A DNA stretch of 64,000 nucleotides. Source: Candidatus Eiseniibacteriota bacterium (GTDB lineage Bacteria; ARS69). The stretch covers positions 1-64,000 of the forward strand of contig JBQTGV010000001.1 in the NCBI GenBank assembly GCA_052390515.1, given 5' to 3'. The notes below the pieces were generated by a model. The model did not search any database. It was not told the origin of the DNA and worked only from the letters and a program-made list of their open reading frames with translations. The translations under genes and the position numbers were made by a program. This document shows positions 1 through 64,000 of the stretch, one piece after another (within the stretch, counting starts at the first letter, position 1; the number at the start of each line of letters is the position of its first letter).

Positions 1-2
1 CG

Positions 3-515
3 GCCGGCGCGCTCACGTCGCTCGCCGGCGTCGCGCTGGTCGGGTCGTCCTCGCTCTTCCACGCCGCCGACACCGAACCCGCGCGCGTGCTCGGCGACGC
101 GATTTTCGCCACGTCCGCGCTCACCTGGGCGATCTACACGGTGCTGGGCAGGCGTCTCGCGGCGAAGGTCCCGGCGGTCACGAGCATCCTGCTGTGCTCG
201 CTCCTCGGCTGCCTGCTGCTCGCGCCGTTTGCCTGGGCGAAGGACGGAGTGCCCGACCTCGCGCGCTGGTAGGGCACGGCGTGGCTCAACGTGCTCTACC
301 TGGGCTCCTTCGGCACGGCCATCGCCTTCGTCACCTACTACCTGGCGGTGCGCATCGGCGGACTCGGCAGGACGATGCCCGCGCTCGGACTCGTGCCGCT
401 CTTCGGCGTGATCGGCGCCGCGGTCCTGCTCGGCGAGCAGCTCACGCCGCTGCATGCAGCCGGTGGCGCGCTGGTCATCACCGGCATCTTCATTCCCGCG
501 ACGGCCGCGCGCTGA
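3..515 (+). pseudogene. DMT/EamA-family transporter, 5'-truncated by the window edge, with an in-frame TAG at 270-272
   Basis: One frame reads AGALTSLAGVALVG...LGDAIFATSALTWAIYTVLGRR...DLARW*GTAWLNVLYLGSFGTAIAFVTYY...LLGEQLTPLHAAGGALVITGI, a typical EamA second repeat. ORFs 87-272 and 291-515 share a frame and are separated only by the TAG. Confidence 0.75.
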
Positions 516-539
516 CGGAGACCGCGTGCGCGCGGCACG

Positions 540-1529
540 CTACCCGTACAGGTGCGCGACGAACTCCCCGTATCCGTTGTATAGCTTCGTCGGCACCATT
601 TCGCCCGTGTCGATCAGCCGCTCCATCTTCTGCGACCAACGCGGATGCGGCACCTCCGGATCGACGTTCGACGTGAAGGGGTACTCCTGCGGCTGGAGGT
701 CGCTCCAGAAGGTGCCCGGCTGCACCGCGGTGAAGCGGATCGACACCATCGCCTTGGCGCTCTTGTAGCCGTACTTCCACGGCACCACCATGCGCCACGG
801 CGCGCCGTTCTGCTTGGGAAGCTCGTGTCCGTAGATCCCCGTGGCGACGAAGGTCAGCTCGTTCATCGCCTCCGCCATCGTCAGCCCTTCGTAGTAGGGC
901 CACGGGTACCAGTGCTGGGTCTTCTGGCCGACGGCGTTCTCCGGATCGAGGAAGCTCACGAACGCGACGTGCGTCGCCGCGTTCTGCACCCCGACCTTCG
1001 CGGCAACTTTCGCGAAGGGGAAGCCGGCCCACGGCACGGCCATCGCCCAGCGCTCGACGCAGCGGTGGCGATAGGTGCGCTCCTCGATGCCGAGCTCCCG
1101 GATCAGCTCGTCCACGTCGTACGTGCCGGGCCGATCGCAGAGGCCCTCGACCCTCACCTGCCAGGGCCGCGTGCGGAAGGGCTCGGCCAGCCGCCACACC
1201 CGCTCCTTGTCCGTGGTGAACTCGTAGTAGTTGTTGTACGTGGCGGTCGGGCGTTCCTCGGTGAGCGCGCGGTCCAGCACGTACCTCGGGTTGCGCGCGG
1301 GTGGATAGAGCGCCGGGTTGGGGTTGCCGGTAGGGATACCGACGGGCTTCCACTCGGCGTCCCCCTGAGCACCCGCGTTGCCGGGGCTGCAGCCGGCCAC
1401 CCCGGCCAGTGCGCCGACACCTGCCAACCCGAGCGCCTTCAGGATCTCGCGGCGGTTCAGCCAGACCGACTCGGGCGTGAGCAGGCTCTCCCGAATCTCC
1501 CAGCCCCTCGCGATGCGGATGTTCGCCAT
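540..1529 (-). CDS. msrP: Protein-methionine-sulfoxide reductase catalytic subunit (molybdopterin, Tat-exported)
   Basis: TPESVWLNRREILK Tat signal, TYNNYYEF, YRHRCVERW, LPKQNGAPWRMVVPWKYGYKSAK, NVDPEVPHPRWSQ, LYNGYG. GAGGAG RBS precedes the ATG at 1529. Confidence 0.95.
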   Translation of the reverse strand: MANIRIARGWEIRESLLTPESVWLNRREILKALGLAGVGALAGVAGCSPGNAGAQGDAEWKPVGIPTGNPNPALYPPARNPRYVLDRALTEERPTATYNNYYEFTTDKERVWRLAEPFRTRPWQVRVEGLCDRPGTYDVDELIRELGIEERTYRHRCVERWAMAVPWAGFPFAKVAAKVGVQNAATHVAFVSFLDPENAVGQKTQHWYPWPYYEGLTMAEAMNELTFVATGIYGHELPKQNGAPWRMVVPWKYGYKSAKAMVSIRFTAVQPGTFWSDLQPQEYPFTSNVDPEVPHPRWSQKMERLIDTGEMVPTKLYNGYGEFVAHLYG

Positions 1530-1540
1530 CGTCTCTCCTC

Positions 1541-2635
1541 TCAGGCGACGCGCCCGCGCGCCGCGATGCTCCAGACGTCCTCGACCCTCTCGCCGCGGAC
1601 GGCGATCAGCCGCTCGTGGAGGTTCACCGCGACGCAGGCATGGTTCGGGACGATGCGCACGCGGCTCCCGATGCGAAGATCGGCGGCGCCGGCGGCATCC
1701 TCGATGGCGCCGTGCTCCTCCCACACGCGCTCGACGCGAAGCTCCGGCCTGCCGGCTACCTGCCCGAAGCCTTCGGCACCACCACGTGCCCGATCCGAGC
1801 TCAACGTCTTGGAGCCCGCGTCGACCACGATCCGCCGCGGAGACGGCCGCGCCACGATCGTCGCCAGCACGGTCAGCGCACAGCGTTCCTCGGGGACGAC
1901 GCCGAGCCCCACCTGGGTACGGTCGTGGAACACGTAGTTCCCGGGGCGGATCTCCGTGACGCCGGGCACGCGCGCGGAGTGCCGCACCGTCGGGGTCGAG
2001 CCCACGCTCACGACCGGGCAGTCGATGCCGGCGCTCCGGATCTCCTCCGCGGTCCCGACCAGGCGCTCGCCCTCGGTGCGGCCGGCGGCGGCGACGGCCT
2101 CGGGCGAAGCGGCCTCGTACGCGTGCCCCGCGTGGGTCATCACGCCGAGAAGGCGGAGACCCGGTCGCCTCGCGATGCCCCGGGCCAGCTCCACGGCAGC
2201 CGGTCCGGGAGCCACTCCCGTTCGCCCCATTCCCGAGTCCACTTCGAGCAGGACCGGGACCCACGTTCCGGCGCGCCGGGCGCCCTCGTCCCAGCGCGCA
2301 GCGCCTTCCGCCGATTCTATGAGCACGGCGACCGCCGCGTCACGCGCCCGGGCGATGATCCGCCCGATCTTCGCCGGATCGACGACCGGCGTGGCGATGA
2401 GCAGGTCGGTGAACCCAGCGTCGAGGAACGCCTCCGCTTCCGTGGGCTTCGCCACCGTCCCGCCGACGGCGCCTGCCGCGATCTGCCGCCTCGCGATCTC
2501 GGGGCACTTGTGTGTCTTCCAGTGCGGGCGGAGCGCGACGCCCGCGCTCCGGGCGAGATCGGCCATGTCTCGGAGATTCCGCTCCAGCACGTCGAGATCG
2601 ACGAGCACGGCCGGCGTCTCGAGCTCCGAAAGCAT
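1541..2635 (-). CDS. Fold-type III PLP enzyme, D-threonine aldolase / D-serine dehydratase (DSD1)-like
   Basis: LETPAVLVDLD, LRPHWKTHK (PLP Lys), EVDSGMGRTG, SVGSTPT, EIRPGNYVFHD, EEHG, PNHAC. Confidence 0.88.
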   Translation of the reverse strand: MLSELETPAVLVDLDVLERNLRDMADLARSAGVALRPHWKTHKCPEIARRQIAAGAVGGTVAKPTEAEAFLDAGFTDLLIATPVVDPAKIGRIIARARDAAVAVLIESAEGAARWDEGARRAGTWVPVLLEVDSGMGRTGVAPGPAAVELARGIARRPGLRLLGVMTHAGHAYEAASPEAVAAAGRTEGERLVGTAEEIRSAGIDCPVVSVGSTPTVRHSARVPGVTEIRPGNYVFHDRTQVGLGVVPEERCALTVLATIVARPSPRRIVVDAGSKTLSSDRARGGAEGFGQVAGRPELRVERVWEEHGAIEDAAGAADLRIGSRVRIVPNHACVAVNLHERLIAVRGERVEDVWSIAARGRVA

Positions 2636-2641
2636 CCGTGA

Positions 2642-4621
2642 TCACCGCGCGCCGGCGCCGGCGGTCAGCACGTCGAAGGTCTCCCGGCCGTGCCGCTGCA
2701 CCGCGGGCACGATGCCGCCCGCCGACTGGATCGTGAGCGCGATCTCCGACGACGCCTCCGTGCGGTACTCCCGGCCGTCGAGCTCCACGATTCCCTCGGC
2801 GGCGCGGATGCGCACCGGCATCCCGTCCCGGACGCGCGCGTGGAACTCGGGATCGGTGACGACGAAGTGCGGCACGGCCTCGTTGACGAGGTTGCGGCGA
2901 TGGATGAAAGCGAACGACTTGGCGAGGACGGCCGCGACGCCCGCATACTTGAGGGCCCACACCGCGTGCTCACGGGAGCTGCCCGAGCCCCAGCCCTCGC
3001 CGGCGACAAGGATGCGCTCCCCGCGTGCGAGACGTTCGCCGAAGTCGGGGCGAACGTGGTGGAATGCGACCTTGCCGATCTCCTCCGGCGCCGTCAGGTG
3101 GCAAAACTCCCCCGGGATCATCGCGTCGGTGTCGACGTGGTCGCCGAATAGCTGCGCCTTCGCGGCGATCACCGGGCCGGCCGCGCGCGCGGCAGTCTCG
3201 CCGGCGGCGCCCGCGAAGGACGCCTCGACGACGGGCTCCGGTTCGGTGACGTGGACGGACGCCGGCGCCGGCCGCTCCAGGTAGCGCGCGAACTCGTCGC
3301 GGGAGATGCGCGCCAGGATCTGCCGCGGGTCGGTCACGACCAGGTCCAGCGAGCTGGCCGCCACGGTCGTGGCCGACGCCAGCCACGCGATCGAGCCCGG
3401 CCCCATGCGGTTCTCGAAGTTCCGGTTCTGGCTGGTGAGCCAGTTCTCCCCGGGACCGGCCTTGTCGGAGGCGATGCCCAGACACATCGAGCAGCCCGGA
3501 GGCCCGATGCGGAAGCCGGCCTCGTCGTACACGGCGAGCAGTCCCTTCCTCTCCAGGCTCGCGCGGACTTCCAGGGAGCCGGGCACGACGAGCCGGTTCG
3601 GGGAGGGCGCCGGCTTCCGACCGCCCCGCATGGACTCGCGCAGCACGAGCGCGGCGAGTACGAGCTCCTCCTCGGTCGTGGTGCACGCCCCGATGAACAT
3701 GCCGTCCATCTTCTTGCCGGCCACCTCGTCCACAGGAAACACGTTGTCCGGAGAGAACGGCTTCGCCACGTACGGCACCATCTTCGCCAGATCGAACGTG
3801 TGGCGATGCACGTACTCCGCATCGTCGTCGGCACGGAAGTACAGCGCGGCGTCGTTGCAGCCCCGGCGGCGCGCCAGCAGCTCCGCGGTGCGCTCGTCGG
3901 CGGGGAAGATGCCGTTCAGCCCGCCGAACTCCGCGGTCATGTTCGCCACGGTGAAGCGGAAGTCGGTGGAGAAGTCCTTCAGGGAGTCCCCGACGTACTC
4001 GACGCTGCGCTCCATCGCCACGGTGTTCCGGCCGAGATCGCCGAGCGTCTTCAAGATGACGTCCTTGCCGGTCATGCCGAAGGGCAGCTTGCCATTGTAG
4101 ACGACCTGGATGGCCTCGGGCACCTGGATCCACGTTTCGCCGAGCACCATGGCGATGCAGACGTCGGCGCCGCCGAGGCCGATGGCGAAGGCTCCGAGCC
4201 CGCCGTGGCTCGACGTGTGCGAGTCCGCCCCGATCACCGTCTGCCCGGGCTGCACGAGGTCTCGGTAGAACTTGGTGTGCATGATCGTCTCGTTGGCGTC
4301 GTAGAAGTGCGGGAGCCGCTTCTCGGCGGCGAAGTCCCTGCTGAGCTTCACGAGGCGCTGCGTACGCGCGTCGTTCGCCAGCGTCCCGGGGTCCACCGTG
4401 TGGTCGAGCGCCAGGTAGAACCGCTCGCGGCTGGCCAGCTCGGGCCGGCCGAGCTTCTCGTACGTGGCGTTCATGCCGTTCCAGGCCAGCTCGGACGCTA
4501 TCGTCCAGTCCGCCTTGATGCGCACGATCTCGCCGGTCACCACCCAGGGTCGACGGAGACCGACGGCGTGGTGGCAGAGGATCTTCTGGGTGAGCGTCAT
4601 GGGTCTGCGGTCACGGATCAT
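2642..4621 (-). CDS. Aconitase-family hydro-lyase with fused large (LeuC/HacA-like) and small (LeuD/HacB-like) domains
   Basis: MTLTQKIL, DHTVD, GADSHT, FIGACTT and PGCSMCLG (three Fe-S cysteines), TSQNRNFENRMG; C-terminal DTDAMIP, GSGSSREHA, SFAFIHRRNLVN. Alternative start at 4600. Confidence 0.9.
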   Translation of the reverse strand: MIRDRRPMTLTQKILCHHAVGLRRPWVVTGEIVRIKADWTIASELAWNGMNATYEKLGRPELASRERFYLALDHTVDPGTLANDARTQRLVKLSRDFAAEKRLPHFYDANETIMHTKFYRDLVQPGQTVIGADSHTSSHGGLGAFAIGLGGADVCIAMVLGETWIQVPEAIQVVYNGKLPFGMTGKDVILKTLGDLGRNTVAMERSVEYVGDSLKDFSTDFRFTVANMTAEFGGLNGIFPADERTAELLARRRGCNDAALYFRADDDAEYVHRHTFDLAKMVPYVAKPFSPDNVFPVDEVAGKKMDGMFIGACTTTEEELVLAALVLRESMRGGRKPAPSPNRLVVPGSLEVRASLERKGLLAVYDEAGFRIGPPGCSMCLGIASDKAGPGENWLTSQNRNFENRMGPGSIAWLASATTVAASSLDLVVTDPRQILARISRDEFARYLERPAPASVHVTEPEPVVEASFAGAAGETAARAAGPVIAAKAQLFGDHVDTDAMIPGEFCHLTAPEEIGKVAFHHVRPDFGERLARGERILVAGEGWGSGSSREHAVWALKYAGVAAVLAKSFAFIHRRNLVNEAVPHFVVTDPEFHARVRDGMPVRIRAAEGIVELDGREYRTEASSEIALTIQSAGGIVPAVQRHGRETFDVLTAGAGAR

Positions 4622-4677
4622 GACCGCATTGTACCCTGCTCCCGCGAAAACGTGCAAAATGGGCCGTGGAGGTGCGG

Positions 4678-5838
4678 ATGAAGCGCCCGGTCTATCTCGA
4701 TGCCCACGCCACGACCCCCGTCGACCCGCGTGTGCTCGCGGCGATGCTGCCCTGCTTCACCGAGGACTTCGGCAATGCGGCGAGCCGCACCCACGCGTAC
4801 GGCTGGCGCGCGGAGGAGGCCGTCGACCGCGCCCGCGAGCAGGCCGCGGCGCTGCTCGGTGCATCGCCGAAGGAGATCGTGTGGACGTCGGGGGCCACCG
4901 AGTCCAACAACCTGGCGCTCCTCGGAGCGATGGGAGCCTTGCGGGAGCGCGGCGATCACCTGATCACCTGCGTCACCGAGCATCCCTCAGTTCTCGACCC
5001 GGCCCGCGAGCTCGAGCGCCGCGGCTTCCGCGTGACGCGGCTGCCGGTCGACGCGACCGGCCTGCTCGATCTCGACGCGCTCAGGGAAGCGCTCGACGAG
5101 CGCACCTTGCTCGTCTCCGTGATGACGGCGAACAACGAGATCGGCACGATCCAGCCGGTCGCGGAAGCGGCGAAAGTCGTGCACGAGAGCTCGCCCGCGC
5201 TCTTCCACACCGACGCCGCGCAGGCGGCCGGGAAGCTCCCGATCGACGTCGAGCGCGACGGGATCGACCTGCTCTCCCTCGCCGCGCACAAGATCCATGG
5301 GCCGAAGGGCGTCGGTGCGCTGTACGTCCGGCGCCGGCGCCCGAGCGTGCGCCTCGAGCCCGTGCTTTTCGGCGGCGGGCACGAGCGCGGGCTTCGCTCG
5401 GGCACGCTGAACGTGCCGGGGATCGTCGGGCTCGGCGCCGCACTCGAGATCGCGGCGAAGGACATGCGGGCTGATGGCGAACGCCTTCGCCGCCTCCGCG
5501 ACCGACTGCACCGCGCCATCGAGGCGGAGCTCGACGGCGTTCGCCTCAACGGACACCCGGAGCGCCGCCTGCCCAACAACCTGAACCTCTCCTTCGACGG
5601 GGTCGAGGCCGAGGCGCTGCTGAACGAGATCCCGAGTCTCGCCGTGTCGACGGGTGCCGCGTGCTCCTCGGCCAGCCCCGAGCCGAGCCACGTGATCCAG
5701 GCACTCGGCTTCCCCGACTCGCGCGCACAGTCGTCCATCCGCTTCGGTCTGCACCGCTTCACGACGGAGGACGACGTGGACTTCGCCGCCGCGGAGATGG
5801 TGCGGGCGGTGCGGAAGCTGCGCGCCGCGGCAGCCTAG
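4678..5838 (+). CDS. iscS: Cysteine desulfurase
   Basis: VYLDAHATTP, FGNAASRTH, TSGATESNN, NNEIGTIQP, HTDAAQA, AHKIHGPKG, GGGHERGLRSGT, STGAACSS. GGAGG RBS. Confidence 0.95.
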   Translation: MKRPVYLDAHATTPVDPRVLAAMLPCFTEDFGNAASRTHAYGWRAEEAVDRAREQAAALLGASPKEIVWTSGATESNNLALLGAMGALRERGDHLITCVTEHPSVLDPARELERRGFRVTRLPVDATGLLDLDALREALDERTLLVSVMTANNEIGTIQPVAEAAKVVHESSPALFHTDAAQAAGKLPIDVERDGIDLLSLAAHKIHGPKGVGALYVRRRRPSVRLEPVLFGGGHERGLRSGTLNVPGIVGLGAALEIAAKDMRADGERLRRLRDRLHRAIEAELDGVRLNGHPERRLPNNLNLSFDGVEAEALLNEIPSLAVSTGAACSSASPEPSHVIQALGFPDSRAQSSIRFGLHRFTTEDDVDFAAAEMVRAVRKLRAAAA

Positions 5839-5895
5839 GAATCCCTCCCGAGAAGGAAGGATCATGACGGCCTCGCTCGAGTTCGCTCGCCATCC

Positions 5896-8163
5896 GTGGC
5901 TCCCGTGCTGACGCGGCGCTTCGCGTGGGTGCTCGCCGCGGTGGCGGGCACGTCCTGGCTCGCGCGGGAGGTGCAGCACCAGCGCGTGGCGCTTTCCGGG
6001 CACGAGAGCTGGGTGACGACCGATGCCGACACTCTCTACCACCTGCGCCGAACGGAGCGCGTGCTCCGCGAGGGGCTGCCGGTGGCGGAGACGGACTCGT
6101 ACCTGAACCATCCGCAGGGCTCGGCCGTCCCCTGGCCGCCGTACTACACGCTGATCACCGCCGCGGCCGCCGCGCCCTTCGCTCCGGACGATCCCGGCGG
6201 GCGCCGCGCCCACGTCGAGCGGACGGTCGCCTCCCTGCCGCTCGTCTTCGGTGTGGTCACCACGCTGCTGGCCACGTTCGCCGCGCGGGCTCTGGCCGGC
6301 GACGTCGCGGGACTCATCGCGGGCGGGATCCATGCGCTCTCCCAGGGATCGATCGCCTACAGCAAGGGCGGGAACGGCGATCACCACGCCTGGATCACGA
6401 TGCTGCAGGCAGCGCTGCTGCTGGGTCTCTCGTCCGCGCTCGCGCGGCGGGCGCTCTCTCCGCGCCAGGGGTGGACGCGCGGGGCGGCGCTCGGCGCCAT
6501 CGCCGGCGTGATGCTCGGGTCGTGGATCGCGTCCCTCCTTTATGTGGCGCCGCTGCAGCTGGTGCTCGCGTGGCGGGCGGTTCGCCACGCGCGTCGGCCG
6601 GAGCCCGGGGTGCCCGCGCTGGCCTTCGCCTTTCATGCCGCGGCGCTCCTCGTGCTGCTCCCCGCCGCGACGTCGAGTCCGTGGAACGAAGCGAACCCCT
6701 GGATGGTCGTGAACCTCTCCTGGTTCCACGCGGCGTGGCTCGGGGCCGGGGCTGCCGCCTTCGCCCCGTTGCTCTTCCTGGGCGAAGGCCGCGCGCTGCG
6801 TTCGTATCCCGCCGTGGCGGCGCTCGCCGGGGCCGCTCTCGCCGGCGTACTCGTGGCGGCCGACACCGCGCCGGTCGCCGCAGTCCGCGAGGGATTCGCC
6901 TGGATGAGCCGCGAGGAGGACTTCATGGCGAGCGTGTGGGAGTCGCGCGGGCTTCTCGGCGAAGGCGCGGCGTTCGATCCCATTGGCGTGCTCGGCGCCG
7001 GCATCATCGCCCTCCCCTTCGCCTGGGCCGCCATGGCGTGGCTCGCGTTCCGCCGCGACCGCTTCGCGCTGCTTCCCTGGGCGGTCGTCGCGCCGCTGCT
7101 CGCCGTGGAAGCCGCACGGCAGGTGCGCTTCGCCGACGCGCTGGCCATGCCGCTGGCCGTGGTCGTGGCATGGGGGCTCGTGACGGCGACGCGCGCGCGA
7201 GTCGTGCGCACCCGTGTTCCCCGCACCCTGGCGAAGAGCCCAGCGGCCGCGTGGGCCGCGGCGGCACTCGCCACCATCCTGCTGCAGTGGACGACCGCCT
7301 CGGCGACGCTCGGCCGCACGCTGTCGGGAGACAGGGGCAACCCCGCGCACCCCAACGACGTCGCCATGCGCGAAATGTGCGAGTGGCTGCGGCGCTCTTC
7401 GAGCCCCGGAGACGCGGTGCTCGCCGACTGGAACCACGGGCACGTGATCGAGTGGGCCGCGGACCGTCCGACCGTCGCGACGAACTTCGGCACCTACGTC
7501 GGCGAGGACAGCTTCCGCGATCCGTCGCGATTCTTCCTGGAGGAGGACGCGGATGCCGCGGAGAAGCTGCTCGGCGCGCGCGGCGCGCGCTACGTGATGC
7601 TGACGAGCTGGCTTCCGGGAACGGTCCGCCACATGGTGCGGACCGCGGCGTCGGAGCGCGAGGCACGTTACCTCGAGCCGTCGCGCGAGGACGAGGCGAA
7701 GCTCCGCTTCGAGTGGTTCCGCACGATGGGCGCGCGCCTCATGGTCGACGGCGCAGTGATCACCCCGGACCGGGGGCCGGTCGGGTCACTCGACTTCCTG
7801 CGGCTCGTGCACGTCTCGCCACGCCGCGATCCGCGGCCCAATCCGCGCGGCGAGCCGAGCCCGGCGGGCTGGATCTGGGAGCATGTGCCGGGCGCCGTGA
7901 TCGAGTCGGCGGGTCTCCCCGGCGAAGAGCTTCGCGTCCGCGTGATCGTCCGGTTCGAGGCGGCGCGGTACGAGACGCAGTGGGAGACGGCCGCACGTTG
8001 CGGCGCGGACGGGCTCGCGCGGGTGCGGATCCCGTGGGCCACGGACGTTCCCAACGGGGATGCGAAGGCGCACAACGCGTCCTGGAGCCTCGGCGGCCGC
8101 GGCGGGCCGCTGACCGTCCCGCAGGCCGCGGTGAGCGCGGGCTCCCTGCTCCGGATCGGCTGA
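5896..8163 (+). CDS. STT3/AglB/PglB-like oligosaccharyltransferase (GT-C)
   Basis: DADTLYHLRR, WPPYY, DHH, SVWE, QVRF, many TM segments, then soluble DWNHGHVI...RPTVATNFG matching the WWDYGHWI...RPxVANxF region. Confidence 0.8.
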   Translation: MAPVLTRRFAWVLAAVAGTSWLAREVQHQRVALSGHESWVTTDADTLYHLRRTERVLREGLPVAETDSYLNHPQGSAVPWPPYYTLITAAAAAPFAPDDPGGRRAHVERTVASLPLVFGVVTTLLATFAARALAGDVAGLIAGGIHALSQGSIAYSKGGNGDHHAWITMLQAALLLGLSSALARRALSPRQGWTRGAALGAIAGVMLGSWIASLLYVAPLQLVLAWRAVRHARRPEPGVPALAFAFHAAALLVLLPAATSSPWNEANPWMVVNLSWFHAAWLGAGAAAFAPLLFLGEGRALRSYPAVAALAGAALAGVLVAADTAPVAAVREGFAWMSREEDFMASVWESRGLLGEGAAFDPIGVLGAGIIALPFAWAAMAWLAFRRDRFALLPWAVVAPLLAVEAARQVRFADALAMPLAVVVAWGLVTATRARVVRTRVPRTLAKSPAAAWAAAALATILLQWTTASATLGRTLSGDRGNPAHPNDVAMREMCEWLRRSSSPGDAVLADWNHGHVIEWAADRPTVATNFGTYVGEDSFRDPSRFFLEEDADAAEKLLGARGARYVMLTSWLPGTVRHMVRTAASEREARYLEPSREDEAKLRFEWFRTMGARLMVDGAVITPDRGPVGSLDFLRLVHVSPRRDPRPNPRGEPSPAGWIWEHVPGAVIESAGLPGEELRVRVIVRFEAARYETQWETAARCGADGLARVRIPWATDVPNGDAKAHNASWSLGGRGGPLTVPQAAVSAGSLLRIG

Positions 8164-8244
8164 GCCGATCCGCTATCACCCGGCCGGCCGCTTGCGCTAG
8201 GATGGACCTCCCGCCCTCCTCAGCCTCCACGCGACCTGGAGGTC

Positions 8245-10863
8245 GTGATGATCCTGCTCCGCCCCTCGCTCGCCGCGGCCATCGTGCTGCTGCTCGCCGG
8301 AACCGCCGCCTCGACACCCTTCTCCCCCGCCTCGCTCGACTCGACCATCGAGGCCTGTCTTCTCGAGGTGAGCGCGGACAGCCTGGAGAGCTACATCCAG
8401 GCGATGCAGGACTTCACGACGAGACACACGAACTCGGACACGACGTCGTCGACCGCGGGGATCGGGGCCGCGCGTCGATGGGTGCACGCGAAGTTCACCG
8501 AGTTCGCGAACCAGGGCGGCAACATCACCGCGAGCTACCACACCTTCAACGGAACGATCGGCGGCATCACCAAGGCGCACCGCAACGTCGTCGGCGAGAT
8601 TCCCGGGACCGCGCCCGCCTCCGAGCGCCGCATCTACGTGATCGGCGGGCATCTGGACAGCCGGAACGAGAACGTCAACGACTCGCTGGGTACGGCGTAC
8701 GGCGCCGACGACGATGCGAGCGGCGTGGCCTGCCTACTGGAGGCCGCCCGCGTCATGTCGACCCGAAGCTGGCCGCACACGCTGCGCTTCATCGCCTTCA
8801 CCGGCGAGGAGCAGGGACTTTTCGGCTCGGGGGCATACGCCCGCGACGCCTTCTTCGCCGGCGAGGCGATCGCCGCCATGCTCAACAACGACACCATGGC
8901 GAGCACGATCGGGATGCCGTCGCCGGACAGCACCGTCGTGCAGACGGACACGACCCTCGCTCGGGTATTCGCCGACATTCCGGCGGAGGGTCCGCACCGG
9001 CAGTTCCAGCGGTACCTGACCGCCATGGGCAACGCTTACGTACCGGTCCAGAACATCGTCGTCATCCCGGCGGTGGACCGTCCGGGGCGCGGCGGCGATC
9101 ACCAGTCGTTCAACGCGAATGGCTTCACCGCCATCCGCTACATGGAATACCTGGAGGAGACCTGGCGGCAGCACACCGCTCTCGGCGACACCCTCGGAGC
9201 GCACCTCGACATGAACTACTGCCGGCGCAACGCACAGGTGGACGTGGCCACGCTCGGGAACCTGGCGGCCTCTCCGGTCTCGCCGTCCGGGTTCACCGTC
9301 GCGGACGTGGGGGACTCCACCGGCTTCCGCCTCGTGTGGCCGAGCACTGCCGGTGCCGCCGGTTACCTCATCACGCAGCGGCTGCCGGCCAGCCTGGATT
9401 ACGACGTGGTGACCGACGTCGGGCTGGTCAACCAGCAGGTGGTCGCGCCGCTCTCAGACAGCGTGTGGTTCGGGCTGTCCGCGTACGACTCCGAGGGTCA
9501 TCGGGCGCTCGTGCTCGAGGAGAAGCTCGGCGTGCTGTCGTCCATCCCGGTCGCGCCGGTGAACGTCGCCGCTTCCCCGGACGGCGACTCCATCCTCCTG
9601 ACCTGGACACCGAACGCCGAGGCCGACGTGCTCGGCTATCACGTGCATCGCTCCACGACACCGGGGTCCGGCTACGTGCAGATCACCGGGAGCCCCGTTG
9701 CGTCTGCTGCGTTCGACGACGCGACCGCGCTGGCACAGACGAAGTACTACTACGTCGTGACCGCGGTCGATGCGTCGCTCAACGCCAGCGGCTTCTCCCA
9801 GGAGGTGTTCGGGCAGCTCGTGTCCCTCGACGCCGGTATCCTCTTCGTGGACGAGACGAAGGTCGGCGCGACCGCGTGGTTCCCGAACGACGCGCTGGCG
9901 GACTCGGTGTACGCCGTGATGATGACGATTGCGCACGACGTCTGGGACGTGGACGCGCTGGGGGTGCCCTCGCTCTCCGACCTCGGTCCGTACTCGTCGG
10001 TGATGTGGATCGCCGACGACTTCACGAGCACCTTCCAGGGCGCGCCGATCATCACGCAGTTCCTGCCGGACGCCGAGACGACGCTCGAGCAGTACATGGA
10101 CCTGGGCGGCAACGTGATGCTCGCGGGATGGGAGTCGGCGAAGGGCTTCGCTCCGATCGGCAGCTACCCGTTCGATCTGGGAGCCGGCGATTTCCTCTAC
10201 GACCGATTCGGCGTGGACGACGTGAGCTCGAAGACGCAGCAGAGGTTCAACGGCGGAGTCGGGCAGGGGTTCTTCGCCGACGTGGCGCTCGAGCCGCTGC
10301 GGCTCTCCGGCGCGTGGACCGGCCGGCTGACCCGCGTCGAGTACGTGACCGCCGCGCGTCCCGACGCGAACGTCGGTTATCTATTCGATTCGGACGATCC
10401 GGACTCCGCGTATCACCTGGCGCCGTGCGCCCTGTACCGCGACGGGGGGAGCTATCGGGCCGTCTGGTGGGGCTTTCCGCTGTACCACCTGAGCACCGCC
10501 GACGCGCAGTCCGCGATCGTCGCGGCGATGACCTACTTCGGCGAGCTGCCTCCCACCGGGGCTCCCGACGTGGCGCGCTCCGGTGCGCTTTCGCTGCACC
10601 AGAACCGCCCGAACCCATTCCGGGACGCCACCACCATCCGCTACAGCGTCTTCGGGGAGCAGGCCGACGTCGAGCTGGCGATCTTCGATCTGGCCGGAAG
10701 GCGCGTGCACACGCTGGTCTCCGGCAAGGTACCCGGCGGCCTGCACGATGCCGTCTGGCAGGGTCGTAACGACGACGGGCAGCGCGTCGCGTCGGGAGTG
10801 TACTTCTATCGGTTGAAGGGCGAGAACCGGACGGTCACCAAGAAGCTGATGCTGCTGCGCTGA
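8245..10863 (+). CDS. Secreted M28 metallopeptidase with FN3-like domains and a FlgD-Ig/T9SS-like C-terminal domain
   Basis: Signal peptide; GGHLDS, GADDDASG, FTGEEQGLFGS, LNNDTM, GDHQSF; C-terminal QNRPNPF...IFDLAGRRV...SGVYFYRL...TKKLMLLR. Confidence 0.88.
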   Translation: MMILLRPSLAAAIVLLLAGTAASTPFSPASLDSTIEACLLEVSADSLESYIQAMQDFTTRHTNSDTTSSTAGIGAARRWVHAKFTEFANQGGNITASYHTFNGTIGGITKAHRNVVGEIPGTAPASERRIYVIGGHLDSRNENVNDSLGTAYGADDDASGVACLLEAARVMSTRSWPHTLRFIAFTGEEQGLFGSGAYARDAFFAGEAIAAMLNNDTMASTIGMPSPDSTVVQTDTTLARVFADIPAEGPHRQFQRYLTAMGNAYVPVQNIVVIPAVDRPGRGGDHQSFNANGFTAIRYMEYLEETWRQHTALGDTLGAHLDMNYCRRNAQVDVATLGNLAASPVSPSGFTVADVGDSTGFRLVWPSTAGAAGYLITQRLPASLDYDVVTDVGLVNQQVVAPLSDSVWFGLSAYDSEGHRALVLEEKLGVLSSIPVAPVNVAASPDGDSILLTWTPNAEADVLGYHVHRSTTPGSGYVQITGSPVASAAFDDATALAQTKYYYVVTAVDASLNASGFSQEVFGQLVSLDAGILFVDETKVGATAWFPNDALADSVYAVMMTIAHDVWDVDALGVPSLSDLGPYSSVMWIADDFTSTFQGAPIITQFLPDAETTLEQYMDLGGNVMLAGWESAKGFAPIGSYPFDLGAGDFLYDRFGVDDVSSKTQQRFNGGVGQGFFADVALEPLRLSGAWTGRLTRVEYVTAARPDANVGYLFDSDDPDSAYHLAPCALYRDGGSYRAVWWGFPLYHLSTADAQSAIVAAMTYFGELPPTGAPDVARSGALSLHQNRPNPFRDATTIRYSVFGEQADVELAIFDLAGRRVHTLVSGKVPGGLHDAVWQGRNDDGQRVASGVYFYRLKGENRTVTKKLMLLR

Positions 10864-10934
10864 CCCGCCGAGGCGGCCCGGCTTCTACTTCGCGAAGCTC
10901 CTGCTCGGATCCAAGGTGCGGGCGACGAAGCTCG

Positions 10935-13424
10935 TCATCGTGGACTTGGAGCGGAGAACACCGCGGGTTGCTCCCGCAGGACCTGCTCCACGCGGCCGGC
11001 GATCAGCTCGTGTCCGGTCGCATTGGGATGCTCGTCCCACTCGCCGAGCCAGAGCGAAGAGAGATCGCGGCCGTCCCAGACGTCGGCGAGGTCCACGATG
11101 ACGAATCCGGCCTGCTGCGCGAGCTCGAGAAGCAGCGCGTGGGCCTGTTCCTTCTCCCGCTCCCCGGTGGTGGGCAGGAACATCCAGATCGGTGCGACGC
11201 CGCGCTCGCGGCACTTGCGCACGAACTCGCCGTAGGTCCACGTCAGGATCTCCCGCGCGACGCCGTGCAGCCGGCGTTCGGCGATGGCCTCCGGCGTGTC
11301 CGGCCCCACGCCGGCGCCCCGCGCGGCTTCCGCCACGGGCTCGTAGGGGATCGGTACTCCGAGCCGCAGCGCGTCGGACACGTCCCGGAACGACTTCGCG
11401 TCGATCTCCCGCGCCATGAAGATCACCGCGTCCGGGTCGAACCCGAGCGCGCGCTGCTCGAGCGCGGCCAGCCGCTGAACGGTCCGGTAGCCCCCCACCG
11501 AGAAGTTCAGCACCTCGTAGCTCACGTAATCCGGCGCCGGCGGATCCTCGGCGAGACTGCCCTCGAGGAGCGCCTGCCACGTCTCCTGCTCTTCGACGCC
11601 CAGGCCTACGCCGTAGGAGTCGCCGATCAGAGCGATCCGGAAGCACCCCTCGGGCTTGACCTGCGCGTACTCTCGATCCCGCATGCCCCACTGGTTCATG
11701 CGCGTCATCAGGCCCTTCGCCTTCAGCTCGATCCCGGGAACGTGCTCGCGGTACAGGAAGTCTCCGGTGAGGCGATACATCTCGTCCGGATCTCCCGCCC
11801 AGTCCGGCGGCTCCTTCATGTACAGCTCCCACAACTGCGAGTTGATCCTCTCGACGCCGAGCAGCTCCTCGTAGTAGCCGCGCTGCAGGAGCGCGAGGTC
11901 CCCTTGGCTGAGGCGGGACTCTCGCAGCGAAAGCACGACGTCCGCGACCGTCTTGCCGAACTTCGAGTAGACGCTGTAGTGGCCGACGACGGATACGAGG
12001 ACGAGCGCGAACGACGTCGCCGCCGCGGAGCGCCAGAAGAGCAGCTTGTCGCCGGATACGCGCGGAGCGGGCACGCGGCCGGCCAACCACCGCGCGAGCG
12101 TTCCTCCGGCGAGGAGCAGCACGACGACGGCGGCCACCGGGCCCGTACCTCCCAGCGGATCCTCGGACGCCGAGCCCCAGAGGGCCAGCCAGGCCGCGAG
12201 AGAGCCCGCGGTCCACACCGACCACAGTACGCAGACGAGCGCGAAGATCCCCAGTGTCCGCAGCGCCAGGAGGAAGGAGTCGCGGAGGCTCCACGCCGCG
12301 GCGGTGAGGCTTCGCCGCCGCCCGTGAGCCGCCTCGTGCAGCGAGTTCACGACGACGAGCAGCCCGAGCAGGGACCAGAACAGTATGTCGGGCGCTGTCA
12401 CCGGGAACGACCCCCGGAGCCAGAACCACTGGTACGAGTGGAGAGCCCAGGTGACGACGAAGACCGCGACGGTGGCGAGAACCATGGCCGGCGTGGGGCC
12501 GAGCGCCTTCATGCGGAAGAACGCCGGCATGTAGAAGACCTTCACCATGAAGTCCTTCCAGTAGATGTTGATCCGCCGCCAGTAGTCGGTGAGGCTCGAA
12601 GCGAGCACGTACAGCCGGTTCGTCTCCGGCAGATCGAATCCGAACAGACACAGCATTCCGACGACGAGGTGGAACTGGCCGGAGATGCGCAGGTAGAGCA
12701 GGTAGTTGGCCACGAGGAAGCGTGCCAGGTCGCCGCCGCTCGCCACCTGGTCCATCGAGATCGAGAACCAGTAGTACACGAGCCGGTAGAGCACGAGGTG
12801 CAGGAAGCCCCGAAACATCCACTGCATTCCCTTCTGGGCGACGCGCAGCGGGTCCGCGGCGCCGTCCGAGCGTGCGAACGTCGCCCAGTCGACGACCGGG
12901 AAGAGCGGGAAGCAGACGTTGGGGAGCAGGAAGAAGTAGGAGACGCGCTTCCAGAACGAGACCGGAGCGCGCTCGTGTCGCAGGTCGTACAGATACACGA
13001 TCATCCGGAACATGAACATCGAGCCGAGGATCGGCCAGACCGCCGCGGACCACGGCACCGGGGCCGCACCCGCGCGGAGCGCCACGAGAACAGCGCCGGC
13101 GGCGATGACGGCCGCCACCCGGACGGCGAAGCGTGCCGGCAGGTGGCAGAGCCCGAGCAGCGCCAGCCCCGTGCCCACCAGCCAGACCGCTTCCTTCGGC
13201 CCCAGCACCCAGCCGATCCCGCCGATGGACAGCAGGGCGAAGAAGGCCGTCCGGAGGCGGCGCGGCAAGAGCGCGTGCACCAGGAAACCCGCCGCAGCGA
13301 GCTTCACGATCTGGTGCAGGGCGACGCTCTCGGGGTGGAAGCGGCGCTCGAAGACGAAGAGCAGGAGCGCGAGCTGCCCGGCCAGGGCGAGGTACCGCAA
13401 GGGGCGAGTCCAGGGCACGGGCAT
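10935..13424 (-). CDS. MBOAT O-acyltransferase (AlgI/DltB-like) fused to a C-terminal SGNH domain
   Basis: Multi-TM N-half with YLRISG, DYWRRINIYWKDF and WALHSY (candidate catalytic His); C-terminal LIGDSY, NFSVGGY, DEHPNATGH. Confidence 0.82.
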   Translation of the reverse strand: MPVPWTRPLRYLALAGQLALLLFVFERRFHPESVALHQIVKLAAAGFLVHALLPRRLRTAFFALLSIGGIGWVLGPKEAVWLVGTGLALLGLCHLPARFAVRVAAVIAAGAVLVALRAGAAPVPWSAAVWPILGSMFMFRMIVYLYDLRHERAPVSFWKRVSYFFLLPNVCFPLFPVVDWATFARSDGAADPLRVAQKGMQWMFRGFLHLVLYRLVYYWFSISMDQVASGGDLARFLVANYLLYLRISGQFHLVVGMLCLFGFDLPETNRLYVLASSLTDYWRRINIYWKDFMVKVFYMPAFFRMKALGPTPAMVLATVAVFVVTWALHSYQWFWLRGSFPVTAPDILFWSLLGLLVVVNSLHEAAHGRRRSLTAAAWSLRDSFLLALRTLGIFALVCVLWSVWTAGSLAAWLALWGSASEDPLGGTGPVAAVVVLLLAGGTLARWLAGRVPAPRVSGDKLLFWRSAAATSFALVLVSVVGHYSVYSKFGKTVADVVLSLRESRLSQGDLALLQRGYYEELLGVERINSQLWELYMKEPPDWAGDPDEMYRLTGDFLYREHVPGIELKAKGLMTRMNQWGMRDREYAQVKPEGCFRIALIGDSYGVGLGVEEQETWQALLEGSLAEDPPAPDYVSYEVLNFSVGGYRTVQRLAALEQRALGFDPDAVIFMAREIDAKSFRDVSDALRLGVPIPYEPVAEAARGAGVGPDTPEAIAERRLHGVAREILTWTYGEFVRKCRERGVAPIWMFLPTTGEREKEQAHALLLELAQQAGFVIVDLADVWDGRDLSSLWLGEWDEHPNATGHELIAGRVEQVLREQPAVFSAPSPR

Positions 13425-13528
13425 CCTCGGGTCCGGTCCGTTCCGCCCCCGGGGGTCCGTGGGTCGGGCAGGGTGATCTTACGGTATCGGATCGCGCGGC
13501 GGAAACCCCCGGCACGGCGCGGGCCGGA

Positions 13529-15304
13529 TCACCGAGGCGCTCCGGTCGCGGGCGCGCCGAGGTAGACGGCGGCCAGATCACCGGCGAGCCGGCGGTGGGC
13601 GTCGCCGTCTCGCCCCGCACGCCGCAGGTACTCGGCGCAGCGCTCGTGGACATTCACCCAGAGCGCGGCCAGCTGCCGCTCCTCCCCGGTGAGCGTCCGA
13701 CCCGCCGCAGGTGCGCGCAGCCAGCTCGGCGCGACGCGCATCCCCTCCTGCAGCAGGCGCGCGGCTTCGCCCCATTCCCCGCGCGCCGCCGCGTCCTGCG
13801 ACCGGGGCTCGTAGAAGGTCTGGAGCGGAACCGCGCAGTCGACCGGACCGATCCTCTCCTGGCCGGCGGGCAGAGGTCGCGCGACGAACAGTGCGACGAG
13901 CGCCGTGCCGGCCAGCGCGGCGCCGGAGGAGAGCCAGCGACCCTCGCGGATCCAGTGCGCCGTTCGCACGAGGGCGAAGCCGGCGAAGGGAAGGAGCAGC
14001 GGGACGAGACCGATGCGCAGCCGCGAGTTGTGCTCGAAGGCGACCAGCGTCGCCAGGGAGCCGACGACCGCCAGGGTGAGCGGCCAGGCCGGGGCGATGA
14101 GCCGGCGGCCGGCCATCACGAGTCCGAGCAGCGCCAACGGCGCGGCGAACACGAAGCGCACCGGGAGCGCGCGCAGCACCGCGGCGCCGGCCTCGTAGGC
14201 GTGGAAGTTGACGTTGCTCGGGATCTCGTACCAGTGCCAGACGTGCAGGAACTTCCGCCCGAGGTACTCGGCGAAGTCGGCGGCGGAGCCGTGGGACCGG
14301 ATCGTCGCGGCGAGAGCGGGAAGGAGCCTTCCGCCGGACTGCTCGATCGCTTCGCCGTAGTCGGCGAACTCGTGCACGGCCGACCCGACGCGCACTTCCG
14401 CGGGTGCGAGACTGGTGAACGGGTTGGCCAGCCCGGGACCGGCGAGCGAGAACGGATCCGCGCCGACCATCGCGTTCCGGACGACGACCGGCGCCAGGCA
14501 GCAGACGACGCCGAGCACGAGGGCGGCGGCGAACCGCACGGCCTGACCCGGCCGGCGCCGGTGGGTCCAGCCCACGTATGCGAGCGCGCCGAGCACAATC
14601 GGAGCGAAGACCGACTTCAGCAGGAGCGCGGCTCCGCATCCCAGCCCGGCGATCAGCCAGGAGCGCAGGTCGTCGCGGCGCGCCGCGCGCAGGAGCAGCA
14701 CGACGAGCCCGATCCCCGCGAACGCGAGGAGCGCTTCCCGGAGGAGGACGAACTCGTAGAACAGGAGCGGCGCGTAGCCGACCGCCAGCAGGCCGGCCAC
14801 GAAGCCGGCCGGCTCGCCGAAGCAGCGCGCGGCGGCCGCATGGATCAGCAGGACCGTACCGATCCCGACCAGCACCTGCCAGGCGAACACCCAGCGCATG
14901 TCGTCGCCGAGGAGCCGGATGGAGGCCGCCACGAGGTACGTGTAGAGCGGCTCCTGGTAGTAGCGCTTCTCCCCGAGCCAACGCTCCCAGAGGAGAACCT
15001 CCGGGCCGAAGACGCCGCGCTCGGCGGCCGCGCGAGCGAGCGCTTCGCTTTCGCCCGGATGCCGGTCGAGGTACTCCCGCGCGACCTGCAGGCGCCAGCG
15101 GTGTCCGATCGGATGGAACGTGCCGTTCAGCAGCACGTCGCCCTCGACGATGCGTGTCGCCAGCTCGTGGAAGAAGTGCATGTCGCTCTGGTCCCACCGG
15201 TGCGCGGTCGAAGCGGGACCCGACGCGAGCCCCTGCCAGGCGAACACACGGGCGAGGGCGGCGAGGACCAAGAGGACGACCGCCGGGCGAAGCCGTGAGC
15301 GCAT
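13529..15304 (-). CDS. GT-C membrane glycosyltransferase (ArnT/PMT, GT39-like)
   Basis: Start re-called at MRSRLRPAVVLL; DMHFFHELA, YYQEPLYTY, FYEFVLLRE, alternating TM helices, short helical C-tail. Confidence 0.72.
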   Translation of the reverse strand: MRSRLRPAVVLLVLAALARVFAWQGLASGPASTAHRWDQSDMHFFHELATRIVEGDVLLNGTFHPIGHRWRLQVAREYLDRHPGESEALARAAAERGVFGPEVLLWERWLGEKRYYQEPLYTYLVAASIRLLGDDMRWVFAWQVLVGIGTVLLIHAAAARCFGEPAGFVAGLLAVGYAPLLFYEFVLLREALLAFAGIGLVVLLLRAARRDDLRSWLIAGLGCGAALLLKSVFAPIVLGALAYVGWTHRRRPGQAVRFAAALVLGVVCCLAPVVVRNAMVGADPFSLAGPGLANPFTSLAPAEVRVGSAVHEFADYGEAIEQSGGRLLPALAATIRSHGSAADFAEYLGRKFLHVWHWYEIPSNVNFHAYEAGAAVLRALPVRFVFAAPLALLGLVMAGRRLIAPAWPLTLAVVGSLATLVAFEHNSRLRIGLVPLLLPFAGFALVRTAHWIREGRWLSSGAALAGTALVALFVARPLPAGQERIGPVDCAVPLQTFYEPRSQDAAARGEWGEAARLLQEGMRVAPSWLRAPAAGRTLTGEERQLAALWVNVHERCAEYLRRAGRDGDAHRRLAGDLAAVYLGAPATGAPR

Positions 15305-15396
15305 GGCGCGGATGGTCGGCGATGCAGGTGCCCCGGACAAGGCGGGACTGGGCGAGCACCCCTTGAGCAGGATCCGGCCCTCCCCTATGCTGCGCC

Positions 15397-16656
15397 GTGG
15401 CTCTTCCCGTCCCTCCGCCGCCTCCGCATCTGCCGCTCGTTCCTCCGGACGAGCTGGCCCGGCGTGCCGCCGCGTTCGCGGCCAAGCTCCGCCACGATCG
15501 CTTCGACGGGGCGTTCCTGCTGCACCCGTCCAGCACGTTCTGGATCTCGGGGACTCTGGCGCAGGGATGGCCGTTCGTGGACGCCGGCGGAGCCGCCTTC
15601 CTTCCTCTCCGCGGGAGCCTGGGCCGGGCCGCCCACGAATCGCCGTTGCCGCAGGCGCCGGTGCGCCGAACCGCGGATCTGCCCGGCGTGCTCGCCGAAC
15701 TGGGTGCGCAGCCCGCCGAGCGGATCGGAGTCGAGCTCGACGTGGTGCCGGTCGCGGCATTCGAATCCCTGAAGCGCGCCTTCCCGGACGCGGAGCTCGT
15801 GGACGTGTCCGATCTCGTGCGCGAGGCGCGCGCGGTCAAGTCCGCCTACGAGGTCTCCTGGATCGAGAGGGCAGGCCGCATCGTCGGTCGCGCGATGGAC
15901 GAAGCACTGCCAGCGCGCGTGCACCCGGGCGTCCCGGAGATCGAGCTGATGGCCTTCCTCGAAGGGACGATGCGTGCCGACCGCCATCAGGGGATCGTGC
16001 GCATGCGGCGCTGGAACCTGGAGATGCACTACGGCACGGTCAGCGCCGGCGCGTCTGCGGCGTACCCCTGCTACTTCGACGGGCCGGACGGCCTCGAGGG
16101 GCTCTACCCCGCCGTGCAACAGGGCGGAGGCGAACGTCGCATCGAGCGGAACGTGCCCGTGCTCGTCGACTTCGTGGGTGCGGCCGGGGGGTACCTGGCC
16201 GACCGGACCCGGGTCTTCTGTGTCGGCAGTCCGCCGGCGGAGGCGAATGCCGCCCACGACTTCTGCCGAGAGGTCCTGGCCGTCGTCACTTCAGGGCTTC
16301 GCCCCGGTGCCGTACCCTCCGCCGTCTACGCCGAGGCGATGAACCTCGTGGCGCGTTCGCCCTGGGCGGACCGGTTCATGGGTTGGGGCGAGAACCAGGT
16401 CGGGTTCATCGGACACGGCATCGGAATCGACCTCGACGAGCTCCCGGTCGTTGCGCCGCGCTTCGACGCGCCGCTCGAGGTCGGGAACGTGCTCGCCGTC
16501 GAGCCGAAGGTCGTCCTGGGCGGCGCGGGTGCTGTCGGCGTGGAGAACACCTACGTCGTCACCGAGGACGGATGCCGGAACCTCACGCCCGGACCCGAGG
16601 AGATTCGCATCGTCGGCGCCGCTCGGGAGCGGTACCTTGGGTCGGCCCATGAGTGA
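15397..16656 (+). CDS. M24 Xaa-Pro peptidase family protein
   Basis: RAVKSAYE, VDFVG, GYLADRTR, GHGIGIDLDE, AVEPK, GVENTYVVT. Confidence 0.9.
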   Translation: MALPVPPPPPHLPLVPPDELARRAAAFAAKLRHDRFDGAFLLHPSSTFWISGTLAQGWPFVDAGGAAFLPLRGSLGRAAHESPLPQAPVRRTADLPGVLAELGAQPAERIGVELDVVPVAAFESLKRAFPDAELVDVSDLVREARAVKSAYEVSWIERAGRIVGRAMDEALPARVHPGVPEIELMAFLEGTMRADRHQGIVRMRRWNLEMHYGTVSAGASAAYPCYFDGPDGLEGLYPAVQQGGGERRIERNVPVLVDFVGAAGGYLADRTRVFCVGSPPAEANAAHDFCREVLAVVTSGLRPGAVPSAVYAEAMNLVARSPWADRFMGWGENQVGFIGHGIGIDLDELPVVAPRFDAPLEVGNVLAVEPKVVLGGAGAVGVENTYVVTEDGCRNLTPGPEEIRIVGAARERYLGSAHE

Positions 16657-17029
16657 ACCGCTCTTCACGCCGGCTCGCGCCAACCGTGCGCTTCCTCTGG
16701 TGCGCCGGATCGTCGCGGATATCCTCGACCGCTCGCGCGAGCTTCGGGGGCGCGCCGCGCTCGCCGACGACCCCCGCGCCGACCCCGAGTTGCGGGCCCT
16801 CGAGCGCGAGATCGGTGAGCTGGTGAGCGAGCTCCGCAACCTCGGCTGCGAGTTCAAGGACCCGAGCTTCGAGGCCGGTCTCGTCGACTTCCCCGCCGAG
16901 ATCGGCGGCAGGCCGGTGTGGCTCTGCTGGCGAAGCGACGAGGACCAGGTCACGCACTACCACGGCCGTGACGAGGGCTTCGCCTCGAGGAAGCGCATCC
17001 CCGACCACCTCCTGCGCGACCCCGAGTAA
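16649..17029 (+). CDS. DUF2203-like protein
   Basis: FTPARANRALPLV...GCEFKD...GLVDFP...VWLCWRSDE...HYHG..EGFASRK. Overlaps the end of the peptidase gene. Confidence 0.8.
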   Translation: MSEPLFTPARANRALPLVRRIVADILDRSRELRGRAALADDPRADPELRALEREIGELVSELRNLGCEFKDPSFEAGLVDFPAEIGGRPVWLCWRSDEDQVTHYHGRDEGFASRKRIPDHLLRDPE

Positions 17030-17038
17030 GCCTCGGGA

Positions 17039-17071
17039 GGGGGAGACCCCGTCCGGAAGGGGGGTTCCTCC
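17039..17071 (+). terminator. GC-rich imperfect hairpin downstream of the DUF2203 gene
   Basis: GGGGGAGACCCC pairs with GGGGTTCCTCC with one bulge; no U-tract. Confidence 0.3.
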
Positions 17072-17116
17072 GCGGAGCGTCCGATCCCCGGGGCGCACTC
17101 AACGCAGACCTTCGCG

Positions 17117-17132
17117 AATCCGATATCGGATT
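17117..17132. promoter_or_regulatory. Perfect 16-bp palindrome, candidate operator
   Basis: AATCCGATATCGGATT is its own reverse complement, is AT-rich against the background, and lies 30 bp upstream of the ATG at 17163. Confidence 0.55.
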
Positions 17133-17162
17133 GCCTGCTTCCTGCGAAACCCGGGAGGGGTC

Positions 17163-20027
17163 ATGCGTCGACGTACGGTCCGGGCCGCCATCGTGTCCGC
17201 CCTCGTGATCGCCCTGGCCGCGACGGGCGCGGCTTCGCACACCCCCGTGAAGTCCGAGGCACCCCTGCTCACCCCGAGGCCCGACGAGATCCTCGTGCGC
17301 TGCCGGGTCTTCCACGACCAGAACGCCGACGGCGTGCGGCAGGCCGGCGAGCCGGGGCTCGCCGGCGTGGGGATCCAGAACGGCGTCACCACCCGGTTCA
17401 CCGACCCGCAGGGCAACCTGGACGTGCGCGTGGACAGGAACCTCTACCGCTTCGCCACGCTGCGGATCCCGGCTGGCTGGTGGCCGACGACGACCTGGTA
17501 CCGCTGGGTCCCCGCCGGCTCGCTCGGGCCGGTCTCCGCGGACTTCGGACTCAGGACCGAGCCACGCACCGCGACCGATCCGGTCCGCTGGGTGCACATC
17601 TCCGACACGCAAGTGCTCTCCTGGGGCACGAACATCGACATCCGTCCGGATCTCCAGGCCATCAACGAACTGTCCGATCCGCCGCTCTTCCTCGTGAACA
17701 CCGGCGATCTCGTCGAGGTCGGTTCCGACACGACGCACTGGAACAACTACGTGACGCAGGTCGCGACGTCGACGGCACCGGTGTTCCACGTGCCCGGCAA
17801 CCATGACACGCTCGGCACGGCCATACCGCTCGCGAACTACGAGAAGTACGTCGGCCCGCCCTACTACGACATGGACGTGGGCGGCTGGCGGTTCATCTTC
17901 TACAACGCGGAGGCGGCGGCAGTCGGGACGCCCGCGCAGGACATGTGGTTGGACGAGATCTTCACGACGGTCCCCCTCGGGCGTCCTCTCGCGCTCTTCC
18001 AGCACCGCATGCTGGCGGAGATCAACCAGAACAAAGTGTACTCGTGGGCGCAGCGCGGACTGCACGTGTGTTTCTCCGGCCACTGGCATAGCCACTCGTT
18101 CTCGCGGCACCCGTTCGGCATCCTGGACTACAACCTCAGTCGGACGTCGGTCGGTCCGCTCGACCGCACGCCGCGATCCTTCGGTATCGTGACCTGCGCG
18201 GCCGACGGCACCGTCTCGTACGAGCTGCGCCGTCTCGGAGTGGACCATCGCTCCAACCTGGCGCATCCGCGCCCGGACGGCGTCTACTCCGGCTCCACGC
18301 TGGACGTGCTGGTGCAGGCCTACGACACGTCCTCCCCGGTGCAGTCCCTGACCGCCGTGCTCTCCGGACTCACGGGAGCGCTGCCCCCGATCTCGCTCCG
18401 CCAGGAAGGCGTCTCGCTGTGGCGCGGCACGCTGGACGTCGGCTCGCTGACGGCGGGATGCTACGACGTGGACGTGATCGGGTCCTTCGAGGACGGCCCG
18501 GGCATCGGCCTGCAGAGCACGTTCCTGCTGACCGGCGTCCCCGCGGCGGCACGCGTGCCGGGAGCGGACTGGCCCATGTTCCGGAAGTGTGCCGCCGGAT
18601 CCAGCTTCACAGGGACACCGCTCGAGCCGCCGCTCGAGCTCGCCTGGTCGACGCCTCTCCCGGGCATGGTCGAGCTGAACTCGCCGGTGGTGGCCTCCGG
18701 CAGGGTCTACATCGGATGCCGGTCGGAGAGCGGTGACATGAACGATGCGGGCGTGCTGTGCTGCGACGCCGCCACCGGCGCGACGCACTGGTTCACTCCC
18801 ATCTCCGGCGGGGTCGCGCTGGCTCCGGCAGTGGCCGGCGGGATCGTGATGGCCACGGCGATGACCGACTCCGTGTTCGGCCTGGACGCGGTGTCCGGCC
18901 AGACCGTGTGGAAGACGAAGGCCCCCGGAAACAACTACAAGATGACCGCGCCGATCTTCGAGGGGAACCGCGCCTGGGTCGGCGCCGAGCCCGCGCTGAT
19001 GACGATCGACCCCGCGAACGGACAGAAGGTGTGGACGTCGCCGAACCTCGGGCCGGCCTGGTACAGCACGATGTACACGGCGCCGGCGGTGAGCGCGAGC
19101 CACGTCTACTGCGGCTTCTACGGCACGCCCGGCATCTTCCCCGACGGCTTCGCCGTGCTGAATCGTGCCACCGGGGCGACGGTCTTCCAGCAGAACGGCG
19201 CCTTCCGGTCCGCGATCTGCGCGGGCGGCACGGTCTACCTCGTCGGGGGATCGACGGTCATCAACCAGGTGATCACCGCGCGGGACGTGGTGGGCAACGT
19301 GATCTGGTCTTCGTCCAAAGTCCTGGACCAGGGATCGGGCGCGCCCGCGCTGGGGCACGGGGTCCTCGTGGTCGGCGGCGCGAACGGCGCCATGGAGGGC
19401 TTCCGCGCTTCGGATGGCGCGAACCTGTGGACGAGGCCCGTCGGCGCCTCGCTCTACGACATGTCGCCCAACCGGGTACGCGTCAAGGACACGATCGGCA
19501 CGCCGGCGATCGCCGACAGCGTGGTGTTCCTCGGATCCTCCGACGGCAACCTCTACGCGCTGGACCTCGCTTCGGGAGCGGAGCTCTCGCGGACGTACCT
19601 GGGGACGCCGATCGCGTCGTCGCCGGCGATCTCCGGGAACATGCTCTTCGTGGGCGCGAGCGATGGCCATCTGTACGGCTTCGTCGGGCTCGGCGCGGAA
19701 GGGGCGCGGGCCTTCGCCTCCTTCTCCGAGGACCTCGGCAAGGCGAGCTTTTTCGCCCTGCACCCGCCGCGGCCCAACCCCAGCGCGGGCCCCGTGCTGC
19801 TCGAGTGGGTGGTCCCGCGCCGAGCCCAGGTGCGCCTCGACGTGGTCGACGTGCAGGGCCGCGTGGTCCGGACGCTGGTCGACGGACCGGCCTCCGCCGG
19901 CGAGAACTTCTCCCGCTGGGACGGGCGAAACAGCGAAGGCGACGAGGTCGCGGCCGGGATCTACTTCGTCCGGCTCCGCGCGGACGGTCACTCCGGCAGC
20001 CGGAAGCTCGTCCGCCTGCGCGGCTGA
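17163..20027 (+). CDS. Secreted calcineurin-like metallophosphoesterase with PQQ-like beta-propeller and FlgD-Ig/T9SS-like C-terminal domain
   Basis: Signal peptide; HISDTQ, NTGDLV, PGNHD, SGHWH; WPMFR and SSPAI...GASDGHLY propeller repeats; PNPSAG...AGIYFVRL...SRKLVRLRG. GGAGG RBS. Confidence 0.85.
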   Translation: MRRRTVRAAIVSALVIALAATGAASHTPVKSEAPLLTPRPDEILVRCRVFHDQNADGVRQAGEPGLAGVGIQNGVTTRFTDPQGNLDVRVDRNLYRFATLRIPAGWWPTTTWYRWVPAGSLGPVSADFGLRTEPRTATDPVRWVHISDTQVLSWGTNIDIRPDLQAINELSDPPLFLVNTGDLVEVGSDTTHWNNYVTQVATSTAPVFHVPGNHDTLGTAIPLANYEKYVGPPYYDMDVGGWRFIFYNAEAAAVGTPAQDMWLDEIFTTVPLGRPLALFQHRMLAEINQNKVYSWAQRGLHVCFSGHWHSHSFSRHPFGILDYNLSRTSVGPLDRTPRSFGIVTCAADGTVSYELRRLGVDHRSNLAHPRPDGVYSGSTLDVLVQAYDTSSPVQSLTAVLSGLTGALPPISLRQEGVSLWRGTLDVGSLTAGCYDVDVIGSFEDGPGIGLQSTFLLTGVPAAARVPGADWPMFRKCAAGSSFTGTPLEPPLELAWSTPLPGMVELNSPVVASGRVYIGCRSESGDMNDAGVLCCDAATGATHWFTPISGGVALAPAVAGGIVMATAMTDSVFGLDAVSGQTVWKTKAPGNNYKMTAPIFEGNRAWVGAEPALMTIDPANGQKVWTSPNLGPAWYSTMYTAPAVSASHVYCGFYGTPGIFPDGFAVLNRATGATVFQQNGAFRSAICAGGTVYLVGGSTVINQVITARDVVGNVIWSSSKVLDQGSGAPALGHGVLVVGGANGAMEGFRASDGANLWTRPVGASLYDMSPNRVRVKDTIGTPAIADSVVFLGSSDGNLYALDLASGAELSRTYLGTPIASSPAISGNMLFVGASDGHLYGFVGLGAEGARAFASFSEDLGKASFFALHPPRPNPSAGPVLLEWVVPRRAQVRLDVVDVQGRVVRTLVDGPASAGENFSRWDGRNSEGDEVAAGIYFVRLRADGHSGSRKLVRLRG

Positions 20028-20134
20028 CTGAGGCCACCGTCGTTCCCGCCAAGTATCGGCAAGTTTTCACTCATCCCCGCTCCGGTTCTTCCGATAAGGG
20101 AACCGAGGAGCCGGACCGCCATGCGGGGGCCGCC

Positions 20135-21136
20135 GTGTCCACGAGCGTCGTCGAGAAGACCTCCATCAGTCTGGCGGAGATCGCCGGTCGCGTCTCCGCC
20201 TCGAGGCGCGTGCTGCCGGCGTTCGCGGCCACGGGTCTGGTCCTCGCGCTGCTCGCGTGGGTCGCGCTGCCGCGCACCTACGTCTCCGAAGCGACGCTGC
20301 TTCCTTCCACCGGCGACGAGACGGCCGGCCTCACCGGAGGTCTGCTGAGCCTCGCCGGAACGCTGGGGATCAGCGTGCCGGGGACCGCGGTCCCCGAGTC
20401 CCATCTCTATCCGGCCATCCTCAAGAGCGAACGCGTGCTGGAGGACGCACTCACCACGGCGCTCGATCCCGCGGATCCGCAGGGTGGCACGATCGTCGAT
20501 CGCATCGGTGGGCGGGATCCCTCGGAGCGGCGCATGGAGGAGGCCATCGAGACCGTTCGAGGCCGCATCCTTCGCGTCGGTCTCGACGAGGAGACCGGAA
20601 TCGTGCGCGTCACCGTCCGCATGCGCGATCCCAAGGTGGCGAACCGCACCGCCGAGGTCCTGCTGCAAAAGCTCGAGGGATATCTGTCCAACGAGCGCAA
20701 CGCGCGCTCCCGGCGCAATCTCGAGTTCGTCGCGTCCCGGCGGGCGGAGGCCCAGGCCGATCTGGGACGCGCGGAGGACGCGCTCAAGGAATTCCGGGAC
20801 GCGAACCGCAAGATCATGAACTCGCCCGATCTCCTGCTCGAGGAAGGCCGGCTGCTGCGCGAGATCCGAGTGCAGGAGGAGGTGTTCCTGGAGCTGACGC
20901 GACAGCACGAGATCGCCAAGATCGAGGCGGAGAAGGCCACGCCGATCCTGGAGATCCTCGATCCGCCCACGCTGCACCACGCCCCGGAGAGCCCCCGCCT
21001 CCCGATCCTGCTCGGCGTCGGGCTCCTTCTCGGGATCGTGGTCGGATCGCTCTACGCCACGGTGCGGGACGCCGCGCCCTGGGGCGGGACTCCCCCGCTC
21101 TCGATGCTCCGCGCCCTGAAGGGCCAGCGCGCTTGA
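20135..21136 (+). CDS. Wzz/GNVR-type polysaccharide chain-length determinant
   Basis: N-terminal TM, YVSEATLLP, coiled coil, EILDPP and a C-terminal Pro/Gly-rich TM. GTG start is inferred. Confidence 0.8.
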   Translation: MSTSVVEKTSISLAEIAGRVSASRRVLPAFAATGLVLALLAWVALPRTYVSEATLLPSTGDETAGLTGGLLSLAGTLGISVPGTAVPESHLYPAILKSERVLEDALTTALDPADPQGGTIVDRIGGRDPSERRMEEAIETVRGRILRVGLDEETGIVRVTVRMRDPKVANRTAEVLLQKLEGYLSNERNARSRRNLEFVASRRAEAQADLGRAEDALKEFRDANRKIMNSPDLLLEEGRLLREIRVQEEVFLELTRQHEIAKIEAEKATPILEILDPPTLHHAPESPRLPILLGVGLLLGIVVGSLYATVRDAAPWGGTPPLSMLRALKGQRA

Positions 21137-22509
21137 ACGGTGTCGAGACCCCGTTCCTGACCGTCGCGCCGGAGCTGCTGCTGGCCGCGGTCGCCCTGCT
21201 CGTCGTCCTGCTCGGCTGGCGCTCCTTCTCGGTGCCCTCCTTCGGCGTGCTCGCGACGCTCGCGCTCCTGCCGCTGCTCAAGACGGCCGCGCACGACGGC
21301 GTGCTCGCTCGCTTTGCCGCGCCGGACGTGTTCACGTTCCTCGCCTTCGCCGGAACGATGGTGCTCCTGCTCCGCCGACGGGACGCCGCGTGGCGAAGCA
21401 TCCGCGTTCCCGTGCAGGCGCTCGCCGGGCTCGTCGCCTTCTTCCCCTGTGTGGTTCTCTCCTTCCTCGCCACGGAGGATCCCGCGCGGTCTCTCGTGGA
21501 GACTCTGTCCTACGGCGTGAACGCGGTTCTGCTCGGGCTCATCGTGTTCCACGTCCGCACCCGCGAGGACCTCTTCGCGTGCTTCCGCGCCTGGGAGGCC
21601 GGCGTCGTCCTGGCGGTGGCCGGCTCGGTGGGCGGCCTCGCGCTGCTGGTGACCGGAAACTTCGACACGCCGCTGACCGAGGGACCCAAGCTCGCTTCCA
21701 CGTTCAAGAAGTCGGGTCAGCTCTCCGCCTACCTGCTCCCGAGCCTCCCGATCCTGTGGTTCAACCTGCGCCATCTGTCCGCTTCGCGGCGCGCCCGTTC
21801 GGCGCGCACGGCCCTGATCGTCGCGTCGTTCGTCGCGTTGCTGGCCACGGGTTCGCGCACCGGCCTGGCCCTCGGCGCCGCCCTGGTCACGGTGCTGTTC
21901 GGGGCCGGGTGGGCTCGCGCGTTCCTGCAGGGGCGCGTGGCGCTGCGCGTGTCGGTCGCGGCGCTGTGCGTGCTGGCCGCGTTCCCGCTGGCGGCGCGCG
22001 CCATCGAGGCGCTGCCCTTCTCGTTCCACCGGGCTCTCTCGATCCTCGAGGGAGCGGACTCGCTGCAGTCGCTGAGTCCGACGCGCTACTACCAGTACCA
22101 GGGCTGGCTCGTGGCCGCCGCCGAGTTCCCGTGGACCGGGATCGGCACCGGCGATTTCAAGACGCGCGCCACGTCCCTCGCACCGGCGGCGTGGCACTCG
22201 CACGAGGTGCACAACACCTACCTCGGCGTCTGGGCGGAGACGGGCGTCCTGGGGATCGCCGGGCTCGCCGTCTTCTACCTCGGTGTGCTGCGCGCCGCCT
22301 GGCAGGTGCGCACCCGCGGCGACCGCGCGACCGCGGACCTCGGCCTCGCGCTCGTCGTCGCCATCCTCGCGTTGTTCCTCTACGGCGTGAGCAACTTCGG
22401 CCTGCGCATGCGCCACCTGTGGTCGGTGTTCGGACTCGCGGTCGCGGCCTGGAACGTCGTGGTCGCGCACGGGGCGAAGACGGGAACGGCCGAGGAGACG
22501 GCGGCGTGA
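21133..22509 (+). CDS. O-antigen ligase/polymerase (WaaL/Wzy family)
   Basis: Multi-TM; LLATGSRTG, PWTGIGTGDF, HNTYLGVWAETGVLG. TTG start overlaps the upstream TGA. Confidence 0.85.
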   Translation: MNGVETPFLTVAPELLLAAVALLVVLLGWRSFSVPSFGVLATLALLPLLKTAAHDGVLARFAAPDVFTFLAFAGTMVLLLRRRDAAWRSIRVPVQALAGLVAFFPCVVLSFLATEDPARSLVETLSYGVNAVLLGLIVFHVRTREDLFACFRAWEAGVVLAVAGSVGGLALLVTGNFDTPLTEGPKLASTFKKSGQLSAYLLPSLPILWFNLRHLSASRRARSARTALIVASFVALLATGSRTGLALGAALVTVLFGAGWARAFLQGRVALRVSVAALCVLAAFPLAARAIEALPFSFHRALSILEGADSLQSLSPTRYYQYQGWLVAAAEFPWTGIGTGDFKTRATSLAPAAWHSHEVHNTYLGVWAETGVLGIAGLAVFYLGVLRAAWQVRTRGDRATADLGLALVVAILALFLYGVSNFGLRMRHLWSVFGLAVAAWNVVVAHGAKTGTAEETAA

Positions 22510-24173
22510 GCCGTGGCGCGCGAAGCGCCGCGGAGTCGGTCGCGCGGGGGGGACGCGTGCTGCTGCTCGGTACGCTGGGCAGCAAGGCGCTGCGACTGGC
22601 CGGCGACCTGGTGGTGGGCCGACTCCTCGGACCGGCCGCGTTCGGCGTGGTCGCCGCTTCGACGAGCCTGGTCTCAATCCTCACGGAGGTCTGCCAGCTC
22701 GGAGTGCACCGCGGCGTGCTCCGCTTCTCCTCCGTGCTGGAGTCCCGCGGCGAGGCCGGCCGATCGAGAGCGCTGGCGCGGCGGGCGCTCGTCGTCCCGC
22801 TGGCCGGCGGACTCGTCGCCGTGGCCGCGGCGATTCTCGTCCGCGAGCCGCTGACGCGTGCGCTCTTCGGCGACGACGTCGATCCGTGGCTCCTTCCGGT
22901 GTTCGCCCTGGCGATTCCGCTGGGGGGTGCTGTGACCGTGCTGCAGTTCGCGGCGCGCGCGGCGAAGCGCTTCCGGGCCGATGCCGTCGTCGGCGAGGGG
23001 CTGAGGCTCGGGCTCCCGCTCGCGGCCACCTGCGTGCTGATCGGGCTCGGCTGGGGTCTGTGGGGTGTCGCGTGGGGACTCGTCGCCGGCCTCTTCGCCG
23101 CCGCCGCCCTGGGGTGGGCGGTGCTCGCGCGTGGAGGTCCGGGCGAACCACCCGCCAGCGCGCCCCAGGCTGAACGGCTGGGCGAAGTCCTGCGCGTCGC
23201 GTTGCCGCTCGCTCTGGCGAGCTCTGCCGTGCTGCTCATGAACGAGCTCGACAAGGTGCTGCTGGCCGTGTTCCGCCCGGAGGAGGACGTCGGGCGCTAC
23301 AACGCCGCGTTCCGGATCTCCCGCCAGGCCAACTTGCTGCTGCCCGCGCTAACCGGATCGATCGCGCCGTGGGTGGCGCCGCTGCTCGCCGAAGGCCGGG
23401 AGGAGGAGCTCCGCGATCTCTACCGGCGCACGACGCAGTGGACGCTGGCCGCGGGCCTTCCCGTCTTTGCCGTTCTGGTGCTCTTCGCCCCGCAGTTCCT
23501 GGCGCTCTTCGGTCCCTCGTTCGTCGAGGGCGGTGCGCTCCTGATCGTGCTCGCGCTCGGGCAGCTCGTCATCGCCGTGGCGGGAAGCGCGGCGATGGTG
23601 CTGCAGCTCTCCGGCCGCGAGCGGCTCGAGCTGCGCAACGGGGCGATGGCGCTCGGCCTCAACCTGACGATGAACCTGGTGCTCATCCCGGCTCACGGCG
23701 CGATGGGCGCGGCGGCGGCGACGGCCACGTCGCTCTCGTTCCTCAGCGTGATCCGCGTCGTGCAGGCGCGAAGAGTGCTCGGGACCGTTCCCTGGAGCGG
23801 TGCCACGAGCGGGGCGCTCCGCATGAGCTTCGTCGCGGCGGCGGGCGGGGCGCTAGCGGGCTTCGCCGCCGGCGCACTGTCGGCGTCCGCCCCGGTGATC
23901 GCGCTCGCCGCGTGCGCGGGGCTCATTACCGGCGCGCTCGCCTTCGTCGCCCTCGTCGGGCTGGATGCCGCGGACGCGGCGGTGCTGCCGGTGCCGAGGC
24001 GCTTCGTCCGCCGCCGCGCTGCGGATCCTAGCGGCGCCACCCCGGAAGCTCGATCCCGAGAAGGTTCTCCACCCGGTTCGTCTGCGGAACCAGCTGCTGA
24101 ACCAGCCAGCGCCGGTCCCGAGGATCGAGCGACGGCAGCCGCTCGTCCGGCCGGCCGAAGAACCAGCGCCTGA
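22506..24173 (+). CDS. Wzx-type flippase / polysaccharide biosynthesis protein
   Basis: RLLGPAAFG, LDKVLL, VGRYNAAFR, LIPAHGAMGAAAAT; GTGA coupling. The last ~45 codons are low-complexity and overlap the opposite gene. Confidence 0.82.
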   Translation: MSRGARSAAESVARGGRVLLLGTLGSKALRLAGDLVVGRLLGPAAFGVVAASTSLVSILTEVCQLGVHRGVLRFSSVLESRGEAGRSRALARRALVVPLAGGLVAVAAAILVREPLTRALFGDDVDPWLLPVFALAIPLGGAVTVLQFAARAAKRFRADAVVGEGLRLGLPLAATCVLIGLGWGLWGVAWGLVAGLFAAAALGWAVLARGGPGEPPASAPQAERLGEVLRVALPLALASSAVLLMNELDKVLLAVFRPEEDVGRYNAAFRISRQANLLLPALTGSIAPWVAPLLAEGREEELRDLYRRTTQWTLAAGLPVFAVLVLFAPQFLALFGPSFVEGGALLIVLALGQLVIAVAGSAAMVLQLSGRERLELRNGAMALGLNLTMNLVLIPAHGAMGAAAATATSLSFLSVIRVVQARRVLGTVPWSGATSGALRMSFVAAAGGALAGFAAGALSASAPVIALAACAGLITGALAFVALVGLDAADAAVLPVPRRFVRRRAADPSGATPEARSREGSPPGSSAEPAAEPASAGPEDRATAAARPAGRRTSA

Positions 24174-24882
24174 GACCGAGGCCCTTGGCGGTCTCGACGA
24201 GCCCGTGCAGGCCCGCCGTGCGAAGGTGGTCGGCCGTCCGCCAGCCGAACTTCGCCACGCCGGGGTGCTTCGGGAGCGAAGCCTCGTTCACCTTGCGGTC
24301 GAGGTCGGCAGGCACGGGCGCCGCCTCGAGGCCCAGGCAATTGCAGAGGCGCTTCGCGAACGCCTCCGAGTCGCCGCGCAGATCCTCCAGGAAGAGCACC
24401 GAAACGTTCGCCTTCCCGACCGCGGAGTACCAGCGCTCGAGATGATCCGCGTAGCGGCTGCTGTCCAGCATCTCCGGATGGTGCTCGAGCGCCTGCCGGA
24501 ACGGGAGCGTGGTCATGCCATAGCGCCGCATGTGGATCCACAGGGAGTGCAGCCGCTCCGCGGGATGCCGCAGCGTCACGACGATCCTGGGCCGCCCCAG
24601 AGAAGCCGCGACACGGTCTGGAACCTCCGGTGGATCGAAGTAGCTCGGCGACACCTCCGCCGTGAGCGCGAAGCCTCCCACGGAGGGGAACCGTCCCGCA
24701 TACCACTCGAGGCCGCGGTCGTAGTAGCGGCTGAAGAAGTTGACTTCCTTCACGCGCCGGGGAAGCGCGACGTCGCCGCGGGAGGCGAGATACTCGTGGA
24801 TCCAGGTCGTTCCGGTCTTCTGCGGGCCGACGGCGATCGCACCCGGCAGCGCGCGTCGAGCCGAGGCGGGAGGCGTCCTCAT
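24028..24882 (-). CDS. PAPS-dependent sulfotransferase
   Basis: VGPQKTGTTWI (5'-PSB loop), KEVNFF, EVSPSY, LRHPAERLHS (3'-PB). Confidence 0.88.
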   Translation of the reverse strand: MRTPPASARRALPGAIAVGPQKTGTTWIHEYLASRGDVALPRRVKEVNFFSRYYDRGLEWYAGRFPSVGGFALTAEVSPSYFDPPEVPDRVAASLGRPRIVVTLRHPAERLHSLWIHMRRYGMTTLPFRQALEHHPEMLDSSRYADHLERWYSAVGKANVSVLFLEDLRGDSEAFAKRLCNCLGLEAAPVPADLDRKVNEASLPKHPGVAKFGWRTADHLRTAGLHGLVETAKGLGLRRWFFGRPDERLPSLDPRDRRWLVQQLVPQTNRVENLLGIELPGWRR

Positions 24883-24983
24883 GTCCCGGATTCGACCCGT
24901 CGCATCCCCTTCTTGAGCCTCAACCACCCTCGGCGGGCTGCCGAAACACTCCACGAAACGACCACAGGAGGCCGGAAAGCCAC

Positions 24984-25736
24984 ATGAAGAAACAGGCGAT
25001 CGAGCAGGCGGTCCGAGGACTGTTCCGGAAGCTCGGCTACGACATCGTGCGGTTCCAGCAGCTCGACTTCACCGAGGAGGAGCACGAGATCATCCGGGCG
25101 GTGAAGCCGTACACGATGACGAGCACCGAGAGCATCTACGCCCTGATCCAGGCCGTGAAGTACGTCGTCCGGCACGGGATCCAGGGCGACATCGTGGAGT
25201 GCGGGACCTGGAAGGGCGGCTCGGTCATGGCCGTGGCCCGGACCCTGATGCAGCTCGATCGGATGGACCGCGACCTGTGGCTCTTCGACACGTTCGAGGG
25301 GATGACGGCTCCGGGGACGACGGACGTCACGCTCCGCGGCGAGACGGCGGCGGAGACGTTCCAGCAGCGCAAGAGCGGCGAGTCCTCGTCCGACTGGTGC
25401 CTGGCCCCCATCGACGAGGTCCGTCGCGCGGTCTTCAGCACCGGATACGACCGGGAGCGCATCCACTTCGTCAAGGGACGCGTCGAGGACACCATTCCGG
25501 CGAACGCCCCGAAGCGCATCGCCCTCCTGCGCATGGACACGGACTGGTACGAGTCCACGCGGCACGAGTTCGAGCACCTGTACCCGCGCCTCTCCAGCGG
25601 CGGCGTGCTCATCCTCGACGACTACGGCTATTGGCTCGGCGTCAAGAAGGCGGCCGACGAGTACTTCGAGCGGAACGACGTGAAGATCCTGCTGAACCGG
25701 ATCGATTACAGCGCACGGATCGGGATCAAGACGTAG
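24984..25736 (+). CDS. TylF/MycF/NovP-family O-methyltransferase
   Basis: GDIVECGTWKGGS, LFDTFEG, LLRMDTDWYEST, LILDDYG. AGGAGG RBS. Confidence 0.92.
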   Translation: MKKQAIEQAVRGLFRKLGYDIVRFQQLDFTEEEHEIIRAVKPYTMTSTESIYALIQAVKYVVRHGIQGDIVECGTWKGGSVMAVARTLMQLDRMDRDLWLFDTFEGMTAPGTTDVTLRGETAAETFQQRKSGESSSDWCLAPIDEVRRAVFSTGYDRERIHFVKGRVEDTIPANAPKRIALLRMDTDWYESTRHEFEHLYPRLSSGGVLILDDYGYWLGVKKAADEYFERNDVKILLNRIDYSARIGIKT

Positions 25737-25787
25737 GGAGACTCGCGAGGGGGAGCGCGTCTTCTTCGATCTCGAAGGCCCTTCACG

Positions 25788-26477
25788 TCAGCGCCAGCGC
25801 CGCTCCATCCACTCGCCGATGATCTCGATCTGCCGCCGCCCGAGCGAGTGCCCCGAGTCGAGCACGTGATGCTCCACGTCGATGCCGGCGTCACGCAGGG
25901 CGTCCCGGCCGCGGGCCGCCGCCTCCGGCGAGACCGATGCGTCGCGCTCGCCGTGGAGCAGCAGCGCGGCGAAACGTCGCGCCGCCGCGGCGGGCATCGC
26001 GTCGCCGAGAATCTCGGTCTTCACGCGCGCGCCGGAGATGATCATCCCGTCGAAGAGGGCGTTGCGTACGGCGATCCAGGCGCCGCAGTACCCGCCCTGG
26101 GAGAAGCCGAGCAGCACGCGGGCCCGTGGACGAAGCCCCTGGGAAGCCTCGACGCCGGCGAGCAACCCCAGCACGATCTCCTCCGTCCGCTCCAGCTCGC
26201 GGCGGAAACGGTCCTGATCACCGTCGTAGGCGTACCAGCTCGCGCCGATGCGACCTTCGCCCCGGATCTCCACGGGGTACGGGCCGCGGGGCACCAGGAG
26301 CCGGGCGGGCAAGCGCTGGAGGCCCTGCACGAGAAGGGCGAAGGAGTCCTCGTCCATGCCCATGCCGTGCAGGCAGAGCACGAGCGGTAGGCTCGGATCC
26401 GCCGGCCCGTCCAACCTCCAGGGCACGGGCAGCCGGATCTCGTGCTCCCCGCGGATCGGGATCTTCGTGTCGGACAT
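25788..26477 (-). CDS. Alpha/beta-hydrolase (phospholipase/carboxylesterase)
   Basis: LHGMG, GFSQGG, HGERD, GH. Confidence 0.85.
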   Translation of the reverse strand: MSDTKIPIRGEHEIRLPVPWRLDGPADPSLPLVLCLHGMGMDEDSFALLVQGLQRLPARLLVPRGPYPVEIRGEGRIGASWYAYDGDQDRFRRELERTEEIVLGLLAGVEASQGLRPRARVLLGFSQGGYCGAWIAVRNALFDGMIISGARVKTEILGDAMPAAAARRFAALLLHGERDASVSPEAAARGRDALRDAGIDVEHHVLDSGHSLGRRQIEIIGEWMERRWR

Positions 26478-26502
26478 CGGTCGAAGTTAGAATGCCCCCG
26501 CG

Positions 26503-27252
26503 ATGATCGTCCAGAAGCGAACGGGATCCCTCCGACTGATCCGCCAGCATGACCACGCGCTCGCTTCGGGGCGGCTCGCGCTCGAGTGGGTCGGCAACGG
26601 CGCGAAGCCGGAGGCACTGTCCCTCGAGACGGTGCTCGGCGTCTCACTCCACGACGTCGGCTGGTCTCGCGCGGACGAGACGCCGCGCCGGGACGAAGCT
26701 AGCGGCGGGGTCGTCGGATTCGAGACCTTCCCCGCGGAGGAGCGGGCGGCCCTCTATGAAGAGGGGCTCGACTTCGTCGAGCGCGTGCATCCTTGGTGCG
26801 CTCTCTTGTGCACGATGCACTACGCGGGCTTCGGTGTGTCCGAGGACTTTCGGCGGCGGCAGAAAGCTCGACGCGAGAGGCTCGAGCGGACGCTGCCACT
26901 GGGACCGGAAGACGTCGTCCGCGCCCGGTACGCCCACGCGTGCCTGCGCCACTTCGACGATCTCTCGCTGGTCGCCTGCTTGGCCGGACCGCTGGCCCTC
27001 GATCCGCCGCCTTGGCTGGACGCGGACCGCGTGGCGAAGGGTCCGGACGGGATCCTCCGGGACGTTCGATGGCGGGACGAGGAAGCGATGACGATCCATC
27101 CCTTCCCGTTCCGTCAGCCCGTCGTGCTGGAGATCCCCTGCCGGGACCTCCCCTTACGGTTCGAAGGGCCGGAGGAGCTGCGGGCTGCCTGGGACGCCGC
27201 CCCGTGGCGGCGCCACCAGGTCCGTCTCGTTCCGCGCGACGATCACCGGTAG
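26503..27252 (+). CDS. DUF3891-like protein
   Basis: LIRQHDHA, HDVGW, MHY, DDLSL, PFPF. Confidence 0.7.
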   Translation: MIVQKRTGSLRLIRQHDHALASGRLALEWVGNGAKPEALSLETVLGVSLHDVGWSRADETPRRDEASGGVVGFETFPAEERAALYEEGLDFVERVHPWCALLCTMHYAGFGVSEDFRRRQKARRERLERTLPLGPEDVVRARYAHACLRHFDDLSLVACLAGPLALDPPPWLDADRVAKGPDGILRDVRWRDEEAMTIHPFPFRQPVVLEIPCRDLPLRFEGPEELRAAWDAAPWRRHQVRLVPRDDHR

Positions 27253-28127
27253 ATCGACTTCACTTCGCCCCAGGTCGCCGGGTCGATGTCCACCGCGTCG
27301 CAATGAGGCACGCCCGAGGCTCCGTTGTTGTAGTTGTCCAGGCCCTCGGTGTACGAGCTGGTGGTGGATGGATGGATGGAGCAGGTGCCGATCGTCGGGA
27401 TGGGATTCAGCCCGCAGGAACTCGAGATCAGCGCCTCGGCGGCCGCGAGCGTCGCGGCGATCGGGCCGGAGCTCGCGCCGGCCAGGAGGTTGATCTTCGT
27501 CGCGATGACCTGATGCGCGAGCGAGATCAGCCCGTTGCCCTGAGCGGGCGTCCCGAAGATGGCGAGAAGCTCGGCCTGGGTATAGCTGATGCCCGCGATG
27601 GTGATCGGTCCGGACCACGCTTCGGGATGGTTCTTCCAGTACCCCTGCGTGCGCACGCAGTTGACCAAGGTCTGGGTGGTCGCGGCTATCTCCTGCGACC
27701 AACCGCTCGCCTCGTTCGTCGCATCGCCGTTCACGAGCGCGCGGAAGACGTACGCCGTCTCCGGGCTGAGCTCGTCCAGGGCGGTCGCGGTGAGACCCGT
27801 CTCGTCGAAGAGGTCGCCGATCTCCACCGTGACGACCGCGTTGCCCTCCGGAGTGAACGTCGTTCCGCCCCAGAGGTTGAGCGTGGCGGAACCGGTGAAG
27901 TCCGCCTCCTGCGGACTCGACCAGCCGTTCGCCACGAACTCGGCCCCCGTGATCCACTGGATGCGGAACCCAGCGGGCGCGCCGCTCGGTCCCACGGCCA
28001 CGGCGAGTGCGACCTTCGCCTGGCCGACGTTGCTGACGGCGAGCGAGGGGGTATCGTGCGGAACGGCGAACGCCGTGACCGGACCGGCGACGAGAACGAA
28101 AGTGGAGCACCGTAGGAATCGGTTCAT
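27243..28127 (-). CDS. Secreted hypothetical protein (FN3-like domain plus TQGYWKNH domain) with C-terminal TWGEVKSIYR
   Basis: AAGGAG RBS before MNRFLRCSTFVLVAGPVTAFA signal peptide; LSPETAYVFRA (FN3-like); CVRTQGYWKNHPEAW. Confidence 0.75.
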   Translation of the reverse strand: MNRFLRCSTFVLVAGPVTAFAVPHDTPSLAVSNVGQAKVALAVAVGPSGAPAGFRIQWITGAEFVANGWSSPQEADFTGSATLNLWGGTTFTPEGNAVVTVEIGDLFDETGLTATALDELSPETAYVFRALVNGDATNEASGWSQEIAATTQTLVNCVRTQGYWKNHPEAWSGPITIAGISYTQAELLAIFGTPAQGNGLISLAHQVIATKINLLAGASSGPIAATLAAAEALISSSCGLNPIPTIGTCSIHPSTTSSYTEGLDNYNNGASGVPHCDAVDIDPATWGEVKSIYR

Positions 28128-28405
28128 CGAGCGGCTCCTTGCGCGAATGCCACGGGGCCGGACCTGGCCTCGTGCGGGGGGCGAAGAGCCGAGGCCGGGC
28201 GCCGGGGGAACAGGTGCTCGGGCTCGGTGGGTCCTGAGGAGGAGAATACTCGGCCGCGACGAGCCACCGGAATCGCTTAGTTGCGATCCCACGCTCTCCG
28301 ACGGGGTGGGACCGGGCCGGCACAACGCTGGCGGCATGGTCGAACTCGGCCATGGTTCGCCTGACGGTGTGCGATGATCAGGACACCACCTGAATCTCGG
28401 CCCGC

Positions 28406-28435
28406 TTGACATCGCCGCGGGGTGAAGCATATAGT
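28406..28435 (+). promoter_or_regulatory. Sigma70-type promoter of the marR-dinB operon
   Basis: TTGACA (28406-28411), 18 nt spacer, TATAGT (28430-28435). Followed by the imperfect inverted repeat TCGGAT-T-ATCTGA (28442-28454), a candidate MarR operator. Confidence 0.7.
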
Positions 28436-28491
28436 GCGCTATCGGATTATCTGAAATCGTACAGTTAGCCGAGAGGAGCAGGGACAGCGAC

Positions 28492-28932
28492 ATGCCGGCG
28501 ACCCTCCGCTTCCTCTCGCCCATTCACCGAGCCTACCGGCAGATCGGAATCCACCTCTCGGTGGAAGTCTCGCCTCTCGAGCTGGCGCCGCCAGAGGCGC
28601 ACCTGCTCTCGTACCTGCGGAGCTATGCCCCTTGCGCGATCTCGGTGCTGCACCGGGTGTTCGGGCTTCGGCGCACCACGCTGACCAGCATGCTCGACCG
28701 GCTGGAGCGAAGGGGCCTCGTCCGCCGGGAGCTCTGCGCGACCGACCGCCGCTCGTTCCTCGTTCACCTCACGGCGGCGGGTGCGGACCTCGCCGACGTC
28801 GTGCAGAAGCCGGTCGACGACCTGGAGCGCCGCATCGGAGCGGAGCTCGCGCCGGAGGATCTGCGCGGATTCGACCGCGTGATGGAAGCCATCGCCCGCG
28901 TGACGCGGGTCCAAGTCCGGAAGGAGGAGTGA
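28492..28932 (+). CDS. MarR-family transcriptional regulator
   Basis: TTLTSMLDRLERRGLVRR...DRRSFLVHLTAAG. GAGGAG RBS. Confidence 0.92.
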   Translation: MPATLRFLSPIHRAYRQIGIHLSVEVSPLELAPPEAHLLSYLRSYAPCAISVLHRVFGLRRTTLTSMLDRLERRGLVRRELCATDRRSFLVHLTAAGADLADVVQKPVDDLERRIGAELAPEDLRGFDRVMEAIARVTRVQVRKEE

Positions 28933-28934
28933 CC

Positions 28935-29450
28935 ATGGCGACCTCGACGCAGCACCCGCCGATCACGACGGCCACGCTGCGAATCCTGTTCGAATTCAGT
29001 TACAACGTGATCAAGCAGAACGTCGACGGCATCAGCCACGAGGAGAGCCTGCGGCGGCCGCTCGACGCCGGGAATCCGCTGAACTGGGTGCTGGGACACG
29101 TGATCGCCACGCGCAATCACCTGCTCGGCAAGCTGGGCAAGGCGAAGCCGTGGACACCGGAGGAGATCCGGACGTACGACCGAGGCTCGAATCCGTACGC
29201 CGACGGGTGGCAGCCCCTTCCCTTCCCGCGGCTCGTGACCGATCTCGACCGCACCCAGGACATGCTCCGGCAGGCGCTCGGCGACCTCACGCCCGCACGG
29301 CTCGCCGAGCCGCTCCCGCCCGACCAGAACCCGTTCCGACTGGACAGCCTCGGCGAGATGTTCGCGGCGTTCAGCTTCCACGAGTCGTACCACGCCGGGC
29401 AGACGGGCATCCTGCGCCGCGTGCTGGGCCGCCCGGGAGCGATCAACTGA
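28935..29450 (+). CDS. DinB/YfiT-family protein
   Basis: NPLNWVLGHV and FHESYHAGQ His triad. AGGAGG RBS. Confidence 0.88.
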   Translation: MATSTQHPPITTATLRILFEFSYNVIKQNVDGISHEESLRRPLDAGNPLNWVLGHVIATRNHLLGKLGKAKPWTPEEIRTYDRGSNPYADGWQPLPFPRLVTDLDRTQDMLRQALGDLTPARLAEPLPPDQNPFRLDSLGEMFAAFSFHESYHAGQTGILRRVLGRPGAIN

Positions 29451-29451
29451 G

Positions 29452-29471
29452 CGGCGCCCCGAAGGACGCCG
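29452..29471. terminator. Hairpin between convergent dinB-like and aquaporin genes
   Basis: CGGCG-C-CC-CGAA-GG-A-CGCCG fills the intergenic gap; no U-tract. Confidence 0.3.
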
Positions 29472-30137
29472 TCATTCCTGGAGCACGAGGCCCTTGTAGA
29501 AGAGGGTCGCCGCGATGCCGCCGAGGATCGGACCGATCCAGTAGGCGGCGTGCAGGTCCCAGTACCCGCCGGCCAGCGCGGGACCGAGCACCCGCGCGGG
29601 GTTCATCGCCGCGCCGGTGATGGGCCCGCCGACGAGGATGTCGGCGAAGACCGCAAGCCCGACGCCGAACCCGCCGATGGCCGGCGCGCGCTTGTCCACC
29701 GCGGTGCCCCAGACGGACACCACCAGGATGAACGTCAGCACGAACTCGACGAAGATCACCGTGCCCATCCCGAAGCCCGGACCGGGCCCGGGCGTCCCGA
29801 GCTTCGCCGCGTCGATCACCTCGCCCGAGAACATCGAGCGCAGCACCAGCGCGGCCAGCAACGATCCCCCGACCTGCGCGATGAGATAGATCGGCACCGC
29901 CCCGGCCTTCACCTTTCCCCCGACCAGCATGGCGATGGTCACCGCGGGGTTGATGTGTCCCCCGGAGACGTTCATCGCCAGGGAGACGGCGATGGACAGG
30001 GCGATGCCGTGCGCCAGCGCGATCCCCAGGAGGCCGAATCCGGCTTCACCGAGTGCGGTCGCCTGCAGGATCGCGCCGGCTCCGAGGAACGTGAGGAAGA
30101 ACGTCCCGACCAGCTCCGCGGCGAAGACGCCCTTCAC
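29472..30137 (-). CDS. MIP-family channel (aquaporin)
   Basis: SGGHINPAVT and AMNPAR NPA motifs; YWIGP. Confidence 0.95.
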   Translation of the reverse strand: MKGVFAAELVGTFFLTFLGAGAILQATALGEAGFGLLGIALAHGIALSIAVSLAMNVSGGHINPAVTIAMLVGGKVKAGAVPIYLIAQVGGSLLAALVLRSMFSGEVIDAAKLGTPGPGPGFGMGTVIFVEFVLTFILVVSVWGTAVDKRAPAIGGFGVGLAVFADILVGGPITGAAMNPARVLGPALAGGYWDLHAAYWIGPILGGIAATLFYKGLVLQE

Positions 30138-30179
30138 GACGGCCGCCTCGACCGGCCGACTGCCTTCACGACGGTCGCC

Positions 30180-30842
30180 TCAACCGGCGGACTGACGCTC
30201 GGCGGCGTCCTTCAGTTTCTCGTTCGCCATGATGGCCAGCTCCACGCGCCGGTTGGCCTGCCGGCCTTCCGCGGTGTCGTTGGTCGACACGGGCTGCCCT
30301 TCGCCGTAGCCCATGATCGAGAACCGTCCGTTGTCGACGGCCAGCTGCGTGAGGTAGTGGCTCACCGACTCCGCGCGCATCTTGGACAGCTCCATGTTCC
30401 ATTCGTCGGAGCCGGTGGAGTCCGTGTGCCCCTCCACGAGCACGTTCGTGTCCGGGTACTTGTTCAGGATCGTGGCGAGGTTCTGCAGATTGGTCTGAGC
30501 CGCGGGACGCAGATCCGCCTTGTTCACGTCGAACAGGATGCCGGAGTCGAACGTGATCTTGATGCCTTCGCCGATGCGCTCGACCGTGGCGCCTTCCAAG
30601 TCGCGGTCGATCTCCTCGGCCTGCTTGTCCATCTGCCTGCCGATGTACGCACCCGCCGCCCCGCCGACCGCCGCGCCGATGATCGCCGCGACCGCGGTGT
30701 TCGATCCGGTCGCCTTGCCGATGCCTGCCCCGACGGCTCCGCCGGCCGCCCCGCCGATCACCGCGCCTTTCTGCATGCGCGAGCAGCCGAACGACGAGAC
30801 GATGAACACGACCAGCAGGCCGACCACGATGATTCGCTTCAT
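30180..30842 (-). CDS. OmpA-family lipoprotein with glycine zipper
   Basis: Lipobox SFGC, glycine zipper, ILFDVNKA, EGHTDSTG, LSKMRAESV, NRRVE. Confidence 0.93.
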   Translation of the reverse strand: MKRIIVVGLLVVFIVSSFGCSRMQKGAVIGGAAGGAVGAGIGKATGSNTAVAAIIGAAVGGAAGAYIGRQMDKQAEEIDRDLEGATVERIGEGIKITFDSGILFDVNKADLRPAAQTNLQNLATILNKYPDTNVLVEGHTDSTGSDEWNMELSKMRAESVSHYLTQLAVDNGRFSIMGYGEGQPVSTNDTAEGRQANRRVELAIMANEKLKDAAERQSAG

Positions 30843-31001
30843 GGGTTCCCCCTTGGTGTTCATGGTGGATTGCGCGGTGGAGCCTAGCACAGGGCGGGAA
30901 AGCCGGCGACAGGGCGGCGCGGACCGCCGTCACCGCCCGGATAAGTCGGGACACTGCCACTCCGGTCCCGTATCCTCGCGGGGCGGAGGGCTGGAGGGCG
31001 A

Positions 31002-33659
31002 ATGAAACGGCTGCGATGGCAAGCGACTGCTTCGGCGGCTTGGCTCGGCGCGCTGCTCACGGCCGGGGCAGCGGCCGACGCCGGACCCCGCCTGGTCCTG
31101 ATCCCACAGCGCTCCGTCCCGATGGTGTCGTGCACCGTGCTGGTCCCCGCGGGCTCGGCCCTGGAGACGCCGGAGACGAACGGCGCCGCGCACTATCTGG
31201 AGCACCTGCTCTTCAACGGGACGACGACCCGGACCCGCGAGCAGATCTACTCCGAGACGGATCTGCTCGGCGCCTACAACAACGCTTCCACCCAGCGCGA
31301 GCGCACCGTCTTCCAGCTGCTGCTGCCGTCCGAGAACTGGCGCGAAGGTCTCGCGCTGCAGGCCGACATGCTGCTGCGCTCCACGCTTCCCCCGACGATG
31401 TTCGAGAAGGAGAAGGGCATCATCCTGGAGGAGCTCGCCAAGGACCGGACGAACCCCGAGTACGAGGCGGAGCGGTTCGTGCAGCGCGTCCTCTGGGGCG
31501 AAGATCCGCGCGCGCTGCCCGTGCTCGGGACGGAAGAGTCCATCTCGGGCATGGACCCCGGGGCGCTGGCGAAGTTCTACCAGGAGCGGTACCGGCCGGA
31601 GGGATTCACGATTGTCCTGATGGGCGACATCGACGAAGCGGAGGGGCGGGCCGAGCTCGAGCGGCTGTTCGGCAAGGCCGAGGGTGATGGGGCGACGAAG
31701 CCTGTCCCGCCACGGCCGGCGTTCCTTCCCGAGTCGGCGCTGCACCGCCACGAGATCACCGGGCTCGGCAAGACGAGCGTGACCTTGATGCTCCCGATGC
31801 CGGCTGTGTCGCTCGAGAGCTTCGCCGCGGCGCGGCTGCTAGCCACGGTGCTCTCCGACGGTGAGCAGAGCGCGGTGTCGCGGGCGGTGGAGGCTGCCGG
31901 CGCGACCGTGCTGTCGGCCGGCGCGTCTCTCGAGGCGGGCGAGCCATGGTCGCTGCTGGCGGTCTCGGTCGACGTCGCCGAAGGCGGGCCGAGCGGCGAG
32001 GCGGTCGTGCAGGCCATCCTCGCGCACCTCGTGAAGCTGGTCAGCGAGCCCTCCGTCGCGCACGATCTGCCGGCCGCGCAACGAACGCTGCTCGTCGAGG
32101 ACATCTCGCTGCGCGAGAAAATGCATTACTACGGCCTGATGCGCGCGGACCTGCTGGACGGAGGCGATCCGTCGATCGCCGAGTCCCTGCTGGTCCGGAC
32201 CCGGACCTGCAGCGAGCACAGCGTGAGGGAGGTCCTTCGCGACGCGCTCGCGTCCGGGCAGATCCTGACCACAACCGTCGGGCCGGGTGCCGGGGATGCC
32301 ATGACGCCGCTGACAGTGCCGCCGGTCCCGGCGGACGTACGATTCGCCATGGTAGTCGATGGGGCGCCCGTCGGGCCACTTGCGCTTCCACCCTCCCGGC
32401 CCGCGGTGACCGAACCCGAGTCCCGCCGCATCGTACTGCCGAACGGACTCACGCTGATCCACCAGGCCAGCCCCGACGCGCGGACCTTCGCCGTGCATGT
32501 CCTCTTCAAGGACCGCGCGGAGCTCGAGGAGCAGACCGGCGTGCCGCGCGGCACCTCCGACGTGATCCACCGCATGATGGCGCTCGGCACGGCGACGCTC
32601 GACGAGAACCGGCTCCGCGGACGGCTCGCAGAGCTAGGCACGAGCCTCAAGGTCACCGACGCGGACGGCATTCCCTACGACGACTACTACTTCAGTCCGG
32701 AGCACTCGTACGTGCGGCTGGAGACGATCGATTCGTTCGGCCTCGACGCGCTGGCCCTGCTCGGCGAGATCGTCGTCACTCCCCGGCTCACCGAGGAGAC
32801 GTTGGACAAGGCGAGGACCGCCGCGGCGACGCGCGCGGAGGCGGAGGTCGGATCGCCGCGGTCCGTGGCGGAGCGAGGATTCCTGGACGCGCTCGGGGCG
32901 AACCACCCCGAGTCCGGCGGCGTGCTCGGCTCGGCGGCGGCGATCCGCGGCCTGACGCTCGAGCAGGTGACGCAGCACCACGCGGCGATGACTGCACCGG
33001 AGCGTCTCGTGCTCGCCGTGTCCAGCAACCTGCCGTACGACGCCATCGAGGAGGCGGTCACCCGCGGTTTCCCCTCCGCCGGGGGGGGTGAGCCGCTACC
33101 CGCCCGAGACTGGCACGCGTCCGGTGAGCCAGCCCGTCACGAGACGCCGACCGGCCGCGAACAGTCCTGGATCCTGCTCGGTGCTCCGCTCGACGTGCCT
33201 TCAGCCGACGAAGCAGCGCTCCGCGTCGCCGTGGCCGTCCTCTCCGAGAGGCTCGCCGAGGAGCTCCGCGAGCGCGAAGGCCTCGCCTACTCGATCGGCG
33301 CTGGCGCGCGCCTTGAATCTCCCGGCGCGTACATCCGCATGTCCGCCGGTACGCGCCCCGAGAACCTCGAGCGTATGGAGGAGGGGATGCTCCGCGTCGC
33401 CGCCGAATTGGCCGCGCGGCCGCCGGCACAGGACGAGCTCACGGGCGCCCGCAACCGCGACGAGGGCCGCCGCCGCATGCGCCGCCTCACCCGCATCGGG
33501 CAGGCGCATGCCATGGCCATGGCGGAGCTGGCCGGGCGCTCGCCCACCGCGCTCGACGCGGATCTGCCCGCGCTCCGCTCGGTGACGCCGGAGGACGTCG
33601 CGCGCGTGGCATCCGCGTACCTCCGGTTCGAGCCGCGGATCGTCTCGGTCGCGCGTTGA
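31002..33659 (+). CDS. M16 (pitrilysin-like) zinc peptidase, exported
   Basis: Signal peptide; AHYLEHLLFNGT (HxxEH), EKGIILEE, second half with LPNGL and LREREGLAYS. Confidence 0.9.
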   Translation: MKRLRWQATASAAWLGALLTAGAAADAGPRLVLIPQRSVPMVSCTVLVPAGSALETPETNGAAHYLEHLLFNGTTTRTREQIYSETDLLGAYNNASTQRERTVFQLLLPSENWREGLALQADMLLRSTLPPTMFEKEKGIILEELAKDRTNPEYEAERFVQRVLWGEDPRALPVLGTEESISGMDPGALAKFYQERYRPEGFTIVLMGDIDEAEGRAELERLFGKAEGDGATKPVPPRPAFLPESALHRHEITGLGKTSVTLMLPMPAVSLESFAAARLLATVLSDGEQSAVSRAVEAAGATVLSAGASLEAGEPWSLLAVSVDVAEGGPSGEAVVQAILAHLVKLVSEPSVAHDLPAAQRTLLVEDISLREKMHYYGLMRADLLDGGDPSIAESLLVRTRTCSEHSVREVLRDALASGQILTTTVGPGAGDAMTPLTVPPVPADVRFAMVVDGAPVGPLALPPSRPAVTEPESRRIVLPNGLTLIHQASPDARTFAVHVLFKDRAELEEQTGVPRGTSDVIHRMMALGTATLDENRLRGRLAELGTSLKVTDADGIPYDDYYFSPEHSYVRLETIDSFGLDALALLGEIVVTPRLTEETLDKARTAAATRAEAEVGSPRSVAERGFLDALGANHPESGGVLGSAAAIRGLTLEQVTQHHAAMTAPERLVLAVSSNLPYDAIEEAVTRGFPSAGGGEPLPARDWHASGEPARHETPTGREQSWILLGAPLDVPSADEAALRVAVAVLSERLAEELREREGLAYSIGAGARLESPGAYIRMSAGTRPENLERMEEGMLRVAAELAARPPAQDELTGARNRDEGRRRMRRLTRIGQAHAMAMAELAGRSPTALDADLPALRSVTPEDVARVASAYLRFEPRIVSVAR

Positions 33660-35776
33660 CGCAGCGGTCGGAGCGCATCGCCGCGGTGGCCGTGGTGCTC
33701 GCCGCGTCCACGCTCTGCCTCGTGCCGCTCTTCGAGCAGGTCCGCCATCCCGAGCCGTTCCTGAACGACGCCGTCCTGCACTACGGACTCATCGAGTGTC
33801 TCGCCGGTGCACACGAACGCGGGCAGAGCGTCCTCGATCCGTGGGTGCGCGCCTGGACGCTCGGCTTTCCGCTCTTCCACTACTACCAGAACCTGCCGCA
33901 TCTCCTGGTTCTCGCGCTGGCGAAGGTCTCGTTGGGCACGCTCTCACTCCTCACCGCGTTCCGGATCGTCGAGTGGCTCGCCCTCGGCACGCTGCCCCTG
34001 CCGGTGTTCGTCGCGCTGCGGCGGTTCGGGTTCCGCCCGCTCGCGGCCGCGGCCGGCGCCATGCTCGCACTCTGGCCCAAGACCGACTACCTGCACGGCG
34101 CGGACCTGGAGAGCTACACCTGGCAGGGGCTCGGCCTGTTCACCCAGGCCGTGGGCATGTGGATCTTCCCGCTCGCGCTCGCGTGGATCTATGGAGCGCT
34201 CCGCGAGGGGCGAGGTCTCGCGGGGGCGGCGTGGCTCTGCACCGCGACGCTCCTCTCGCATCTCGTGCTCGGCTGGCTCGTCTTCGTGTTCGCCGCGGTG
34301 ATCGCTCTGCTTTCGCCCAGGGAGGTGCCGGCGCGGCTCCGCCGCCTCGCGGTCGTCGCCCTGGTGACCGCCGCCGCCTCCTCGTACCTCTGGGTGCCGA
34401 TGCTCCGCGACTACGCGTGGCACCACATGAGCGACCTCGTCCCGACGTGGAAGTACGACTCGTTCGGCCACGCCGTCGTGCTGCAGCGGCTCGCCTCGGG
34501 CGCGCTCTTCGACTTCCAGCGCCTCCCGGTGCTCACGCTGCTGCTCGCGGCCGGCCTCGTCTGGCTCGGGGCGCGCACCGCGCTCTTCGCGCTCCGTCGC
34601 ACACCGCAGTCGGAGGGCGAACGGACGCTGCTCGCCCTGTTCGCCGTGTCTCTCGCCCTGTACTTCGGACGCCCGACCTGGGGCGGCCTGCTCGACCTCG
34701 TTCCCCTCGGCGGCGGCCTGCACTGGTCCCGCCTGCTGGCCGCCGTGCACCTGCTGGGCTGCGCCGTCGCCGGGGTCGGCGCCGCGGAGCTCTTGCTTCG
34801 ACTCTCCCATCGCGGGGTGCTCGGCGTCGCCGCGGCGCTCGTTCTCGCCGGGGCCGCCGTCCTTCCGCTCGCCAAGGAGCGCACGGCGTACCTGCGCCAC
34901 AACGCGGCGCTCGTGCGTGAATCCGCCGCCGGGCTCGAGGCGGAGCGCAGCGACCTCGAGCAGGCGCTCGTCCTCGCGGCGCAGGACACCAACGGCCGAG
35001 TCTACGCCGGTCAGGGGCGGGCCGGCGGGCACACCTGGGGCGGGCAGTTCCTGGTGGGCTGGGTTCCCGTGTACGATTTCCCTCCCATGCGTCAGATGGA
35101 CGCGGTCACCTACCTGCATCACATGGCTTCGATGAACTCCGACCTGCACGATGCGTTCGACGAGCGCAACCTCGCGGACTACCGCGCGTTCAACGTGCGC
35201 CGCATCATCGCGCCGGCGGACGTCCGCTTCGCCTCCTTCGCCAGCGAGATCGGCTCGTTCGGACGCTTCCGCGTGCTGGCGGTGGACGGCCCCGGATTCG
35301 TCGAGCTGGTGGACGTGCCGTACGCGGTGGACGTGCCCCGCGAGAACGTCGCGCGGACGCACGTGGCATGGCTCCGGCGTCTGGCACCACTCGGCGTCCA
35401 CCCCGAGGTGCGGCTCACGGAAGGGTCGTCCGCGGCGTACGACGTGCGCTTCCCCGATGCGCCCCTCCCCGATTCCCCGCGCGGGGAGGTGCTGCACGTG
35501 GGGCGAAGCGGCGACGACTTCACCGCGGAGGTCCGCGCCGACCGGCCGTGCCACGCGGTGCTCAAGATGACCTACCATCCGGGTTGGCGCACGTGGGTGG
35601 ACGGAGCGCCGGCGCGAGCGGTGCACGTGCTGCCGAGCTATCTTGCCGTGCCGCTCGCCGCCGGCCGGCACACCGTGGAACTGCGCTGGGAACCCGGTCC
35701 GCTGAAGGAGATCCTGGCGGGGACGGGGATGCTCGTGCTAGTGGCGTTCACCTTCTTCGCGAGGCGGATCCGATGA
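33656..35776 (+). CDS. YfhO/PTPS-related membrane protein, GT-C-like
   Basis: NDAVLH, GFPLFHYYQNLPH, many TMs, C-terminal TYHPGWRTWVDG...GRHTVEL and a final TM. TTGA coupling. Confidence 0.7.
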   Translation: MTQRSERIAAVAVVLAASTLCLVPLFEQVRHPEPFLNDAVLHYGLIECLAGAHERGQSVLDPWVRAWTLGFPLFHYYQNLPHLLVLALAKVSLGTLSLLTAFRIVEWLALGTLPLPVFVALRRFGFRPLAAAAGAMLALWPKTDYLHGADLESYTWQGLGLFTQAVGMWIFPLALAWIYGALREGRGLAGAAWLCTATLLSHLVLGWLVFVFAAVIALLSPREVPARLRRLAVVALVTAAASSYLWVPMLRDYAWHHMSDLVPTWKYDSFGHAVVLQRLASGALFDFQRLPVLTLLLAAGLVWLGARTALFALRRTPQSEGERTLLALFAVSLALYFGRPTWGGLLDLVPLGGGLHWSRLLAAVHLLGCAVAGVGAAELLLRLSHRGVLGVAAALVLAGAAVLPLAKERTAYLRHNAALVRESAAGLEAERSDLEQALVLAAQDTNGRVYAGQGRAGGHTWGGQFLVGWVPVYDFPPMRQMDAVTYLHHMASMNSDLHDAFDERNLADYRAFNVRRIIAPADVRFASFASEIGSFGRFRVLAVDGPGFVELVDVPYAVDVPRENVARTHVAWLRRLAPLGVHPEVRLTEGSSAAYDVRFPDAPLPDSPRGEVLHVGRSGDDFTAEVRADRPCHAVLKMTYHPGWRTWVDGAPARAVHVLPSYLAVPLAAGRHTVELRWEPGPLKEILAGTGMLVLVAFTFFARRIR

Positions 35777-36846
35777 CGCCCTCCCGAGCGCGCGGCCTTC
35801 TGATGAGCACCGTCGTCGTGGTCGCCGTGCTCCTGCTACTCGTGCCGGTGGCCGAGCTGATCGTACGCGGCGTGAAGCCGCAGACCCTGCCGTCGCAGCA
35901 GGCTCTGCAGGGCGCCGTGCTCAAGGGCATGTACGTGCCCGATGACGACGCCGGCTACCGGCTCGCGCCGAACTTCGCCGGCCGCCTGGAGAAGGCCGGC
36001 ATCGTCACCGAGTTCTCCACCAACTCGCTCGGGCTGCGCGGTCCCGAGCCGGGGGCGAAGAGGGCCGCGCGCATCCTCGCGCTGGGCGACTCCTACGTGT
36101 TCGGGTGGGGCGTCGCGCAGGGCGAAGAGTGGATCGAGCTCGTCGAGAGCGAGCTGAACGCGAAGCTCGGCGCCGGCACCGTCGAGGCCTGGAACGGCGG
36201 GGTGAACGGCTACGGGACCATCGGCGCGCTCGCACACCTGCGCCGGCTCGGGCCGGCGCTGCGTCCGGATCTCGTGCTGCTCGGCTTCTTCGCCAACGAC
36301 TTCACCGACAACTTCCTCGGCAACGTCTACGAGGTCCGCGACGGCTACCTCTTCGACCGCTTCTCGCACGACTACTACCAGGAGAACTTTCTCGCTCGGG
36401 AGAGCCACCTGTACCGGCTCCTGTCGGTCGCGTGGGAGACCGCGCGGATCCGCTGGCTCGGGGGCGTGCCGACCACACGCCCGGTGCGGAACTTCACCGA
36501 GGCGGACTTCGAGCGCGGCCGGGAGATCTCCGAGCAGCTGATTCTTGCGTTTCGTGACGAGTGCGCTGCGCTCGGCGCGAGATTCGCCGTGATCTGGTTG
36601 CCCGCGGACGTGTATGCTGTAGCCGGATCGCGGCCGGAGGACATTCCCCTCCAGCACGCGCTGCAGAAGCGCATCGAGGCGGCGGGAGTCCCGAGCCTCG
36701 ACCTGCTTCCCGTTGCGACGAGCGAGCCGCGCGTCGCGGGACTCTACCTGCTCCCCGCCGACGGGCACCTCTCCGTCCGCGGGAACCGCGTCATGGGAAG
36801 GGCCGTCGCGAAATGGATCTCGGAAGAAGAGCTGCGCGGACCATGA
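35773..36846 (+). CDS. Membrane-anchored SGNH/GDSL protein
   Basis: TNSLGLRG, LGDSYVFG, NGGVNGYG, FFAND, DGHLS. ATGA coupling. Confidence 0.88.
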   Translation: MTPSRARGLLMSTVVVVAVLLLLVPVAELIVRGVKPQTLPSQQALQGAVLKGMYVPDDDAGYRLAPNFAGRLEKAGIVTEFSTNSLGLRGPEPGAKRAARILALGDSYVFGWGVAQGEEWIELVESELNAKLGAGTVEAWNGGVNGYGTIGALAHLRRLGPALRPDLVLLGFFANDFTDNFLGNVYEVRDGYLFDRFSHDYYQENFLARESHLYRLLSVAWETARIRWLGGVPTTRPVRNFTEADFERGREISEQLILAFRDECAALGARFAVIWLPADVYAVAGSRPEDIPLQHALQKRIEAAGVPSLDLLPVATSEPRVAGLYLLPADGHLSVRGNRVMGRAVAKWISEEELRGP

Positions 36847-37379
36847 AAGCGGCTCTGCCGGCTGCGTGCCTCGCCGTGCTGGCCGCGCTCGTCCCCACAT
36901 TCGCAGGAGCCGACGCGGGCGGTGCAGGCGACGCGGGCAGTCCGGCCGACGACGACGCCCGCCGCGAACCTTCGCTCTGGACCGTCGGCGCGGGCCGCTC
37001 CGGCTTCCGCGATGCTCCGGTCGCCGGGCTTCTGGCCGTCACGTACCACCATCGCCCGCTGGCCGGACCGGTCCGGCCGCTGGCAGGCGCGCTCGCTTCC
37101 GGGGACGGCAGCGGCTTCCTCTTCGGCGGATTGAGCTGCGACCTCGAGCTTCGCAGCGGGCTCGGAGCGACGCCGATCCTCACCGCCGGGTACTACGAGC
37201 GCGGCGGCGGCATGAACCTGGGCGGGGCGTTCGAGTTCCGTTCGGGGTTCGAGATCTACCATCGCGTGGGCAGCTTCTCCCGCGTCGGGCTCAGCATCCA
37301 CCACGTCTCCAACGCGGGGTTCTACGATCGGAATCCCGGGCAGGAGACGCTTTTCCTGTCGTACGGGGTGGCGCGGTAG
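36843..37379 (+). CDS. PagL-like outer-membrane acyloxyacyl hydrolase / lipid A deacylase
   Basis: Signal peptide; FEFRSG, HHVSNAG...NPGQE catalytic motif, beta-strand pattern. ATGA coupling. Confidence 0.82.
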   Translation: MKAALPAACLAVLAALVPTFAGADAGGAGDAGSPADDDARREPSLWTVGAGRSGFRDAPVAGLLAVTYHHRPLAGPVRPLAGALASGDGSGFLFGGLSCDLELRSGLGATPILTAGYYERGGGMNLGGAFEFRSGFEIYHRVGSFSRVGLSIHHVSNAGFYDRNPGQETLFLSYGVAR

Positions 37380-37382
37380 ACG

Positions 37383-39278
37383 TCAGCCCGCGCTCCACGA
37401 CCGCAAGTACGCATCCAGCGCGGCCCGCTCCTCCGCCGTGCCCACCGCGTCCCGGAACATCGCCGCGACGCGCCGCGTCTCCGGATCCGCGGCTCCGTCC
37501 GCGACCGCGCCGAGCTCGGCCTTCGCCTCCGCCGGACGCCCGTGCAGCGCGAGCGCGAGCCCCCGTTGCAGGCGCACCTTCCAGGCCGGCGGCGAAGCAT
37601 CGGCCATCCGCGACGCCTCGCGCTCCGCCTCCGCCGGCCGCCCCGCGAGGTTCAGCGCCATGACCAGCTCCCACTGCGCGGCCTCGTTCCCCGGCTCGTG
37701 GCGAAGCGCCTCGCGCAGCTGCGCCGCCGCCTCGTCGAAGCGGCCGGCGCGCAGTGCGATTCCGCCGAGATTTTGCCGCGCCAGCGACCAGAGCGGGCGA
37801 AGCTCCGGCCGCGTCTCCGGCGGCTCGACGGTGCGGAGGAAGCGCTCGAGCTTGCGCCGCGCGTTGTCGTGGAATCCGTTCTCGAAATCGCGACCGGCCA
37901 TGGCCACGTCGACCAAGTCCTTGGGATCGAAGCCCTCCCGGCGAAGCTCCTCGGGAGCGGTGCGTGCAACCGGCGGCGTCGCGGCCGGCGCCCCCGCCGG
38001 CCCGCCCCCGGCCGCGTAGCCGAGCGCGCGCAGCGCCTCCATGCGCTCGTCGTCCGGCGCGACCGGCTCCGCCCACCCGGAACGAATCCCGATCGTCTGG
38101 AGCACGAGGTCCTCGAGCTCATCGGCGAGCTCCTCCACTTCGCCCTCGCGCTCCGCCGCGAGATCCCGTGTCTCGCCCGGGTCGGCGACCACGTCGTACA
38201 GCTCCGGCCTCGGCGCCCAGACCAGCTTCCGATCCCGCGTGCGCAGCGCCTTCACCGGCGAACCGCCCCAGAGCCGCGGCTGCACCGTTTCGCAGTAGGC
38301 CACGGTTCCGGGGATGGGACCCTCGCCGCGAAGCACCGGGACGAGACTGCCCCCGGCGCCGAACGCGGGCGGTGCGCCGGCGAGGTGCAGGAGCGTCGGC
38401 GCGACGTCCACCGTCCGCACCACCTCCGAGAGCACCGTGCCAGCGGGCACAAGCGGTCCTCTCAACAGGAGCGGCACTCTCACGGTCTCGTCGTACAGCA
38501 AGATCCCGTGCTCGTCCTCGCCGTGATCATCGAGCCCTTCCCCGTGATCCGCGGTCACCACCACGGCGGCGCTCTCCGGGATCTCCCGCGCGAAGCGGCG
38601 TAGCTCGTAGTCCATGCACTCGATCTCGGCGAGGTAGCGGTCCGCCTGCGTGCGGTTCCAGGGCGGCGGCGCGTCGTACGGGAAGTGCGCGTCATAGAGG
38701 TGCAGCCACAGGAAGAAGCGCGACCCGCCACCGGCCAAGCGGCCAACCGCCGCGGTCGCGCGCGCCACCGCCTCGTCCGCGCGGCGGTCCACCGCGGGCA
38801 GCCAGTGCCGCTCGCGCGGGAAGACGGACTCGTCCTGCACCTCGTACGGCGAGGTCAGGGAGTCGTCGAACGCGTCGAATCCCTGCGCGATCCCGGTCGC
38901 CGCCTCCAGCACCCGGGAGGAGACGACCGCCTCGGTGCGGAAGCCGAGCTCGCCGAAGCGCTCGGCGAGCGTCGGCGCCGCTTCGCCCAGCCGCGCGTCG
39001 CCGTTGGTGCGCACTCCGTGATAGAGCGAAGGCGTCCCGGTGAACATCGTGACGTGGCTCGGCAGCGTGAGCGGCACGTCGGCGAAGGCGTGCTCGACGA
39101 TGGCTCCGGTCCTCGCCCACGAGTCGAGCAGCGGCGTCCTCACGTCCGGGCATCCGTACACGCCGATGCCGTCGGCGCGCGTCGTGTCCAGCGTGATCAG
39201 GATCACGTCGCGGCGCGGCGCCGGAGGGCCCGCACACCCGGCGATCAGCACGCAGAGAAAGATCCCCGACGGACGCAT
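37383..39278 (-). CDS. Sulfatase-like / alkaline-phosphatase-superfamily lipoprotein with C-terminal TPRs
   Basis: Lipobox IAGC; LITLDTTRAD, TLPSH, HLYDAHFPY, TADHGE, ELYD, LRALGY, TPR helices. Confidence 0.85.
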   Translation of the reverse strand: MRPSGIFLCVLIAGCAGPPAPRRDVILITLDTTRADGIGVYGCPDVRTPLLDSWARTGAIVEHAFADVPLTLPSHVTMFTGTPSLYHGVRTNGDARLGEAAPTLAERFGELGFRTEAVVSSRVLEAATGIAQGFDAFDDSLTSPYEVQDESVFPRERHWLPAVDRRADEAVARATAAVGRLAGGGSRFFLWLHLYDAHFPYDAPPPWNRTQADRYLAEIECMDYELRRFAREIPESAAVVVTADHGEGLDDHGEDEHGILLYDETVRVPLLLRGPLVPAGTVLSEVVRTVDVAPTLLHLAGAPPAFGAGGSLVPVLRGEGPIPGTVAYCETVQPRLWGGSPVKALRTRDRKLVWAPRPELYDVVADPGETRDLAAEREGEVEELADELEDLVLQTIGIRSGWAEPVAPDDERMEALRALGYAAGGGPAGAPAATPPVARTAPEELRREGFDPKDLVDVAMAGRDFENGFHDNARRKLERFLRTVEPPETRPELRPLWSLARQNLGGIALRAGRFDEAAAQLREALRHEPGNEAAQWELVMALNLAGRPAEAEREASRMADASPPAWKVRLQRGLALALHGRPAEAKAELGAVADGAADPETRRVAAMFRDAVGTAEERAALDAYLRSWSAG

Positions 39279-39353
39279 CGCGGCATCGTAGCGCGCCCGG
39301 CATCATCCCGCCACGGTGGCCGCCCATCGGACACGGTGGTACCATGCATCGCC

Positions 39354-41144
39354 ATGTCGGGATGCGACCAGATCGTTCTTCTGCTCGGAGGCGCGGGCCT
39401 GGTCGGCTTCCAGTGCGCGCGCCACATCTCGCGGGACCTGCGCCCGCGGCGCGTGGTGCTGGTCTCGCTGTATCGTCAGGAGACCGCCGACGCGGTCGCC
39501 GCGCTCTCCAACGAGTTCCCCGAAATCGACGTGGCCGGCTACTACGGCAACCTCTTCGTCCGCGGGGAGCCGACTCCGGTGGACCGGCAGGCGCCGGAAC
39601 CCTCGCCGCGCGAGTTCGCCGAGGTCGCCGCGAACCGCCAGGCGATCTTCGCCGATCTCTTCGGCGACTTCGAGACGGCCTATCGAGAGTCGTTTCTCGC
39701 ACGCCTTCTGCGGAGAGAGCGCCCGGGCGCCGTCATCGACTCGGTCAACACGGCGACGGCCATCAGTTACCAGGACATCTTCTCGAGCTCGTTCATCGTC
39801 TCCCGGGACCTCGAGGAGGCCCGCGCCGCCCACGACGTCTCCGACGCGTTCACCGCCGACGTCGAGAAGCACCTGATCTCCGGCGCCGTGCCGCAGCTCA
39901 TCCTGCACGTTCGGCTGCTGCACCGTGCGCTCGTGGAGGCCGGCACGCGCATCTACGTCAAGGTGGGAACGACGGGGACGGGCGGCATGGGGCTCAACAT
40001 CCCGTACACGCACGGCGAGGACAAGCCCAGCCCCACATTGATGTCCAAGACGGCGACCGCCTTCGCGCAGACCGGGCTGCTCTTTCTCATGGCGCGCACG
40101 CCGTCTTCGCCGATCATCAAGGAGATCAAGCCGGCGGCGATGATCGGCTACAAGCGCATCGGCTTCCAGCCCGTGCGCGGGCTGCAGTATCGCGCCAACG
40201 GAACCGGCGGCGTGCGCCTCGCGACCGACGAGCCTTATCACCTGTTCCGCGCCCGCGAACAGACTCTCGGCGAGACGCTGGACACCGAGCCGCGCTTCGA
40301 CGGGTTCGCCGCGGTCCACGACGCGTCGGGGAATCGAGCCACGCTGACCATCCCCTGCGTGAACACCGGCGAGAACGGGACCTTCGCGCGGGGGGAGTTC
40401 GAGGCGATCACCGCGCTCGGGCAGATGGAGTTCGTGACGCCGGAGGAGATCGCGCAGCTCGTGACCCTGGAGATCCTGGGAAGCAACACCGGCCGAGACG
40501 TCATCTCCGCGGTCGACTCGACCATCCTCTCCCCCTCGTACAAGGGCGGACTCATCCGCCGCGTCGCCATCGACGAGCTGGACAAGCTGGAGCAGGAGCG
40601 GGGCGTGCCGTCCATCGCCATCGGCCAGCTCGGTCCCCCGCAGCTGGCCAAGTACCTCTACGAAGCGCACTTCTTCCGCGAGCTGTACGGGACGGTGGAG
40701 GGCGCGCTGCGGGAGGCCGGCGGCGCGCCGCGCACCGCCGCGTCCGTCTCCGCGGCGATGAGCGCGCACGTTCTGGCCAGCCCCCTGCGCGACACCATCA
40801 CCTCGGTGGGGATCCCCATCCTGATGCCCGACGGCAAGACGATCCTGCGCGGGCCGGTCATCCGCATCCCTCCGTACAATCGCAAAGCCCACGTCTTCCC
40901 GCTGGGCAACGGGAAAGTCGACGAGTTTGCCGAGCGCGGCTGGGTCGATCTGCGCGAGCGACACATGGCCTGGTGGCTCGAGCAGTTCGGCCGCATGCGG
41001 GAGTCCGTGCTGCGGCGGGAGACGAAGTGGAGCTCCGAGCGGCTCGACATTCGCTCGTATCTGTCCGAGGAGATCCGTATCGGCGAGGTCGTCGCCTGGA
41101 TCTTCAACAACGTGATCGAACCGCCGGGACACCGGATCAAGTAG
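39354..41144 (+). CDS. Long NAD(P)-binding Rossmann-fold protein (SDR-like), function unknown
   Basis: VLLLGGAGLVG at the N-terminus; IDSVNTATAI, VKVGTTGTGGMGLNIPYTH. 596 aa. Confidence 0.7.
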   Translation: MSGCDQIVLLLGGAGLVGFQCARHISRDLRPRRVVLVSLYRQETADAVAALSNEFPEIDVAGYYGNLFVRGEPTPVDRQAPEPSPREFAEVAANRQAIFADLFGDFETAYRESFLARLLRRERPGAVIDSVNTATAISYQDIFSSSFIVSRDLEEARAAHDVSDAFTADVEKHLISGAVPQLILHVRLLHRALVEAGTRIYVKVGTTGTGGMGLNIPYTHGEDKPSPTLMSKTATAFAQTGLLFLMARTPSSPIIKEIKPAAMIGYKRIGFQPVRGLQYRANGTGGVRLATDEPYHLFRAREQTLGETLDTEPRFDGFAAVHDASGNRATLTIPCVNTGENGTFARGEFEAITALGQMEFVTPEEIAQLVTLEILGSNTGRDVISAVDSTILSPSYKGGLIRRVAIDELDKLEQERGVPSIAIGQLGPPQLAKYLYEAHFFRELYGTVEGALREAGGAPRTAASVSAAMSAHVLASPLRDTITSVGIPILMPDGKTILRGPVIRIPPYNRKAHVFPLGNGKVDEFAERGWVDLRERHMAWWLEQFGRMRESVLRRETKWSSERLDIRSYLSEEIRIGEVVAWIFNNVIEPPGHRIK

Positions 41145-41152
41145 GCGCGCCG

Positions 41153-44100
41153 ATGACCGGAACCGATCTCTCCTCCGGAGCCGCGTTCGACGCCGGCTTG
41201 CTCGCGCGCGTGCGCGACGCGCTCGTGCCGCTGGAGGCGGGGCCGGCGGGCGCGGACCGCGGCGTCGCCGCGGCAGCCACCGCCCTGCTCCGCGCCACCC
41301 GCGAGACGCTGCAGAAGCTGTCCGAGGCGGAGCCCGCCGGAGCGCACGGCTACCGCTCCCTGCTGCACCGCGTTCTGGAGGCCGCCGCCTCGCGCGGGGT
41401 GCGCACCGCCTTCGCCTCCACGCCCTTCGCCGCCGAGTGGACCGAGCTGCTGCTCGAGGCGGTGACCGCCTCGGACTACACCACCGGGCGGCTGTTCTTC
41501 TCCAGGGCGCGCGCGCTCGGCGACCGTACGCTCTTCCTGCTGCCCTGGACCCGTCGCGAGGGGCGCGTGTCCTGGCGTGAGGCGGAAGCGCGCGTGCTCG
41601 ACATCGGCCGGGCGTTGCTCGCGTCGAAGGCCAGGGATCCGACCGGGGGTCCGATCGCCGTCCTCGGGGCGAACTCGCCGGAGCTCGCGCTTTTCGACCT
41701 CGCGTGCCTGGTTTCCGGAGCGGCCGACGTGCCCGTTCCGGCGAACTCCACGCCGGCGCAGGTCGAGTTCATCCTGGGACACTGCCGCGCGTCGGCACTC
41801 TTCCTGGGAGACGAGGAAGCCGCGGCGGTGGCGGCTCCGGCCCTGAACTCCTCCAGGATTCCGGCTTGGTGGCTGCCAGAGGAGGCCCCGCCCTCCGATC
41901 GCATCCGACCCTTCCGCGAGTTCCTCGATCTCGGCGCCGGCGTTTCGCCCGAGGACGCGCGTCACACCTCCGCCACGGTGCGGTCCGGCGACCTCGCCAC
42001 GATCATGTACACGTCCGGCACGACGGGTGCGCCGAAAGGCGTCCCTTTCACCCACGCGAACCTCGTGACGACGCGGTTCGCGCGCGCCGCGGCCTGGCCG
42101 GACATCGGCGAGGGCGACGTCTTCCTCTGCTACCTGCCCCTCTATCACACGTTCGGCAGGTGGCTGGAGATGCTCGGCTGCGTGTTCTGGGGATCGGTGT
42201 ACGCGTTCGTGGACGACGCCTCCATCGAGCCGCTGCTCCATTCCTTCGCGCGCGTGCGTCCGACGACCTTCATCTCCGTTCCGAAGAAGTGGATGCAGAT
42301 CGCGGAGGCGGTGGCGCCGCTGGACGAGGCCGAGCCGACGTCCGCCGCGGACAAGGCGCGGATGGCGCGGGAGCTCGTGGAGAGGACCGGCGGACGGCTG
42401 CGCCGAGGACTCTCCGCCGCGGGCTACCTCCCGCCCTCGGTGTTCCGTCGCTTCCACGCCGCGGGCATCGAGCTGCACTCCGGCTTCGGCATGACCGAGG
42501 CGACCGGCGGGATCACCATGACCCCCGCGGCCGACTACCGCGACGACTCCATCGGACTGGCCCTGCCGGGCATCGAGCTGCGCGTGGCCGAGGACGGCGA
42601 GCTGCTCATCCGCGGACCTTACGTGACCCCGCCCGCCGCCGACGAGCCCCCCCGCGAGGACGGCTGGCTGGCCACCGGGGACATCGTGCGCGTCGACGCG
42701 CAGGGCCACTATCGCATCGTCGACCGCAAGAAGGAGATCTTCAAGAACGTGCAGGGTGAGACGATCTCGCCGCGCCGCATCGAGACTCTCTTCGAGGACT
42801 TCGATTCGGTCGAGCGCGTCCTCGCCGTGGGAGACCGGCGCGAGTACTGCGCGGCGCTCATCGTTCCGAGCGCGGAGCTGCGGACCGACTTCGCCTCCTC
42901 CCGCCGGGGCGACACGCTCGAGTCGCTGGAGCTGCGCGAGATCTTCGCCCCCGTTGTCGAGGCGGTGAACCGTTTCCTCGCGCCCTTCGAGCGCATCCTG
43001 GACTTCGCGGTGCTGGCCGAGGATCTCGACCCCGAGAAGGAGCTCACCGCGAAGGGAACGCCCAAGCGGAGCGTCGTGGGCGAACGCTTCGCCGAGGTGA
43101 TCCGCACCATCTACGCTCGGGAGCAGGTGGCGGTGACCGTCGGCGACGTGGAGTGCAAGCTGCCGCAGTGGTTCCTGCGAAACACCGGCATCCCCGCCGG
43201 CGAGGTCCGCGCGGAGGGCTCGGAGCTCGTGGCCGCGGGGCGAAGGCTCGCCGTGCGCCGCGAGAAGAGCGGGATCGTCGTCGGCGATGCCGTCTACGAT
43301 CCGGGAGGAGCGGATCTCCTCCTCGGCGAGATCTTCGGGCGCGCGCGGCTCTGGCTCGGGAACGACGCGGTGCGCCGCTTCGCCGGCTCGGGGATCGAGC
43401 ACTGGTGGCGGCGCGGCGTTCGCTTCCCGACCCGGACGCGGCTGGTCCGACGCATGCCCCTCGCCGGAGCACCGGACGTCCCGTCCCCGCTGGCGCGGTC
43501 CGTCACCATCGGGGATCTGCACGCGGCGGCCCGCGTGCTGGCCGATCCCGACGCGGCACGACGCCGGGAAGCGGTCGTTCGGCTTGGCGAGACGCTGGCC
43601 AGCGAGGCGCGGGACGCCGACCCGATGACCAAGGAGATCCTGCTCTCGTGCTTCTCCGACCCGGACGTGCGCGTCGAGGCGCTGCGCGCGGTGGCGCGCT
43701 CGCTGTCGCCCGCGCAGCTCGATCGTCTCGTCACCGAGCGGCTGCCCTTCGACCCGAGCTTCCTGACGCCGGAGGAAGCGGCGGAGCTCGGTCCGATGAC
43801 TCTGCGCAGCGACCAGCTGGACGTGCTCGTCGCGCGGGCTCGGGCCTGGTGCGAGCCGGACGCCGGCGTGCCGGCGCACGCGCTCGACCGACTGCTCGGC
43901 TGGCTGCGGCGCGTCGCGGTCGAGCATCCGGAGAGCCACCTCGCGGTGCGCTCGCTCCTCGTGGACCTCGCCGAGCTTCCGCTGGACGACGCGCTCCGCG
44001 AGCGACTCGAGGACCACCTGGGGACTCTGGTCCGCGAGTTCCGCGCGCGGCTCCCCGCTCCCGCCACCGCCGACGGCGTTACCTGGGAGCAGGCCGTCGA

Positions 44101-45856
44101 GCTGGACGGCGTCTCGCCGGACGACGGCGCGCGCATCCGCCGGGCGATCGCGGCAGAGAAGCTGCTGCCCGAGGCGATGGCTCTCTTCGGAACGAGCCCG
44201 GCGCGGGATCTGCCGCCGCTCGCGGCGCGCTCGGTGCGGATCTCCCTGCTCGGACTCGGCGAGGGACGCTCCGTCAACCTGCTGGAGTGGTCGCCCGCCG
44301 GCCTCGACCACGGTCCGCCGCGCTTCGAGTGCGTGGTGAAGGCGGACCGCGGCGTCGGGTGGAGCGAGGTCCAGGAAGAGATGCGGCTGCTGGTGCGGGC
44401 GCGCACCGGCGAATCGGGGCGACCCATCGTCAAGACGCAGGGCGGCGGATACCGCGAGCACGGCGTGTGGACCGAGGAGTTCGTGCCGGGCAAGTCCCTG
44501 GACGAGCTGGTCGACGCGCTCGCCGCCGAGGACGACGGCGCCGGCGCCCGGCTCCGCGAGCTCTGGCCCTTCCTCGTCTCCTCCTGCGCGGCCCTGGTCG
44601 TGGACTTCTGGCGAAGAACGGGACGCCGCGTGACGCTCTCGAAGGCCTCGGCGGACAAGCTCGTGCTGCCGGACCATGACTGGCTCGTCGGCGGCCGCCT
44701 CGTCTCCATCGCCGAGCGCCGCCAGTGCGAGCGGCTGACGGACGTGCTCGCCGGCGTGCACTCGGGAATCGTGCTTCCGATCGCCGAGCGGCATGCACGC
44801 GCCGAGCTCGACACCGCATGGCCGCAGCTCCTCTCGGCCGCGCTCGAAGTGCTCGGCGAAGTGGAGGGGTGCGCGCGCCTCGAAGAGGAGGAAGGCGGCC
44901 TCGATCCCGACGGCGAGCTCGCCGGGGCGATCCGCCGCTTCGTTTCGGGCGTGCGCCGGCGCGGGTTCCTGCCGCTGCGCATCCGCGTCGCGGCGCGGCG
45001 CTACCGCAGGTGGCAACAGATCAACGCCGACGCGACGCTCGAGGCACAGGCGGCCACGCTGGACCAGATCGAGGACGCGTACGGCCTGGGCGATCTGGAC
45101 CGGGACCGCCCCGGCTCCCGCCTGCAGCTCTTCCGCCACACCGTGTTTCGCGGATCGGGCGAAGAGTTGACCAAGGGACTCGACGAGCTGATCGCCAAGG
45201 GGCTGGCCTCGCCGCCGGCGCTGGCGGAGCTGCACCGCGAGGTCACCCACCTCCGGGACACGGCGCACCCCAGCGAGCTCGACGAGTTCTTCCTGGCGCG
45301 CATGCTCTATCCGCACGTCGATCCGCGCGGCCGCGCCGTGCTCGTGCGCGAGGAGGACCAGCCCGGCGAGTTCGACACCGGCGTGGCGGTGGAGCACGTC
45401 GACTCGGAGGGCGAAGTCTTCCGCATCCGCCGCCCGGCCAACCCGGGAGAGATCGCCGCGCTCGGCCGGGTGTTCCGGGCCGCGGGTATTCGACGGCTTC
45501 CGCGCGCCGGCGAGGACGACCTCCTGCTGGTGACCGACTCGGACGAGCGCGTGCTTGGCGGGCTCATCTCCCGGCGCATCAGCGACACGTACGTGCGGCT
45601 GGACTGGCTCGCGCTGGGCCGGCACCGCCGGGCCCGCGGCATCGGCTCCATCCTGATCCGCGAGTTCCTGGAGCGGCTCCGGGCGCAGGGAGTGCGGGTC
45701 GTCTCCACCGGATTCTTCCGTCCGGCATTCTTCGCCAATTTCGGCTTCGGCGTGGATCCACGCTACGCCGGTCTCGTCCGCTTCCTGGACGCGGAGAGCC
45801 CGGCCCCCTTGCCCGGGGTCAAGCCGACCCGCGACGATTCCGAACGGGAACGGTAG
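41153..45856 (+). CDS. Multidomain protein: AMP-dependent acyl-CoA-synthetase domain, helical region, kinase-like segment, C-terminal GNAT
   Basis: IMYTSGTTGAPKG, GFGMTE, WLATGD, VDRKKEIFK; later LGLGEGRSV...VVK...EEM...EFVPGKSL; C-terminal LALGRHRRARGIGSILI...FFANFGF. About 1567 aa from the ATG at 41153. Confidence 0.8.
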   Translation: MTGTDLSSGAAFDAGLLARVRDALVPLEAGPAGADRGVAAAATALLRATRETLQKLSEAEPAGAHGYRSLLHRVLEAAASRGVRTAFASTPFAAEWTELLLEAVTASDYTTGRLFFSRARALGDRTLFLLPWTRREGRVSWREAEARVLDIGRALLASKARDPTGGPIAVLGANSPELALFDLACLVSGAADVPVPANSTPAQVEFILGHCRASALFLGDEEAAAVAAPALNSSRIPAWWLPEEAPPSDRIRPFREFLDLGAGVSPEDARHTSATVRSGDLATIMYTSGTTGAPKGVPFTHANLVTTRFARAAAWPDIGEGDVFLCYLPLYHTFGRWLEMLGCVFWGSVYAFVDDASIEPLLHSFARVRPTTFISVPKKWMQIAEAVAPLDEAEPTSAADKARMARELVERTGGRLRRGLSAAGYLPPSVFRRFHAAGIELHSGFGMTEATGGITMTPAADYRDDSIGLALPGIELRVAEDGELLIRGPYVTPPAADEPPREDGWLATGDIVRVDAQGHYRIVDRKKEIFKNVQGETISPRRIETLFEDFDSVERVLAVGDRREYCAALIVPSAELRTDFASSRRGDTLESLELREIFAPVVEAVNRFLAPFERILDFAVLAEDLDPEKELTAKGTPKRSVVGERFAEVIRTIYAREQVAVTVGDVECKLPQWFLRNTGIPAGEVRAEGSELVAAGRRLAVRREKSGIVVGDAVYDPGGADLLLGEIFGRARLWLGNDAVRRFAGSGIEHWWRRGVRFPTRTRLVRRMPLAGAPDVPSPLARSVTIGDLHAAARVLADPDAARRREAVVRLGETLASEARDADPMTKEILLSCFSDPDVRVEALRAVARSLSPAQLDRLVTERLPFDPSFLTPEEAAELGPMTLRSDQLDVLVARARAWCEPDAGVPAHALDRLLGWLRRVAVEHPESHLAVRSLLVDLAELPLDDALRERLEDHLGTLVREFRARLPAPATADGVTWEQAVELDGVSPDDGARIRRAIAAEKLLPEAMALFGTSPARDLPPLAARSVRISLLGLGEGRSVNLLEWSPAGLDHGPPRFECVVKADRGVGWSEVQEEMRLLVRARTGESGRPIVKTQGGGYREHGVWTEEFVPGKSLDELVDALAAEDDGAGARLRELWPFLVSSCAALVVDFWRRTGRRVTLSKASADKLVLPDHDWLVGGRLVSIAERRQCERLTDVLAGVHSGIVLPIAERHARAELDTAWPQLLSAALEVLGEVEGCARLEEEEGGLDPDGELAGAIRRFVSGVRRRGFLPLRIRVAARRYRRWQQINADATLEAQAATLDQIEDAYGLGDLDRDRPGSRLQLFRHTVFRGSGEELTKGLDELIAKGLASPPALAELHREVTHLRDTAHPSELDEFFLARMLYPHVDPRGRAVLVREEDQPGEFDTGVAVEHVDSEGEVFRIRRPANPGEIAALGRVFRAAGIRRLPRAGEDDLLLVTDSDERVLGGLISRRISDTYVRLDWLALGRHRRARGIGSILIREFLERLRAQGVRVVSTGFFRPAFFANFGFGVDPRYAGLVRFLDAESPAPLPGVKPTRDDSERER

Positions 45857-45864
45857 GAGGGGCG

Positions 45865-47547
45865 ATGGAGACGAGACCGTGGCACTCGGCCTATGACCCG
45901 GGCGTCCCGCCCACGATCGACTACGCGAACGTGCCGCTGCACGGGTTCCTGCGGCGGGCGGCCGCCCGCTTCCCGGATTTCGCCGCGGTGTGCTTCCTGA
46001 ACCGCACCTTCACCTACCGCGAGCTCGATCACTACGCCACCCGCTTCGCTCGCGCGCTCGAGGACGCCGGCGTCGTGAAGGGGGATCGCGTGGCCATCCA
46101 GCTGCCCAATCTCCCGCAGACGGTGATCGCGTTCTTCGGGACGCTGCGTGCGGGCGCGGTGGCGGTGATGACCAATCCGCTCTACACCTCGCGGGAGATC
46201 GAGCACCAGTGGAACGACGCCGGCTGCAAGGTCGCGGTGACGGCCGACTTCCTCTACCGGAAGAGCGTGGCAAAGGTTCGCGACCGGCTTTCCGTCGAGA
46301 CTTACGTGATCGCCCGCATTCCCGAGTACCTGCGCTTCCCGCTGAACGTGCTGGCGCCGCTCAAGCTGAAGCGCGAGGGACTCATGGCGGACGTGCCGCG
46401 GGCGAAGAACGTCTTCCGCTTCCGGGAGTTCGTGGACGCGGCGCTGGTCATCCGGCCGGAGATCCCCCTGGAGATGAGCGACCTCGCCGCGCTGCAGTAC
46501 ACCGGGGGCACGACCGGCGTGCCCAAGGGCGCGATGCTCACGCACGGGAACCTGTCGTGGCAGGCACAGCAGCTCCACGCCTGGCTGCCGGATCTCGAGC
46601 CGGGCAAGGAGGTGTTCCTCTCGGCGCTCCCCTTCTTCCACGTGTTCGGGCTGACCGTCGCGATGAGCCTGCCCGTCGAGCTCGGCGCGACGATGGTGCT
46701 CATGCCCAACCCGCGGGACGTCGAGGCGATGATCGACGCGATCAATCGCCGGGCCGTGACGATCTTCCCGGTCGTCCCGGCGATGGTGCACGGGATCAAC
46801 CAGCATCCGAACGCCGCATCCCTCGAGGTGAAGGGACTCAAGATCTGCGTCTCGGGGTCCGCGCCGATGCCGGAGCCGACGCTGCGCCGCTTCGAGGAGC
46901 TGACCGGTGGGAAGATCGTCGAGGGTTACGGGCTGACGGAGGCTTCACCGGTGACTCACGTGAACCCGAACCGCGGGCGCCGCAAGGTGAACACCATCGG
47001 GCTGCCGCTTCCCGATACGGATTGCCGCATCCTGTCGATGAAGGATGGGACGACGCCGGTGGGCCCGGGCGAGGACGGCGAGCTCGTGATCCGCGGGCCG
47101 CAGGTCATGGCCGGGTACTGGAAGCGGCCGGACGAGACCGCCCATGCCATCCGCGACGGTTGGCTGCACACCGGGGATCTCGCCGCCGCCGACGAGGACG
47201 GCTACTTCCGCATCTCCGGACGGCTCAAGGACCTGATCCTGTGCTCCGGCTACAACGTGTACCCGGACGAGGTGGACCGGATCATCGTGGAGCATCCCGC
47301 CGTGCTCGAGTGCGCGACGATCGGCGTGCCCGATGAGAAGCGGGGCGAGTCGGTGAAGTCGTTCGTCGTGCGGCGGCCCGGCGCCGACCTCTCCGCCGAC
47401 GAGCTGACCGCGTGGTGCCGCGACCGCCTCGCGGCCTACAAGGTGCCGCGGAGGATCGAGTTCCGCGCGGAGCTGCCCAAGAGCAGCGTGCTCAAGATCC
47501 TGCGGCGGCAGTTGCTGGAGGAGGAGCTGGCGGGGCGGGGGAAGTAG
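45865..47547 (+). CDS. fadD: Long-chain fatty acid--CoA ligase
   Basis: LQYTGGTTGVPKG, LPFFHVFG, EGYGLTEASP, GPQVMAGYW, WLHTGD, NVYPDEVD, LAAYKVP. AGGAGG RBS. Confidence 0.9.
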   Translation: METRPWHSAYDPGVPPTIDYANVPLHGFLRRAAARFPDFAAVCFLNRTFTYRELDHYATRFARALEDAGVVKGDRVAIQLPNLPQTVIAFFGTLRAGAVAVMTNPLYTSREIEHQWNDAGCKVAVTADFLYRKSVAKVRDRLSVETYVIARIPEYLRFPLNVLAPLKLKREGLMADVPRAKNVFRFREFVDAALVIRPEIPLEMSDLAALQYTGGTTGVPKGAMLTHGNLSWQAQQLHAWLPDLEPGKEVFLSALPFFHVFGLTVAMSLPVELGATMVLMPNPRDVEAMIDAINRRAVTIFPVVPAMVHGINQHPNAASLEVKGLKICVSGSAPMPEPTLRRFEELTGGKIVEGYGLTEASPVTHVNPNRGRRKVNTIGLPLPDTDCRILSMKDGTTPVGPGEDGELVIRGPQVMAGYWKRPDETAHAIRDGWLHTGDLAAADEDGYFRISGRLKDLILCSGYNVYPDEVDRIIVEHPAVLECATIGVPDEKRGESVKSFVVRRPGADLSADELTAWCRDRLAAYKVPRRIEFRAELPKSSVLKILRRQLLEEELAGRGK

Positions 47548-47614
47548 GGCCGCCTTGCCCCGGGTGGCACGACGGAGTAGGGTAGGGCGTTCCCTCTTCG
47601 CGAGGGAGGCCTCT

Positions 47615-48715
47615 ATGCTGGCACTGCAGCGGTTCTCCGCGGTGGCGGTCTTCGTCTGGCTCAGCCTTCCCGTTCATGCCGCGACGATTCGCGTCCCCCA
47701 GGACCAGCCCACGATCAAGGCCGCAGTCGCCGCCGCGAATGCAGGTGACGTCGTACTCATCGCTTGCGGAAACTACGTCGAGAACGGGATCGTCGTGACG
47801 GTCCCCATCCAGTTGAAGAGCGAGACGGGCGATCCTTCCTGCGTTTCCGTCGACGCCTCGGGTGGCATCGCGTTTCATGCGTTCGGATCGGGTAGCAGCA
47901 TCACCCTGGATGGCATCCGCGTGTACCGCGGCTATCGCGGCCTGTCTTCCTCGGTCGCCACCACGATTCGATCCTGCGTCTTCGAGACGCTGGGGGCCGC
48001 CCCTGCCGGCTACGGCTATGCCGACGGTGGAGCCATCTCCGTGTCTGGGGTGACGGACGTCTACGACAGCGAGTTCCGCTGGAACTTCGCGGCGAACGGC
48101 GGCGCGGTCATTACTGGCCCCAATGCCGCCTTCTACCGTTGTCTGTTCGCTCACAACTTCGCCCTGGAAAACGGCGGCGCCATCGCCTCTTCGTCCTTGA
48201 ACACACGGCTCGTCGACTGCCTGTTCTTCCGCAACCAGTCGCTCGGCGGAGGATTCGGCGGAGCGCTGTACGCGGCGTCCAACGCATTCGTGAGCGGATG
48301 CACCTTCATCGAGAACGCCGCTGGCTTCGAGGCCGGCGCAGCCATGTACCTCACGGGAACCGCCCAGGTGGTCAACACCCTGATCGCGGTCAACTACGGC
48401 GGGGGCGCGGTCCGTTGCTCGGGCTCTCCGACGTTCTCCTGCTGCGACATCTACGGAAACGCGTACGGGGACTGGGTCTCGTGCATCGCTGGCCAGCTGG
48501 GCGTGAACGGGAACTTCTCCGCCGACCCGCTCTTCTGCGATTTGGCCGCCCGCGTGTTGACCCTGGACGCCGAGTCGCCCTGTCTGCCGGGAAACCACCC
48601 CGCGGGCTCCGCCTGCGGCCAGATCGGGAGGTTCGGGATGGGCTGCACCGTCGTCTCAGCGGGCCACGGACTGACGAGTGCCCCGTGGGGTCGGGTCAAG
48701 TCCCTGTACCGCTGA
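47615..48715 (+). CDS. Secreted right-handed beta-helix (Pmp/pectin-lyase-like) protein with C-terminal PWGRVKSLYR
   Basis: Signal peptide, VPQDQPTIKAAV, repeated FxxN/GGA(I/V/L) units, NFSADPLFC, SPCLPG. GGAGG RBS. Confidence 0.82.
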   Translation: MLALQRFSAVAVFVWLSLPVHAATIRVPQDQPTIKAAVAAANAGDVVLIACGNYVENGIVVTVPIQLKSETGDPSCVSVDASGGIAFHAFGSGSSITLDGIRVYRGYRGLSSSVATTIRSCVFETLGAAPAGYGYADGGAISVSGVTDVYDSEFRWNFAANGGAVITGPNAAFYRCLFAHNFALENGGAIASSSLNTRLVDCLFFRNQSLGGGFGGALYAASNAFVSGCTFIENAAGFEAGAAMYLTGTAQVVNTLIAVNYGGGAVRCSGSPTFSCCDIYGNAYGDWVSCIAGQLGVNGNFSADPLFCDLAARVLTLDAESPCLPGNHPAGSACGQIGRFGMGCTVVSAGHGLTSAPWGRVKSLYR

Positions 48716-49957
48716 CCTCGTCGCATACCCCCGCGTCACGCCGCCCCCGCGCTCTCCCCCGGCCCCCTCGGCGTACACGACGATCAGAACTCCGAGCGTC
48801 GAGAGCAGTGTGACCCCGGCGTGACTGTACGTCCACCAATCGCCGGCGAGCCGATAGCCGGCCACGCTCGACGCGATCACTGACGCAAGCAGGACCGCCG
48901 CCGTCGGAGAGAACCTCCGCCCCGCGCGACTGATCCGCCACGCCGCCCACACCTGAAGAAACGGAAGGAACACGAAGTAGTGCGGCCACGCGGTCGGGAT
49001 GATCAGCGGAATCGAGAGGGACAGCAGGGCGAATGCCGGAATCGGGTCCGAGCCCGGACGGCCGCGCATCCACCGGCCGAGCAACACCAAGTTCATCGCG
49101 AAGAGCGCGCCGGCCGCCCAGCGAAGCGCCGTTCTCGTCCCGGAGCCGTCCTCCCCCAGCGGACGAGCGGCTCCGTCCGCCCGGTAGCTCCAACGCTCGA
49201 CGACGTGAGGAAGGTACTGCGAGTTCACGTCCACCGTGATCTTCGCTCGATCGGTTTCCATGTTCGCCGCCGCGTCGCGGTAGAAGCCGATCGTGTCCCG
49301 CGGTCCCAGCACGAGCGCGGGAAGCAGGAACCCGAAGGCCGCCCAGCCCGCCGCGAACCACGCGAGGAACCTCCAGTCCCTGCGAAAGAGAAAGTACGCG
49401 AGGTAGACGACCGGATAGAACTTGATGCTCACGGCGAAGGCCAGCACGAGCGCCGCCGCGACGACGCGACGATACCCGTAGAGGAACATCGATCCGAAGG
49501 CCAGGAGGGTCATCAGGACGCTGACCTGGCCCCACTTGAAGTTGTGCAGCACGGGCATCGAAGTGAGGAACACGAGCACGTAGGCCCAGAACAGCACGCG
49601 GCCGCGCCGCACCAACCACGGACCGGGAACGAGGAGCAGGCCCAGCATCCAGAGCCCCTGCAGGACTCCCCAAGCAGTGAGCGCTCCGGGCAAGGAGAGC
49701 GCCCCGAGCGGGGCGATCAGAACGGCGAACGTCGGAGAGTAGTAGTAGCCGGGGTAGGGCCGGCGTCTCTCGAGGAGGTCCTCCGCCACCGGATGGAATC
49801 GCATCGTATAGTCCGCGAACAACCGGGGGTTGATGTCCACTTCGCGGACGAAATCGCGCGTGGAATCCCACGTGCTCGTCCAGGCCAGCCAGACCAGCGC
49901 GACCGTCGCGGCGACGAAGGCCAGCGCCGCCCACCGCTTGGGGGCCGATCCCGTCAC
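48656..49957 (-). CDS. GT87/DUF2029-like membrane glycosyltransferase (GT-C)
   Basis: YYYSPTFA, NFKWGQVS, SIKFYP, NSQ, PTAWPHY. GTG start overlaps the ZIP stop codon. Confidence 0.78.
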   Translation of the reverse strand: MTGSAPKRWAALAFVAATVALVWLAWTSTWDSTRDFVREVDINPRLFADYTMRFHPVAEDLLERRRPYPGYYYSPTFAVLIAPLGALSLPGALTAWGVLQGLWMLGLLLVPGPWLVRRGRVLFWAYVLVFLTSMPVLHNFKWGQVSVLMTLLAFGSMFLYGYRRVVAAALVLAFAVSIKFYPVVYLAYFLFRRDWRFLAWFAAGWAAFGFLLPALVLGPRDTIGFYRDAAANMETDRAKITVDVNSQYLPHVVERWSYRADGAARPLGEDGSGTRTALRWAAGALFAMNLVLLGRWMRGRPGSDPIPAFALLSLSIPLIIPTAWPHYFVFLPFLQVWAAWRISRAGRRFSPTAAVLLASVIASSVAGYRLAGDWWTYSHAGVTLLSTLGVLIVVYAEGAGGERGGGVTRGYATRSAVQGLDPTPRGTRQSVAR

Positions 49958-50763
49958 AGCCCCACTTGCACCAGCGCCATCAGGCCGAATCCCGCGAGGA
50001 ACATCCACGCCATCTCCGCCCGCGTGTGCCTCACGAGCGCCTCCGGCACGAGCTCCATGAGCACGAGGTACATCATCGCGCCGGCGGCGAAGCCGAGGAA
50101 CGGAAGCAGCAGCGGCTCGAACAGCCACACGAGCAAGCCCGACGGGACCGCCGCGATCGGCTGCGGCAGGCTGGTCAGGAAGGCGAAGAAGAAGCAGCGG
50201 AAGAGCGACGCGCCGGCCAGCCTCATCGGCAGCGCCACGGCCAGCCCCTCGGGGATGTTGTGGATGCCGATGGCGATCGCGATGTAGTGGCCGAAGTGGT
50301 CGACGTGCAGGTGCGTCTCGGAGCCGTAGCCCACGCCGACCGCCACTCCCTCGGGAATCGAGTGCGCGGTCATGGCCACGAACACGAGGGCCGACGTCCG
50401 GCCGCCCACTCCCTTGAGCACGCCCGACTCCAGCCGCTCCGGCGTCAGGTACTTCTCGAGCATCCACAAGAACGCCGCGCCGACCGCCATGCCGCCGAGC
50501 GTCTTCACGACGGGCCACAGCTCCGTGGCGCCGTCGGTGCCCATGGTGAAGGCCGGCATCAGCAGGTTGTACACCGAGGCGGAGAACATGAGCCCGCCGG
50601 CGAAGGCGTAGCCGAGCCCGACGCGTTCCTGCAGGCGAAGGCCGGAGAACGCCAGCGGGATCGCGCCGAGTCCGCAGGCCAAGCTGGCCAGGATGCCGGC
50701 GAAGAACGCCCACGCGACGAACGCGTAGTCGCCGAAGTTGTCGGCGAAGAACCCGTCAAGCAC
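49954..50763 (-). CDS. ZIP-family metal transporter (GufA/ZupT-like)
   Basis: HSIPEGVAVG, IHNIPEGLAV, FAAGAMMY, ELVPE. Confidence 0.93.
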   Translation of the reverse strand: MLDGFFADNFGDYAFVAWAFFAGILASLACGLGAIPLAFSGLRLQERVGLGYAFAGGLMFSASVYNLLMPAFTMGTDGATELWPVVKTLGGMAVGAAFLWMLEKYLTPERLESGVLKGVGGRTSALVFVAMTAHSIPEGVAVGVGYGSETHLHVDHFGHYIAIAIGIHNIPEGLAVALPMRLAGASLFRCFFFAFLTSLPQPIAAVPSGLLVWLFEPLLLPFLGFAAGAMMYLVLMELVPEALVRHTRAEMAWMFLAGFGLMALVQVGL

Positions 50764-50778
50764 GACGCAGCGCCAACG

Positions 50779-51303
50779 TCATCCTCCGCCCAGCACTTCC
50801 TCGACCCTTCGCCGGAGCGACGCGGGGTCGACTGCAGGATAGCGGTAGAGCTCGCTCTCGACTCTCCGAAAGAGGTCGAGCGCCGTCGCCGGCGCCACGT
50901 GGCGCCGCTCGATCATCTCCCGAACGTCCTTCAGATCTAGATCGTGCGCCCGCTCGATCTTCGCCAATGTCTGGCCGTACAGGTCGTAATGAAGGAAGTC
51001 CAACCGGCCCTCGCGCCGCACGAACAGACACCGATCCCTCCAACCCGGCAGCGCCGGCACGAAGTCGTCCGGAGCGGCGAGCTCCACGTTGACGTGGAGA
51101 TCTTCCTTGATGCGCGGGATGGCGCGAAGGACGCTGTCCGCGCCGCCTTCCAACTTGAGATCGATGTCGATCGTCGACGCGCGCCACCCCAGCAGGACCG
51201 CCGTGGCACCACCGGTGAAGTACACCCGCCCCTCGTCACGTGCCTCCTCTCCGAGTCGGCGCATGAACCTCTCGAGGAGGCCGGCATCCGTCAGCCGGCG
51301 CAC
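50779..51303 (-). CDS. Nucleotidyltransferase-like protein (DUF6036/AbiEii-like)
   Basis: YFTGGATAVL...STIDIDL (GG...DxD), LAKIER...DLKD. Confidence 0.72.
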   Translation of the reverse strand: MRRLTDAGLLERFMRRLGEEARDEGRVYFTGGATAVLLGWRASTIDIDLKLEGGADSVLRAIPRIKEDLHVNVELAAPDDFVPALPGWRDRCLFVRREGRLDFLHYDLYGQTLAKIERAHDLDLKDVREMIERRHVAPATALDLFRRVESELYRYPAVDPASLRRRVEEVLGGG

Positions 51304-51560
51304 TCGGCCGCCCGGACGAAGCTCGTGAGGCGCCTCAGGAGCGCGTTGTATCGGGAGTGCGCGCCGTCGGGATCGGCCTTCGCGAGCAGCTCGTAGAGAC
51401 GGTGCTCGGGCATGTCCACCCGGCCGACGGAGAGGCCGAGCCTCCGCAACCTCGGACCTCCGATGGCGACGAGCAACGCCTCGACCGACTCCTCGCCGCG
51501 GGCAGCATCGCGCAGGCCCCGTTCGATCAGGTCGCTGCCGGGGAGTCCGCCGCGGTCCAC
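51291..51560 (-). CDS. Small hypothetical protein, partner of the nucleotidyltransferase-like gene
   Basis: 89 aa, helical (LPGSDLIERGL...EHRLYELL...HSRYNALLRRL); fills the gap between glyA and the NTase and overlaps the latter by 13 nt. Confidence 0.65.
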   Translation of the reverse strand: MDRGGLPGSDLIERGLRDAARGEESVEALLVAIGGPRLRRLGLSVGRVDMPEHRLYELLAKADPDGAHSRYNALLRRLTSFVRAAECAG

Positions 51561-51561
51561 G

Positions 51562-52848
51562 TCAGCTCCGCGCCCCGGCGCGCGCCGTCTCGTCCACGAG
51601 GTCCGGATAGAGCGGGAAGGCGCCGACCAGCTCGCTCACCTCGCCGCGGATCTTCGCCTTCACGCTCTCGTCCTCGCTCTCGTTGGCGATGGTCCGCCCG
51701 ATGAGCTGGGCGATGCGCCGCATCTCCGCCGGCCCCATCCCGCGGGTCGTCACCGCCGGCGTGCCGATGCGCACGCCGCTGGTCAGCGCGGGCTTGCGCG
51801 TGTCGAACGGCACCGCGTTCTTGTTCACGGTGATGCCCACGTCGCCAAGCAGCCGCTCCGCCTTCTTGCCGGAGATGTCCTTGGGCGTCATGTCCACGAG
51901 CATGAGATGGTTGTCCGTGCCTCCGGAGACGAGTCGGAAGCCCTCGTCGATCAGCGCGTCGGCCAGCACCTTCGCGTTGGCGACGACCCGACGGGCGTAG
52001 TCCTTGAACTCGGGCTTCTGCGCCTCGCCGAAGCAGACCGCCTTCGCCGCGATGATGTGCATCAGCGGCCCTCCCTGCATGCCCGGGAAGTTCGTGCGGT
52101 CCACCGCCTCGGCGAGAGCCGAGCGGCACAGGATGAAGCCGGCCCGCGGCCCGCGCAGCGTCTTGTGCGTCGTGCTGGTCACCAGGTCCGCGTGCGGCAC
52201 GGGCGAAGGATGCACCGCGCCGGCCACGAGCCCGGCGAAGTGCGCCATGTCGGTCATGAACACCGCGCCCACCTCGTCGGCCACGGAGCGGAACGCGGCG
52301 AAGTCCCAGAGGCGAGGATACGCGCTGGCACCGGCGACGATCATCTTGGGTCGGTGCTGCCGCGCCAGGTCGCGAACGCGGTCCATGTCGATGCGCTCCG
52401 TGTCCCGCTCCACCTCGTACTGCACGACCTGGAAGAACCGGCCGGAGAAGTTCACGGGATGTCCGTGCGTCAGGTGCCCGCCGTGCGCGAGCGAGAAGCC
52501 GAGGATGCGGTCCCCGGGGTCCAGCACCGAGAAGTAGGCGGTGAGGTTGGCGGTGGAACCCGAGTGCGGTTGCACGTTGGCGTGCTCGGCCCCGAAGAGA
52601 CGTTTCGCCCGTTCCCGCGCCAGCTCTTCGGCCTTGTCCACTTCGTGGCAGCCGCCGTAGTAGCGCTTGCCGGGGTATCCCTCGGCGTACTTGTTGGTGA
52701 GCGGCGTTCCCGCCGCCTCCAGCACCGCGCGGCTCACGAAGTTCTCCGAGGCGATCAGCTCGATCTCGCCGTTCTGCCGGCGGACCTCGCCCTGCACCGC
52801 CTCGAAGACCTCCGGGTCGGAGGCTTTCAGAAACTCGTAGGGGCGCAT
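51562..52848 (-). CDS. glyA: Serine hydroxymethyltransferase
   Basis: [54 protein letters not shown]. Confidence 0.98.
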
Positions 52849-52862
52849 CGAACTCCCTCCTC

Positions 52863-53369
52863 TCAACGACTCCCGGCCCGCTTGCGCCGCGCCATCTCGA
52901 CGATGCGGTCGAGCGCGTCGTCCAGCAGCTCACCGATCCTCCGGAACGTCCTGCGGTACATCTCGGTGCCACCGCCGAACGGATCGGGCACGGCAGCGTC
53001 GGAGTCCTCCCTCCCGGCGAGCTCGCCGAGCAGGAAGGTCTTCGTGTCGGCCTGCGGCGAAAGCCCGAGCACCGCGGACCGATGCGCGGCCTCCATCACC
53101 AGGATGAGGTCGGCACGCTGCACTTCGGCGGCGCTCAACCGCCGGCTCTGGAACGCTTCCAGATCGAGCCCGTTGGAGCGCGCCGTTTCGAGGGATCCGG
53201 CCGAAGCACGGCCTCCGTCCAGGGCGAAGACCCCCGCGGACGAGACGACGATCCCGTCCAGGCTGTCCTCCTCGAACAGACGGCGCGCGGCGACTTCCGC
53301 GAGCGGGCTGCGGCAGGTGTTCCCGGAGCACACGAACAGGATGTGGAACGGCTCGTCGGGCGTCAGCAC
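52863..53369 (-). CDS. Low-molecular-weight protein Tyr/Arg phosphatase (YwlE-like)
   Basis: [11 protein letters not shown]-loop, VPDPFGG. Confidence 0.92.
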
Positions 53370-54013
53370 CTCAGCTCCTCGCCGGTGAGCGGCACCGCGC
53401 CGTCGCGGATGATTTCGGCGTGCTCGCCGAGGCAGTTCACGATGGTCGAGGGCTTGCGGTTCTCGACGACGCCACCGTCCACGATGAGGTCGATCTCGGC
53501 GCCGAACGTGGCCGCGCAGGCCGCGGCGCTCTTCGCCGGCTCTTCCCCGTGGCGGTTGGCGCTCGGGGCGGCCACGGCGCAGCGGGTCGCGGCGACGACC
53601 TCGCGGAGCATGGGATCGCCGGGCACGCGCACCGCGACGGTCGCGCCGCTCACGGTCACCTCCCCGGGCAGGCCCAGTGCCGCGGGAAGGACGAGCGTCA
53701 GCGGCCCCGGCCAGTAGCGCGAGCCCAGCGCGCGCGCCACCGGCGGCACCGAGGACGTGACCGAGCGCACGCTGACCCAGTCCGCGGCGAGCAGCACGAA
53801 CGGCTTGTCCCGCGGGCGCACCTTCATCTGCACCAGTCGCTCGAGCGCATCGGGCCGGTTCACGCTGGCCAGCACGCCGTACACCGTATCGGTGCGCATG
53901 GCCACCAGGCCGCCGCGGCGAAGGACGTGTGCCACGCGCTCGGCCAGCAGCGTGTCGACCACGCCCGGCGCGACGTGCACCATCTCGGGGAGATCAGCCG
54001 GCTGCGAGTTCAT
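53363..54013 (-). CDS. tsaC: L-threonylcarbamoyladenylate synthase (YrdC/Sua5)
   Basis: [38 protein letters not shown]. Exact start uncertain. Confidence 0.92.
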
Positions 54014-54458
54014 TCTTGAACTCATCGATCCTCGCTTCGATTTCGGGGTCCGCGACGCCCAGGATCTGGGCCGCGAAGATCCCGGCGTTCTTCGCTCCGG
54101 CCTTGCCGATGGCCATGGTGGCCACGGGCACTCCCGGCGGCATCTGCACGATGGCGTGGAGGGAGTCCGTGCCGGAGAGGTGCGATCCCGCCAGCGGCAC
54201 GCCGATCACCGGCAGCGTAGTGAGCGCGGCCACGAACCCAGGCAACGCCGCGGCCATTCCCGCGCCGCAGATGATCACGCGGATGCCGCGCTCGCGCGCA
54301 CCCTGGGCGAGCTTGCGCGTCTTCTCTGGCGAACGATGCGCGGAGGAGACGAGGAACTCGTGCGGGATGCCGAACCGATCGAGATACTCGAGACACCCCA
54401 TCATGGCTTCGCGGTCGCTCTCGCTGCCGACGATCACGAGCACTTTGGGATCCTTCAC
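53994..54458 (-). CDS. purE: N5-CAIR mutase
   Basis: [38 protein letters not shown]. Confidence 0.97.
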
Positions 54459-55762
54459 GTGCCCCTCCTCCCCGGCGCGGGCGCGGCGAACGCCGATCCC
54501 CGCGCGCCGATATCCGTCCGCCAGAACATCCCCTCGAAGCGGATGCCGGCGAGCGCACCGTAAGCCGCATCCCGCGCGGCGGCCAGCGTGCCTCCGAAAC
54601 CCGTGACCGCGAGCACCCGGCCGCCCGAGGTCACGAGACGTCCGTCGGCACCCTGCTCCGTCCCGGCGTGGAACACGACCGCGTCTCCCCGATCATCCGC
54701 CTCGTCGAGCCCTTCGATGCGCATCCCCTTCGCGAAGGTCCCCGGATACCCCCCGGACGCCGCCACCACGGTCAGCGCGGCGCCGCTGCGCGCCCGGAGA
54801 GGAGGCGCCTCGACGAGCTTCCCGCGCGCGCACGCCACGAACGCCTCCAGCAGATCGCCCTCCACGAGCGGCACGACGACCTGCGTCTCCGGATCTCCGA
54901 ACCGAGCATTGTACTCCAGCACGCGGGGTCCCTGCCGCGTCAGCATGAGCCCGGCGTAGAGCACGCCGCGGTACGGGACGCCGCGCCGCGCCAGCCCCCG
55001 CGCGATGGGCGCGAGGCAGGTCCGCACCGCCGCGTCGAGCTCCGCCCCGGAGAGGCCCGGAAAGGGCGCGTAGGCCCCCATTCCCCCGGTGTTGGGGCCG
55101 AGATCCCCGTCGAGCGCGCGCTTGTGGTCCTGGCTCGGGACGAAGGGGCGAACCTCCTCGCCGTCGACCAGGGCGATCAGCGAGGCCTCCTCGCCTTCGA
55201 GCCGCTCCTCGAGCACGACGGTGGCACCGGCCGCACCGAACCGCCGCTCCTCGATGCAGGCCTGCACCGCGCGGAGCGCATCGTCCCGGCCCTCGGTCAT
55301 GAGCACGCCTTTTCCCGCGGCGAGACCGTCCGCCTTCACGACGACGCCGTCGCCGAGATAGTCCAGCGCCTTGGCCGCTTCGGCGACGCCGCGCACCGTC
55401 GCGCTCTTCGCCGTGGGCACTCCCTCGGCGCGCATCAGCTCCTTCGCGTGCGCCTTGCTTCCCTCGAGGCGCGCGCCTTCGGCACCCGGACCCAGCACGG
55501 CGAAGCCCGCAGCGCGCAGCCGATCCGCCACCCCGGCAACGAGCGGCGCTTCGGGACCCACCACGACCAGGTCCACGTCCTCGGACTCGCAGAGCGCGAC
55601 GACGCCCGCGCCGTCCGCCGGATCGAAGGCGAAGTTCTCGGCGATGCGTCCCGTTCCCGGATTCCCCGGCGCGCACAGCAGGCGCCCGAGGGACGGGCTC
55701 TTCGCCAGCGCCCAGGCGAGGGCATGCTCGCGGCCGCCTCCGCCCAGGACCAGGACGTTCAC
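54455..55762 (-). CDS. purD: Phosphoribosylamine--glycine ligase
   Basis: GGGGREHA, APGNPG, GPEAPL, KADGLAAGKGV, QDHKR, GPNTGGMGAY, EYNARFGDPETQ, GGRVL. Confidence 0.97.
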   Translation of the reverse strand: MNVLVLGGGGREHALAWALAKSPSLGRLLCAPGNPGTGRIAENFAFDPADGAGVVALCESEDVDLVVVGPEAPLVAGVADRLRAAGFAVLGPGAEGARLEGSKAHAKELMRAEGVPTAKSATVRGVAEAAKALDYLGDGVVVKADGLAAGKGVLMTEGRDDALRAVQACIEERRFGAAGATVVLEERLEGEEASLIALVDGEEVRPFVPSQDHKRALDGDLGPNTGGMGAYAPFPGLSGAELDAAVRTCLAPIARGLARRGVPYRGVLYAGLMLTRQGPRVLEYNARFGDPETQVVVPLVEGDLLEAFVACARGKLVEAPPLRARSGAALTVVAASGGYPGTFAKGMRIEGLDEADDRGDAVVFHAGTEQGADGRLVTSGGRVLAVTGFGGTLAAARDAAYGALAGIRFEGMFWRTDIGARGSAFAAPAPGRRGT

Positions 55763-56235
55763 AGGACTCTTCTCGCCTCCGCGAAACCCCGGGCGAAGTA
55801 GCCGTCGGTCATCGTGTCGATCACGACACCCCGCGACCTCGACGCGTGCACGAAACGTCCGCCGCCGAGGCTGACGCCGACGTGATTCACGCGAGAGGAT
55901 CCGAGGCGGAAGAAGACCAGATCCCCCGGCGCGATCTCGCCCTCCGGGACGGGCTTCCCCTGCATTCTCTGGGTCTGGACGGTCCGAGGCAAGTCGGCGC
56001 CGAGATCGCCGAGGATCCTCTGCGCGAGCGCCGAGCAGTCGATTCTCCCGTACGGAGTACCGAGCCATCCCTCCGCCACCCGCTCCACGTCGGCCGGCTG
56101 CACGACGGCGGGCTCGGCCGGCGCGACGGCGACGTGCGGGTCGGGGTCGGCCATGGGTACGTTGCGATAGATGGGAGCAGCCGCGCATCCGGAGGCGGTA
56201 AGCGCCAGCACGAGCAGCGCGAGCCGGCGCGTCAC
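55759..56235 (-). CDS. NlpC/P60 (C40) lipoprotein
   Basis: Lipobox ASGC; LGTPY, DCS, LPRT, GDLVFF, HVG, FVHAS. GTGA-coupled at both ends. Confidence 0.9.
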   Translation of the reverse strand: MTRRLALLVLALTASGCAAAPIYRNVPMADPDPHVAVAPAEPAVVQPADVERVAEGWLGTPYGRIDCSALAQRILGDLGADLPRTVQTQRMQGKPVPEGEIAPGDLVFFRLGSSRVNHVGVSLGGGRFVHASRSRGVVIDTMTDGYFARGFAEARRVL

Positions 56236-57698
56236 GCCGGCCCACCGCCGCGCAGGCGCTCCCGCAGCACCTCGTTCACGAGCTTGGGGTTGGCTTTGCC
56301 GCGTGTGGCCTTCATGATCTGCCCGACGAGATAGCCGAGCACCTGCTCCCTCCCCGCGCGGATGCTCGCCACCTGCTCGGGATGCGCGGCGATGACCTCG
56401 TCCACCACTTTGCCGATCACCGCCGCGTCGGAGATCTGCGCGAGACCGCGCTCTTCGACGATCGCCGCGGCCGGCTTCCCCGAGGCGACCATCGCCTCGA
56501 ACACTTCCTTCGCCGTGCCGATGGAGATCGCCGCCCGCGCCACCATGCCGAGCAGCTCCGACATCGCCGCCGGCGTCACCGGCACCCGCGCCGCGTCCCC
56601 GCCCCGCTCCTTCAGCACGCGCAGCACTTCGCCCATCGTCCAGTTGCTGGCCGCCTTCGCGTCGCCGGTCGTGCGCGCCAGCTCCTCGAACCACGCCGCC
56701 AGCTCCCTCGACTCTGCGATCACCGCGGCGTCGTACGCCGGGATCCCCAGCGTCTTCACGAAGCGGTCCCGCTTGGCGAAGGGCAGCTCGGGCAGCTCCC
56801 GCCGGATCCTCTCGCAAAGCCCCGCGTCGATCACGAGCGGCATCAGGTCCGGCTCCGGGAAGTAACGGTAGTCGTGCGCGAACTCCTTGGTGCGCATCGG
56901 GCGAACCTCGCCCACGTCGTCGTCCCACAGGAGAGTGATCTGGCTGACCGCGCCGCCGCCCTCCAGCAGACCGATCTGACGGCGCGCCTCCGCGGCGATC
57001 GCCTTCTCCACCATCTTGATGCTGTTCAGGTTCTTGAGCTCGGTCTTCGTGCCGAGTCCCGCTTCGCCGCGCTTCCGCACCGAGACGTTCGCGTCGCACC
57101 GCAAGCTCCCCTGGCTCATGTCGCCGTCGGAAACGCCGAGGTAGCGCACGATGCGCCGGAGCGATTCGAGATACGCGCCGGCTTCCTCGGGCCGCCGCAT
57201 CGAAGGCTCCGACACGATCTCGATCAGCGGCGTCCCGCACCGGTTCAGGTCGATGCGCGAATCGCCGGGCCGCCCCTCGGCGTGGAGCGATTTCCCCGCG
57301 TCCTCTTCGAGGTGGATCCTCGTGAGCGGCACGGCCCGTCGCTCCCCGTCCACCTCGATCGGCACGGCACCGCCTTCGGCCAAGGGCCGCGCGTACTGCG
57401 AGATCTGGTAACCCTTGGGCAGATCCGGATAGAAGTAGTGCTTGCGCGCGAAGATCGACTCGGAGGCCACGCTGCAGCCCAGCGCGAGGGCCGTCGTCAC
57501 GGCCATTTCGACGGCCGCGGGATTCAGGACGGGGAGCGCACCCGGGAGCCCGAGGCACGTGGGACAGACGTTCGTGTTGGGAGGATCGCCGAAGGAGTTC
57601 GCGCACTCGCAGAAGATCTTGGTGCGCGTGGCCAGCTGCACGTGCACCTCGAGGCCGATCACGGTCTCCCAGGGTGCGGCGCTCGGCGCGGCGCTCAT
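56232..57698 (-). CDS. gatB: Asp/Glu-tRNA amidotransferase subunit B
   Basis: IGLEVHVQL, YFYPDLPKGYQISQ, HLEEDAGK, LRCDANVS, DYRYFPEPDL. Confidence 0.98.
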   Translation of the reverse strand: MSAAPSAAPWETVIGLEVHVQLATRTKIFCECANSFGDPPNTNVCPTCLGLPGALPVLNPAAVEMAVTTALALGCSVASESIFARKHYFYPDLPKGYQISQYARPLAEGGAVPIEVDGERRAVPLTRIHLEEDAGKSLHAEGRPGDSRIDLNRCGTPLIEIVSEPSMRRPEEAGAYLESLRRIVRYLGVSDGDMSQGSLRCDANVSVRKRGEAGLGTKTELKNLNSIKMVEKAIAAEARRQIGLLEGGGAVSQITLLWDDDVGEVRPMRTKEFAHDYRYFPEPDLMPLVIDAGLCERIRRELPELPFAKRDRFVKTLGIPAYDAAVIAESRELAAWFEELARTTGDAKAASNWTMGEVLRVLKERGGDAARVPVTPAAMSELLGMVARAAISIGTAKEVFEAMVASGKPAAAIVEERGLAQISDAAVIGKVVDEVIAAHPEQVASIRAGREQVLGYLVGQIMKATRGKANPKLVNEVLRERLRGGGPA

Positions 57699-57726
57699 GC
57701 GGGCACCGCCTCGCGGGGCGTGGCGC

Positions 57727-59163
57727 TCATGACGGCGCCGCCTCGAACGCCTCGGCGACGTGGAACAGCCGCTCCTCGCCGAGGAAGGGTGCGTGCAGCT
57801 GCAGACCGACGGGGAGCCCGCCGCCGGTCGTCCCGCACGGAACCGACAGCGCCGCCACCCCGGCGAGGTTCGCGGGAATGGTGAGCGCATCGGAGAGGTA
57901 CATCGCCAGCGGATCGTCGACGCGCTCGCCGATGTGGAAGGCCGCAGTCGGCGAGACCGGCGAAGCGAGCACGTCGGCCCGCGTGAAGGCCTTCGCGAAG
58001 TCGTTCTGGATGAGGCTGCGTACCCGCATGGCGCGGCCGTAGTACGCGTCGTAGTAGCCGGCGGAGAGGGCGAACGTGCCCAGCAGGATGCGGCGCTTCA
58101 CCTCATCGCCGAAGCCTTCGCTGCGGCTCTTCGTGTACATGTCCTCGAGCCCGGCGAACGCCTTCGCGCGGTGACCGTAGCGCGCGCCGTCGTAACGGGC
58201 CAGGTTCGACGAAGCCTCGGCGCTGGCCACGACGTAGTAGGCAGCCACGCCGTAGCGCGCATGCGGGAGCTCGACGTCGACGGTCACGGCGCCGAGGGAG
58301 GCCAGGCGGCTGACGGCCTCCTCGATCCGGCGCCGCACATCGTGATCGACGCCTTCGCCGACGTGCTCGCGGATCACGCCGACGCGGAGGCCGTCGAGGC
58401 GTTCGCCCTTCGACGGACGGTAGGCCGGGGCCGGGGTCGGGTTGGACGTGGCGTCTCGCGGGTCCACCCCGGCGACGACGGCGAGCGCCATGGCCACGCC
58501 GCCCACCGTCCGCGCCACCGGCCCGATCTGGTCGAGCGACGAGCCGAAGGCCACCAGCCCGTAGCGCGACACTCGGCCGTACGAAGGCTTCAGGCCGACG
58601 ACGCCGCAGAAGGACGCGGGCAGCCGTACCGAGCCGCCGGTCTCGCTGCCGAACGCGAGCGGGGTCATCCCCGCCGCGACCGCCGCGCAGGATCCGCCCG
58701 AGGATCCTCCCGGCACGCGCGAGGAGTCGTGCGGGTTCCGAGCCGGGCCGAACTTCGAGTACTCGTTCGAGCTGCCCATGGCGAACTCGTCCAGGTTCGT
58801 CTTGCCGAGCAGCACCGCGCCGGCGGAGCGGAGCCTCGCGACGAGCGTCGCGTCGTAGGGGGAGACGTAGCCGTCCAGCACGCGGGACGCGCACGTCACC
58901 GGCAGCCCGCGCACCACGATGTTGTCCTTGAGGGCGTAGGGAATGCCGTCGAGCGGACCGAGCCGGCGGCCGGCTGCACACCGCTCGTCGGAGGCGGCCG
59001 CCGCCGCGCGCGCCCCGGCCGCGTCCACGAACGCGAACGCGTTCAGCTCGGCGTTGCGCTCCTCGATGCGCGCGAGGCAGTCTTCGATCAGGTCGGCGGC
59101 GGAGAGCCGACCCGCGGCGAGATCCGCGGAAAGCTCCGGCACGGGGCGAAGCGCCGGTCTCAC
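57727..59163 (-). CDS. gatA: Asp/Glu-tRNA amidotransferase subunit A
   Basis: GKTNLDEFAMGSS, PGGSSGGS, GSETGGSVR, SSNLARYDG, EVKRRILLGT. Confidence 0.98.
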   Translation of the reverse strand: MRPALRPVPELSADLAAGRLSAADLIEDCLARIEERNAELNAFAFVDAAGARAAAAASDERCAAGRRLGPLDGIPYALKDNIVVRGLPVTCASRVLDGYVSPYDATLVARLRSAGAVLLGKTNLDEFAMGSSNEYSKFGPARNPHDSSRVPGGSSGGSCAAVAAGMTPLAFGSETGGSVRLPASFCGVVGLKPSYGRVSRYGLVAFGSSLDQIGPVARTVGGVAMALAVVAGVDPRDATSNPTPAPAYRPSKGERLDGLRVGVIREHVGEGVDHDVRRRIEEAVSRLASLGAVTVDVELPHARYGVAAYYVVASAEASSNLARYDGARYGHRAKAFAGLEDMYTKSRSEGFGDEVKRRILLGTFALSAGYYDAYYGRAMRVRSLIQNDFAKAFTRADVLASPVSPTAAFHIGERVDDPLAMYLSDALTIPANLAGVAALSVPCGTTGGGLPVGLQLHAPFLGEERLFHVAEAFEAAPS

Positions 59164-59456
59164 GCGGAGCCTTCCCCATCGATGACCGCCGGAACGTGGA
59201 CCGTCTCGCCGTCGGACTTGGGCGCGAGCGCGAGGACTTCGGCCCGCGGAAGTCCCGGGCGCGGATCATCGCCGCGGGGCGCCGCCTCGACGACGGCGAC
59301 GTGGGTCAGCTCGTCGGCCTTCTCGTCCACCTCGCGGAGCTGCGCCACGTAGTCGAGAATGCGGCCGAGCTGAGCAACGAGCCGCTCCTCTTCCGCGGGA
59401 GCGAGCTCGAGCTTCGCCAGACGTGCGAGGTGCAGGATCTCATCGCGGCTGACCAT
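59160..59456 (-). CDS. gatC: Asp/Glu-tRNA amidotransferase subunit C
   Basis: HLARLAKL, ILDYVAQL, VPAVI; directly upstream of gatA. Confidence 0.93.
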   Translation of the reverse strand: MVSRDEILHLARLAKLELAPAEEERLVAQLGRILDYVAQLREVDEKADELTHVAVVEAAPRGDDPRPGLPRAEVLALAPKSDGETVHVPAVIDGEGSA

Positions 59457-59472
59457 GGGGCGGTCAGCATAA

Positions 59473-60834
59473 TCAGGGAATCCGCTTTCCGGAAGCCTCC
59501 TGATCGCCCAGCAGGATCACGACCTCGCCGACCGTGCCCGCGGCGTCGCGGCGGAACTCGAAGCGCGCGCCGACGTCGGGCGCCTCGAACCGGTCCGGAC
59601 CGAGCGGCACGAGCAGGACCGGTGTCTCGCCCGCGAGCGTGGCCTCGAGCCCGGAGTCGAGCCTTCGGATGGAGAGGAGCCCCATCGGCGTCTCGAACCG
59701 GCCGACGAACGCGTCCAGCTTCGCCGGGTCCGCCGCCGCCGCCGCCGCTGCACGCGCGTCCTCGGTCTCGAGCCTGTCGAGCGCGCGGCGGATGTCGTCG
59801 ACACGGCCCTCGTCCGCACCCGCATCGAGCATCCCGCGCAGGGCTGCCAGGTGCGCGGTCCTCAACGCGGCGTCCATCGGCACCTCGATGTCCGGCTTCA
59901 CGCCGACACCCTCCCAGTTCGAGCCGGTCCTGGGGTTGATCGCCCGCGCGATCGGCACCTGGACGCCGAAGTGGTCGTCGACGCGGAATCGGCGGATCGG
60001 GTGCGCACCGCCGCGCGTCGTCTCCCCGACGACCTTCGCGCGGCCCAGTTCCTGCAGCGCGAACGCGAAACCTTCGGCTGCGGAATGCGTCTTGCCGCTC
60101 GTCAGCAGCCAGACCTCCCGGTCCAGGTACTTCGCCCCCGGGACGTACGGCACGGTCCAGTTCTGCAGCGTGAAGTTCTCCGGGCGGACGTACACGTCGT
60201 CCAGGTGCACGGGCTCACCGGCGAAGAACCAGCTCGCCAGGAAGGCCACCATGCGCCCGTCGCCACCTGTGTTCCAGCGCAGGTCGATGATCAGCGCGGC
60301 GGTCCGGGACAGCAGCTCCATCGCCCCCGCCACCGCGTCTCCCCCGAGCTCCGGATCGACGAAGGCGTCCAGATCCAGCAGGCCCACGTTTCCGGGAAGG
60401 CGCTTCGCCTCCACCACGCCTCCGTTGACCCATGCGAGATCCTGCCGGCGCTCCTCGCGCTGCTCCGGCGTTTCCGGCGCGTCCACTCCGAACGTCGCCG
60501 GCAGCGCCTCGGCGCTGTAGCGCACCAGGAAGTGCGTGTCGCCCGTCGCCGCGCGGAGATCCTCGGTGAGCGCGCCGGCGAACGACGCGCCGTCGGTCAG
60601 CGCGTCGTACTCGCCGTTCCTGGCTCGTGCGCGCAGCAGCCTCTCGGCGTCCTTGGTCTTCTCGACGAGCACATACGACCGCTCGATCTCGAGGAGGACG
60701 CCGTCGATCACGCTCCGGCGACGTGCGGCGTCGACCCCGCCGTCGGACGGTGTCGCCTGCGCGGAACAGTTCGCCACGACGAGGCCGAACAACGCGAACA
60801 TCGCGAACACGAGACCGGTGAGGATGCGGATCAT
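59473..60834 (-). CDS. S41-family (IRBP-like) exported peptidase
   Basis: Signal/TM; LIIDLRWNTGG, THSAAE, VVGETTRGGA, WEGVGVKPD. ATGA coupling to the upstream gene. Confidence 0.9.
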   Translation of the reverse strand: MIRILTGLVFAMFALFGLVVANCSAQATPSDGGVDAARRRSVIDGVLLEIERSYVLVEKTKDAERLLRARARNGEYDALTDGASFAGALTEDLRAATGDTHFLVRYSAEALPATFGVDAPETPEQREERRQDLAWVNGGVVEAKRLPGNVGLLDLDAFVDPELGGDAVAGAMELLSRTAALIIDLRWNTGGDGRMVAFLASWFFAGEPVHLDDVYVRPENFTLQNWTVPYVPGAKYLDREVWLLTSGKTHSAAEGFAFALQELGRAKVVGETTRGGAHPIRRFRVDDHFGVQVPIARAINPRTGSNWEGVGVKPDIEVPMDAALRTAHLAALRGMLDAGADEGRVDDIRRALDRLETEDARAAAAAAADPAKLDAFVGRFETPMGLLSIRRLDSGLEATLAGETPVLLVPLGPDRFEAPDVGARFEFRRDAAGTVGEVVILLGDQEASGKRIP

Positions 60835-61265
60835 GACGCGCTCCTTCCGCCGCCCTTCGGGCGGACGATCCACGCACTGATGAGCAGGGCGAACCCGACG
60901 AAGAGCGGGATGACTCCGACGACCCACATCTGCTTGTCGCGGCCGTCGGGAATGTGCTGCAGGAAGATCATGACGGCGAGGCCGACGGCCACGCAGATGA
61001 TCCCCCCGATGGTGAGCCCCTGGGCTCGACGAAGCTGCGCCTGCTCGAACGTCAACCCGGCGTCCCCGAGAGCAGCCGGGACCGCCAGCGGCGGGAGCTG
61101 ATCGGGCGGAACTCCCTTCTCGATCGCCAGCATGCGCTCTCGCTGGGCCAGCTCGGCCAGCCGCTGCTGCCCGAGCGTCTTGACGATGCCGGCGACGATG
61201 CCTCCGACGATCGCGACCATCGGAATGGAGAAGATGGCGACCATGATGATGAGTTCTTCGTTCAC
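60831..61265 (-). CDS. DUF6249-like small membrane protein
   Basis: TM, ERMLAIEKG, then two TMs. AGGAGG RBS before the GTG. Confidence 0.72.
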   Translation of the reverse strand: MNEELIIMVAIFSIPMVAIVGGIVAGIVKTLGQQRLAELAQRERMLAIEKGVPPDQLPPLAVPAALGDAGLTFEQAQLRRAQGLTIGGIICVAVGLAVMIFLQHIPDGRDKQMWVVGVIPLFVGFALLISAWIVRPKGGGRSAS

Positions 61266-61311
61266 GAGTCCCCTCCTGTCGTTCGTAGTGTTCCGTCCGG
61301 TCCTTCTGCCG

Positions 61312-61343
61312 CTTGAGACGACGGCGGATCCCGAGCCGGTTTC
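61312..61343 (-). promoter_or_regulatory. ECF-type promoter driving the DUF6249-S41 genes
   Basis: Minus strand reads GAAACCG-N17-GTCTCAAG. Confidence 0.72.
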
Positions 61344-61355
61344 GAGAAACCGCTT

Positions 61356-61387
61356 GAAACCGAGAGCATGCCGACCCCAGTCTCAAG
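61356..61387 (+). promoter_or_regulatory. ECF-type autoregulatory promoter of the sigma factor
   Basis: Plus strand reads GAAACCG-N17-GTCTCAAG, with the same boxes and spacing as the divergent copy. Confidence 0.72.
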
Positions 61388-61391
61388 GGTC

Positions 61392-62012
61392 ATGACGACG
61401 ATCGCCTGGACCTTCGCCCTCGCGGCCCCGGTGTCCGACGCCTCACCCACGACGGAATCCCGGGCGGCCGACGACGAGCGTGCCCGGATCCAAGCGGCGC
61501 GCTCCGGAGACGAGAGGGCCTTCCGGGTGCTCGTGGACCGTTACCGCGACCGGATCTTTGGCCTCGCGCTGCGTATGGCCGGGAGTCGGGAAGCCGCCGA
61601 GGAGATCGCGCAGGACGCTTTCGTCCGCGCGTGGCAGGCGCTCCCCGGCTTCCGCGGCGAGTCCCGCTTCTCGACGTGGCTCTATCGCATCGCGTTCCGG
61701 CGGGCGCTGGATGAACGTGTGGCGCTGGGGCGAAGGCGCGGCCGGGAGACGGCGATGGAGCCGGCCGCGCTGGAGCAGGCGGACACGCGAGGGGCGCGCA
61801 CTCCGGACTGGGGGACGCGGCTCCGTCTGGAGCGCGCCATCGGAGAGCTGCCCGAGGCGCAGCGCGCCTGCATCACGCTCTTCTACGCGGGCGATCAGTC
61901 CATCGAGGAGATTGCGCGGGTGCTGGACGCACCGACCGGCACGGTGAAGACTCACCTGCACCGCGCGCGCGCCGCGCTGCGCGAGCGGCTGGAGGCCGGT
62001 CATGACTCGTGA
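61392..62012 (+). CDS. ECF RNA polymerase sigma factor
   Basis: AEEIAQDAFVRAW, FRGESRFSTWLYRIA, SIEEIA...GTVKTHLHRAR. Start placed downstream of the promoter motif; the track gives 61368. Confidence 0.93.
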   Translation: MTTIAWTFALAAPVSDASPTTESRAADDERARIQAARSGDERAFRVLVDRYRDRIFGLALRMAGSREAAEEIAQDAFVRAWQALPGFRGESRFSTWLYRIAFRRALDERVALGRRRGRETAMEPAALEQADTRGARTPDWGTRLRLERAIGELPEAQRACITLFYAGDQSIEEIARVLDAPTGTVKTHLHRARAALRERLEAGHDS

Positions 62013-62427
62013 CGATGACGCCCGGCTCGACGCGTTGCTTCAGGGACTGCCGCCGGGACCTTCGGTCAGCTTCACCGACGACGTGATGCGCCGCGTCCGG
62101 GTCGCGCCGCGGCCCGCCGCCGCGCCGGCGCCGGCCTGGGCGGAGCCTGCCCTGCCGTGGTGGACGCGCGCGCTGCTCCAGCCGGCCACGATCGGTGCGT
62201 TCGTGATCGCGGCGCTCTTCGCCGTGTGGTCGGATGAGCTCCTGCGGGGATCGTTGCAGCTGTCCGGCGCGCTCGCCTCGGGAATCACCGCGGCGGCTGC
62301 GGAGATGCCGTCCTGGAGCGGGCTGCTGCTGGCGATCAACGGCGGTTCCCTGCTGCTCGCTCTCCTCGCGGTTCAGGGGGCTCGGATCTTCCTGAACTCT
62401 CCGGTCGGCCACCGCGCACAGCGCTGA
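62002..62427 (+). CDS. Putative membrane anti-sigma factor
   Basis: Overlaps the sigma gene; PSVSFTDDVMRRV N-terminal segment followed by TM helices. Confidence 0.65.
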   Translation: MTRDDDARLDALLQGLPPGPSVSFTDDVMRRVRVAPRPAAAPAPAWAEPALPWWTRALLQPATIGAFVIAALFAVWSDELLRGSLQLSGALASGITAAAAEMPSWSGLLLAINGGSLLLALLAVQGARIFLNSPVGHRAQR

Positions 62428-62437
62428 GGGCTCCGGG

Positions 62438-64000
62438 TCAAGCCTCCCCCGCGTCCAATCGGTCACGAAGTGCCCGTTCCACCGCCACCAAGGGCGGAAA
62501 GTCGCGCGTCCGCAGCATCCCCGCGTACTGATCGAGCCGGCGACGAGCCTCGTCCCTTCGCCCCAGCGCGAGCAGTGCCCGCACGTGCAGGGGGCGCACC
62601 TGGAGCAGCAGGTGCTCGATGTCGGTGCCTTGCAGGATGTCCTCGACTTCCTCCGCCCACGCCAGCGCCTTCGCCCACTCCTTCCGCGCCAGCGCGACAT
62701 GCGCCAGCGTGTACCGCCCCACTGCGCGCATGTGCACGAGGCCGAGCCTGTCTGCCCGGTCGGCTGCCTCCACGGCCAGCTCGAGAGCCTCATCCACCCG
62801 GCCATCGTCGGCGGCCACGCGCGCGACACCGTTCAGGGCGAACACCTCGAGGCGGGCTTCGCCGACCTGGCGCGCCAGCTGCAGCGACGTCTGCAGCGCA
62901 CGGTCGGCCTCCTGCAGGTTTCCGCATCCGATCCAGCAGAAGCCCTCCGCCATGAGCGACCACCCCTCGCGCTCGCGCGAGCGATGCGGCCGCACGATCT
63001 CCTGCTCGATCCGCGCGAATTCGATTCCCTCCTCGAACGGCCCGGTGATGGAGTTGGCCTCCGCCAGGAATTCGTAGCCGACCGCCTTGCAGATCGGGCG
63101 GCCGGTGCGCTCCCCGAGCTCGATGGCGCGCCACGCCCACTGGGCGCTGGTTGGAAAGTCCGCAAGCGCCTGATGGGCTCCGGCGAGATACGCGTAGATG
63201 AAGACCAGCGAATCCGCGGGCGACGCGCCCTCGGCCAGATCGAGCGCACGCTCCAGCAGCGCGACCGCGTCCCGGTGTTGCCCGCGGAGGTGCTGGAACC
63301 GCGCCTTGATGACCAGGGCGTCGGCCGTCTCGACCGGGTGCTTTGCGGGATCCAGCTCCGCCAGCGCCTCGTCTGCGAACGTGATGGCGCGCGGATCTCC
63401 CACGGTCACGTACGTGCCCGCCGCCGCGCACTTGAGCTTCACCCGGGCCAGCGGATCGACCGTCAGCGCGAGCGCCCGCTCGTAGTGCGCCCCCGCAGCG
63501 ATTCGCTCACCGCCAGCCACGCACGCGTCCCCGATGGCCTGCTCGATCTCCCGGATGGCGTCGTGCCGCTCCAGCGAATCCGCGCACTCGCGTGCGCGGT
63601 GGAACAGGCCGATGGCATCCTGGATCGCGAACATCGCCACGGCATCGCGGGCTGCGGCCAGCGCGAACACGAGACCGCGCTCGCAGTCGCCGCCCTCGAT
63701 GCAGTGGTGGGCGAGATCCTCGATGGCCACGCCCCTCCCCGCCACCCGAGCCTTCTCCAGACCCTCGGCCACGCGCAGGTGCAGGCGGCGCCTGCGGATC
63801 GGATTCAGCTCCTCGTAGAGGACCTCGCGGATCTTGTCGTGGGTGAAGACGAACGCCTCATCCTCGAGCGGCACGACCAGCTGCGCGCGGACCGCCGCGT
63901 CCAGCGCGTCGAGCAACGCGTCCTCGTCGCCCTCGGGACTGGCCGCCGCCAGCTCCCCGAACGTGAACTGCTTCCCGATCACGGCCGCGGTGCGCAGCGC
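62438..64000 (-). CDS. C-terminal part of a large ATPase-associated winged-helix/TPR protein (STAND/AAA-type regulator), truncated by the window edge
   Basis: AAVIGKQF, FTHDKIREVLY, RRRRLHLRVA, LAHH, then tandem TPR-like helices. Confidence 0.78.
   Translation of the reverse strand, partial: ALRTAAVIGKQFTFGELAAASPEGDEDALLDALDAAVRAQLVVPLEDEAFVFTHDKIREVLYEELNPIRRRRLHLRVAEGLEKARVAGRGVAIEDLAHHCIEGGDCERGLVFALAAARDAVAMFAIQDAIGLFHRARECADSLERHDAIREIEQAIGDACVAGGERIAAGAHYERALALTVDPLARVKLKCAAAGTYVTVGDPRAITFADEALAELDPAKHPVETADALVIKARFQHLRGQHRDAVALLERALDLAEGASPADSLVFIYAYLAGAHQALADFPTSAQWAWRAIELGERTGRPICKAVGYEFLAEANSITGPFEEGIEFARIEQEIVRPHRSREREGWSLMAEGFCWIGCGNLQEADRALQTSLQLARQVGEARLEVFALNGVARVAADDGRVDEALELAVEAADRADRLGLVHMRAVGRYTLAHVALARKEWAKALAWAEEVEDILQGTDIEHLLLQVRPLHVRALLALGRRDEARRRLDQYAGMLRTRDFPPLVAVERALRDRLDAGEA

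Follow-up and report, generated by a model that had tools for sequence, protein, structure and literature searches.

A tail of about 18–20 residues, found at the extreme C-terminus of two proteins encoded in the DNA analysed here, may well be a modular C-terminal localisation tag, for sorting or for anchoring, that lacks a transmembrane segment; judged from sequence, this function is given about even chances. The tail is restricted to C-termini, is associated with signal peptides, behaves as a module, is conserved above the level of the cargo that carries it, and alternates with known sorting and anchoring modules. The first-pass annotation of this DNA had proposed a surface-targeting or anchoring signal, and that reading appears to be supported, since the motif was found to be recurrent, confined to the C-termini of exported proteins, and outside any characterised domain.

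Two Tail-Bearing Proteins in One Window

The window, i.e., the whole 64-kb stretch of DNA that was analysed, encodes the tail-bearing proteins P0003 and P0002 (Table 1), whose ORFs end in DPATWGEVKSIYR-stop and TSAPWGRVKSLYR-stop, respectively, so that the common WGxVKS(I/L)YR described at the exact terminus of both is confirmed. When the window is translated in all six frames, the pattern WG.[VIL]K.[ILVM][YF]R occurs only twice, each time directly before a stop, and a much looser pattern gives one further match, internal and unrelated, at 22648–22671. The back-translated DNA pattern matches twice in the window, whereas 100 shuffles that preserve dinucleotides give 0.00 matches on average. A profile of 123 tails, which includes both window tails so that their 29.4 and 20.7 bits are not independent, finds no third copy elsewhere in these 64 kb, and the next best ORF reaches 8.5 bits. 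When P0003 is compared with P0002 by BLASTP, the tail is the best local match (8/14 residues identical), the second-best segment corresponds to the signal peptides, and there is no further match. The codons for G, V, S, and R are degenerate, and at all four the copies differ in the third position, so that the conservation lies in the protein and is not that of a DNA repeat.

Table 1. Positions in the window of the tail-bearing proteins, their parts, and the T9SS-type C-terminal domains.
Feature	Position	Strand	Basis
T9SS-type C-terminal domain of M28 peptidase (gene 8245–10863), residues 789–869	10609..10860	+	Pfam
T9SS-type C-terminal domain of metallophosphoesterase/PQQ-propeller protein (gene 16968–20027), residues 953–1006	19824..20024	+	
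Gene of tail-bearing protein 1 (P0003, 294 aa plus stop)	27243..28127	-	ORF and translation
P0003 layout: signal peptide, FN3-like beta-sandwich, helical domain, linker, tail	27243..28127	-	
Signal-peptide-like N-terminus of P0003, residues 1–21	28065..28127	-	Translation and predicted structure
Tail module copy 1, residues 277–294, after invariant Cys276 to C-terminal Arg	27246..27299	-	
Gene of tail-bearing protein 2 (P0002, 366 aa plus stop)	47615..48715	+	ORF, Pfam, homologues
P0002 layout: signal peptide, right-handed beta-helix, Cys-rich end, tail	47615..48715	+	
Signal-peptide-like N-terminus of P0002, residues 1–22, ending V-H-A	47615..47680	+	Translation
Tail module copy 2, residues 345–366, after invariant Cys344 to C-terminal Arg	48647..48712	+	

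The start Met of P0003 is common to homologues of 291–321 aa, and its N-terminus consists of a basic residue followed by an uncharged hydrophobic stretch closing in A-F-A. In the AlphaFold2 model (mean pLDDT 87.8), residues 4–13 form a predicted helix of low pLDDT apart from the fold, a putative signal peptide, and the N-terminal half matches FN3 in Foldseek (E ~1e-5), while a full-length search gave no Pfam or NCBIfam family at or above its cut-off. The tail is placed outside the fold in this prediction, with the linker as coil and residues 286–293 as a helix (pLDDT ~61–66). Across 56 P0003 homologues with a mean column identity of 46%, W286 and K290 are invariant and G287, Y293, and R294 are each conserved in at least 90%. 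In the P0003 family, the motif is the exact end in 109/120 members and is followed by 1–3 extra residues in the other 11, and the terminal residue is Arg in 108/119. Among distant homologues of the P0003 domain, 40/150 end no more than two residues past a Cys and carry no tail. P0002 matches Pfam Beta_helix (E = 1.2e-9; 38.5 bits, cut-off 25.9), and in 48 of its homologues, with a mean column identity of 28%, C344, W358, and K362 are among only 12 invariant columns.

Occurrence, C-Terminal Position, and Exported Cargo

A scan of one genome per species placed the tail at at least 128 loci. Among the matches listed, all carriers are uncultured MAGs, with most of the named loci in Ca. Eisenbacteria, Fibrobacteraceae, Latescibacterota, Krumholzibacteriota, and Gemmatimonadota, and several MAGs hold at least 2–5 copies each, so that the motif is not the rarity that would speak against a sorting signal. 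Of the 130 scan matches listed, about 125 terminate real ORFs. Over 384 kb translated in six frames (the window and the fetched loci together), the motif has 140 distinct sites, of which 136 close the protein exactly, three are followed by one extra residue, and only one is internal, a chance-type match. Moreover, all 10 motif sites outside the scan selection, which come from the locus flanks, lie no more than one residue from the C-terminus, and the tail is thus confined to C-termini, as a sorting signal was expected to be.

The expected enrichment for signal peptides was also found. Signal-peptide-like N-termini, called by a crude home-made hydrophobicity heuristic that takes the best of several start codons and was applied by the same rule to the controls, are present in 60/75 tail ORFs versus 16/129 neighbouring non-CTD ORFs (Fisher p = 1.4e-22). 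A lipobox-like motif was seen in only 3/60 tail proteins. Pfam families were matched in 15 of 60 complete tail proteins and comprise PD40, CBM96, Beta_helix/NosD, LTD, DUF7901, DUF7451, ThuA, CBM_4_9, DUF4114, and pectate lyase; no family was assigned to the remaining 45, and the secreted proteins of these phyla are, to that extent, mostly dark matter. The cargo types, which include carbohydrate-binding modules and pectate-lyase-like beta-helices, would be compatible with extracellular work.

Consensus and Shape of the Tail

A logo of 121 tails gives a consensus of about 18–20 residues, (C)-x-P-[VT]-P-[VT]-[ER]-x-x-[TS]-W-G-x-[IV]-K-[SA]-[LM]-Y-R-COOH, with the variants [K/R] for the Lys and [Y/H] for the Tyr. 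The module had been taken as nine residues, which falls short of this length; the positions given for copy 1 in the first-pass annotation, 27243–27284, cover the stop codon and the last 13 codons. A Cys upstream of the tail, noted in that annotation for both window proteins, is frequent but not universal: it lies within 25 residues before the Trp in 71/121 tails, and the nearest one is 9–11 residues before the Trp in 61/121. Flanking positions outside the scan pattern are kept as well, with T/S before the Trp in 110/121 tails, P at −15 in 66/121, V/T at −16 in 95/121, and E/R at −13 in 73/121. Because these positions are conserved without being fixed by the scan pattern, the tail module is to be regarded as homologous across unrelated cargo.

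The core of the motif is short, only nine residues, and the resemblance could in principle be due to chance, or the tail could be a structural part of each fold, in both cases without a shared function. Nevertheless, this is considered highly improbable, given the two matches in the window against an expectation of 0.00, the location of almost all listed matches at the ends of real ORFs, the conservation of the unselected flanking positions, the unrelated cargo, the existence of distant homologues without the tail, and the predicted place of the tail outside the fold.

No hydrophobic stretch in the logo exceeds 2–3 residues, in agreement with the proposed absence of a transmembrane helix. The mean hydrophobic moment of the tails is 0.48 at 100 degrees and 0.45–0.46 at 170–180 degrees, versus 0.36 and 0.35 in shuffles; these nearly equal values do not separate helix from strand, and the amphipathic helix put forward in the first-pass annotation has its basis in one AlphaFold2 model. 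The tag can be defined tentatively as [TS]-W-G-x-[IVL]-[KR]-x-[LMI]-[YHF]-R located 0–3 residues from the C-terminus, in combination with a signal peptide and a Pro-rich linker. Both window proteins show this arrangement, copy 2 with Pro instead of Thr/Ser before the Trp, a replacement also seen in 6/119 members of the P0003 family.

Exchange with Other C-Terminal Modules

In three cargo families, homologues differ in what takes the place of the tail: distant members of the P0003 family end at the last Cys without one, and in two further families other modules are found there. Among 119 homologues of the beta-helix protein, 77 carry the tail, 14 a variant or extended tail, 23 a T9SS-type CTD (21 of them with precomputed PF13860 or PF18962), and one a dockerin-like end (P0189), and four stop at the conserved Cys. 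In the 23 P0002 homologues with a T9SS-type CTD, this domain begins where the tail would begin, and the motif is absent from all CTD forms of the family. In the DNRLRE family, 35 of 120 members have the tail, 21 the tail with K changed to R, and 11 a variant tail, and relatives carry other modules directly after the same domain end, namely, PEP-CTERM (TIGR02595, 26.7 bits in P0476), IPTL-CTERM (TIGR04174, 26.5 bits in P0467 and 24.8 in P0489), T9SS type A (TIGR04183), and GC-type dockerin (NF041540, P0448). By homology of the cargo, the tail takes the slot given elsewhere to four recognised sorting or anchoring modules. Such slot swapping marks the tail as a C-terminal module of exported proteins, whatever its role.

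Genomic Context

An all-against-all BLASTP of 1534 ORFs from 80 flanked loci revealed no conserved neighbour gene of the tail loci; the only recurrent neighbours are T9SS-CTD proteins (at 16 of the 80 flanked loci in a tally by eye), paralogous tail proteins, and generic ABC ATPases. The window itself encodes two proteins with a T9SS-type CTD, an M28 peptidase (FlgD_ig 36.9 bits, cut-off 27; CHU_C 27.5; Por_Secre_tail 26.1, just below 27) and a metallophosphoesterase/PQQ-propeller protein (Pfam FlgD_ig 35.4 bits, cut-off 27), and no T9SS machinery components (SprA/Sov, PorV, PorU, and others) were found in these 64 kb. It also contains LPS and envelope glycan genes, which indicate that the organism is diderm, and an S41 peptidase gene at 59476–61389(-).

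The tail might be a handle for a C-terminal protease or for quality control, acting as a maturation propeptide or degron and not in localisation. The tail depends strictly on a free C-terminus, as is typical of PDZ- or S41-type recognition, the Pro-rich linker could serve as a cleavage site, and an S41 peptidase is at hand in the window. However, its gene lies at least 11 kb from either copy, with no PDZ domain in Pfam, and no S41 gene recurs beside the tail genes at the 80 flanked loci. Moreover, alternation with PEP-CTERM, IPTL-CTERM, T9SS CTDs, and dockerin would be unexpected for a degron, as would its retention on so many stable-looking secreted folds, and this explanation is regarded as very unlikely.

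In Braun's lipoprotein (Lpp), the C-terminal Lys forms the covalent link to peptidoglycan. By loose analogy, the tail could be a retention or tether element instead of a transport signal, holding the cargo at the peptidoglycan, the outer membrane interface, or an S-layer, by non-covalent contacts or via its conserved basic residue. The interfacial residues (Trp, Tyr, Lys, and Arg) on a short predicted helix, the diderm host, and the anchoring nature of two of the alternating modules, dockerin and IPTL-CTERM, would suit such an element, and an S-layer protein is reported to carry IPTL-CTERM (PMC8671808). A covalent link of the Lpp type, specific for Lys, is disfavoured by the terminal residue of the tail, which is Arg, and by the replacement of the internal Lys by Arg in the 21 of 120 DNRLRE members mentioned above. 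Furthermore, 9–10 residues are few for a stable in-plane membrane anchor, and extracellular-looking cargo would still have to cross the outer membrane. A tether in place of a transport signal is thus judged improbable, though less so than a protease handle.

Proposed Mechanism and Significance

The preferred reading is that of a localisation tag, for which we infer a sorting or anchoring role, a destination, a receptor, and possibly a cleavage step. The cargo would leave by Sec via an ordinary, mostly non-lipoprotein signal peptide and fold in the periplasm, with the tail remaining outside the fold on a flexible linker. A putative envelope receptor could then recognise the tail by its free C-terminus, probably in the form of a short helix, and deliver or hold the cargo at the outer envelope or cell surface. 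This receptor would be distinct from exosortase-type enzymes, because the tail has no transmembrane helix, and would act without recognition of the T9SS Ig-like CTD fold. In addition, the Pro-rich linker is a possible processing site. In its wider form, held with somewhat less than even confidence, the proposal is that the tail marks the substrates of an unrecognised sorting system with a dedicated reader, other than an exosortase, a sortase, or the part of T9SS that recognises the CTD, in Ca. Eisenbacteria, Fibrobacterota-like lineages, Latescibacterota, Krumholzibacteriota, Zixibacteria, and Gemmatimonadota. If so, small proteins of the order of 100 per genome, most of them uncharacterised, would be sent to the cell surface, a number roughly extrapolated from two copies in 64 kb.

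The LPXTG, PEP-CTERM, and T9SS CTD tags each led to the finding of a secretion or anchoring machine. C-terminal tags also provide a cheap listing of the surface proteome of an organism, and the tail would do likewise for several large uncultured phyla. A small HMM of the tail would improve the annotation of thousands of "hypothetical proteins" and would open the search for the receptor to a direct test by phylogenetic profiling.

Comparison with Known Sorting Systems

As the first-pass annotation had required of a new signal, the tail is not explained by a characterised domain: eight 30-residue tails gave no family in Pfam or NCBIfam and the tail profile gave no PDB chain, both at E ≤ 10, and no entry of these databases covers the tail. 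No description of it was found in the open-access full text of PMC and bioRxiv, and subscription papers may hold one.

The T9SS type A CTD resembles the tail in lying at the extreme C-terminus of Sec-exported, non-lipoprotein cargo in FCB-related phyla, in ending with hydrophobic residues plus Arg/Lys, and in swapping with it at the same junction in two families. The tail could, in this respect, be a minimal, CTD-less T9SS signal whose last residues are read by the CTD translocon or shuttle. Beyond the shared junction, this would fit the presence of CTD proteins in the same genomes, both in the window and beside the flanked loci, and the similar ends of the two elements (a small residue, Leu, a hydrophobic residue, and Arg/Lys-COOH, with a basic residue 5–6 from the end). 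The C-terminal residues of the CTD are reported to matter, the signal of HBP35 having been mapped to the last 22 residues (PMC11285876). However, the CTD is a 70–100-residue Ig-like beta-sandwich (PMC11285876), and the Fibrobacter succinogenes "basic terminal domain" (BTD) spans residues 821–910 (PMC6851124), whereas the tail is an 18–20-residue linker plus predicted short helix, with only 18–22 residues after the last cargo Cys and coil followed by the helix 286–293 in the model. None of the CTD models TIGR04183, PF18962, and PF13860 matched the tails or full-length P0003 and P0002, while the two CTD proteins of the window, as positive control, matched FlgD_ig above cut-off. Derivation as a truncated T9SS CTD was rejected at profile level (hhalign probability 0.0 against 44 CTD ends). 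Moreover, the tail is kept at the extreme C-terminal position, in contrast to the T9SS CTD, and no record named Bacteroidota occurs among the 71 named loci of the matches listed. A T9SS signal of this kind is therefore considered unlikely, although it is the least unlikely of the alternatives to a tag with its own reader.

Short motifs that need a free C-terminus are also found on Sec-exported proteins of diderms in the beta-signal of outer-membrane beta-barrel proteins, which has a terminal aromatic residue. The tail differs in ending in Arg, as counted above for the P0003 family, and in its cargo of soluble-type domains, i.e., FN3 plus helical domain, beta-helix, propeller, or CBM. Dockerins (type I-like and GC-type NF041540) are C-terminal anchoring modules that alternate with the tail, as in P0189 and P0448, but they consist of Ca-binding repeats over ~60 residues, bind cohesins, and have no sequence similarity to the tail.

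IPTL-CTERM alternates with the tail on DNRLRE-domain proteins, and its signature in P0467, P0489, and P0457 (Pro ... Ser/Thr-x-Trp-Gly-x-Ile/Val) is also present in the first half of the tail. After its signature, IPTL-CTERM adds a transmembrane helix and a basic cluster; the tail has only seven residues past Trp-Gly. TIGR04174 gave no score on the tails. Homology between the two was considered and is unsupported, as IPTL regions were not among the top 25 non-tail matches of the tail HMM. The resemblance may be taken as a lead and not as a demonstrated relationship.

With the PEP-CTERM/exosortase and LPXTG/sortase systems, the tail shares the features of a short C-terminal tag that is present on many unrelated exported proteins, dispersed over the genome, and restricted to certain lineages, and PEP-CTERM-type signals swap with each other on the same cargo domains, as the tail does. 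In contrast, these signals are built of a signature motif, a transmembrane helix, and a basic cluster, and membrane enzymes process them. TIGR02595 did not match the tails, whose logo lacks a PEP motif and a transmembrane helix; the LPXTG motif and its transmembrane helix are likewise absent from the logo of 121 tails, with no NCBIfam or Pfam match. As far as sequence can tell, the tail is unusual in kind, with no transmembrane segment, no folded domain, a length of ~20 residues, and the need for a free C-terminus, which makes it likely that its reader works in a way different from that of the known sortase-like enzymes.

Two copies of the tail in the window

The nine-residue ending that the first-pass annotation had noticed on two ORFs of the window proved to be real and confined to them: six-frame translation yielded two sites for the strict motif, both immediately 5' of a stop codon, on P0003, which has no Pfam or NCBIfam family above cut-off, and on P0002, a right-handed beta-helix protein (Pfam Beta_helix, E = 1.2e-9). 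This sharing exceeds chance. The window has a G+C content of 70.5%, and the back-translated DNA pattern matched it twice, compared with 0.00 matches expected from 100 shuffles, which argues against the scarcely credible reading of the tail as a chance or structural element. BLASTP of P0002 against P0003 ranked the tail as the top segment, followed by the signal peptides. Moreover, the third positions of the four degenerate conserved codons all differ between the two copies, pointing therefore to selection on the peptide. No third copy was detected in the window with a 24-column profile built from 123 tails. The 3' end of the P0003 gene (stop codon at 27243-27245) overlaps the convergent DUF3891 gene by 10 bases (27243-27252), so that the last three codons of this tail are read on both strands.

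Features of the window
Feature	Position	Strand	Remarks
Large membrane glycosyltransferase-like gene	5896-8160	+
M28 peptidase	8245-10863		T9SS-type CTD
GDSL-type lipase/acylhydrolase gene	10938-13424	-
Large membrane glycosyltransferase-like gene	13532-15760	-
Metallophosphoesterase/PQQ-propeller protein	16968-20027		T9SS-type CTD
Envelope-glycan cluster	20257-24170, 24031-25733, 36561-37376
tRNA-Gly(GCC)	23957-24045		within envelope-glycan region
DUF3891 gene	26503-27252	+
P0003, tail protein	27243..28127	-	294 aa; C-terminal end DPATWGEVKSIYR
Large membrane glycosyltransferase-like gene	33656-35773	+
GDSL-type lipase/acylhydrolase gene	35368-36843	+
1569-aa ORF	41147-45853	+	AMP-binding enzyme with C-terminal GNAT acetyltransferase; length counted from 41147
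AMP-binding acyl-CoA-synthetase-like gene	45844-47544		second such gene, after the 1569-aa ORF
P0002, tail protein	47615..48715	+	366 aa; C-terminal end TSAPWGRVKSLYR
Large membrane glycosyltransferase-like gene	48659-50713	-
S41-family peptidase	59476-61389	-	Peptidase_S41 (82.9 bits) and S41_N domain

Distribution and consensus

A scan of one genome per species with the degenerate pattern W-G-x-(NTN)-K-x-(NTN)-Y-R-stop matched at least 128 loci, and all records among the loci listed are MAGs. These comprise 130 distinct ORF ends, five of which are chance-like (11-22-aa ORFs at L019, L048, L108 and L125, and a non-stop TGG at L105), while the others close real or locus-truncated ORFs. By a hand tally of record titles for the loci listed (at least 128), at least 33 belong to Ca. 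Eisenbacteria, at least 11 to Fibrobacteraceae/Fibrobacter sp., at least seven to Latescibacteria/Latescibacterota, at least five to Krumholzibacteriota/Krumholzibacteriia, at least three to Gemmatimonadota, and at least one each to Zixibacteria, Effluviviaceae and UBP1; at least nine bear other taxon names (four of the nine being chance-like matches and several others lying on short contigs), and at least 57 are labelled only 'bacterium' or 'uncultured bacterium'. Convincing tail ORFs on contigs labelled Kerfeldbacteria (L073, 66 kb), Polyangiaceae (L052, 2.2 kb), Verrucomicrobiia (L095/L096, 2.2 kb) and Anaerolineaceae (L122, 3.6 kb) could stem from mis-binned short contigs or from a range beyond the FCB-related phyla. 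Several assemblies give 2-5 tails each among the loci listed, and tail genes often lie in tandem arrays of paralogues, with as many as three or four consecutive genes (L040, L066, L076/L077, L089/L090, L095/L096, L127/L128).

At positions that the scan left unfixed, the 121 tails listed have Thr or Ser before the Trp in 110 cases, Pro at -15 in 66, Glu or Arg at -13 in 73, Val or Thr at -16 in 95, and Val, Thr or Ala at -14 in 103, with a Cys 9-11 residues upstream of the Trp in 61. Thus, the module spans ~18-20 residues, with the consensus (C)-x-P-[VT]-P-[VT]-[ER]-x-x-[TS]-W-G-x-[IV]-K-[SA]-[LM]-Y-R.

Terminal position and exported cargo

A looser regular expression, applied in six frames to 384 kb (the loci listed plus the window), found 140 distinct sites, a count biased by the choice of loci, with 136 at an exact end, three followed by one residue, and a single internal site, a chance match at L105. 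The 10 sites outside the scan pattern are free of this bias and, with seven terminal, three one residue short of the end and none internal, they bear out the restriction of the motif to C-termini.

Among the loci listed, 69 tail ORFs are closed at the 5' end and no shorter than 100 aa; a start codon is present in 67, and an uncharged hydrophobic stretch follows it in 60 of these. Enrichment for signal peptides was likewise found, since a score of at least 2.5 under a signal-peptide rule (a crude, untrained heuristic applied equally to tail and control ORFs) was reached by 60/75 tail ORFs vs 16/129 non-CTD neighbouring ORFs (Fisher p = 1.4e-22). The tail proteins have a median length of 239 aa, and only 3/60 contain a lipobox-like motif. 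Pfam assigns families to 15 of the 60 (PD40 propeller, CBM96, beta-helix/NosD, lamin-tail domain, DUF7901, DUF7451, ThuA, CBM_4_9, DUF4114, pectate lyase and, by one weak match, SCP2) and none to the other 45, and NCBIfam names seven of the 60, covering the tail itself in none.

The P0003 family and its predicted structure

Of 7998 candidates scored in a search with P0003, 794 proteins reached E≤0.001, and the few named ones are Ca. Eisenbacteria. In the family as counted here (the query and 119 matches, 120 sequences in all), the motif lies within the last 20 residues of every sequence, forming the exact end in 109 and being followed by 1-3 residues in 11. Across 119 register-aligned sequences, Trp and Lys are invariant, Gly is kept in 100 and the terminal Arg in 108, and the Tyr position holds Tyr in 92, His in 15, which form a subclade, and Phe in eight; W286 and K290 are also invariant in a 56-sequence alignment with a mean column identity of 46%.

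The AlphaFold2 model of P0003 (mean pLDDT 87.8) consists of an FN3-like sandwich and a helical domain, with residues 277-285 as coil and 286-293 as helix; block averages of pLDDT are 66 and 61 in the tail region, against 85-98 in most of the remaining fold. Hydrophobic-moment analysis of the tails did not separate helix from strand. An exhaustive search of cluster representatives with P0003 gave 3329 relatives at E≤0.001, and among the best 150 of these, the strict tail terminates 50, and another 40 extend no more than two residues past the last domain Cys. The tail is therefore an add-on after the fold and not part of it, which speaks against a structural element. In some P0003-like proteins (P0245, P0251, P0257, P0262 and P0276), a Cys-rich insert of ~40-60 residues separates the helical domain from the tail, so the tail follows whichever domain is last.

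Alternation with recognised sorting modules

The strongest comparative argument is the swapping of the tail with known modules in the same slot. A conserved Cys-rich end is common to 119 homologues of P0002, and it is followed by the tail in 77, the tail plus 4-13 extra residues in nine, a variant tail in five, a T9SS-type CTD in 23, a dockerin-like repeat in one and nothing in four, the non-canonical classes having been assigned by reading 42 sequences. Precomputed PF13860 and/or PF18962 matches cover 21 of the 23 CTD forms, and the motif occurs in none of the 23.

A second family was collected with the tail-bearing DNRLRE-domain protein of locus L004 as query (120 sequences listed, the query's own cluster included), in which regular expressions found 35 canonical tails, 21 Arg-for-Lys tails and 11 variant or extended ones; the other members listed have PEP-CTERM-like, IPTL-CTERM-like, T9SS-CTD-like, dockerin-like or other ends. 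The Arg-for-Lys tails form a subclade (P0398-P0432 and P0486, relatives of L004:2004-2738). When NCBIfam was run on representative proteins, alternative modules lay directly after the same domain end, namely PEP-CTERM (TIGR02595, 26.7 bits, cut-off 16), IPTL-CTERM (TIGR04174, 26.5 and 24.8 bits, cut-off 20.5), T9SS type A (TIGR04183, 41.4 and 38.1 bits) and GC-type dockerin (NF041540, 34.5 bits), and tail-bearing members showed the DNRLRE domain alone. Thus, the tail occupies the slot of four recognised sorting or anchoring modules. In the reading with the best support, to which we give about an even chance, it is a C-terminal module for sorting or anchoring that has no transmembrane segment and is recognised, as a free C-terminal peptide, by a putative envelope receptor; a retention tether seems quite unlikely.

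Genomic context

The LPS and envelope-glycan functions encoded in the window, namely Wzy_C, a polysaccharide flippase, PagL, GT87, PMT_2 and an STT3/AglB-like protein, indicate a diderm with an elaborate surface. In the envelope-glycan cluster, the Wzy_C gene product is an O-antigen ligase, the flippase is Polysacc_synt/MurJ-like and PagL is a lipid A deacylase; a sulfotransferase and a TylF-type methyltransferase are also encoded there. The four glycosyltransferase-like genes (STT3/AglB-like oligosaccharyltransferase, PMT_2, PTPS-related/YfhO-like and GT87) suggest that proteins or the envelope are glycosylated, with possible consequences for surface-protein attachment. One GDSL-type gene is fused to a long N-terminal membrane-like region (829 aa), and composition-based gene calls are ambiguous at ~38.6-41.2 kb, where two plus-strand frames overlap.

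C-terminal processing proteases had been suggested as candidate machinery, and an S41 peptidase, with no PDZ domain by Pfam, is present in the window, but no linkage to the tail genes was found. That the tail is a protease or quality-control handle is very unlikely. No recurrent non-cargo neighbour of tail genes appeared in 80 flanked loci among the loci listed.

Comparison with known signals

The tail is not explained by a curated domain: isolated tails matched no Pfam or NCBIfam model at E≤10, and the tail profile matched no PDB chain. No description of the motif turned up in curated models or in searches of open-access full text, although papers outside open access may describe it. Comparison by hhalign with 44 CTD ends drawn from these data gave a probability of 0.0. 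The tails contain no transmembrane stretch, as had been remarked, and therefore fall outside the tripartite type of exosortase, sortase or IPTL signals. The IPTL-CTERM signature in P0457, P0467 and P0489 resembles the first half of the tail; however, these regions are not in the tail HMM's top 25 non-tail matches, so the resemblance is a lead only. Both the Arg-for-Lys subclade and the terminal Arg speak against a Lys-specific covalent link such as that of Lpp.

It is unlikely that the tail is a CTD-less signal for T9SS. One source points in both directions on this: the final CTD residues are important and HBP35 is reported to have a signal of 22 residues, but the sandwich fold is said to be essential and extensions at the C-terminus do no harm (PMC11285876). 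In another, the basic terminal domain of F. succinogenes, of ~90 residues, is equated with the T9SS CTD (PMC6851124); the known signal in this allied phylum is therefore the long domain and not the tail described here.

What the first reader, a model, noticed from the sequence alone, without database searches (positions are those of the whole stretch)
39354..47547. Three-gene acyl-handling operon: long Rossmann protein, giant adenylation/pseudokinase/GNAT fusion, acyl-CoA ligase
Seen: three same-strand genes with 8-nt gaps, preceded by an extended -10 (TGG-TACCAT, 39337-39345). They encode a 596-aa NAD(P)-binding protein, a ~1567-aa protein with an adenylation domain at one end and a GNAT at the other, and a canonical FadD. 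Known: Pat-type GNATs acylate and switch off AMP-forming acyl-CoA synthetases, and bacterial ceramide synthesis uses a GNAT plus an NAD(P)H reductase. Inference: this is either an activate/transfer/reduce lipid or N-acyl-amide pathway with no carrier protein, or a self-contained acylation switch controlling FadD. I know of no described system with this architecture.
Basis: partly seen in the sequence, partly recalled or inferred. Interest (0 to 1): 0.85.

Follow-up and report, generated by a model that had tools for sequence, protein, structure and literature searches.

The report
Ligase–kinase-like–acyltransferase fusion gene beside FadD
The three genes are real, but the conserved unit is the giant middle protein, an uncharacterised fusion of a fatty-acid-activating enzyme, a kinase-shaped domain and an acyl-transfer domain that stands alone in other bacterial groups.

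Summary
The anatomy is confirmed. There are three + strand genes: g1 (39354-41144), g2 (41153-45856) and g3 (45865-47547), separated by 8-nt gaps.

- **g2 (1567 aa)** has four parts. The first is an ACSL/FadD11-like AMP-forming ligase with intact catalytic motifs. Then come a helical (HEAT-like) stretch, a protein-kinase-like fold lacking the canonical catalytic residues, and a Gcn5-like GNAT.
- **Not a chimera.** Full-length relatives occur in all 11 other species of this small phylum and in 12 of 389 sampled genomes elsewhere. Source names for homologs include Acidobacteria and Anaeromyxobacter.
- **The three-gene unit is lineage-specific.** In all 12 distant genomes g2 has neither g1 nor a separate FadD nearby, and no conserved neighbour.
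- **g1** belongs to a large SDR-like family (more than 7,600 homologs). Elsewhere this family often sits between rluB and cmk, and it is missing from one genus of this phylum.

My best reading (about 0.5) is that g2 alone is a self-contained two-step N-acylation enzyme: carboxylate to acyl-CoA to amide. The acceptor is unknown. FadD is a lineage-specific companion.

A Pat-like switch acting on FadD remains possible but is weakened, because FadD lacks the glycine of the PX4GK motif.

No description of this architecture turned up in the paper searches I ran. I rate it a new variant of known kinds, of moderate interest.

The parts
39337..39345 (+). TGG-TACCAT string, proposed as an extended -10 element 8 nt ahead of the g1 ATG; function untested
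   Evidence: The sequence is present. The consensus scan found no sigma-70-like site in 39000-49200. No RNA run is listed.
39354..41144 (+). g1: 596-aa SDR-like Rossmann protein with a large C-terminal extension; its homologs carry the label PF27054; substrate unknown
   Evidence: Frame plot and translation showing GGAGLVG. More than 7,655 homologs, 46-92% identical among the 120 listed. Atlas clusters are named 'short-chain dehydrogenase'. The model has pLDDT 80.8 and Foldseek returns only SDR-type hits, to the N-terminal half.
41153..45856 (+). g2: 1567-aa fusion protein, the conserved core of the finding
   Evidence: Full-length relatives.
41504..43123 (+). g2 aa 118-657: AMP-forming acyl-CoA-synthetase module (ANL superfamily, ACSL/FadD11-like), with N-terminal and C-terminal subdomains
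   Evidence: Pfam AMP-binding 209 bits and AMP-binding_C_3 49.5 bits. [quoted passage not shown] PDB sequence matches are carboxylic acid reductase A-domains, luciferases and FadD5. The P-loop, GFGMTE, DRKK and C-terminal lysine motifs are kept, with conservative substitutions at single positions, in 26 of 26 full-length homologs.
43130..44194 (+). g2 aa 660-1014: a small beta-rich domain followed by a helical, HEAT-like repeat region
   Evidence: Secondary structure of the model. Weak HEAT_2 hits in 4 of 16 family members, best E 0.0011. Foldseek alignments to the PI3K/Vps34 helical-plus-kinase region.
44219..45319 (+). g2 aa 1023-1389: protein-kinase-like fold without the canonical catalytic residues (pseudokinase-like)
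   Evidence: Foldseek matches RIO1 (4jin) at E 7.8e-5, TM 0.53 by target, and JAK kinase domains at TM 0.42-0.44. The element order matches a kinase fold. The beta3 lysine is present only in the clade at least 45% identical to the window, and is N, I or V elsewhere. 'FWxRTG' stands where HRD would be, and a 'P.HD' motif is conserved. No kinase Pfam hit.
45383..45808 (+). g2 aa 1411-1552: Gcn5-like GNAT acyltransferase domain
45865..47547 (+). g3: 560-aa FadD-like AMP-forming acyl-CoA ligase
   Evidence: Pfam and NCBIfam matches. It lies directly downstream of g2 in 9 of 9 fetched loci of the phylum. The C-terminal motif LPKSSVLKILRR is conserved in 9 of 9.
47615..48715 (+). g4: secreted right-handed beta-helix protein on the same strand; probably not part of the unit
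   Evidence: Pfam Beta_helix. A signal-peptide-like N-terminus follows the internal Met. No match above 80 bits in any of the 10 related loci.

Best explanation
The functional unit is the giant protein g2 by itself. It is a member of a small, uncharacterised family, sparsely spread across several phyla.

Proposed mechanism, step by step:
1. The N-terminal ACSL-type ligase adenylates a carboxylic acid, by annotation most like a long-chain fatty acid, and forms the CoA thioester.
2. The C-terminal Gcn5-type GNAT uses that acyl-CoA in cis to N-acylate an amine.
3. The helical and kinase-like middle part, which lacks the catalytic lysine and aspartate, acts as a scaffold, or as a site that binds the acceptor or an effector.

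The acceptor is not identified. A protein lysine and a small amine are about equally likely.

In this phylum g2 is co-transcribed with a FadD-like ligase (g3) and usually with an SDR-like oxidoreductase (g1). These are lineage-specific companions, not obligatory parts.

Shown: the gene structure, domain identities, conservation of the ligase motifs, the fusion being the rule, and the distribution. Inferred: every catalytic step, the acyl donor, the acceptor and the role of the middle domain.
For: - **Ligase is under catalytic constraint.** The P-loop, GFGMTE, DRKK and C-terminal lysine motifs are kept in 26 of 26 full-length homologs that are only 21-54% identical to the window over the C-terminal part.
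- **The fusion is the rule.** The homologs listed are mostly 1,450-1,660 aa. A profile of the middle module finds 437 cluster representatives among 1.84 billion. In every listed protein of 1,470 aa or more, the module lies between about residues 690 and 1,530. A search for shorter forms gave 20 hits, most on contigs under 4 kb and only 5 on contigs over 16 kb.
- **g2 stands alone elsewhere.** It occurs in 12 of 389 sampled genomes outside the phylum, always as an open frame of 1,534-1,738 aa. There is no g1, no separate FadD and no conserved neighbour in 12 of 12 loci.
- **Tight g2-g3 packing inside the phylum.** Gaps run from -4 to about 60 nt, with overlaps in 3 of 8 loci (ATGA once, TGATG twice).
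Against: - No activity has been measured.
- The Pfam GNAT score is marginal (22.4 against 20.7).
- The most divergent clade (L022, P0239-P0242) has a degraded CoA loop.
- GNATs normally draw on the free acyl-CoA pool, so a fused ligase need not feed the GNAT.
- A second ligase (g3) next door has no role in this reading.
- The within-phylum linkage may be inherited synteny.
Confidence: 0.5

Rival explanations
1. g2 is a Pat-like acylation switch. Its GNAT acylates the catalytic lysine of an AMP-forming ligase and switches it off. The target would be the neighbouring FadD (g3) or g2's own ligase domain. The kinase-like module would be a sensor, and the ligase domain would couple the switch to free fatty-acid supply.
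For: - Large multidomain proteins with a C-terminal GNAT are the class I lysine acetyltransferases, whose N-terminal part is synthetase-like or regulatory (passage of PMC6456759).
- AMP-forming ligases are the classical targets of such enzymes (abstracts of PMC11619455 and PMC4053389 in the listings).
- The nearest PDB sequence match of the GNAT is a protein acetyltransferase, GCN5 (E 1.5e-8).
- A stand-alone gene without biosynthetic neighbours in 12 of 12 distant loci suits a regulator.
- FadD is a constant neighbour in this phylum.
Against: - g3 reads LPKSSVLKILRR in 9 of 9 members of the phylum, with leucine where the PX4GK acetylation motif has glycine.
- g2's own C-terminal lysine lies in ELTAKGTPKR, which is also not PX4GK.
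- No Pat-type NDP-forming synthetase domain is present.
- Known switches use general donors and need no fused, catalytically intact ligase.
- FadD is not adjacent in 12 of 12 distant genomes.
Confidence: 0.17
2. The three genes form one small-molecule pathway. The ligases activate acids, the GNAT forms an N-acyl amide, and g1 performs an NAD(P)H-dependent reduction. The product would be a lipid or lipoamino compound made without a carrier protein.
For: - The three genes are tightly packed on one strand. g1 lies directly upstream of g2 in 6 of the 9 fetched loci, and also on contig C136 of G009.
- Contigs from two other studies bridge the g1/g2 and g2/g3 junctions in close relatives.
- In one unrelated genome (G027) a g1 homolog sits on one strand with an NAD-epimerase and an ACSL-like ligase.
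- g1 and g2 co-occur outside the phylum more often than chance: 5 of 12 g2-positive genomes against 14 of 377 g2-negative ones, Fisher p 1e-4, not corrected for relatedness.
Against: - g1 was not found in genus g8 (3 genomes, 95-98% complete), which keeps g2-g3. There a divergent gene lies upstream of g2.
- In the 5 distant genomes that have both genes, the two lie on different contigs.
- The g1 family is about an order of magnitude larger than the g2 family. In 6 to 8 of 18 distant loci it sits in a scpA-scpB-rluB-g1-cmk-rpsA context.
- No transporter, carrier protein or other lipid-synthesis gene is conserved nearby.
Confidence: 0.13
3. g2 is essentially a long-chain acyl-CoA synthetase. Its C-terminal kinase-like and GNAT-like domains are non-catalytic and serve for regulation, oligomerisation or localisation. 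g2 and g3 would then be two parallel fatty-acid-activating enzymes of ordinary lipid catabolism.
For: - Only the ligase motifs are uniformly conserved.
- The kinase-like domain lacks catalytic residues.
- The GNAT CoA loop is degraded in the most divergent clade, and the Pfam GNAT score is marginal.
- Source annotations often call the protein 'long-chain acyl-CoA synthetase'.
Against: - About 900 residues are conserved from end to end across phyla, with many invariant positions in the C-terminal half.
- Most members keep the CoA-loop motif and the beta4 acidic residue.
- The GNAT model is confident, with block means of pLDDT about 80-92 over most of the domain.
Confidence: 0.15

Closest known systems
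Pat / YfiQ / PatZ (class I-alpha bacterial lysine acetyltransferases)
   Same: A large multidomain protein with a single C-terminal GNAT and an N-terminal part related to acyl-CoA synthetases. Its known targets are AMP-forming acyl-CoA ligases, like the neighbouring g3.
   Different: Pat's N-terminal part is an NDP-forming synthetase-like, non-ANL domain (passage of PMC6456759). g2 instead has an AMP-forming ANL ligase with intact motifs, plus a helical and kinase-like insert. No Pat-type domain was found by Pfam. g3 also lacks the glycine of PX4GK.
Mycobactin lipidation genes (FadD33/MbtM ligase, MbtL carrier, MbtK GNAT, MbtN dehydrogenase)
   Same: An ANL ligase activates a fatty acid and a GNAT puts it on an epsilon-amino group, and a redox enzyme is in the same locus. 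MbtK's role comes from a passage of PMC12305045 and FadD33's from a reference title there. The MbtL and MbtN roles are recalled from memory.
   Different: That system consists of separate proteins and depends on a carrier protein. Here the ligase and GNAT are one chain, no carrier protein is present, and the redox partner (g1) is an unrelated SDR-like protein that is dispensable in one genus.
Two-enzyme amide conjugation (xenobiotic/medium-chain acyl-CoA ligase plus glycine N-acyltransferase in mammals)
   Same: The same chemical logic: acid to acyl-CoA by an AMP-forming ligase, then transfer to an amine by a GNAT-fold enzyme. This comparison is recalled from memory and was not checked in a paper here.
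   Different: Those are separate, unrelated proteins in eukaryotes, with no kinase-like module.
AAC(6')-Ie/APH(2'')-Ia bifunctional aminoglycoside-modifying enzyme
   Same: One chain combines a GNAT with a kinase-fold domain, and both act on one small amine-bearing substrate (recalled from memory).
   Different: That kinase domain is catalytically active and sits after the GNAT, and there is no ligase domain. I found no sequence relationship; no APH Pfam hit appeared.
   Same: An N-acyltransferase and an NAD(P)H-dependent reductase working on a lipid amide (recalled from memory).
   Different: No serine palmitoyltransferase gene is in the cluster. The only PLP enzyme nearby is a serine hydroxymethyltransferase (546 bits to SHMT). 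g1 gave no hit to Epimerase/NmrA-type Pfam families. The g2 GNAT is embedded in a 1567-aa fusion.

Membership tests
ANL superfamily, AMP-forming acyl-CoA synthetase (g2 aa 118-657) | AMP-binding N-terminal domain and C-terminal subdomain score above the curated Pfam cut-offs | tested here: met
   PF00501 scores 209.3 bits (cut-off 29.9) and PF23562 scores 49.5 bits (cut-off 20.8).
ANL superfamily, AMP-forming acyl-CoA synthetase (g2 aa 118-657) | Core catalytic motifs are present and conserved: P-loop (Y/F)TSG(T/S)(T/S)G, G(F/Y)GM(T/S)E, the hinge (D/G)R(K/I/V)K, and the C-terminal catalytic lysine | tested here: met
   All are present in the window protein and in 26 of 26 full-length homologs.
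ANL superfamily, AMP-forming acyl-CoA synthetase (g2 aa 118-657) | Forms acyl-AMP and then acyl-CoA; chain-length preference | not testable with these tools
GNAT superfamily (g2 aa 1411-1552) | GNAT fold | tested here: met
GNAT superfamily (g2 aa 1411-1552) | Pyrophosphate-binding loop R/Q-x-x-G-x-G/A | tested here: met
   RARGIG in the window protein. The motif is kept in most rows of the 35-row alignment and is degraded in L022, P0240, P0241 and P0242. The motif definition is recalled from memory.
Pat/YfiQ-type (class I-alpha) protein acetyltransferase | NDP-forming acyl-CoA-synthetase-like domain fused to the GNAT | tested here: not met
   Pfam finds only AMP-binding, AMP-binding_C_3 and GNAT families in g2. 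The class definition comes from a passage of PMC6456759.
Pat/YfiQ-type (class I-alpha) protein acetyltransferase | Target ligase carries the PX4GK acetylation motif | tested here: not met
   g3 has P-K-S-S-V-L-K in 9 of 9 members of the phylum. The motif is as given in PMC11619455.
Protein-kinase-like superfamily, active kinase (g2 aa 1023-1389) | Bilobal kinase fold | tested here: inconclusive
Protein-kinase-like superfamily, active kinase (g2 aa 1023-1389) | Conserved beta3 lysine and catalytic-loop aspartate/asparagine | tested here: not met
   The lysine is present only in the close clade and is N, I or V elsewhere. 'FWxRTG' stands at the expected HRD position. I placed these positions from the alignment and the model's secondary structure, not from a residue-level superposition.
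[quoted passage not shown] | Full-length match above NCBIfam's curated cut-off for a FadD equivalog | tested here: not met
   Best scores are 533.8 bits (cut-off 1116), 529.8 (766) and, for FadD NF006523, 467.1 (884). The Pfam AMP-binding and AMP-binding_C domains are clearly met.
Short-chain dehydrogenase/reductase superfamily (g1) | Rossmann fold with a glycine-rich dinucleotide motif | tested here: met
   G12, G13, G15 and G18 are invariant in 27 sequences. Foldseek hits are SDR and extended-SDR enzymes at E 2e-5 to 2e-4, with TM about 0.45 by target, to the N-terminal half.
Short-chain dehydrogenase/reductase superfamily (g1) | Catalytic Ser ... Tyr-x-x-x-Lys | tested here: inconclusive
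   The invariant residues include S138-Y139 and Y201-x-K203, but no clear YxxxK. No residue-level superposition was done.
Bacterial ceramide pathway (Spt, bCerS, CerR) | Serine palmitoyltransferase gene with the acyltransferase and the reductase | tested here: not met
   None is among the flanking genes scanned in 29472-57890. The rest of the genome was not searched for one.
Carrier-protein-dependent N-acylation (mbt-2 type) | Acyl carrier protein in the cluster | tested here: not met
   No PP-binding hit in g1-g4 or their neighbours. The 8-nt gaps leave no room for a small gene.

The most novel reading that the evidence does not exclude
g2 founds a new type of bacterial protein acyltransferase: a 'fatty-acid-fuelled' lysine acyltransferase. 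It would make its own acyl-CoA from a free carboxylate and use it, on a pseudokinase docking scaffold, to acylate target proteins such as FadD. Nutrient fatty-acid supply would thereby be wired directly to protein acylation. No class in the current scheme of prokaryotic lysine acetyltransferases (classes I-III, passage of PMC6456759) has an AMP-forming ligase or a kinase-like module.
Probability: 0.2. Interest if true: 0.8.

Novelty: new variant of a known kind. Interest (0 to 1): 0.5.

Why it matters
If g2 works as proposed, it shows that a GNAT can be hard-wired to a dedicated acyl-CoA-making enzyme in one polypeptide, with a dead-kinase scaffold between them. That arrangement is not in the current schemes of bacterial acyltransferases.

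It would also give a biochemical handle on a family that sources now label either 'GNAT family N-acetyltransferase' or 'long-chain acyl-CoA synthetase'. The family is found in poorly studied phyla, and also under the source name Anaeromyxobacter, which may offer cultivable carriers.

The result corrects the picture of the locus: the operon is a lineage-specific arrangement, not a conserved three-part system.

As a by-product it flags g1's family. This is a very widespread SDR-like protein of 570-620 aa with no known substrate, often placed between rluB and cmk, and it deserves a study of its own.

Tried and rejected
1. **g1 as a substitute prephenate dehydrogenase.** The idea came from three observations. 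g1 relatives sit upstream of cmk-rpsA. In G380 a g1 relative lies between an aminotransferase and pheA. The window's own genome gives no PF02153 match, while 14 of 14 control genomes do. I rejected it because 11 of 19 distant g1-positive genomes do have PF02153, and genus g8 lacks both genes.
2. **610-aa ORF upstream of g2 in G011 as a diverged g1.** It is an arginine-rich shadow frame. The coding frame there is a divergent + strand gene.
3. **'1 TGA' inside g2 of G001**. It is simply the gene's natural stop codon.
4. **g4 as a fourth operon member.** It is not conserved in relatives.
5. **Defence-system membership.** 0 PADLOC hits for the 4 proteins.
6. **Sequence-level kinase membership.** No kinase Pfam family was hit in the 16 members scanned at E up to 10.
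7. **The search for related loci on genome contigs with alignment A1.** It failed because no stretch was conserved enough.
8. **Complex prediction of the g2 C-terminal part with g3.** Binding is untested.
10. **Second Atlas look-up on the middle region.** It failed.
12. **Expression.** No RNA holder is listed for this stretch.
13. **Promoter and terminator scan.** 0 sites of either kind in 39000-49200.
14. **Paper searches** for the architecture or for the PF27054 name found nothing relevant. Supplementary files of papers were not consulted.

Full report
**What is in the sequence.**
The window is about 70% GC, so long open frames occur in several frames at once. Among them are a 2170-aa ORF at 39344-45856 and minus-strand ORFs of 609 and 1655 aa. 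A positional GC plot settles the coding frames. Third-position GC of about 0.86-0.98 marks three + strand genes:
- g1 at 39354-41144 (596 aa);
- g2 at 41153-45856 (1567 aa);
- g3 at 45865-47547 (560 aa).

Upstream lies a minus-strand gene, 37383-39278, encoding a sulfatase with TPR repeats. Downstream lies a minus-strand GT87 gene.

The gaps are 8 nt (GCGCGCCG) and 8 nt (GAGGGGCG). The string TGG-TACCAT is at 39337-39345. A consensus scan finds no sigma-70-like promoter and no terminator-like site between 39000 and 49200, and no RNA run is listed, so the promoter remains a guess.

A fourth same-strand ORF follows. Its likely start is 47615, ahead of a signal-peptide-like segment. It encodes a beta-helix protein with no counterpart in related loci.

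**The three proteins.**
*g2* carries these Pfam domains: AMP-binding (aa 118-492), AMP-binding_C_3 (533-657) and, marginally, a GNAT (1454-1519). [quoted passage not shown] Its PDB sequence matches cover only the ligase part.

*g3* matches FadD-type models end to end at E 3e-160. It scores below the curated cut-off of every one of the 25 best models shown, so it is FadD-like rather than a proven FadD.

*g1* has no match in the local Pfam or NCBIfam libraries and none in PDB sequences. It does have more than 7,655 homologs, all of those listed carrying the precomputed label PF27054. Where sources name them, the names are 'hypothetical protein' or 'short-chain dehydrogenase'.

I modelled g1 from 27 sequences (pLDDT 80.8). 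Foldseek finds only SDR and extended-SDR enzymes, matching the N-terminal half (E from 2e-5, TM about 0.45 by target). The GGxGxxG motif is invariant.

**The C-terminal 900 residues of g2.**
A model of aa 660-1567, built from 35 sequences, is confident (pLDDT 86.7).
- **Kinase-like region.** Ahead of the GNAT, Foldseek aligns a region to RIO1 kinase (E 7.8e-5, TM 0.53 by target), to JAK kinase domains, and to the helical-plus-kinase part of PI3K and Vps34. The order of elements at aa 1028-1190 is that of a kinase N-lobe and the start of the C-lobe.
- **No catalytic residues.** The family alignment shows the beta3 lysine only in the close clade. 'FWxRTG' stands where the HRD loop would be. One aspartate, in 'P.HD', is conserved.
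- **No sequence support.** No kinase Pfam family is hit in 16 members, only weak HEAT repeats in 4 of them.

**Which domains look catalytically alive.**
- **Ligase.** Its signature motifs, including the C-terminal catalytic lysine, are kept, with conservative substitutions at single positions, in 26 of 26 full-length homologs. These are only 21-54% identical to the window over the C-terminal part.
- **GNAT.** It keeps the R/Q-x-x-G-x-G/A loop (RARGIG in the window) in most rows of the alignment, but not in the most divergent clade. An acidic residue on strand beta4 is kept in all but 1 of 35 rows.

**Is the giant ORF real and how widespread is it.**
- All 11 other species of the phylum hold it. 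That phylum has only 12 species genomes in the collection, all in one family. Eight have a single full-length match at 52-61% identity. Two have it split over contig ends, and one has broken frames.
- A word-based search lists 120 relatives, mostly 1,450-1,660 aa. Source names include Gemmatimonadetes, Acidobacteria and Anaeromyxobacter.
- A profile of the C-terminal part finds it in 12 of 389 sampled genomes outside the phylum, always in an open frame of 1,534-1,738 aa.
- A profile of the middle module alone finds 437 cluster representatives among 1.84 billion. In every listed protein of 1,470 aa or more, the module lies between about residues 690 and 1,530. The shorter listed proteins cannot be told apart from contig-end fragments.
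- A search for short forms gave 20 hits, most on contigs under 4 kb and 5 on contigs over 16 kb.
- Unitigs of a run that may be the source sample tile the stretch and bridge both junctions. Contigs from two other studies bridge g1/g2 (1,808 nt, 121 differences) and g2/g3 (421 nt, 11 differences) in close relatives.

The chimera alternative is refuted.

**Is the three-gene unit conserved.**
*Inside the phylum:*
- g3 follows g2 in 9 of 9 fetched loci. Ligase cross-matches show the same on the two fragmentary contigs.
- The g2/g3 spacing runs from -4 to about 60 nt, with overlaps in 3 of 8 loci.
- g1 is found in 8 of 11 relatives. It is directly upstream of g2 in 6 fetched loci and on contig C136 of G009. 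In G008 the arrangement cannot be determined.
- g1 is not found in the three genomes of genus g8 (95-98% complete), whether queried with the protein or the profile. There a divergent gene precedes g2.
- The flanks are partly syntenic too, since M16 peptidase, GDSL lipase, ZIP and SHMT recur. Linkage among these relatives may therefore be inherited gene order.

*Outside the phylum:*
- In 12 of 12 loci, with about 7 kb of flank where the contig allowed, there is no g1, no separate FadD and no neighbour shared among loci.
- g1 is present in 19 of 389 genomes, 5 of which also have g2 but on other contigs. The enrichment (5 of 12 against 14 of 377, Fisher p 1e-4) is not corrected for relatedness.
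- In 6 to 8 of 18 distant g1 loci the neighbours are scpA, scpB, rluB, cmk and rpsA. Other loci vary. One (G027) has g1, an NAD-epimerase and an ACSL-like ligase on one strand.

**How it most likely works.**
The simplest reading that uses all conserved parts has three steps:
1. The ligase makes an acyl-CoA.
2. The GNAT in the same chain spends that acyl-CoA on an amine.
3. The helical and kinase-like middle part holds the acceptor or an effector.

The same two-step chemistry exists as separate proteins. In mycobactin lipidation a ligase (FadD33) works with the GNAT MbtK, which acylates a lysine epsilon-amine (PMC12305045, passage and reference titles).

I give this reading about 0.5, with the acceptor open between a protein lysine and a small amine.

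The Pat-like switch on FadD is attractive by analogy with class I lysine acetyltransferases (PMC6456759, passage). It is weakened on three counts:
- g3 lacks the glycine of the PX4GK motif (PMC11619455, passage).
- g2 has no Pat-type domain.
- FadD is not adjacent to g2 outside this phylum.

The three-gene 'activate, transfer, reduce' pathway is weakened by the independence of g1. A plain ligase with non-catalytic appendages cannot be excluded.

**Novelty and value.**
The parts are known kinds (ANL ligase, GNAT, kinase-like fold). The fixed fusion of the three is not in the classification of prokaryotic acetyltransferases that I read. It also did not appear in four full-text searches. Only listings, abstracts and the quoted passages were seen, and no supplements.

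I rate it a new variant of a known kind, with interest about 0.5. It is a well-defined family, one with source-named Anaeromyxobacter members, that merits biochemistry.

Noticed in passing
L099 (G061), L101 (G347), L096 (G171), L097 (G026), L108 (G311); g1 at window 39354-41144: Outside this phylum the g1 family (SDR-like, 570-620 aa, PF27054 label, more than 7,655 homologs) recurs in the order scpA-scpB-rluB-g1-cmk-rpsA. That is a housekeeping-like setting for a protein with no known substrate.
   Followed up: partly
G000 whole genome; G000:C155 (L110) 2984-8835: The window's genome (95% complete) and 9 of its 11 relatives give no match to prephenate dehydrogenase PF02153, although 14 of 14 control genomes do (13 of 14 in the larger run). 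The genome does carry DAHP synthase, aroA, cmk and rpsA together. The tyrosine-branch dehydrogenase of this phylum is unidentified, and g1 as the substitute was not supported.
   Followed up: partly
L103 (G027:C15) 5313-9784, minus strand: A g1 homolog, an NAD-dependent epimerase with DUF1731, and an ACSL-like ligase (AMP-binding plus AMP-binding_C_3) lie on one strand. This is a second, independent pairing of the g1 family with this type of ligase. The other genome of that family (G196) does not share it.
   Followed up: no
window 47555-48715: A beta-helix protein with a signal-peptide-like N-terminus (after the Met at 47615) follows g3 on the same strand. It has no counterpart in the related loci.
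   Followed up: partly
L021 (G005:C10) 6491-14749: In G005 (73% complete) g1, g2 and g3 are each broken into two or more frames, and two stop codons lie inside g2. This is either decay of the whole cluster or poor consensus quality in that assembly.
   Followed up: no
window 33656-39278 and 48656-50763: The cluster is flanked by envelope-related genes: a YfhO/PTPS-related membrane protein, a GDSL lipase, a sulfatase with TPR repeats, a GT87 glycosyltransferase and a ZIP transporter. Several of these (GDSL, ZIP, and also the M16 peptidase and SHMT) recur beside the cluster in relatives.
   Followed up: partly
L014, L015, L020 (g2/g3 junction): In three relatives the g2 stop and the g3 start overlap (TGATG twice, ATGA once). 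This suggests translational coupling of g2 and g3. In the window the two genes are 8 nt apart.
   Followed up: partly

Follow-up and report, generated by a model that had tools for sequence, protein, structure and literature searches.

A protein-kinase-like domain with degenerate catalytic motifs is predicted between the acyl-CoA ligase and GNAT parts of a bacterial fusion protein

Results

The window, by which we mean the whole stretch of 64,000 nucleotides that was analysed, contains on its + strand a long gene whose translation joins an acyl-CoA ligase to a GNAT acyltransferase through several further parts, among them a predicted protein-kinase-like (PKL) domain:

41153..45856 (+), whole gene including the stop codon, a ligase / beta domain / helical repeat / PKL / helical linker / GNAT fusion; translation of 1,567 aa
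41504..43123 (+), AMP-forming acyl-CoA ligase of the FadD11/long-chain type, aa 118-657; Pfam AMP-binding 1e-61, AMP-binding_C_3 6.9e-13
43130..43462 (+), beta-rich domain of no family, aa 660-770; strands in the model of residues 660-1567
43505..44047 (+), helical repeat, weakly HEAT-like, aa 785-965; helices in the model of residues 660-1567
44225..45052 (+), predicted PKL pseudokinase domain, aa 1025-1300; AlphaFold2 model, Foldseek, ESM Atlas
45053..45322 (+), helical linker from PKL to GNAT, aa 1301-1390; modelled helices, pLDDT mostly >90
45323..45787 (+), GNAT acyltransferase domain, aa 1391-1545; Pfam Acetyltransf_1, Foldseek

The start at 39344 given in the list of open reading frames is in the same frame as this gene and runs through an upstream gene; the first 603 codons read from there are Arg-rich, out-of-frame text. 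Pfam matches in the 1,567-aa protein are AMP-binding at residues 118-492, AMP-binding_C_3 at 533-657 and GNAT at 1454-1535, and the approximately 790 residues between ligase and GNAT have no Pfam annotation. A sequence-only reading of this DNA had seen a degenerate kinase-like domain hidden inside an adenylation-GNAT fusion, and the segment indeed lies there, with the Pfam ligase before it and the GNAT after it. In the same unannotated region, the beta-rich domain (660-770) has no Pfam match and the helical repeat (785-965) is reached by HEAT_2 at E=0.018-0.049, below the Pfam cut-off.

The N-terminal part belongs to the AMP-forming acyl-CoA ligases of the ANL superfamily, as it matches the AMP-binding profile and has the conserved core motifs. 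Residues T287, S288, G289, G292, P294 and K634 are invariant among 53 sequences, and K634, going by its position, is presumably the A10 lysine. The NCBIfam models of long-chain fatty-acid-CoA ligases also match this part, every one of them below its own cut-off. The C-terminal part is a GNAT acyltransferase by both profile and fold: Pfam Acetyltransf_1 matches at 1.5e-4 (22.4 bits against a cut-off of 20.7), and the GNAT-type Foldseek matches of the model of residues 660-1567 are YhbS (4rs2, 1e-4), Ard1 (4pv6) and 2r7h. An R-x-x-G-x-G string at residues 1493-1498, picked out by eye, is what we take to be the GNAT motif.

When residues 960-1440 were modelled by AlphaFold2 from a 69-row alignment, the model (pLDDT 92.6, pTM 0.88) had its strands and helices in kinase order: a five-stranded N-lobe that includes alphaC, then the hinge, then a helical C-lobe containing a beta6-beta9 sheet. 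Structure prediction followed by Foldseek was the check that the sequence-only reading had proposed for its kinase-like domain, and the outcome was a bilobal kinase-like fold with 154 PDB matches at E<=0.001, every row of the matches listed being a protein kinase or kinase-like enzyme (Rio1, Bud32/PRPK, Rio2, JAK, MSK1 and PsiK are included). Among the matches listed, the best E-value was that of Rio1 (4jin, 1.7e-5, TM by target 0.53) and the top TM-scores were those of Bud32 (4ww7, 0.62) and PRPK (6wqx, 0.61), and among them the predicted shape is nearest to the minimal atypical kinases RIO1 and Bud32/PRPK. The beta8-to-alphaF spacing in the model is only about 8 residues, and the domain has no long activation segment. 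The named ESM Atlas clusters nearest to the domain are DUF6206, ABC1/RIO1, APH, Kdo, Pkinase and WaaY. By its modelled structure, residues ~1025-1300 form a true protein-kinase-like domain. The span proposed earlier, 44240-44730, covers the N-lobe through strand beta8, and the whole domain continues to ~45052. We also considered an ATP-grasp domain, as suggested by an EEF[IV]PG string; it was ruled out by the model topology and the Foldseek matches.

None of the sequence-based searches found a kinase. Pfam gave no kinase profile at E<=10 on either the 790-aa or the 283-aa segment, phmmer against the PDB returned alpha-crystallin alone (E>=0.62), and a profile of the family had two matches among PDB sequences, neither of them a kinase. 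With 66 family members searched at E<=10, no RIO1, Kdo, ABC1, APH or Pkinase match appeared, and the 20 families that did appear were unrelated, each matching at most two members. Thus no kinase-clan Pfam profile recognises the window segment or the 66 members, and no RIO or Bud32 family sequence signature was found, the likeness to these proteins being purely structural. Aligned by hhalign with 13 canonical Ser/Thr kinases, the domain is collinear across 118 columns with a probability of 2.4%, which is not significant alone. These sequence results are what one would expect if the motifs were coincidental and the segment had, for example, an ATP-grasp or some unrelated fold. However, the high-confidence model with its kinase topology, the PDB matches with kinases in all rows listed, the language-model neighbours that independently are kinase-like families, and the motifs that map collinearly in hhalign make such a chance resemblance extremely improbable. 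The PKL domain is diverged past the reach of sequence profiles.

The kinase motifs within the domain are placed as follows:

44246..44275 (+), Gly-rich loop LLGLGEGRSV, aa 1032-1041; hhalign puts R1039 at the third Gly of GxGxxG
44327..44341 (+), strand beta3 ECVVK, aa 1059-1063; hhalign puts K1063 at the VAIK-Lys position
44372..44392 (+), alphaC segment QEEMRLL, aa 1074-1080; hhalign puts E1076 at the alphaC Glu, in a modelled helix 1070-1084
44468..44512 (+), strand beta5 and hinge WTEEFVPGKSLDELV, aa 1106-1120; hhalign puts residue 1109 at the hinge Glu
44636..44668 (+), degenerate catalytic loop LSKASADKLVL, aa 1162-1172; hhalign puts K1164 at the HRD Asp and K1169 at the Asn
44675..44680 (+), conserved pair H1175-D1176 in a long beta7-beta8 turn; modelled as coil between strands
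44696..44713 (+), strand beta8 and DFG position RLVSIA, aa 1182-1187; strand order in the model

All six motif strings pointed out in the sequence-only reading are in frame on the + strand inside the 1,567-codon gene. The hhalign alignment recovered their kinase order and the same assignments of Gly loop, beta3 Lys, alphaC Glu, hinge and HRD..N; it ended before the DFG position, which was placed by the strand order of the model. The window protein thus has a Gly-rich loop, a beta3 Lys and an alphaC Glu (G1034, G1036, G1038, K1063 and E1076).

We then compared these positions among relatives of the protein, of which 82 were collected (1228-1643 aa, 29-94% identical over aa 960-1440). The expectation that the motifs are conserved in homologs held for the alphaC Glu (E1076 in 81/83) and the hinge Glu pair (E1108 and E1109, invariant in 83/83), with G1038 kept in 77/83 and V1041 in 74/83. 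It failed for the beta3 Lys, which is not a feature of the family: position 1063 is Lys in only 32/83 and Asn in 51/83, and the relatives with Asn have a Lys in the Gly loop instead, position 1039, Arg in the window protein, being Lys in 51/83. A Lys is present at one or the other position in 82 of the 83 (residues at 1039/1063: K/N in 50, R/K in 31, K/K in 1, R/N in 1), suggesting selection on a putative phosphate-binding Lys. Because the R/K state makes a single clade of 31 (support 1.0), the relocation of the Lys counts as one event and is therefore an anecdote, not statistical covariation. The same shift is described in the available text on the WNK kinases, whose catalytic Lys moved from 72 to 55, into the Gly loop (PMC1821047, PMC4718504), and where the relocated Lys is able to support catalysis (PMC4718504).

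The catalytic half of the motif set is lost in the window protein. The catalytic Asp and Asn of HRD..N are replaced by K1164 and K1169, and residues 1184-1188 at the DFG position read VSIAE, with no metal-binding Asp. Across the family (83- and 168-row alignments), position 1164 is D, E, N, S or another residue and 1169 is N, K, A or D; when homologs were checked for the catalytic-loop Asp, many of them proved to keep both Asp and Asn (12/83 relatives and at least 46/168 aligned rows). Around the DFG position, R1182 and S1185 are each kept in 82/83, 1186 is I, L or V, and 1188 is Asp in 40/83, so that no conserved acidic residue stands there in either the 83 relatives or the 168 rows. According to the definition in the accessible part of PMC4718504, a pseudokinase has a kinase fold and is without at least one of the VAIK Lys, HRD Asp and DFG Asp. 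By this operational definition the PKL domain of the window protein, with its modelled kinase fold, K1164, K1169 and no acidic DFG residue, is a pseudokinase, in agreement with the earlier call. Since it lacks the catalytic Asp and Asn and any acidic DFG residue, canonical phosphotransfer is not predicted for it.

It is improbable that the domain works as an atypical kinase or an ATPase in the manner of RIO/Bud32 and phosphorylates a protein, an acyl substrate or itself. RIO1 and Bud32/PRPK are its best structural matches among those listed, the Lys, the Glu and the Gly loop are present, the loop Asp and Asn survive in the family members counted above, and the WNK precedent makes a relocated Lys compatible with catalysis; against these stand the two Lys residues at 1164 and 1169 in the window protein, the DFG position without a conserved acid, where the Asp at 1188 occurs in fewer than half of the relatives, and the 66 members in which no Pfam kinase family was matched. 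Where Asp and Asn are kept, their presence suggests that residual catalysis may exist elsewhere in the family.

The best-conserved residues of the PKL domain are D1176 (159/168), S1185 (155/168), P1167 (140/168) and R1182 (129/168), none of which is a canonical nucleotide-binding position. H1175 and D1176, kept in 80/83 and 83/83 relatives, have no canonical kinase role as a pair. We considered whether the pair could be a true HxD or DFG motif and rejected this, although not with certainty, as it lies in coil between beta7 and beta8 and hhalign puts the HRD Asp at 1164.

SelO has a kinase fold and performs non-kinase chemistry. The cleft of the PKL domain might likewise have been repurposed to do or to aid such chemistry; for example, an acyl intermediate produced by the ligase, either acyl-AMP or acyl-CoA, would be bound by its adenylate or CoA end at H1175-D1176, R1182, S1185 and the mobile Lys, and its acyl group would travel on to the GNAT. 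The top-conserved residues of the domain do lie in the catalytic-loop and beta7-beta8 region, where they are kept even in a divergent subfamily described below, and SidJ is another kinase fold with non-kinase chemistry (available text of PMC6858067 and PMC8548325). On the other hand, strand order puts the HD pair in the beta7-beta8 turn, a position of H1175, D1176, R1182 and S1185 in the cleft is hypothetical, and we regard the relay as unlikely. If it were true, acyl groups would pass through three stations, and a kinase fold would serve as a carrier or transferase of acyl-nucleotide or acyl-CoA, a chemistry not described for this fold.

The family forms 321 clusters at 50% identity and occurs in at least 99 species of Gemmatimonadota, Acidobacteriota, Anaeromyxobacter, Calditrichota, KSB1, Ignavibacteria and Marinimicrobia. 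The best 150 of the 321 representatives are all ~1,500-1,700 aa long or shorter pieces, and all related loci not truncated by a contig end are collinear with the window protein over aa 96-1548 in single tblastn matches. Twenty short relatives could be stand-alone PKL or PKL-GNAT proteins; 17 of them are on contigs of <=3.6 kb and are probably fragments, and 3 are on contigs of >16 kb. The carriers include two cultured Anaeromyxobacter species, A. terrae SG22 and A. oryzisoli SG63, so the family is experimentally accessible. We found no conserved gene neighbourhood: the 602-aa gene upstream and the second ligase gene downstream recur in only 1 of 80 loci (L001), and therefore the context gives no clue to function. 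No published description of a ligase-PKL-GNAT family was found in the literature.

E1076 is missing in 53/168 aligned rows. Most of these rows belong to one divergent subfamily; its consensus lacks the glycines of the Gly loop, a Lys at either 1039 or 1063, and the Glu pair of the hinge. Among eight of its members sampled, the ligase is kept in 8/8 and the GNAT in 6/8, showing that the nucleotide-binding set can be lost while the architecture is retained; to judge from these sequences, this speaks against nucleotide binding as a requirement of the architecture. Residues 660-1567 were modelled as a single rigid body (pLDDT 90.8, pTM 0.88), implying that the beta domain, helical repeat, PKL, helical linker and GNAT are welded into a predicted rigid body of about 890 residues, to which the ligase is joined directly.

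The divergent subfamily, the free variation at the catalytic-loop positions, the single rigid body, and a conservation of the PKL domain that is not above that of the flanking helical parts are all consistent with a pure structural spacer, that is, a domain that binds no ligand and merely fixes how GNAT, ligase and helical parts are arranged. We find this reading plausible but rather doubtful, as a Lys kept at either of two cleft positions and a nearly invariant alphaC Glu among the 83 closer relatives are hard to explain without a ligand.

Discussion

The reading that we prefer, with some confidence, is that the PKL domain is a crippled kinase-like domain that scaffolds and regulates the GNAT without any catalysis of its own, and that in the clade of the window protein it probably binds an adenine-containing ligand. 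Its role would resemble the one played by the regulatory domains that lie N-terminally in class I-beta (type III) bacterial acetyltransferases. In this clade and its nearest relatives, binding would still take place through the Lys-Glu pair, with ATP, ADP, AMP or CoA/acyl-CoA as candidate ligands, and could tie the activity of the GNAT to the ligase, either as its supplier of acyl-CoA or as its target.

Few protein folds have been studied as much as the kinase fold, and work on bacterial pseudokinases is still young. The ligase-PKL-GNAT pseudokinase would be a further family, missed by sequence profiles and fixed within a conserved protein of ~1,550 aa that unites two acyl-CoA-handling enzymes. 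What the cleft of a pseudokinase is for could also be studied along the natural series within the family, which runs from members with the Lys-Glu pair and the loop Asp and Asn, through members without the Asp and Asn such as the window protein, to members with no nucleotide-binding motifs.

Like the PKL domain, RIO1/RIO2 and Bud32/PRPK are compact kinase-like domains, and they are among its best structural matches listed. Unlike them, the window PKL lacks the metal-binding Asp as well as both catalytic-loop residues, Asp and Asn, and it is one part of a 1,567-aa multi-enzyme protein, not a free-standing domain. WNKs are active kinases in which HRD and DFG are intact. The family resembles them in the combination of a beta3 Asn with a Lys at the third-Gly position in about 50/83 relatives, although the window protein itself has the ordinary arrangement (R1039, K1063), and the family has no DFG Asp and no sequence relationship to WNK. 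The order of repeat domain, pseudokinase and C-terminal catalytic domain recalls RNase L and IRE1, in which a nucleotide-binding (pseudo)kinase domain governs the enzyme domain that follows it, and RNase L (4o1p) is among the Foldseek matches of the 660-1567 model over 685 columns with low TM-scores of 0.17-0.22. The RNase L pseudokinase, as described in the available text of PMC4718504, binds ATP and acts as a scaffold; in contrast to the window protein, the C-terminal enzyme is an RNase and not a GNAT, and the canonical nucleotide-binding mode is kept.

In class I-beta/type III enzymes of the Pat kind, a C-terminal GNAT follows a large non-catalytic domain that putatively binds an effector (accessible text of PMC6456759). 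The domain order of the window protein fits this arrangement, and its PKL and GNAT belong to one predicted rigid body; it differs in having an AMP-forming ligase fused in cis, and lysine acetylation by its GNAT is putative. The regulatory domains named so far in the available part of that classification (PMC6456759) are ACT, cAMP-binding and NADP-binding, none of them kinase-like, and the PKL would be a new type. A GNAT and an AMP-forming ligase are also physically associated in the AcuA-AcsA complex (available text of PMC11255334), and in both AcuA-AcsA and Pat-Acs the GNAT acetylates the catalytic Lys of the ligase, the counterpart of interest in the window ligase being the invariant K634. 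Unlike the window fusion, these are separate proteins without a kinase-like domain. By analogy, one hypothesis is that the fused GNAT acetylates the ligase in cis.

Finally, the accessible part of a 2025 review describes seven families of bacterial Ser/Thr pseudokinases (ActPs1-3, GLW, CP1, DYD and DLHK); the terms "GNAT", "acetyltransferase" and "AMP-binding" have 0 occurrences in that review (PMC12599244). These families share degraded catalytic motifs with the PKL domain; all seven were classified from recognisable Ser/Thr kinase sequences, whereas the family described here is invisible to Pkinase profiles, and its predicted kinase-like fold emerged from structural modelling.

The ends of the fusion gene

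In the window, whose G+C content is ~70%, translation places the start of the fusion gene at 41153 (MTGTDLSS...) and its end at 45856, giving a protein of 1,567 aa, to which the bare residue numbers below refer. A mechanical list also held a 2,170-aa ORF at 39344-45856 (+), which is one frame across two genes, its first 603 codons being Arg-rich and out of frame over the upstream gene; it is the kind of artefact often met in DNA of 70% G+C. Pfam matched the following parts:

aa 118-492 (+), AMP-binding ligase
aa 533-657 (+), AMP-binding_C_3
aa 1454-1535 (+), GNAT (match span)

The 790 residues separating ligase from GNAT gave no significant Pfam match, and on the ligase NCBIfam matched long-chain fatty-acid-CoA ligase types, every one below cut-off.

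A kinase-like fold between ligase and GNAT

Pfam found no kinase family in the segment by itself, and when 66 members were each scanned at E<=10 it returned 20 unrelated families with at most two members per family. Against PDB sequences, phmmer gave three alpha-crystallin matches (E>=0.62) and no kinase, and the 66-row family profile gave two non-kinase matches (E 0.059 and 0.82). The AlphaFold2 model of aa 960-1440, built with an alignment of 82 relatives (A1), has a mean pLDDT of 92.6 and a pTM of 0.88, and its predicted elements follow the protein kinase order:

1028-1036, 1039-1046, 1058-1065, three N-lobe strands
1070-1084, helix after the third strand
1096-1100, 1105-1109, strands four and five
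1116-1125, 1132-1155, helices after the fifth strand
1160-62, 1170-71, 1182-83, 1189-91, four short strands, then an all-helical C-lobe

A Foldseek search of the PDB with this model yielded 154 matches at E<=0.001, all of those listed being protein kinases or kinase-like enzymes. Among these, the lowest E-value belongs to A. fulgidus Rio1 (4jin; 1.7e-5, TM by target 0.53) and the top TM-scores to Bud32 (4ww7, 0.62) and PRPK (6wqx, 0.61), with JAK1-3, the MSK1 C-terminal domain, FGFR, Rio2 and PsiK further down. The fold is kinase-like, and the bilobal protein-kinase-like (PKL) fold anticipated by the sequence-only reading is borne out by model and Foldseek together. An ESM Atlas feature search, a line of evidence independent of the model, offers leads only: the named clusters nearest to the domain are DUF6206 (16 of 30 matches), ABC1/RIO1, APH, Kdo, Pkinase/RIO1/ABC1 and WaaY, with scores of 0.92-0.95. 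The name 'DUF6206' was not found in the literature searched.

Loss of the catalytic residues

The six strings quoted in the earlier reading are all present between 44246 and 44713, in the claimed order. When the PKL family was compared by hhalign with a profile of 13 ordinary Ser/Thr kinase domains taken from the flanks of related loci, the probability was 2.4% and E was 0.02, not significant alone, and the alignment was collinear over 118 columns.

Residues paired with kinase positions by hhalign
1039, third Gly of GxGxxG
1063, VAIK Lys
E1076, alphaC Glu
E1109, hinge Glu
1164, HRD Asp
P1167, catalytic-loop Pro
1169, Asn of the catalytic loop

This mapping recovered the Gly loop, the alphaC Glu, the hinge and LSKASADKLVL as a remnant of HRDLKPxN. 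The proposed beta3 Lys stood in part: residue 1063 does lie at the VAIK Lys column, but the Lys is not conserved: 32 of 83 relatives have it and 51 have Asn. RLVSIA may mark the DFG position, where it is placed solely by strand order in the model because the hhalign alignment stopped before that point. The window protein has Lys at the catalytic Asp position and again at the Asn position, and its residues 1184-1188 spell VSIAE, so that the canonical catalytic residues are lost and the domain is a pseudokinase, as had been claimed, by the operational definition in the available text of PMC4718504. We regard the segment, with high confidence, as a PKL pseudokinase domain.

Conservation among relatives

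Conserved positions in the 83-row alignment of the closer relatives
G1034, 73/83
G1038, 77/83
V1041, 74/83
E1076, 81/83
E1108 and E1109, 83/83 each
G1113, 82/83
W1138, W1153 and R1155, 83/83 each
H1175, 80/83
D1176, 83/83
G1180, R1182 and S1185, 82/83 each

At position 1039, 51 of these rows have Lys and 32 have Arg, and the 1039/1063 pairs are K/N in 50, R/K in 31, K/K in 1 and R/N in 1, so a Lys is kept at one or the other position in 82/83. The closer relatives have kept both the Lys-Glu pair and the Gly loop. The switch corresponds to the 72-to-55 Lys relocation known in WNK kinases and a CAK subfamily, as described in the available text of PMC1821047 and PMC4718504. In a tree built from 1,436 columns, all outside the PKL N-lobe, the 31 R/K sequences form one clade with support 1.0, so the relocation was one event; it is suggestive, yet not statistical covariation.

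Residual kinase or ATPase activity is a rival explanation to be set beside the catalytic positions. Some homologs do retain the catalytic Asp, and Asp and Asn occur together in 12/83; position 1164 is E in 21, D in 17, N in 9 and S in 7, among others, and 1169 is K in 22, A in 22, N in 16 and D in 13. No acidic residue is conserved at the DFG position, where 1186 is I/L/V and 1188 is Asp in 40/83. Once the set is widened to 168 rows (66 from alignment A2 and 102 representatives, with some overlap probable), Asp and Asn are both present in at least 46, most commonly as D-P-S-P-x-N, and residue 1188 is Gly in 45 rows and Asp in another 43.

E1076 is absent from 53 of the 168 rows, mostly weaker-scoring representatives. 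In a divergent subfamily (P0171-P0231, ~1,500-1,550 aa) the alphaC Glu and both Lys positions are lost: the consensus lacks the Gly-loop glycines and the hinge Glu pair, has His for the loop Lys and is hydrophobic at 1063, in an alignment that is less certain because it was built by mafft --add. P1167, N1169, D1176, R1182 and S1185 are retained there, and repurposed chemistry in the PKL cleft is a rival that has to be weighed with this retention. Eight full-length divergent members were scanned and showed AMP-binding in 8/8 and GNAT at E<=0.001 in 6/8, so the architecture persists without the nucleotide-binding motifs, which favors a scaffold over an essential nucleotide sensor.

Distribution, architecture and neighbors

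Of 677 candidate stretches in the genome scan, 99 proved to be relatives, and 80 of these were kept. The hosts are Gemmatimonadota, Acidobacteriota (Holophagae, Thermoanaerobaculales, Vicinamibacterales), Anaeromyxobacter (with the cultured A. terrae SG22 and A. oryzisoli SG63), KSB1, Calditrichota, Ignavibacteria and Marinimicrobia. Loci not interrupted by contig ends show a single collinear match from ~aa 96 to 1548, and one match covers aa 980-1450 in 74/80; alignment A2 took 65 of these 74, since the matched translation of the other nine had a stop or an X in it. When 1.84 billion representatives were searched with a profile, 321 passed E<=0.001, 250 of them E<=1e-10 and 125 E<=1e-30, and the best 150 of the 321 are all full-length-sized or shorter pieces, with no other architecture among them. 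The architecture is fixed. Short relatives are mostly fragments, 17/20 lying on contigs of at most 3.6 kb. P0235 (676 aa), P0126 (675 aa) and P0240 (300 aa) span PKL, with or without GNAT, and since their contigs measure 16-81 kb they may be split or stand-alone forms; P0185 and P0188 have a Met start at the domain boundary.

The upstream 602-aa gene and the downstream second ligase recur in 1/80 loci (L001). The neighbors in the window are:

39336-41144 (+), 602-aa ORF ending 9 bases ahead of the fusion gene
45865-47547 (+), ordinary second ligase (AMP-binding 5e-100, AMP-binding_C 2.5e-19) beginning 9 bases past the fusion stop
33656-39278 and 47615-49957, regions rich in cell-envelope genes
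8245-10860 and 17163-20024 (+), large secreted-type proteins (M28 peptidase; metallophosphoesterase plus PQQ beta-propeller) ending in FlgD_ig/Por_Secre_tail-like sorting domains

Given the 9-base gap, the 602-aa ORF probably shares an operon with the fusion gene. No Pfam family was found in it; a GGAGxVG run in its N-terminus has a Rossmann-like appearance to the eye, and its only upstream copy among the 80 loci, in L001, is 70% identical. The L001 copy of the second ligase is 66% identical and in the same place. The envelope genes comprise a PTPS_related/YfhO-like membrane protein, a GDSL lipase, a PagL lipid A deacylase, a TPR-repeat sulfatase, a beta-helix protein and a GT87 glycosyltransferase; they could hint at a lipid-related role of the fusion, in a context not conserved elsewhere.

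Several loci from Sulfomarinibacteraceae, Thermoanaerobaculales and Anaeromyxobacteraceae carry canonical Ser/Thr kinase genes within a few kb upstream of the fusion, which may be chance, as these phyla are kinase-rich:

L005:3619-4458 (-)
L006:1189-2100 (-)
L007:3078-3926 (-)
L020:2763-3632 (-)
L019:470-1432 (-)
L025:1353-2315 (-)
L073, L075 and L079, about 530-2066 (+)

The body around the PKL domain and its possible role

The model of aa 660-1567, built with a 69-row alignment (A4), has a pLDDT of 90.8 and a pTM of 0.88; such a pTM over 908 residues indicates one confidently packed body:

660-770, beta domain
785-965, helical repeat
between helical repeat and linker, PKL domain
1301-1390, helical linker
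1391-1545, GNAT

PKL and GNAT are predicted to be packed rigidly. Foldseek with this model matched the GNATs YhbS (4rs2, 1e-4), Ard1 and 2r7h, and kinases too. A pure spacer is a rival to be read together with this packing and with the mean column conservation, 0.52-0.56 in the PKL lobes, 0.56 in GNAT and 0.63 in the ligase.

We favor the PKL domain as a non-catalytic scaffold or regulator of GNAT. In the window clade it would probably still bind a putative adenine-containing ligand, and the ligase may either supply acyl-CoA to GNAT or be its target. That the domain is a ligand-binding regulator we propose tentatively, at somewhat less than even chances.

A search of a largely open-access literature found no published description of the family or architecture, and GNAT, acetyltransferase and AMP-binding are all absent as terms from the available text of a 2025 review of bacterial pseudokinase families (PMC12599244). 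We rate the PKL domain as a kinase-fold family that is new and sequence-orphan, set in an enzyme context that is also new.

Foldseek also aligned aa 660-1567 (window 43130-45853) over 570-745 columns with Vps34, PI3K alpha, PI3KC2 alpha, mTOR/ATM and RNase L at TM 0.17-0.30, RNase L (4o1p) over 685 columns with low TM. With its helical repeat ahead of a kinase fold, the model loosely recalls the helical-plus-kinase unit of PI3Ks; the likeness to PI3K and RNase L goes no further than a loose 'helical repeat plus kinase fold' resemblance. The closest functional analogies, judged from the available text of each source, are the acetyltransferases combining a regulatory domain with GNAT (PMC6456759), the AcuA-AcsA complex (PMC11255334) and RNase L (PMC4718504).
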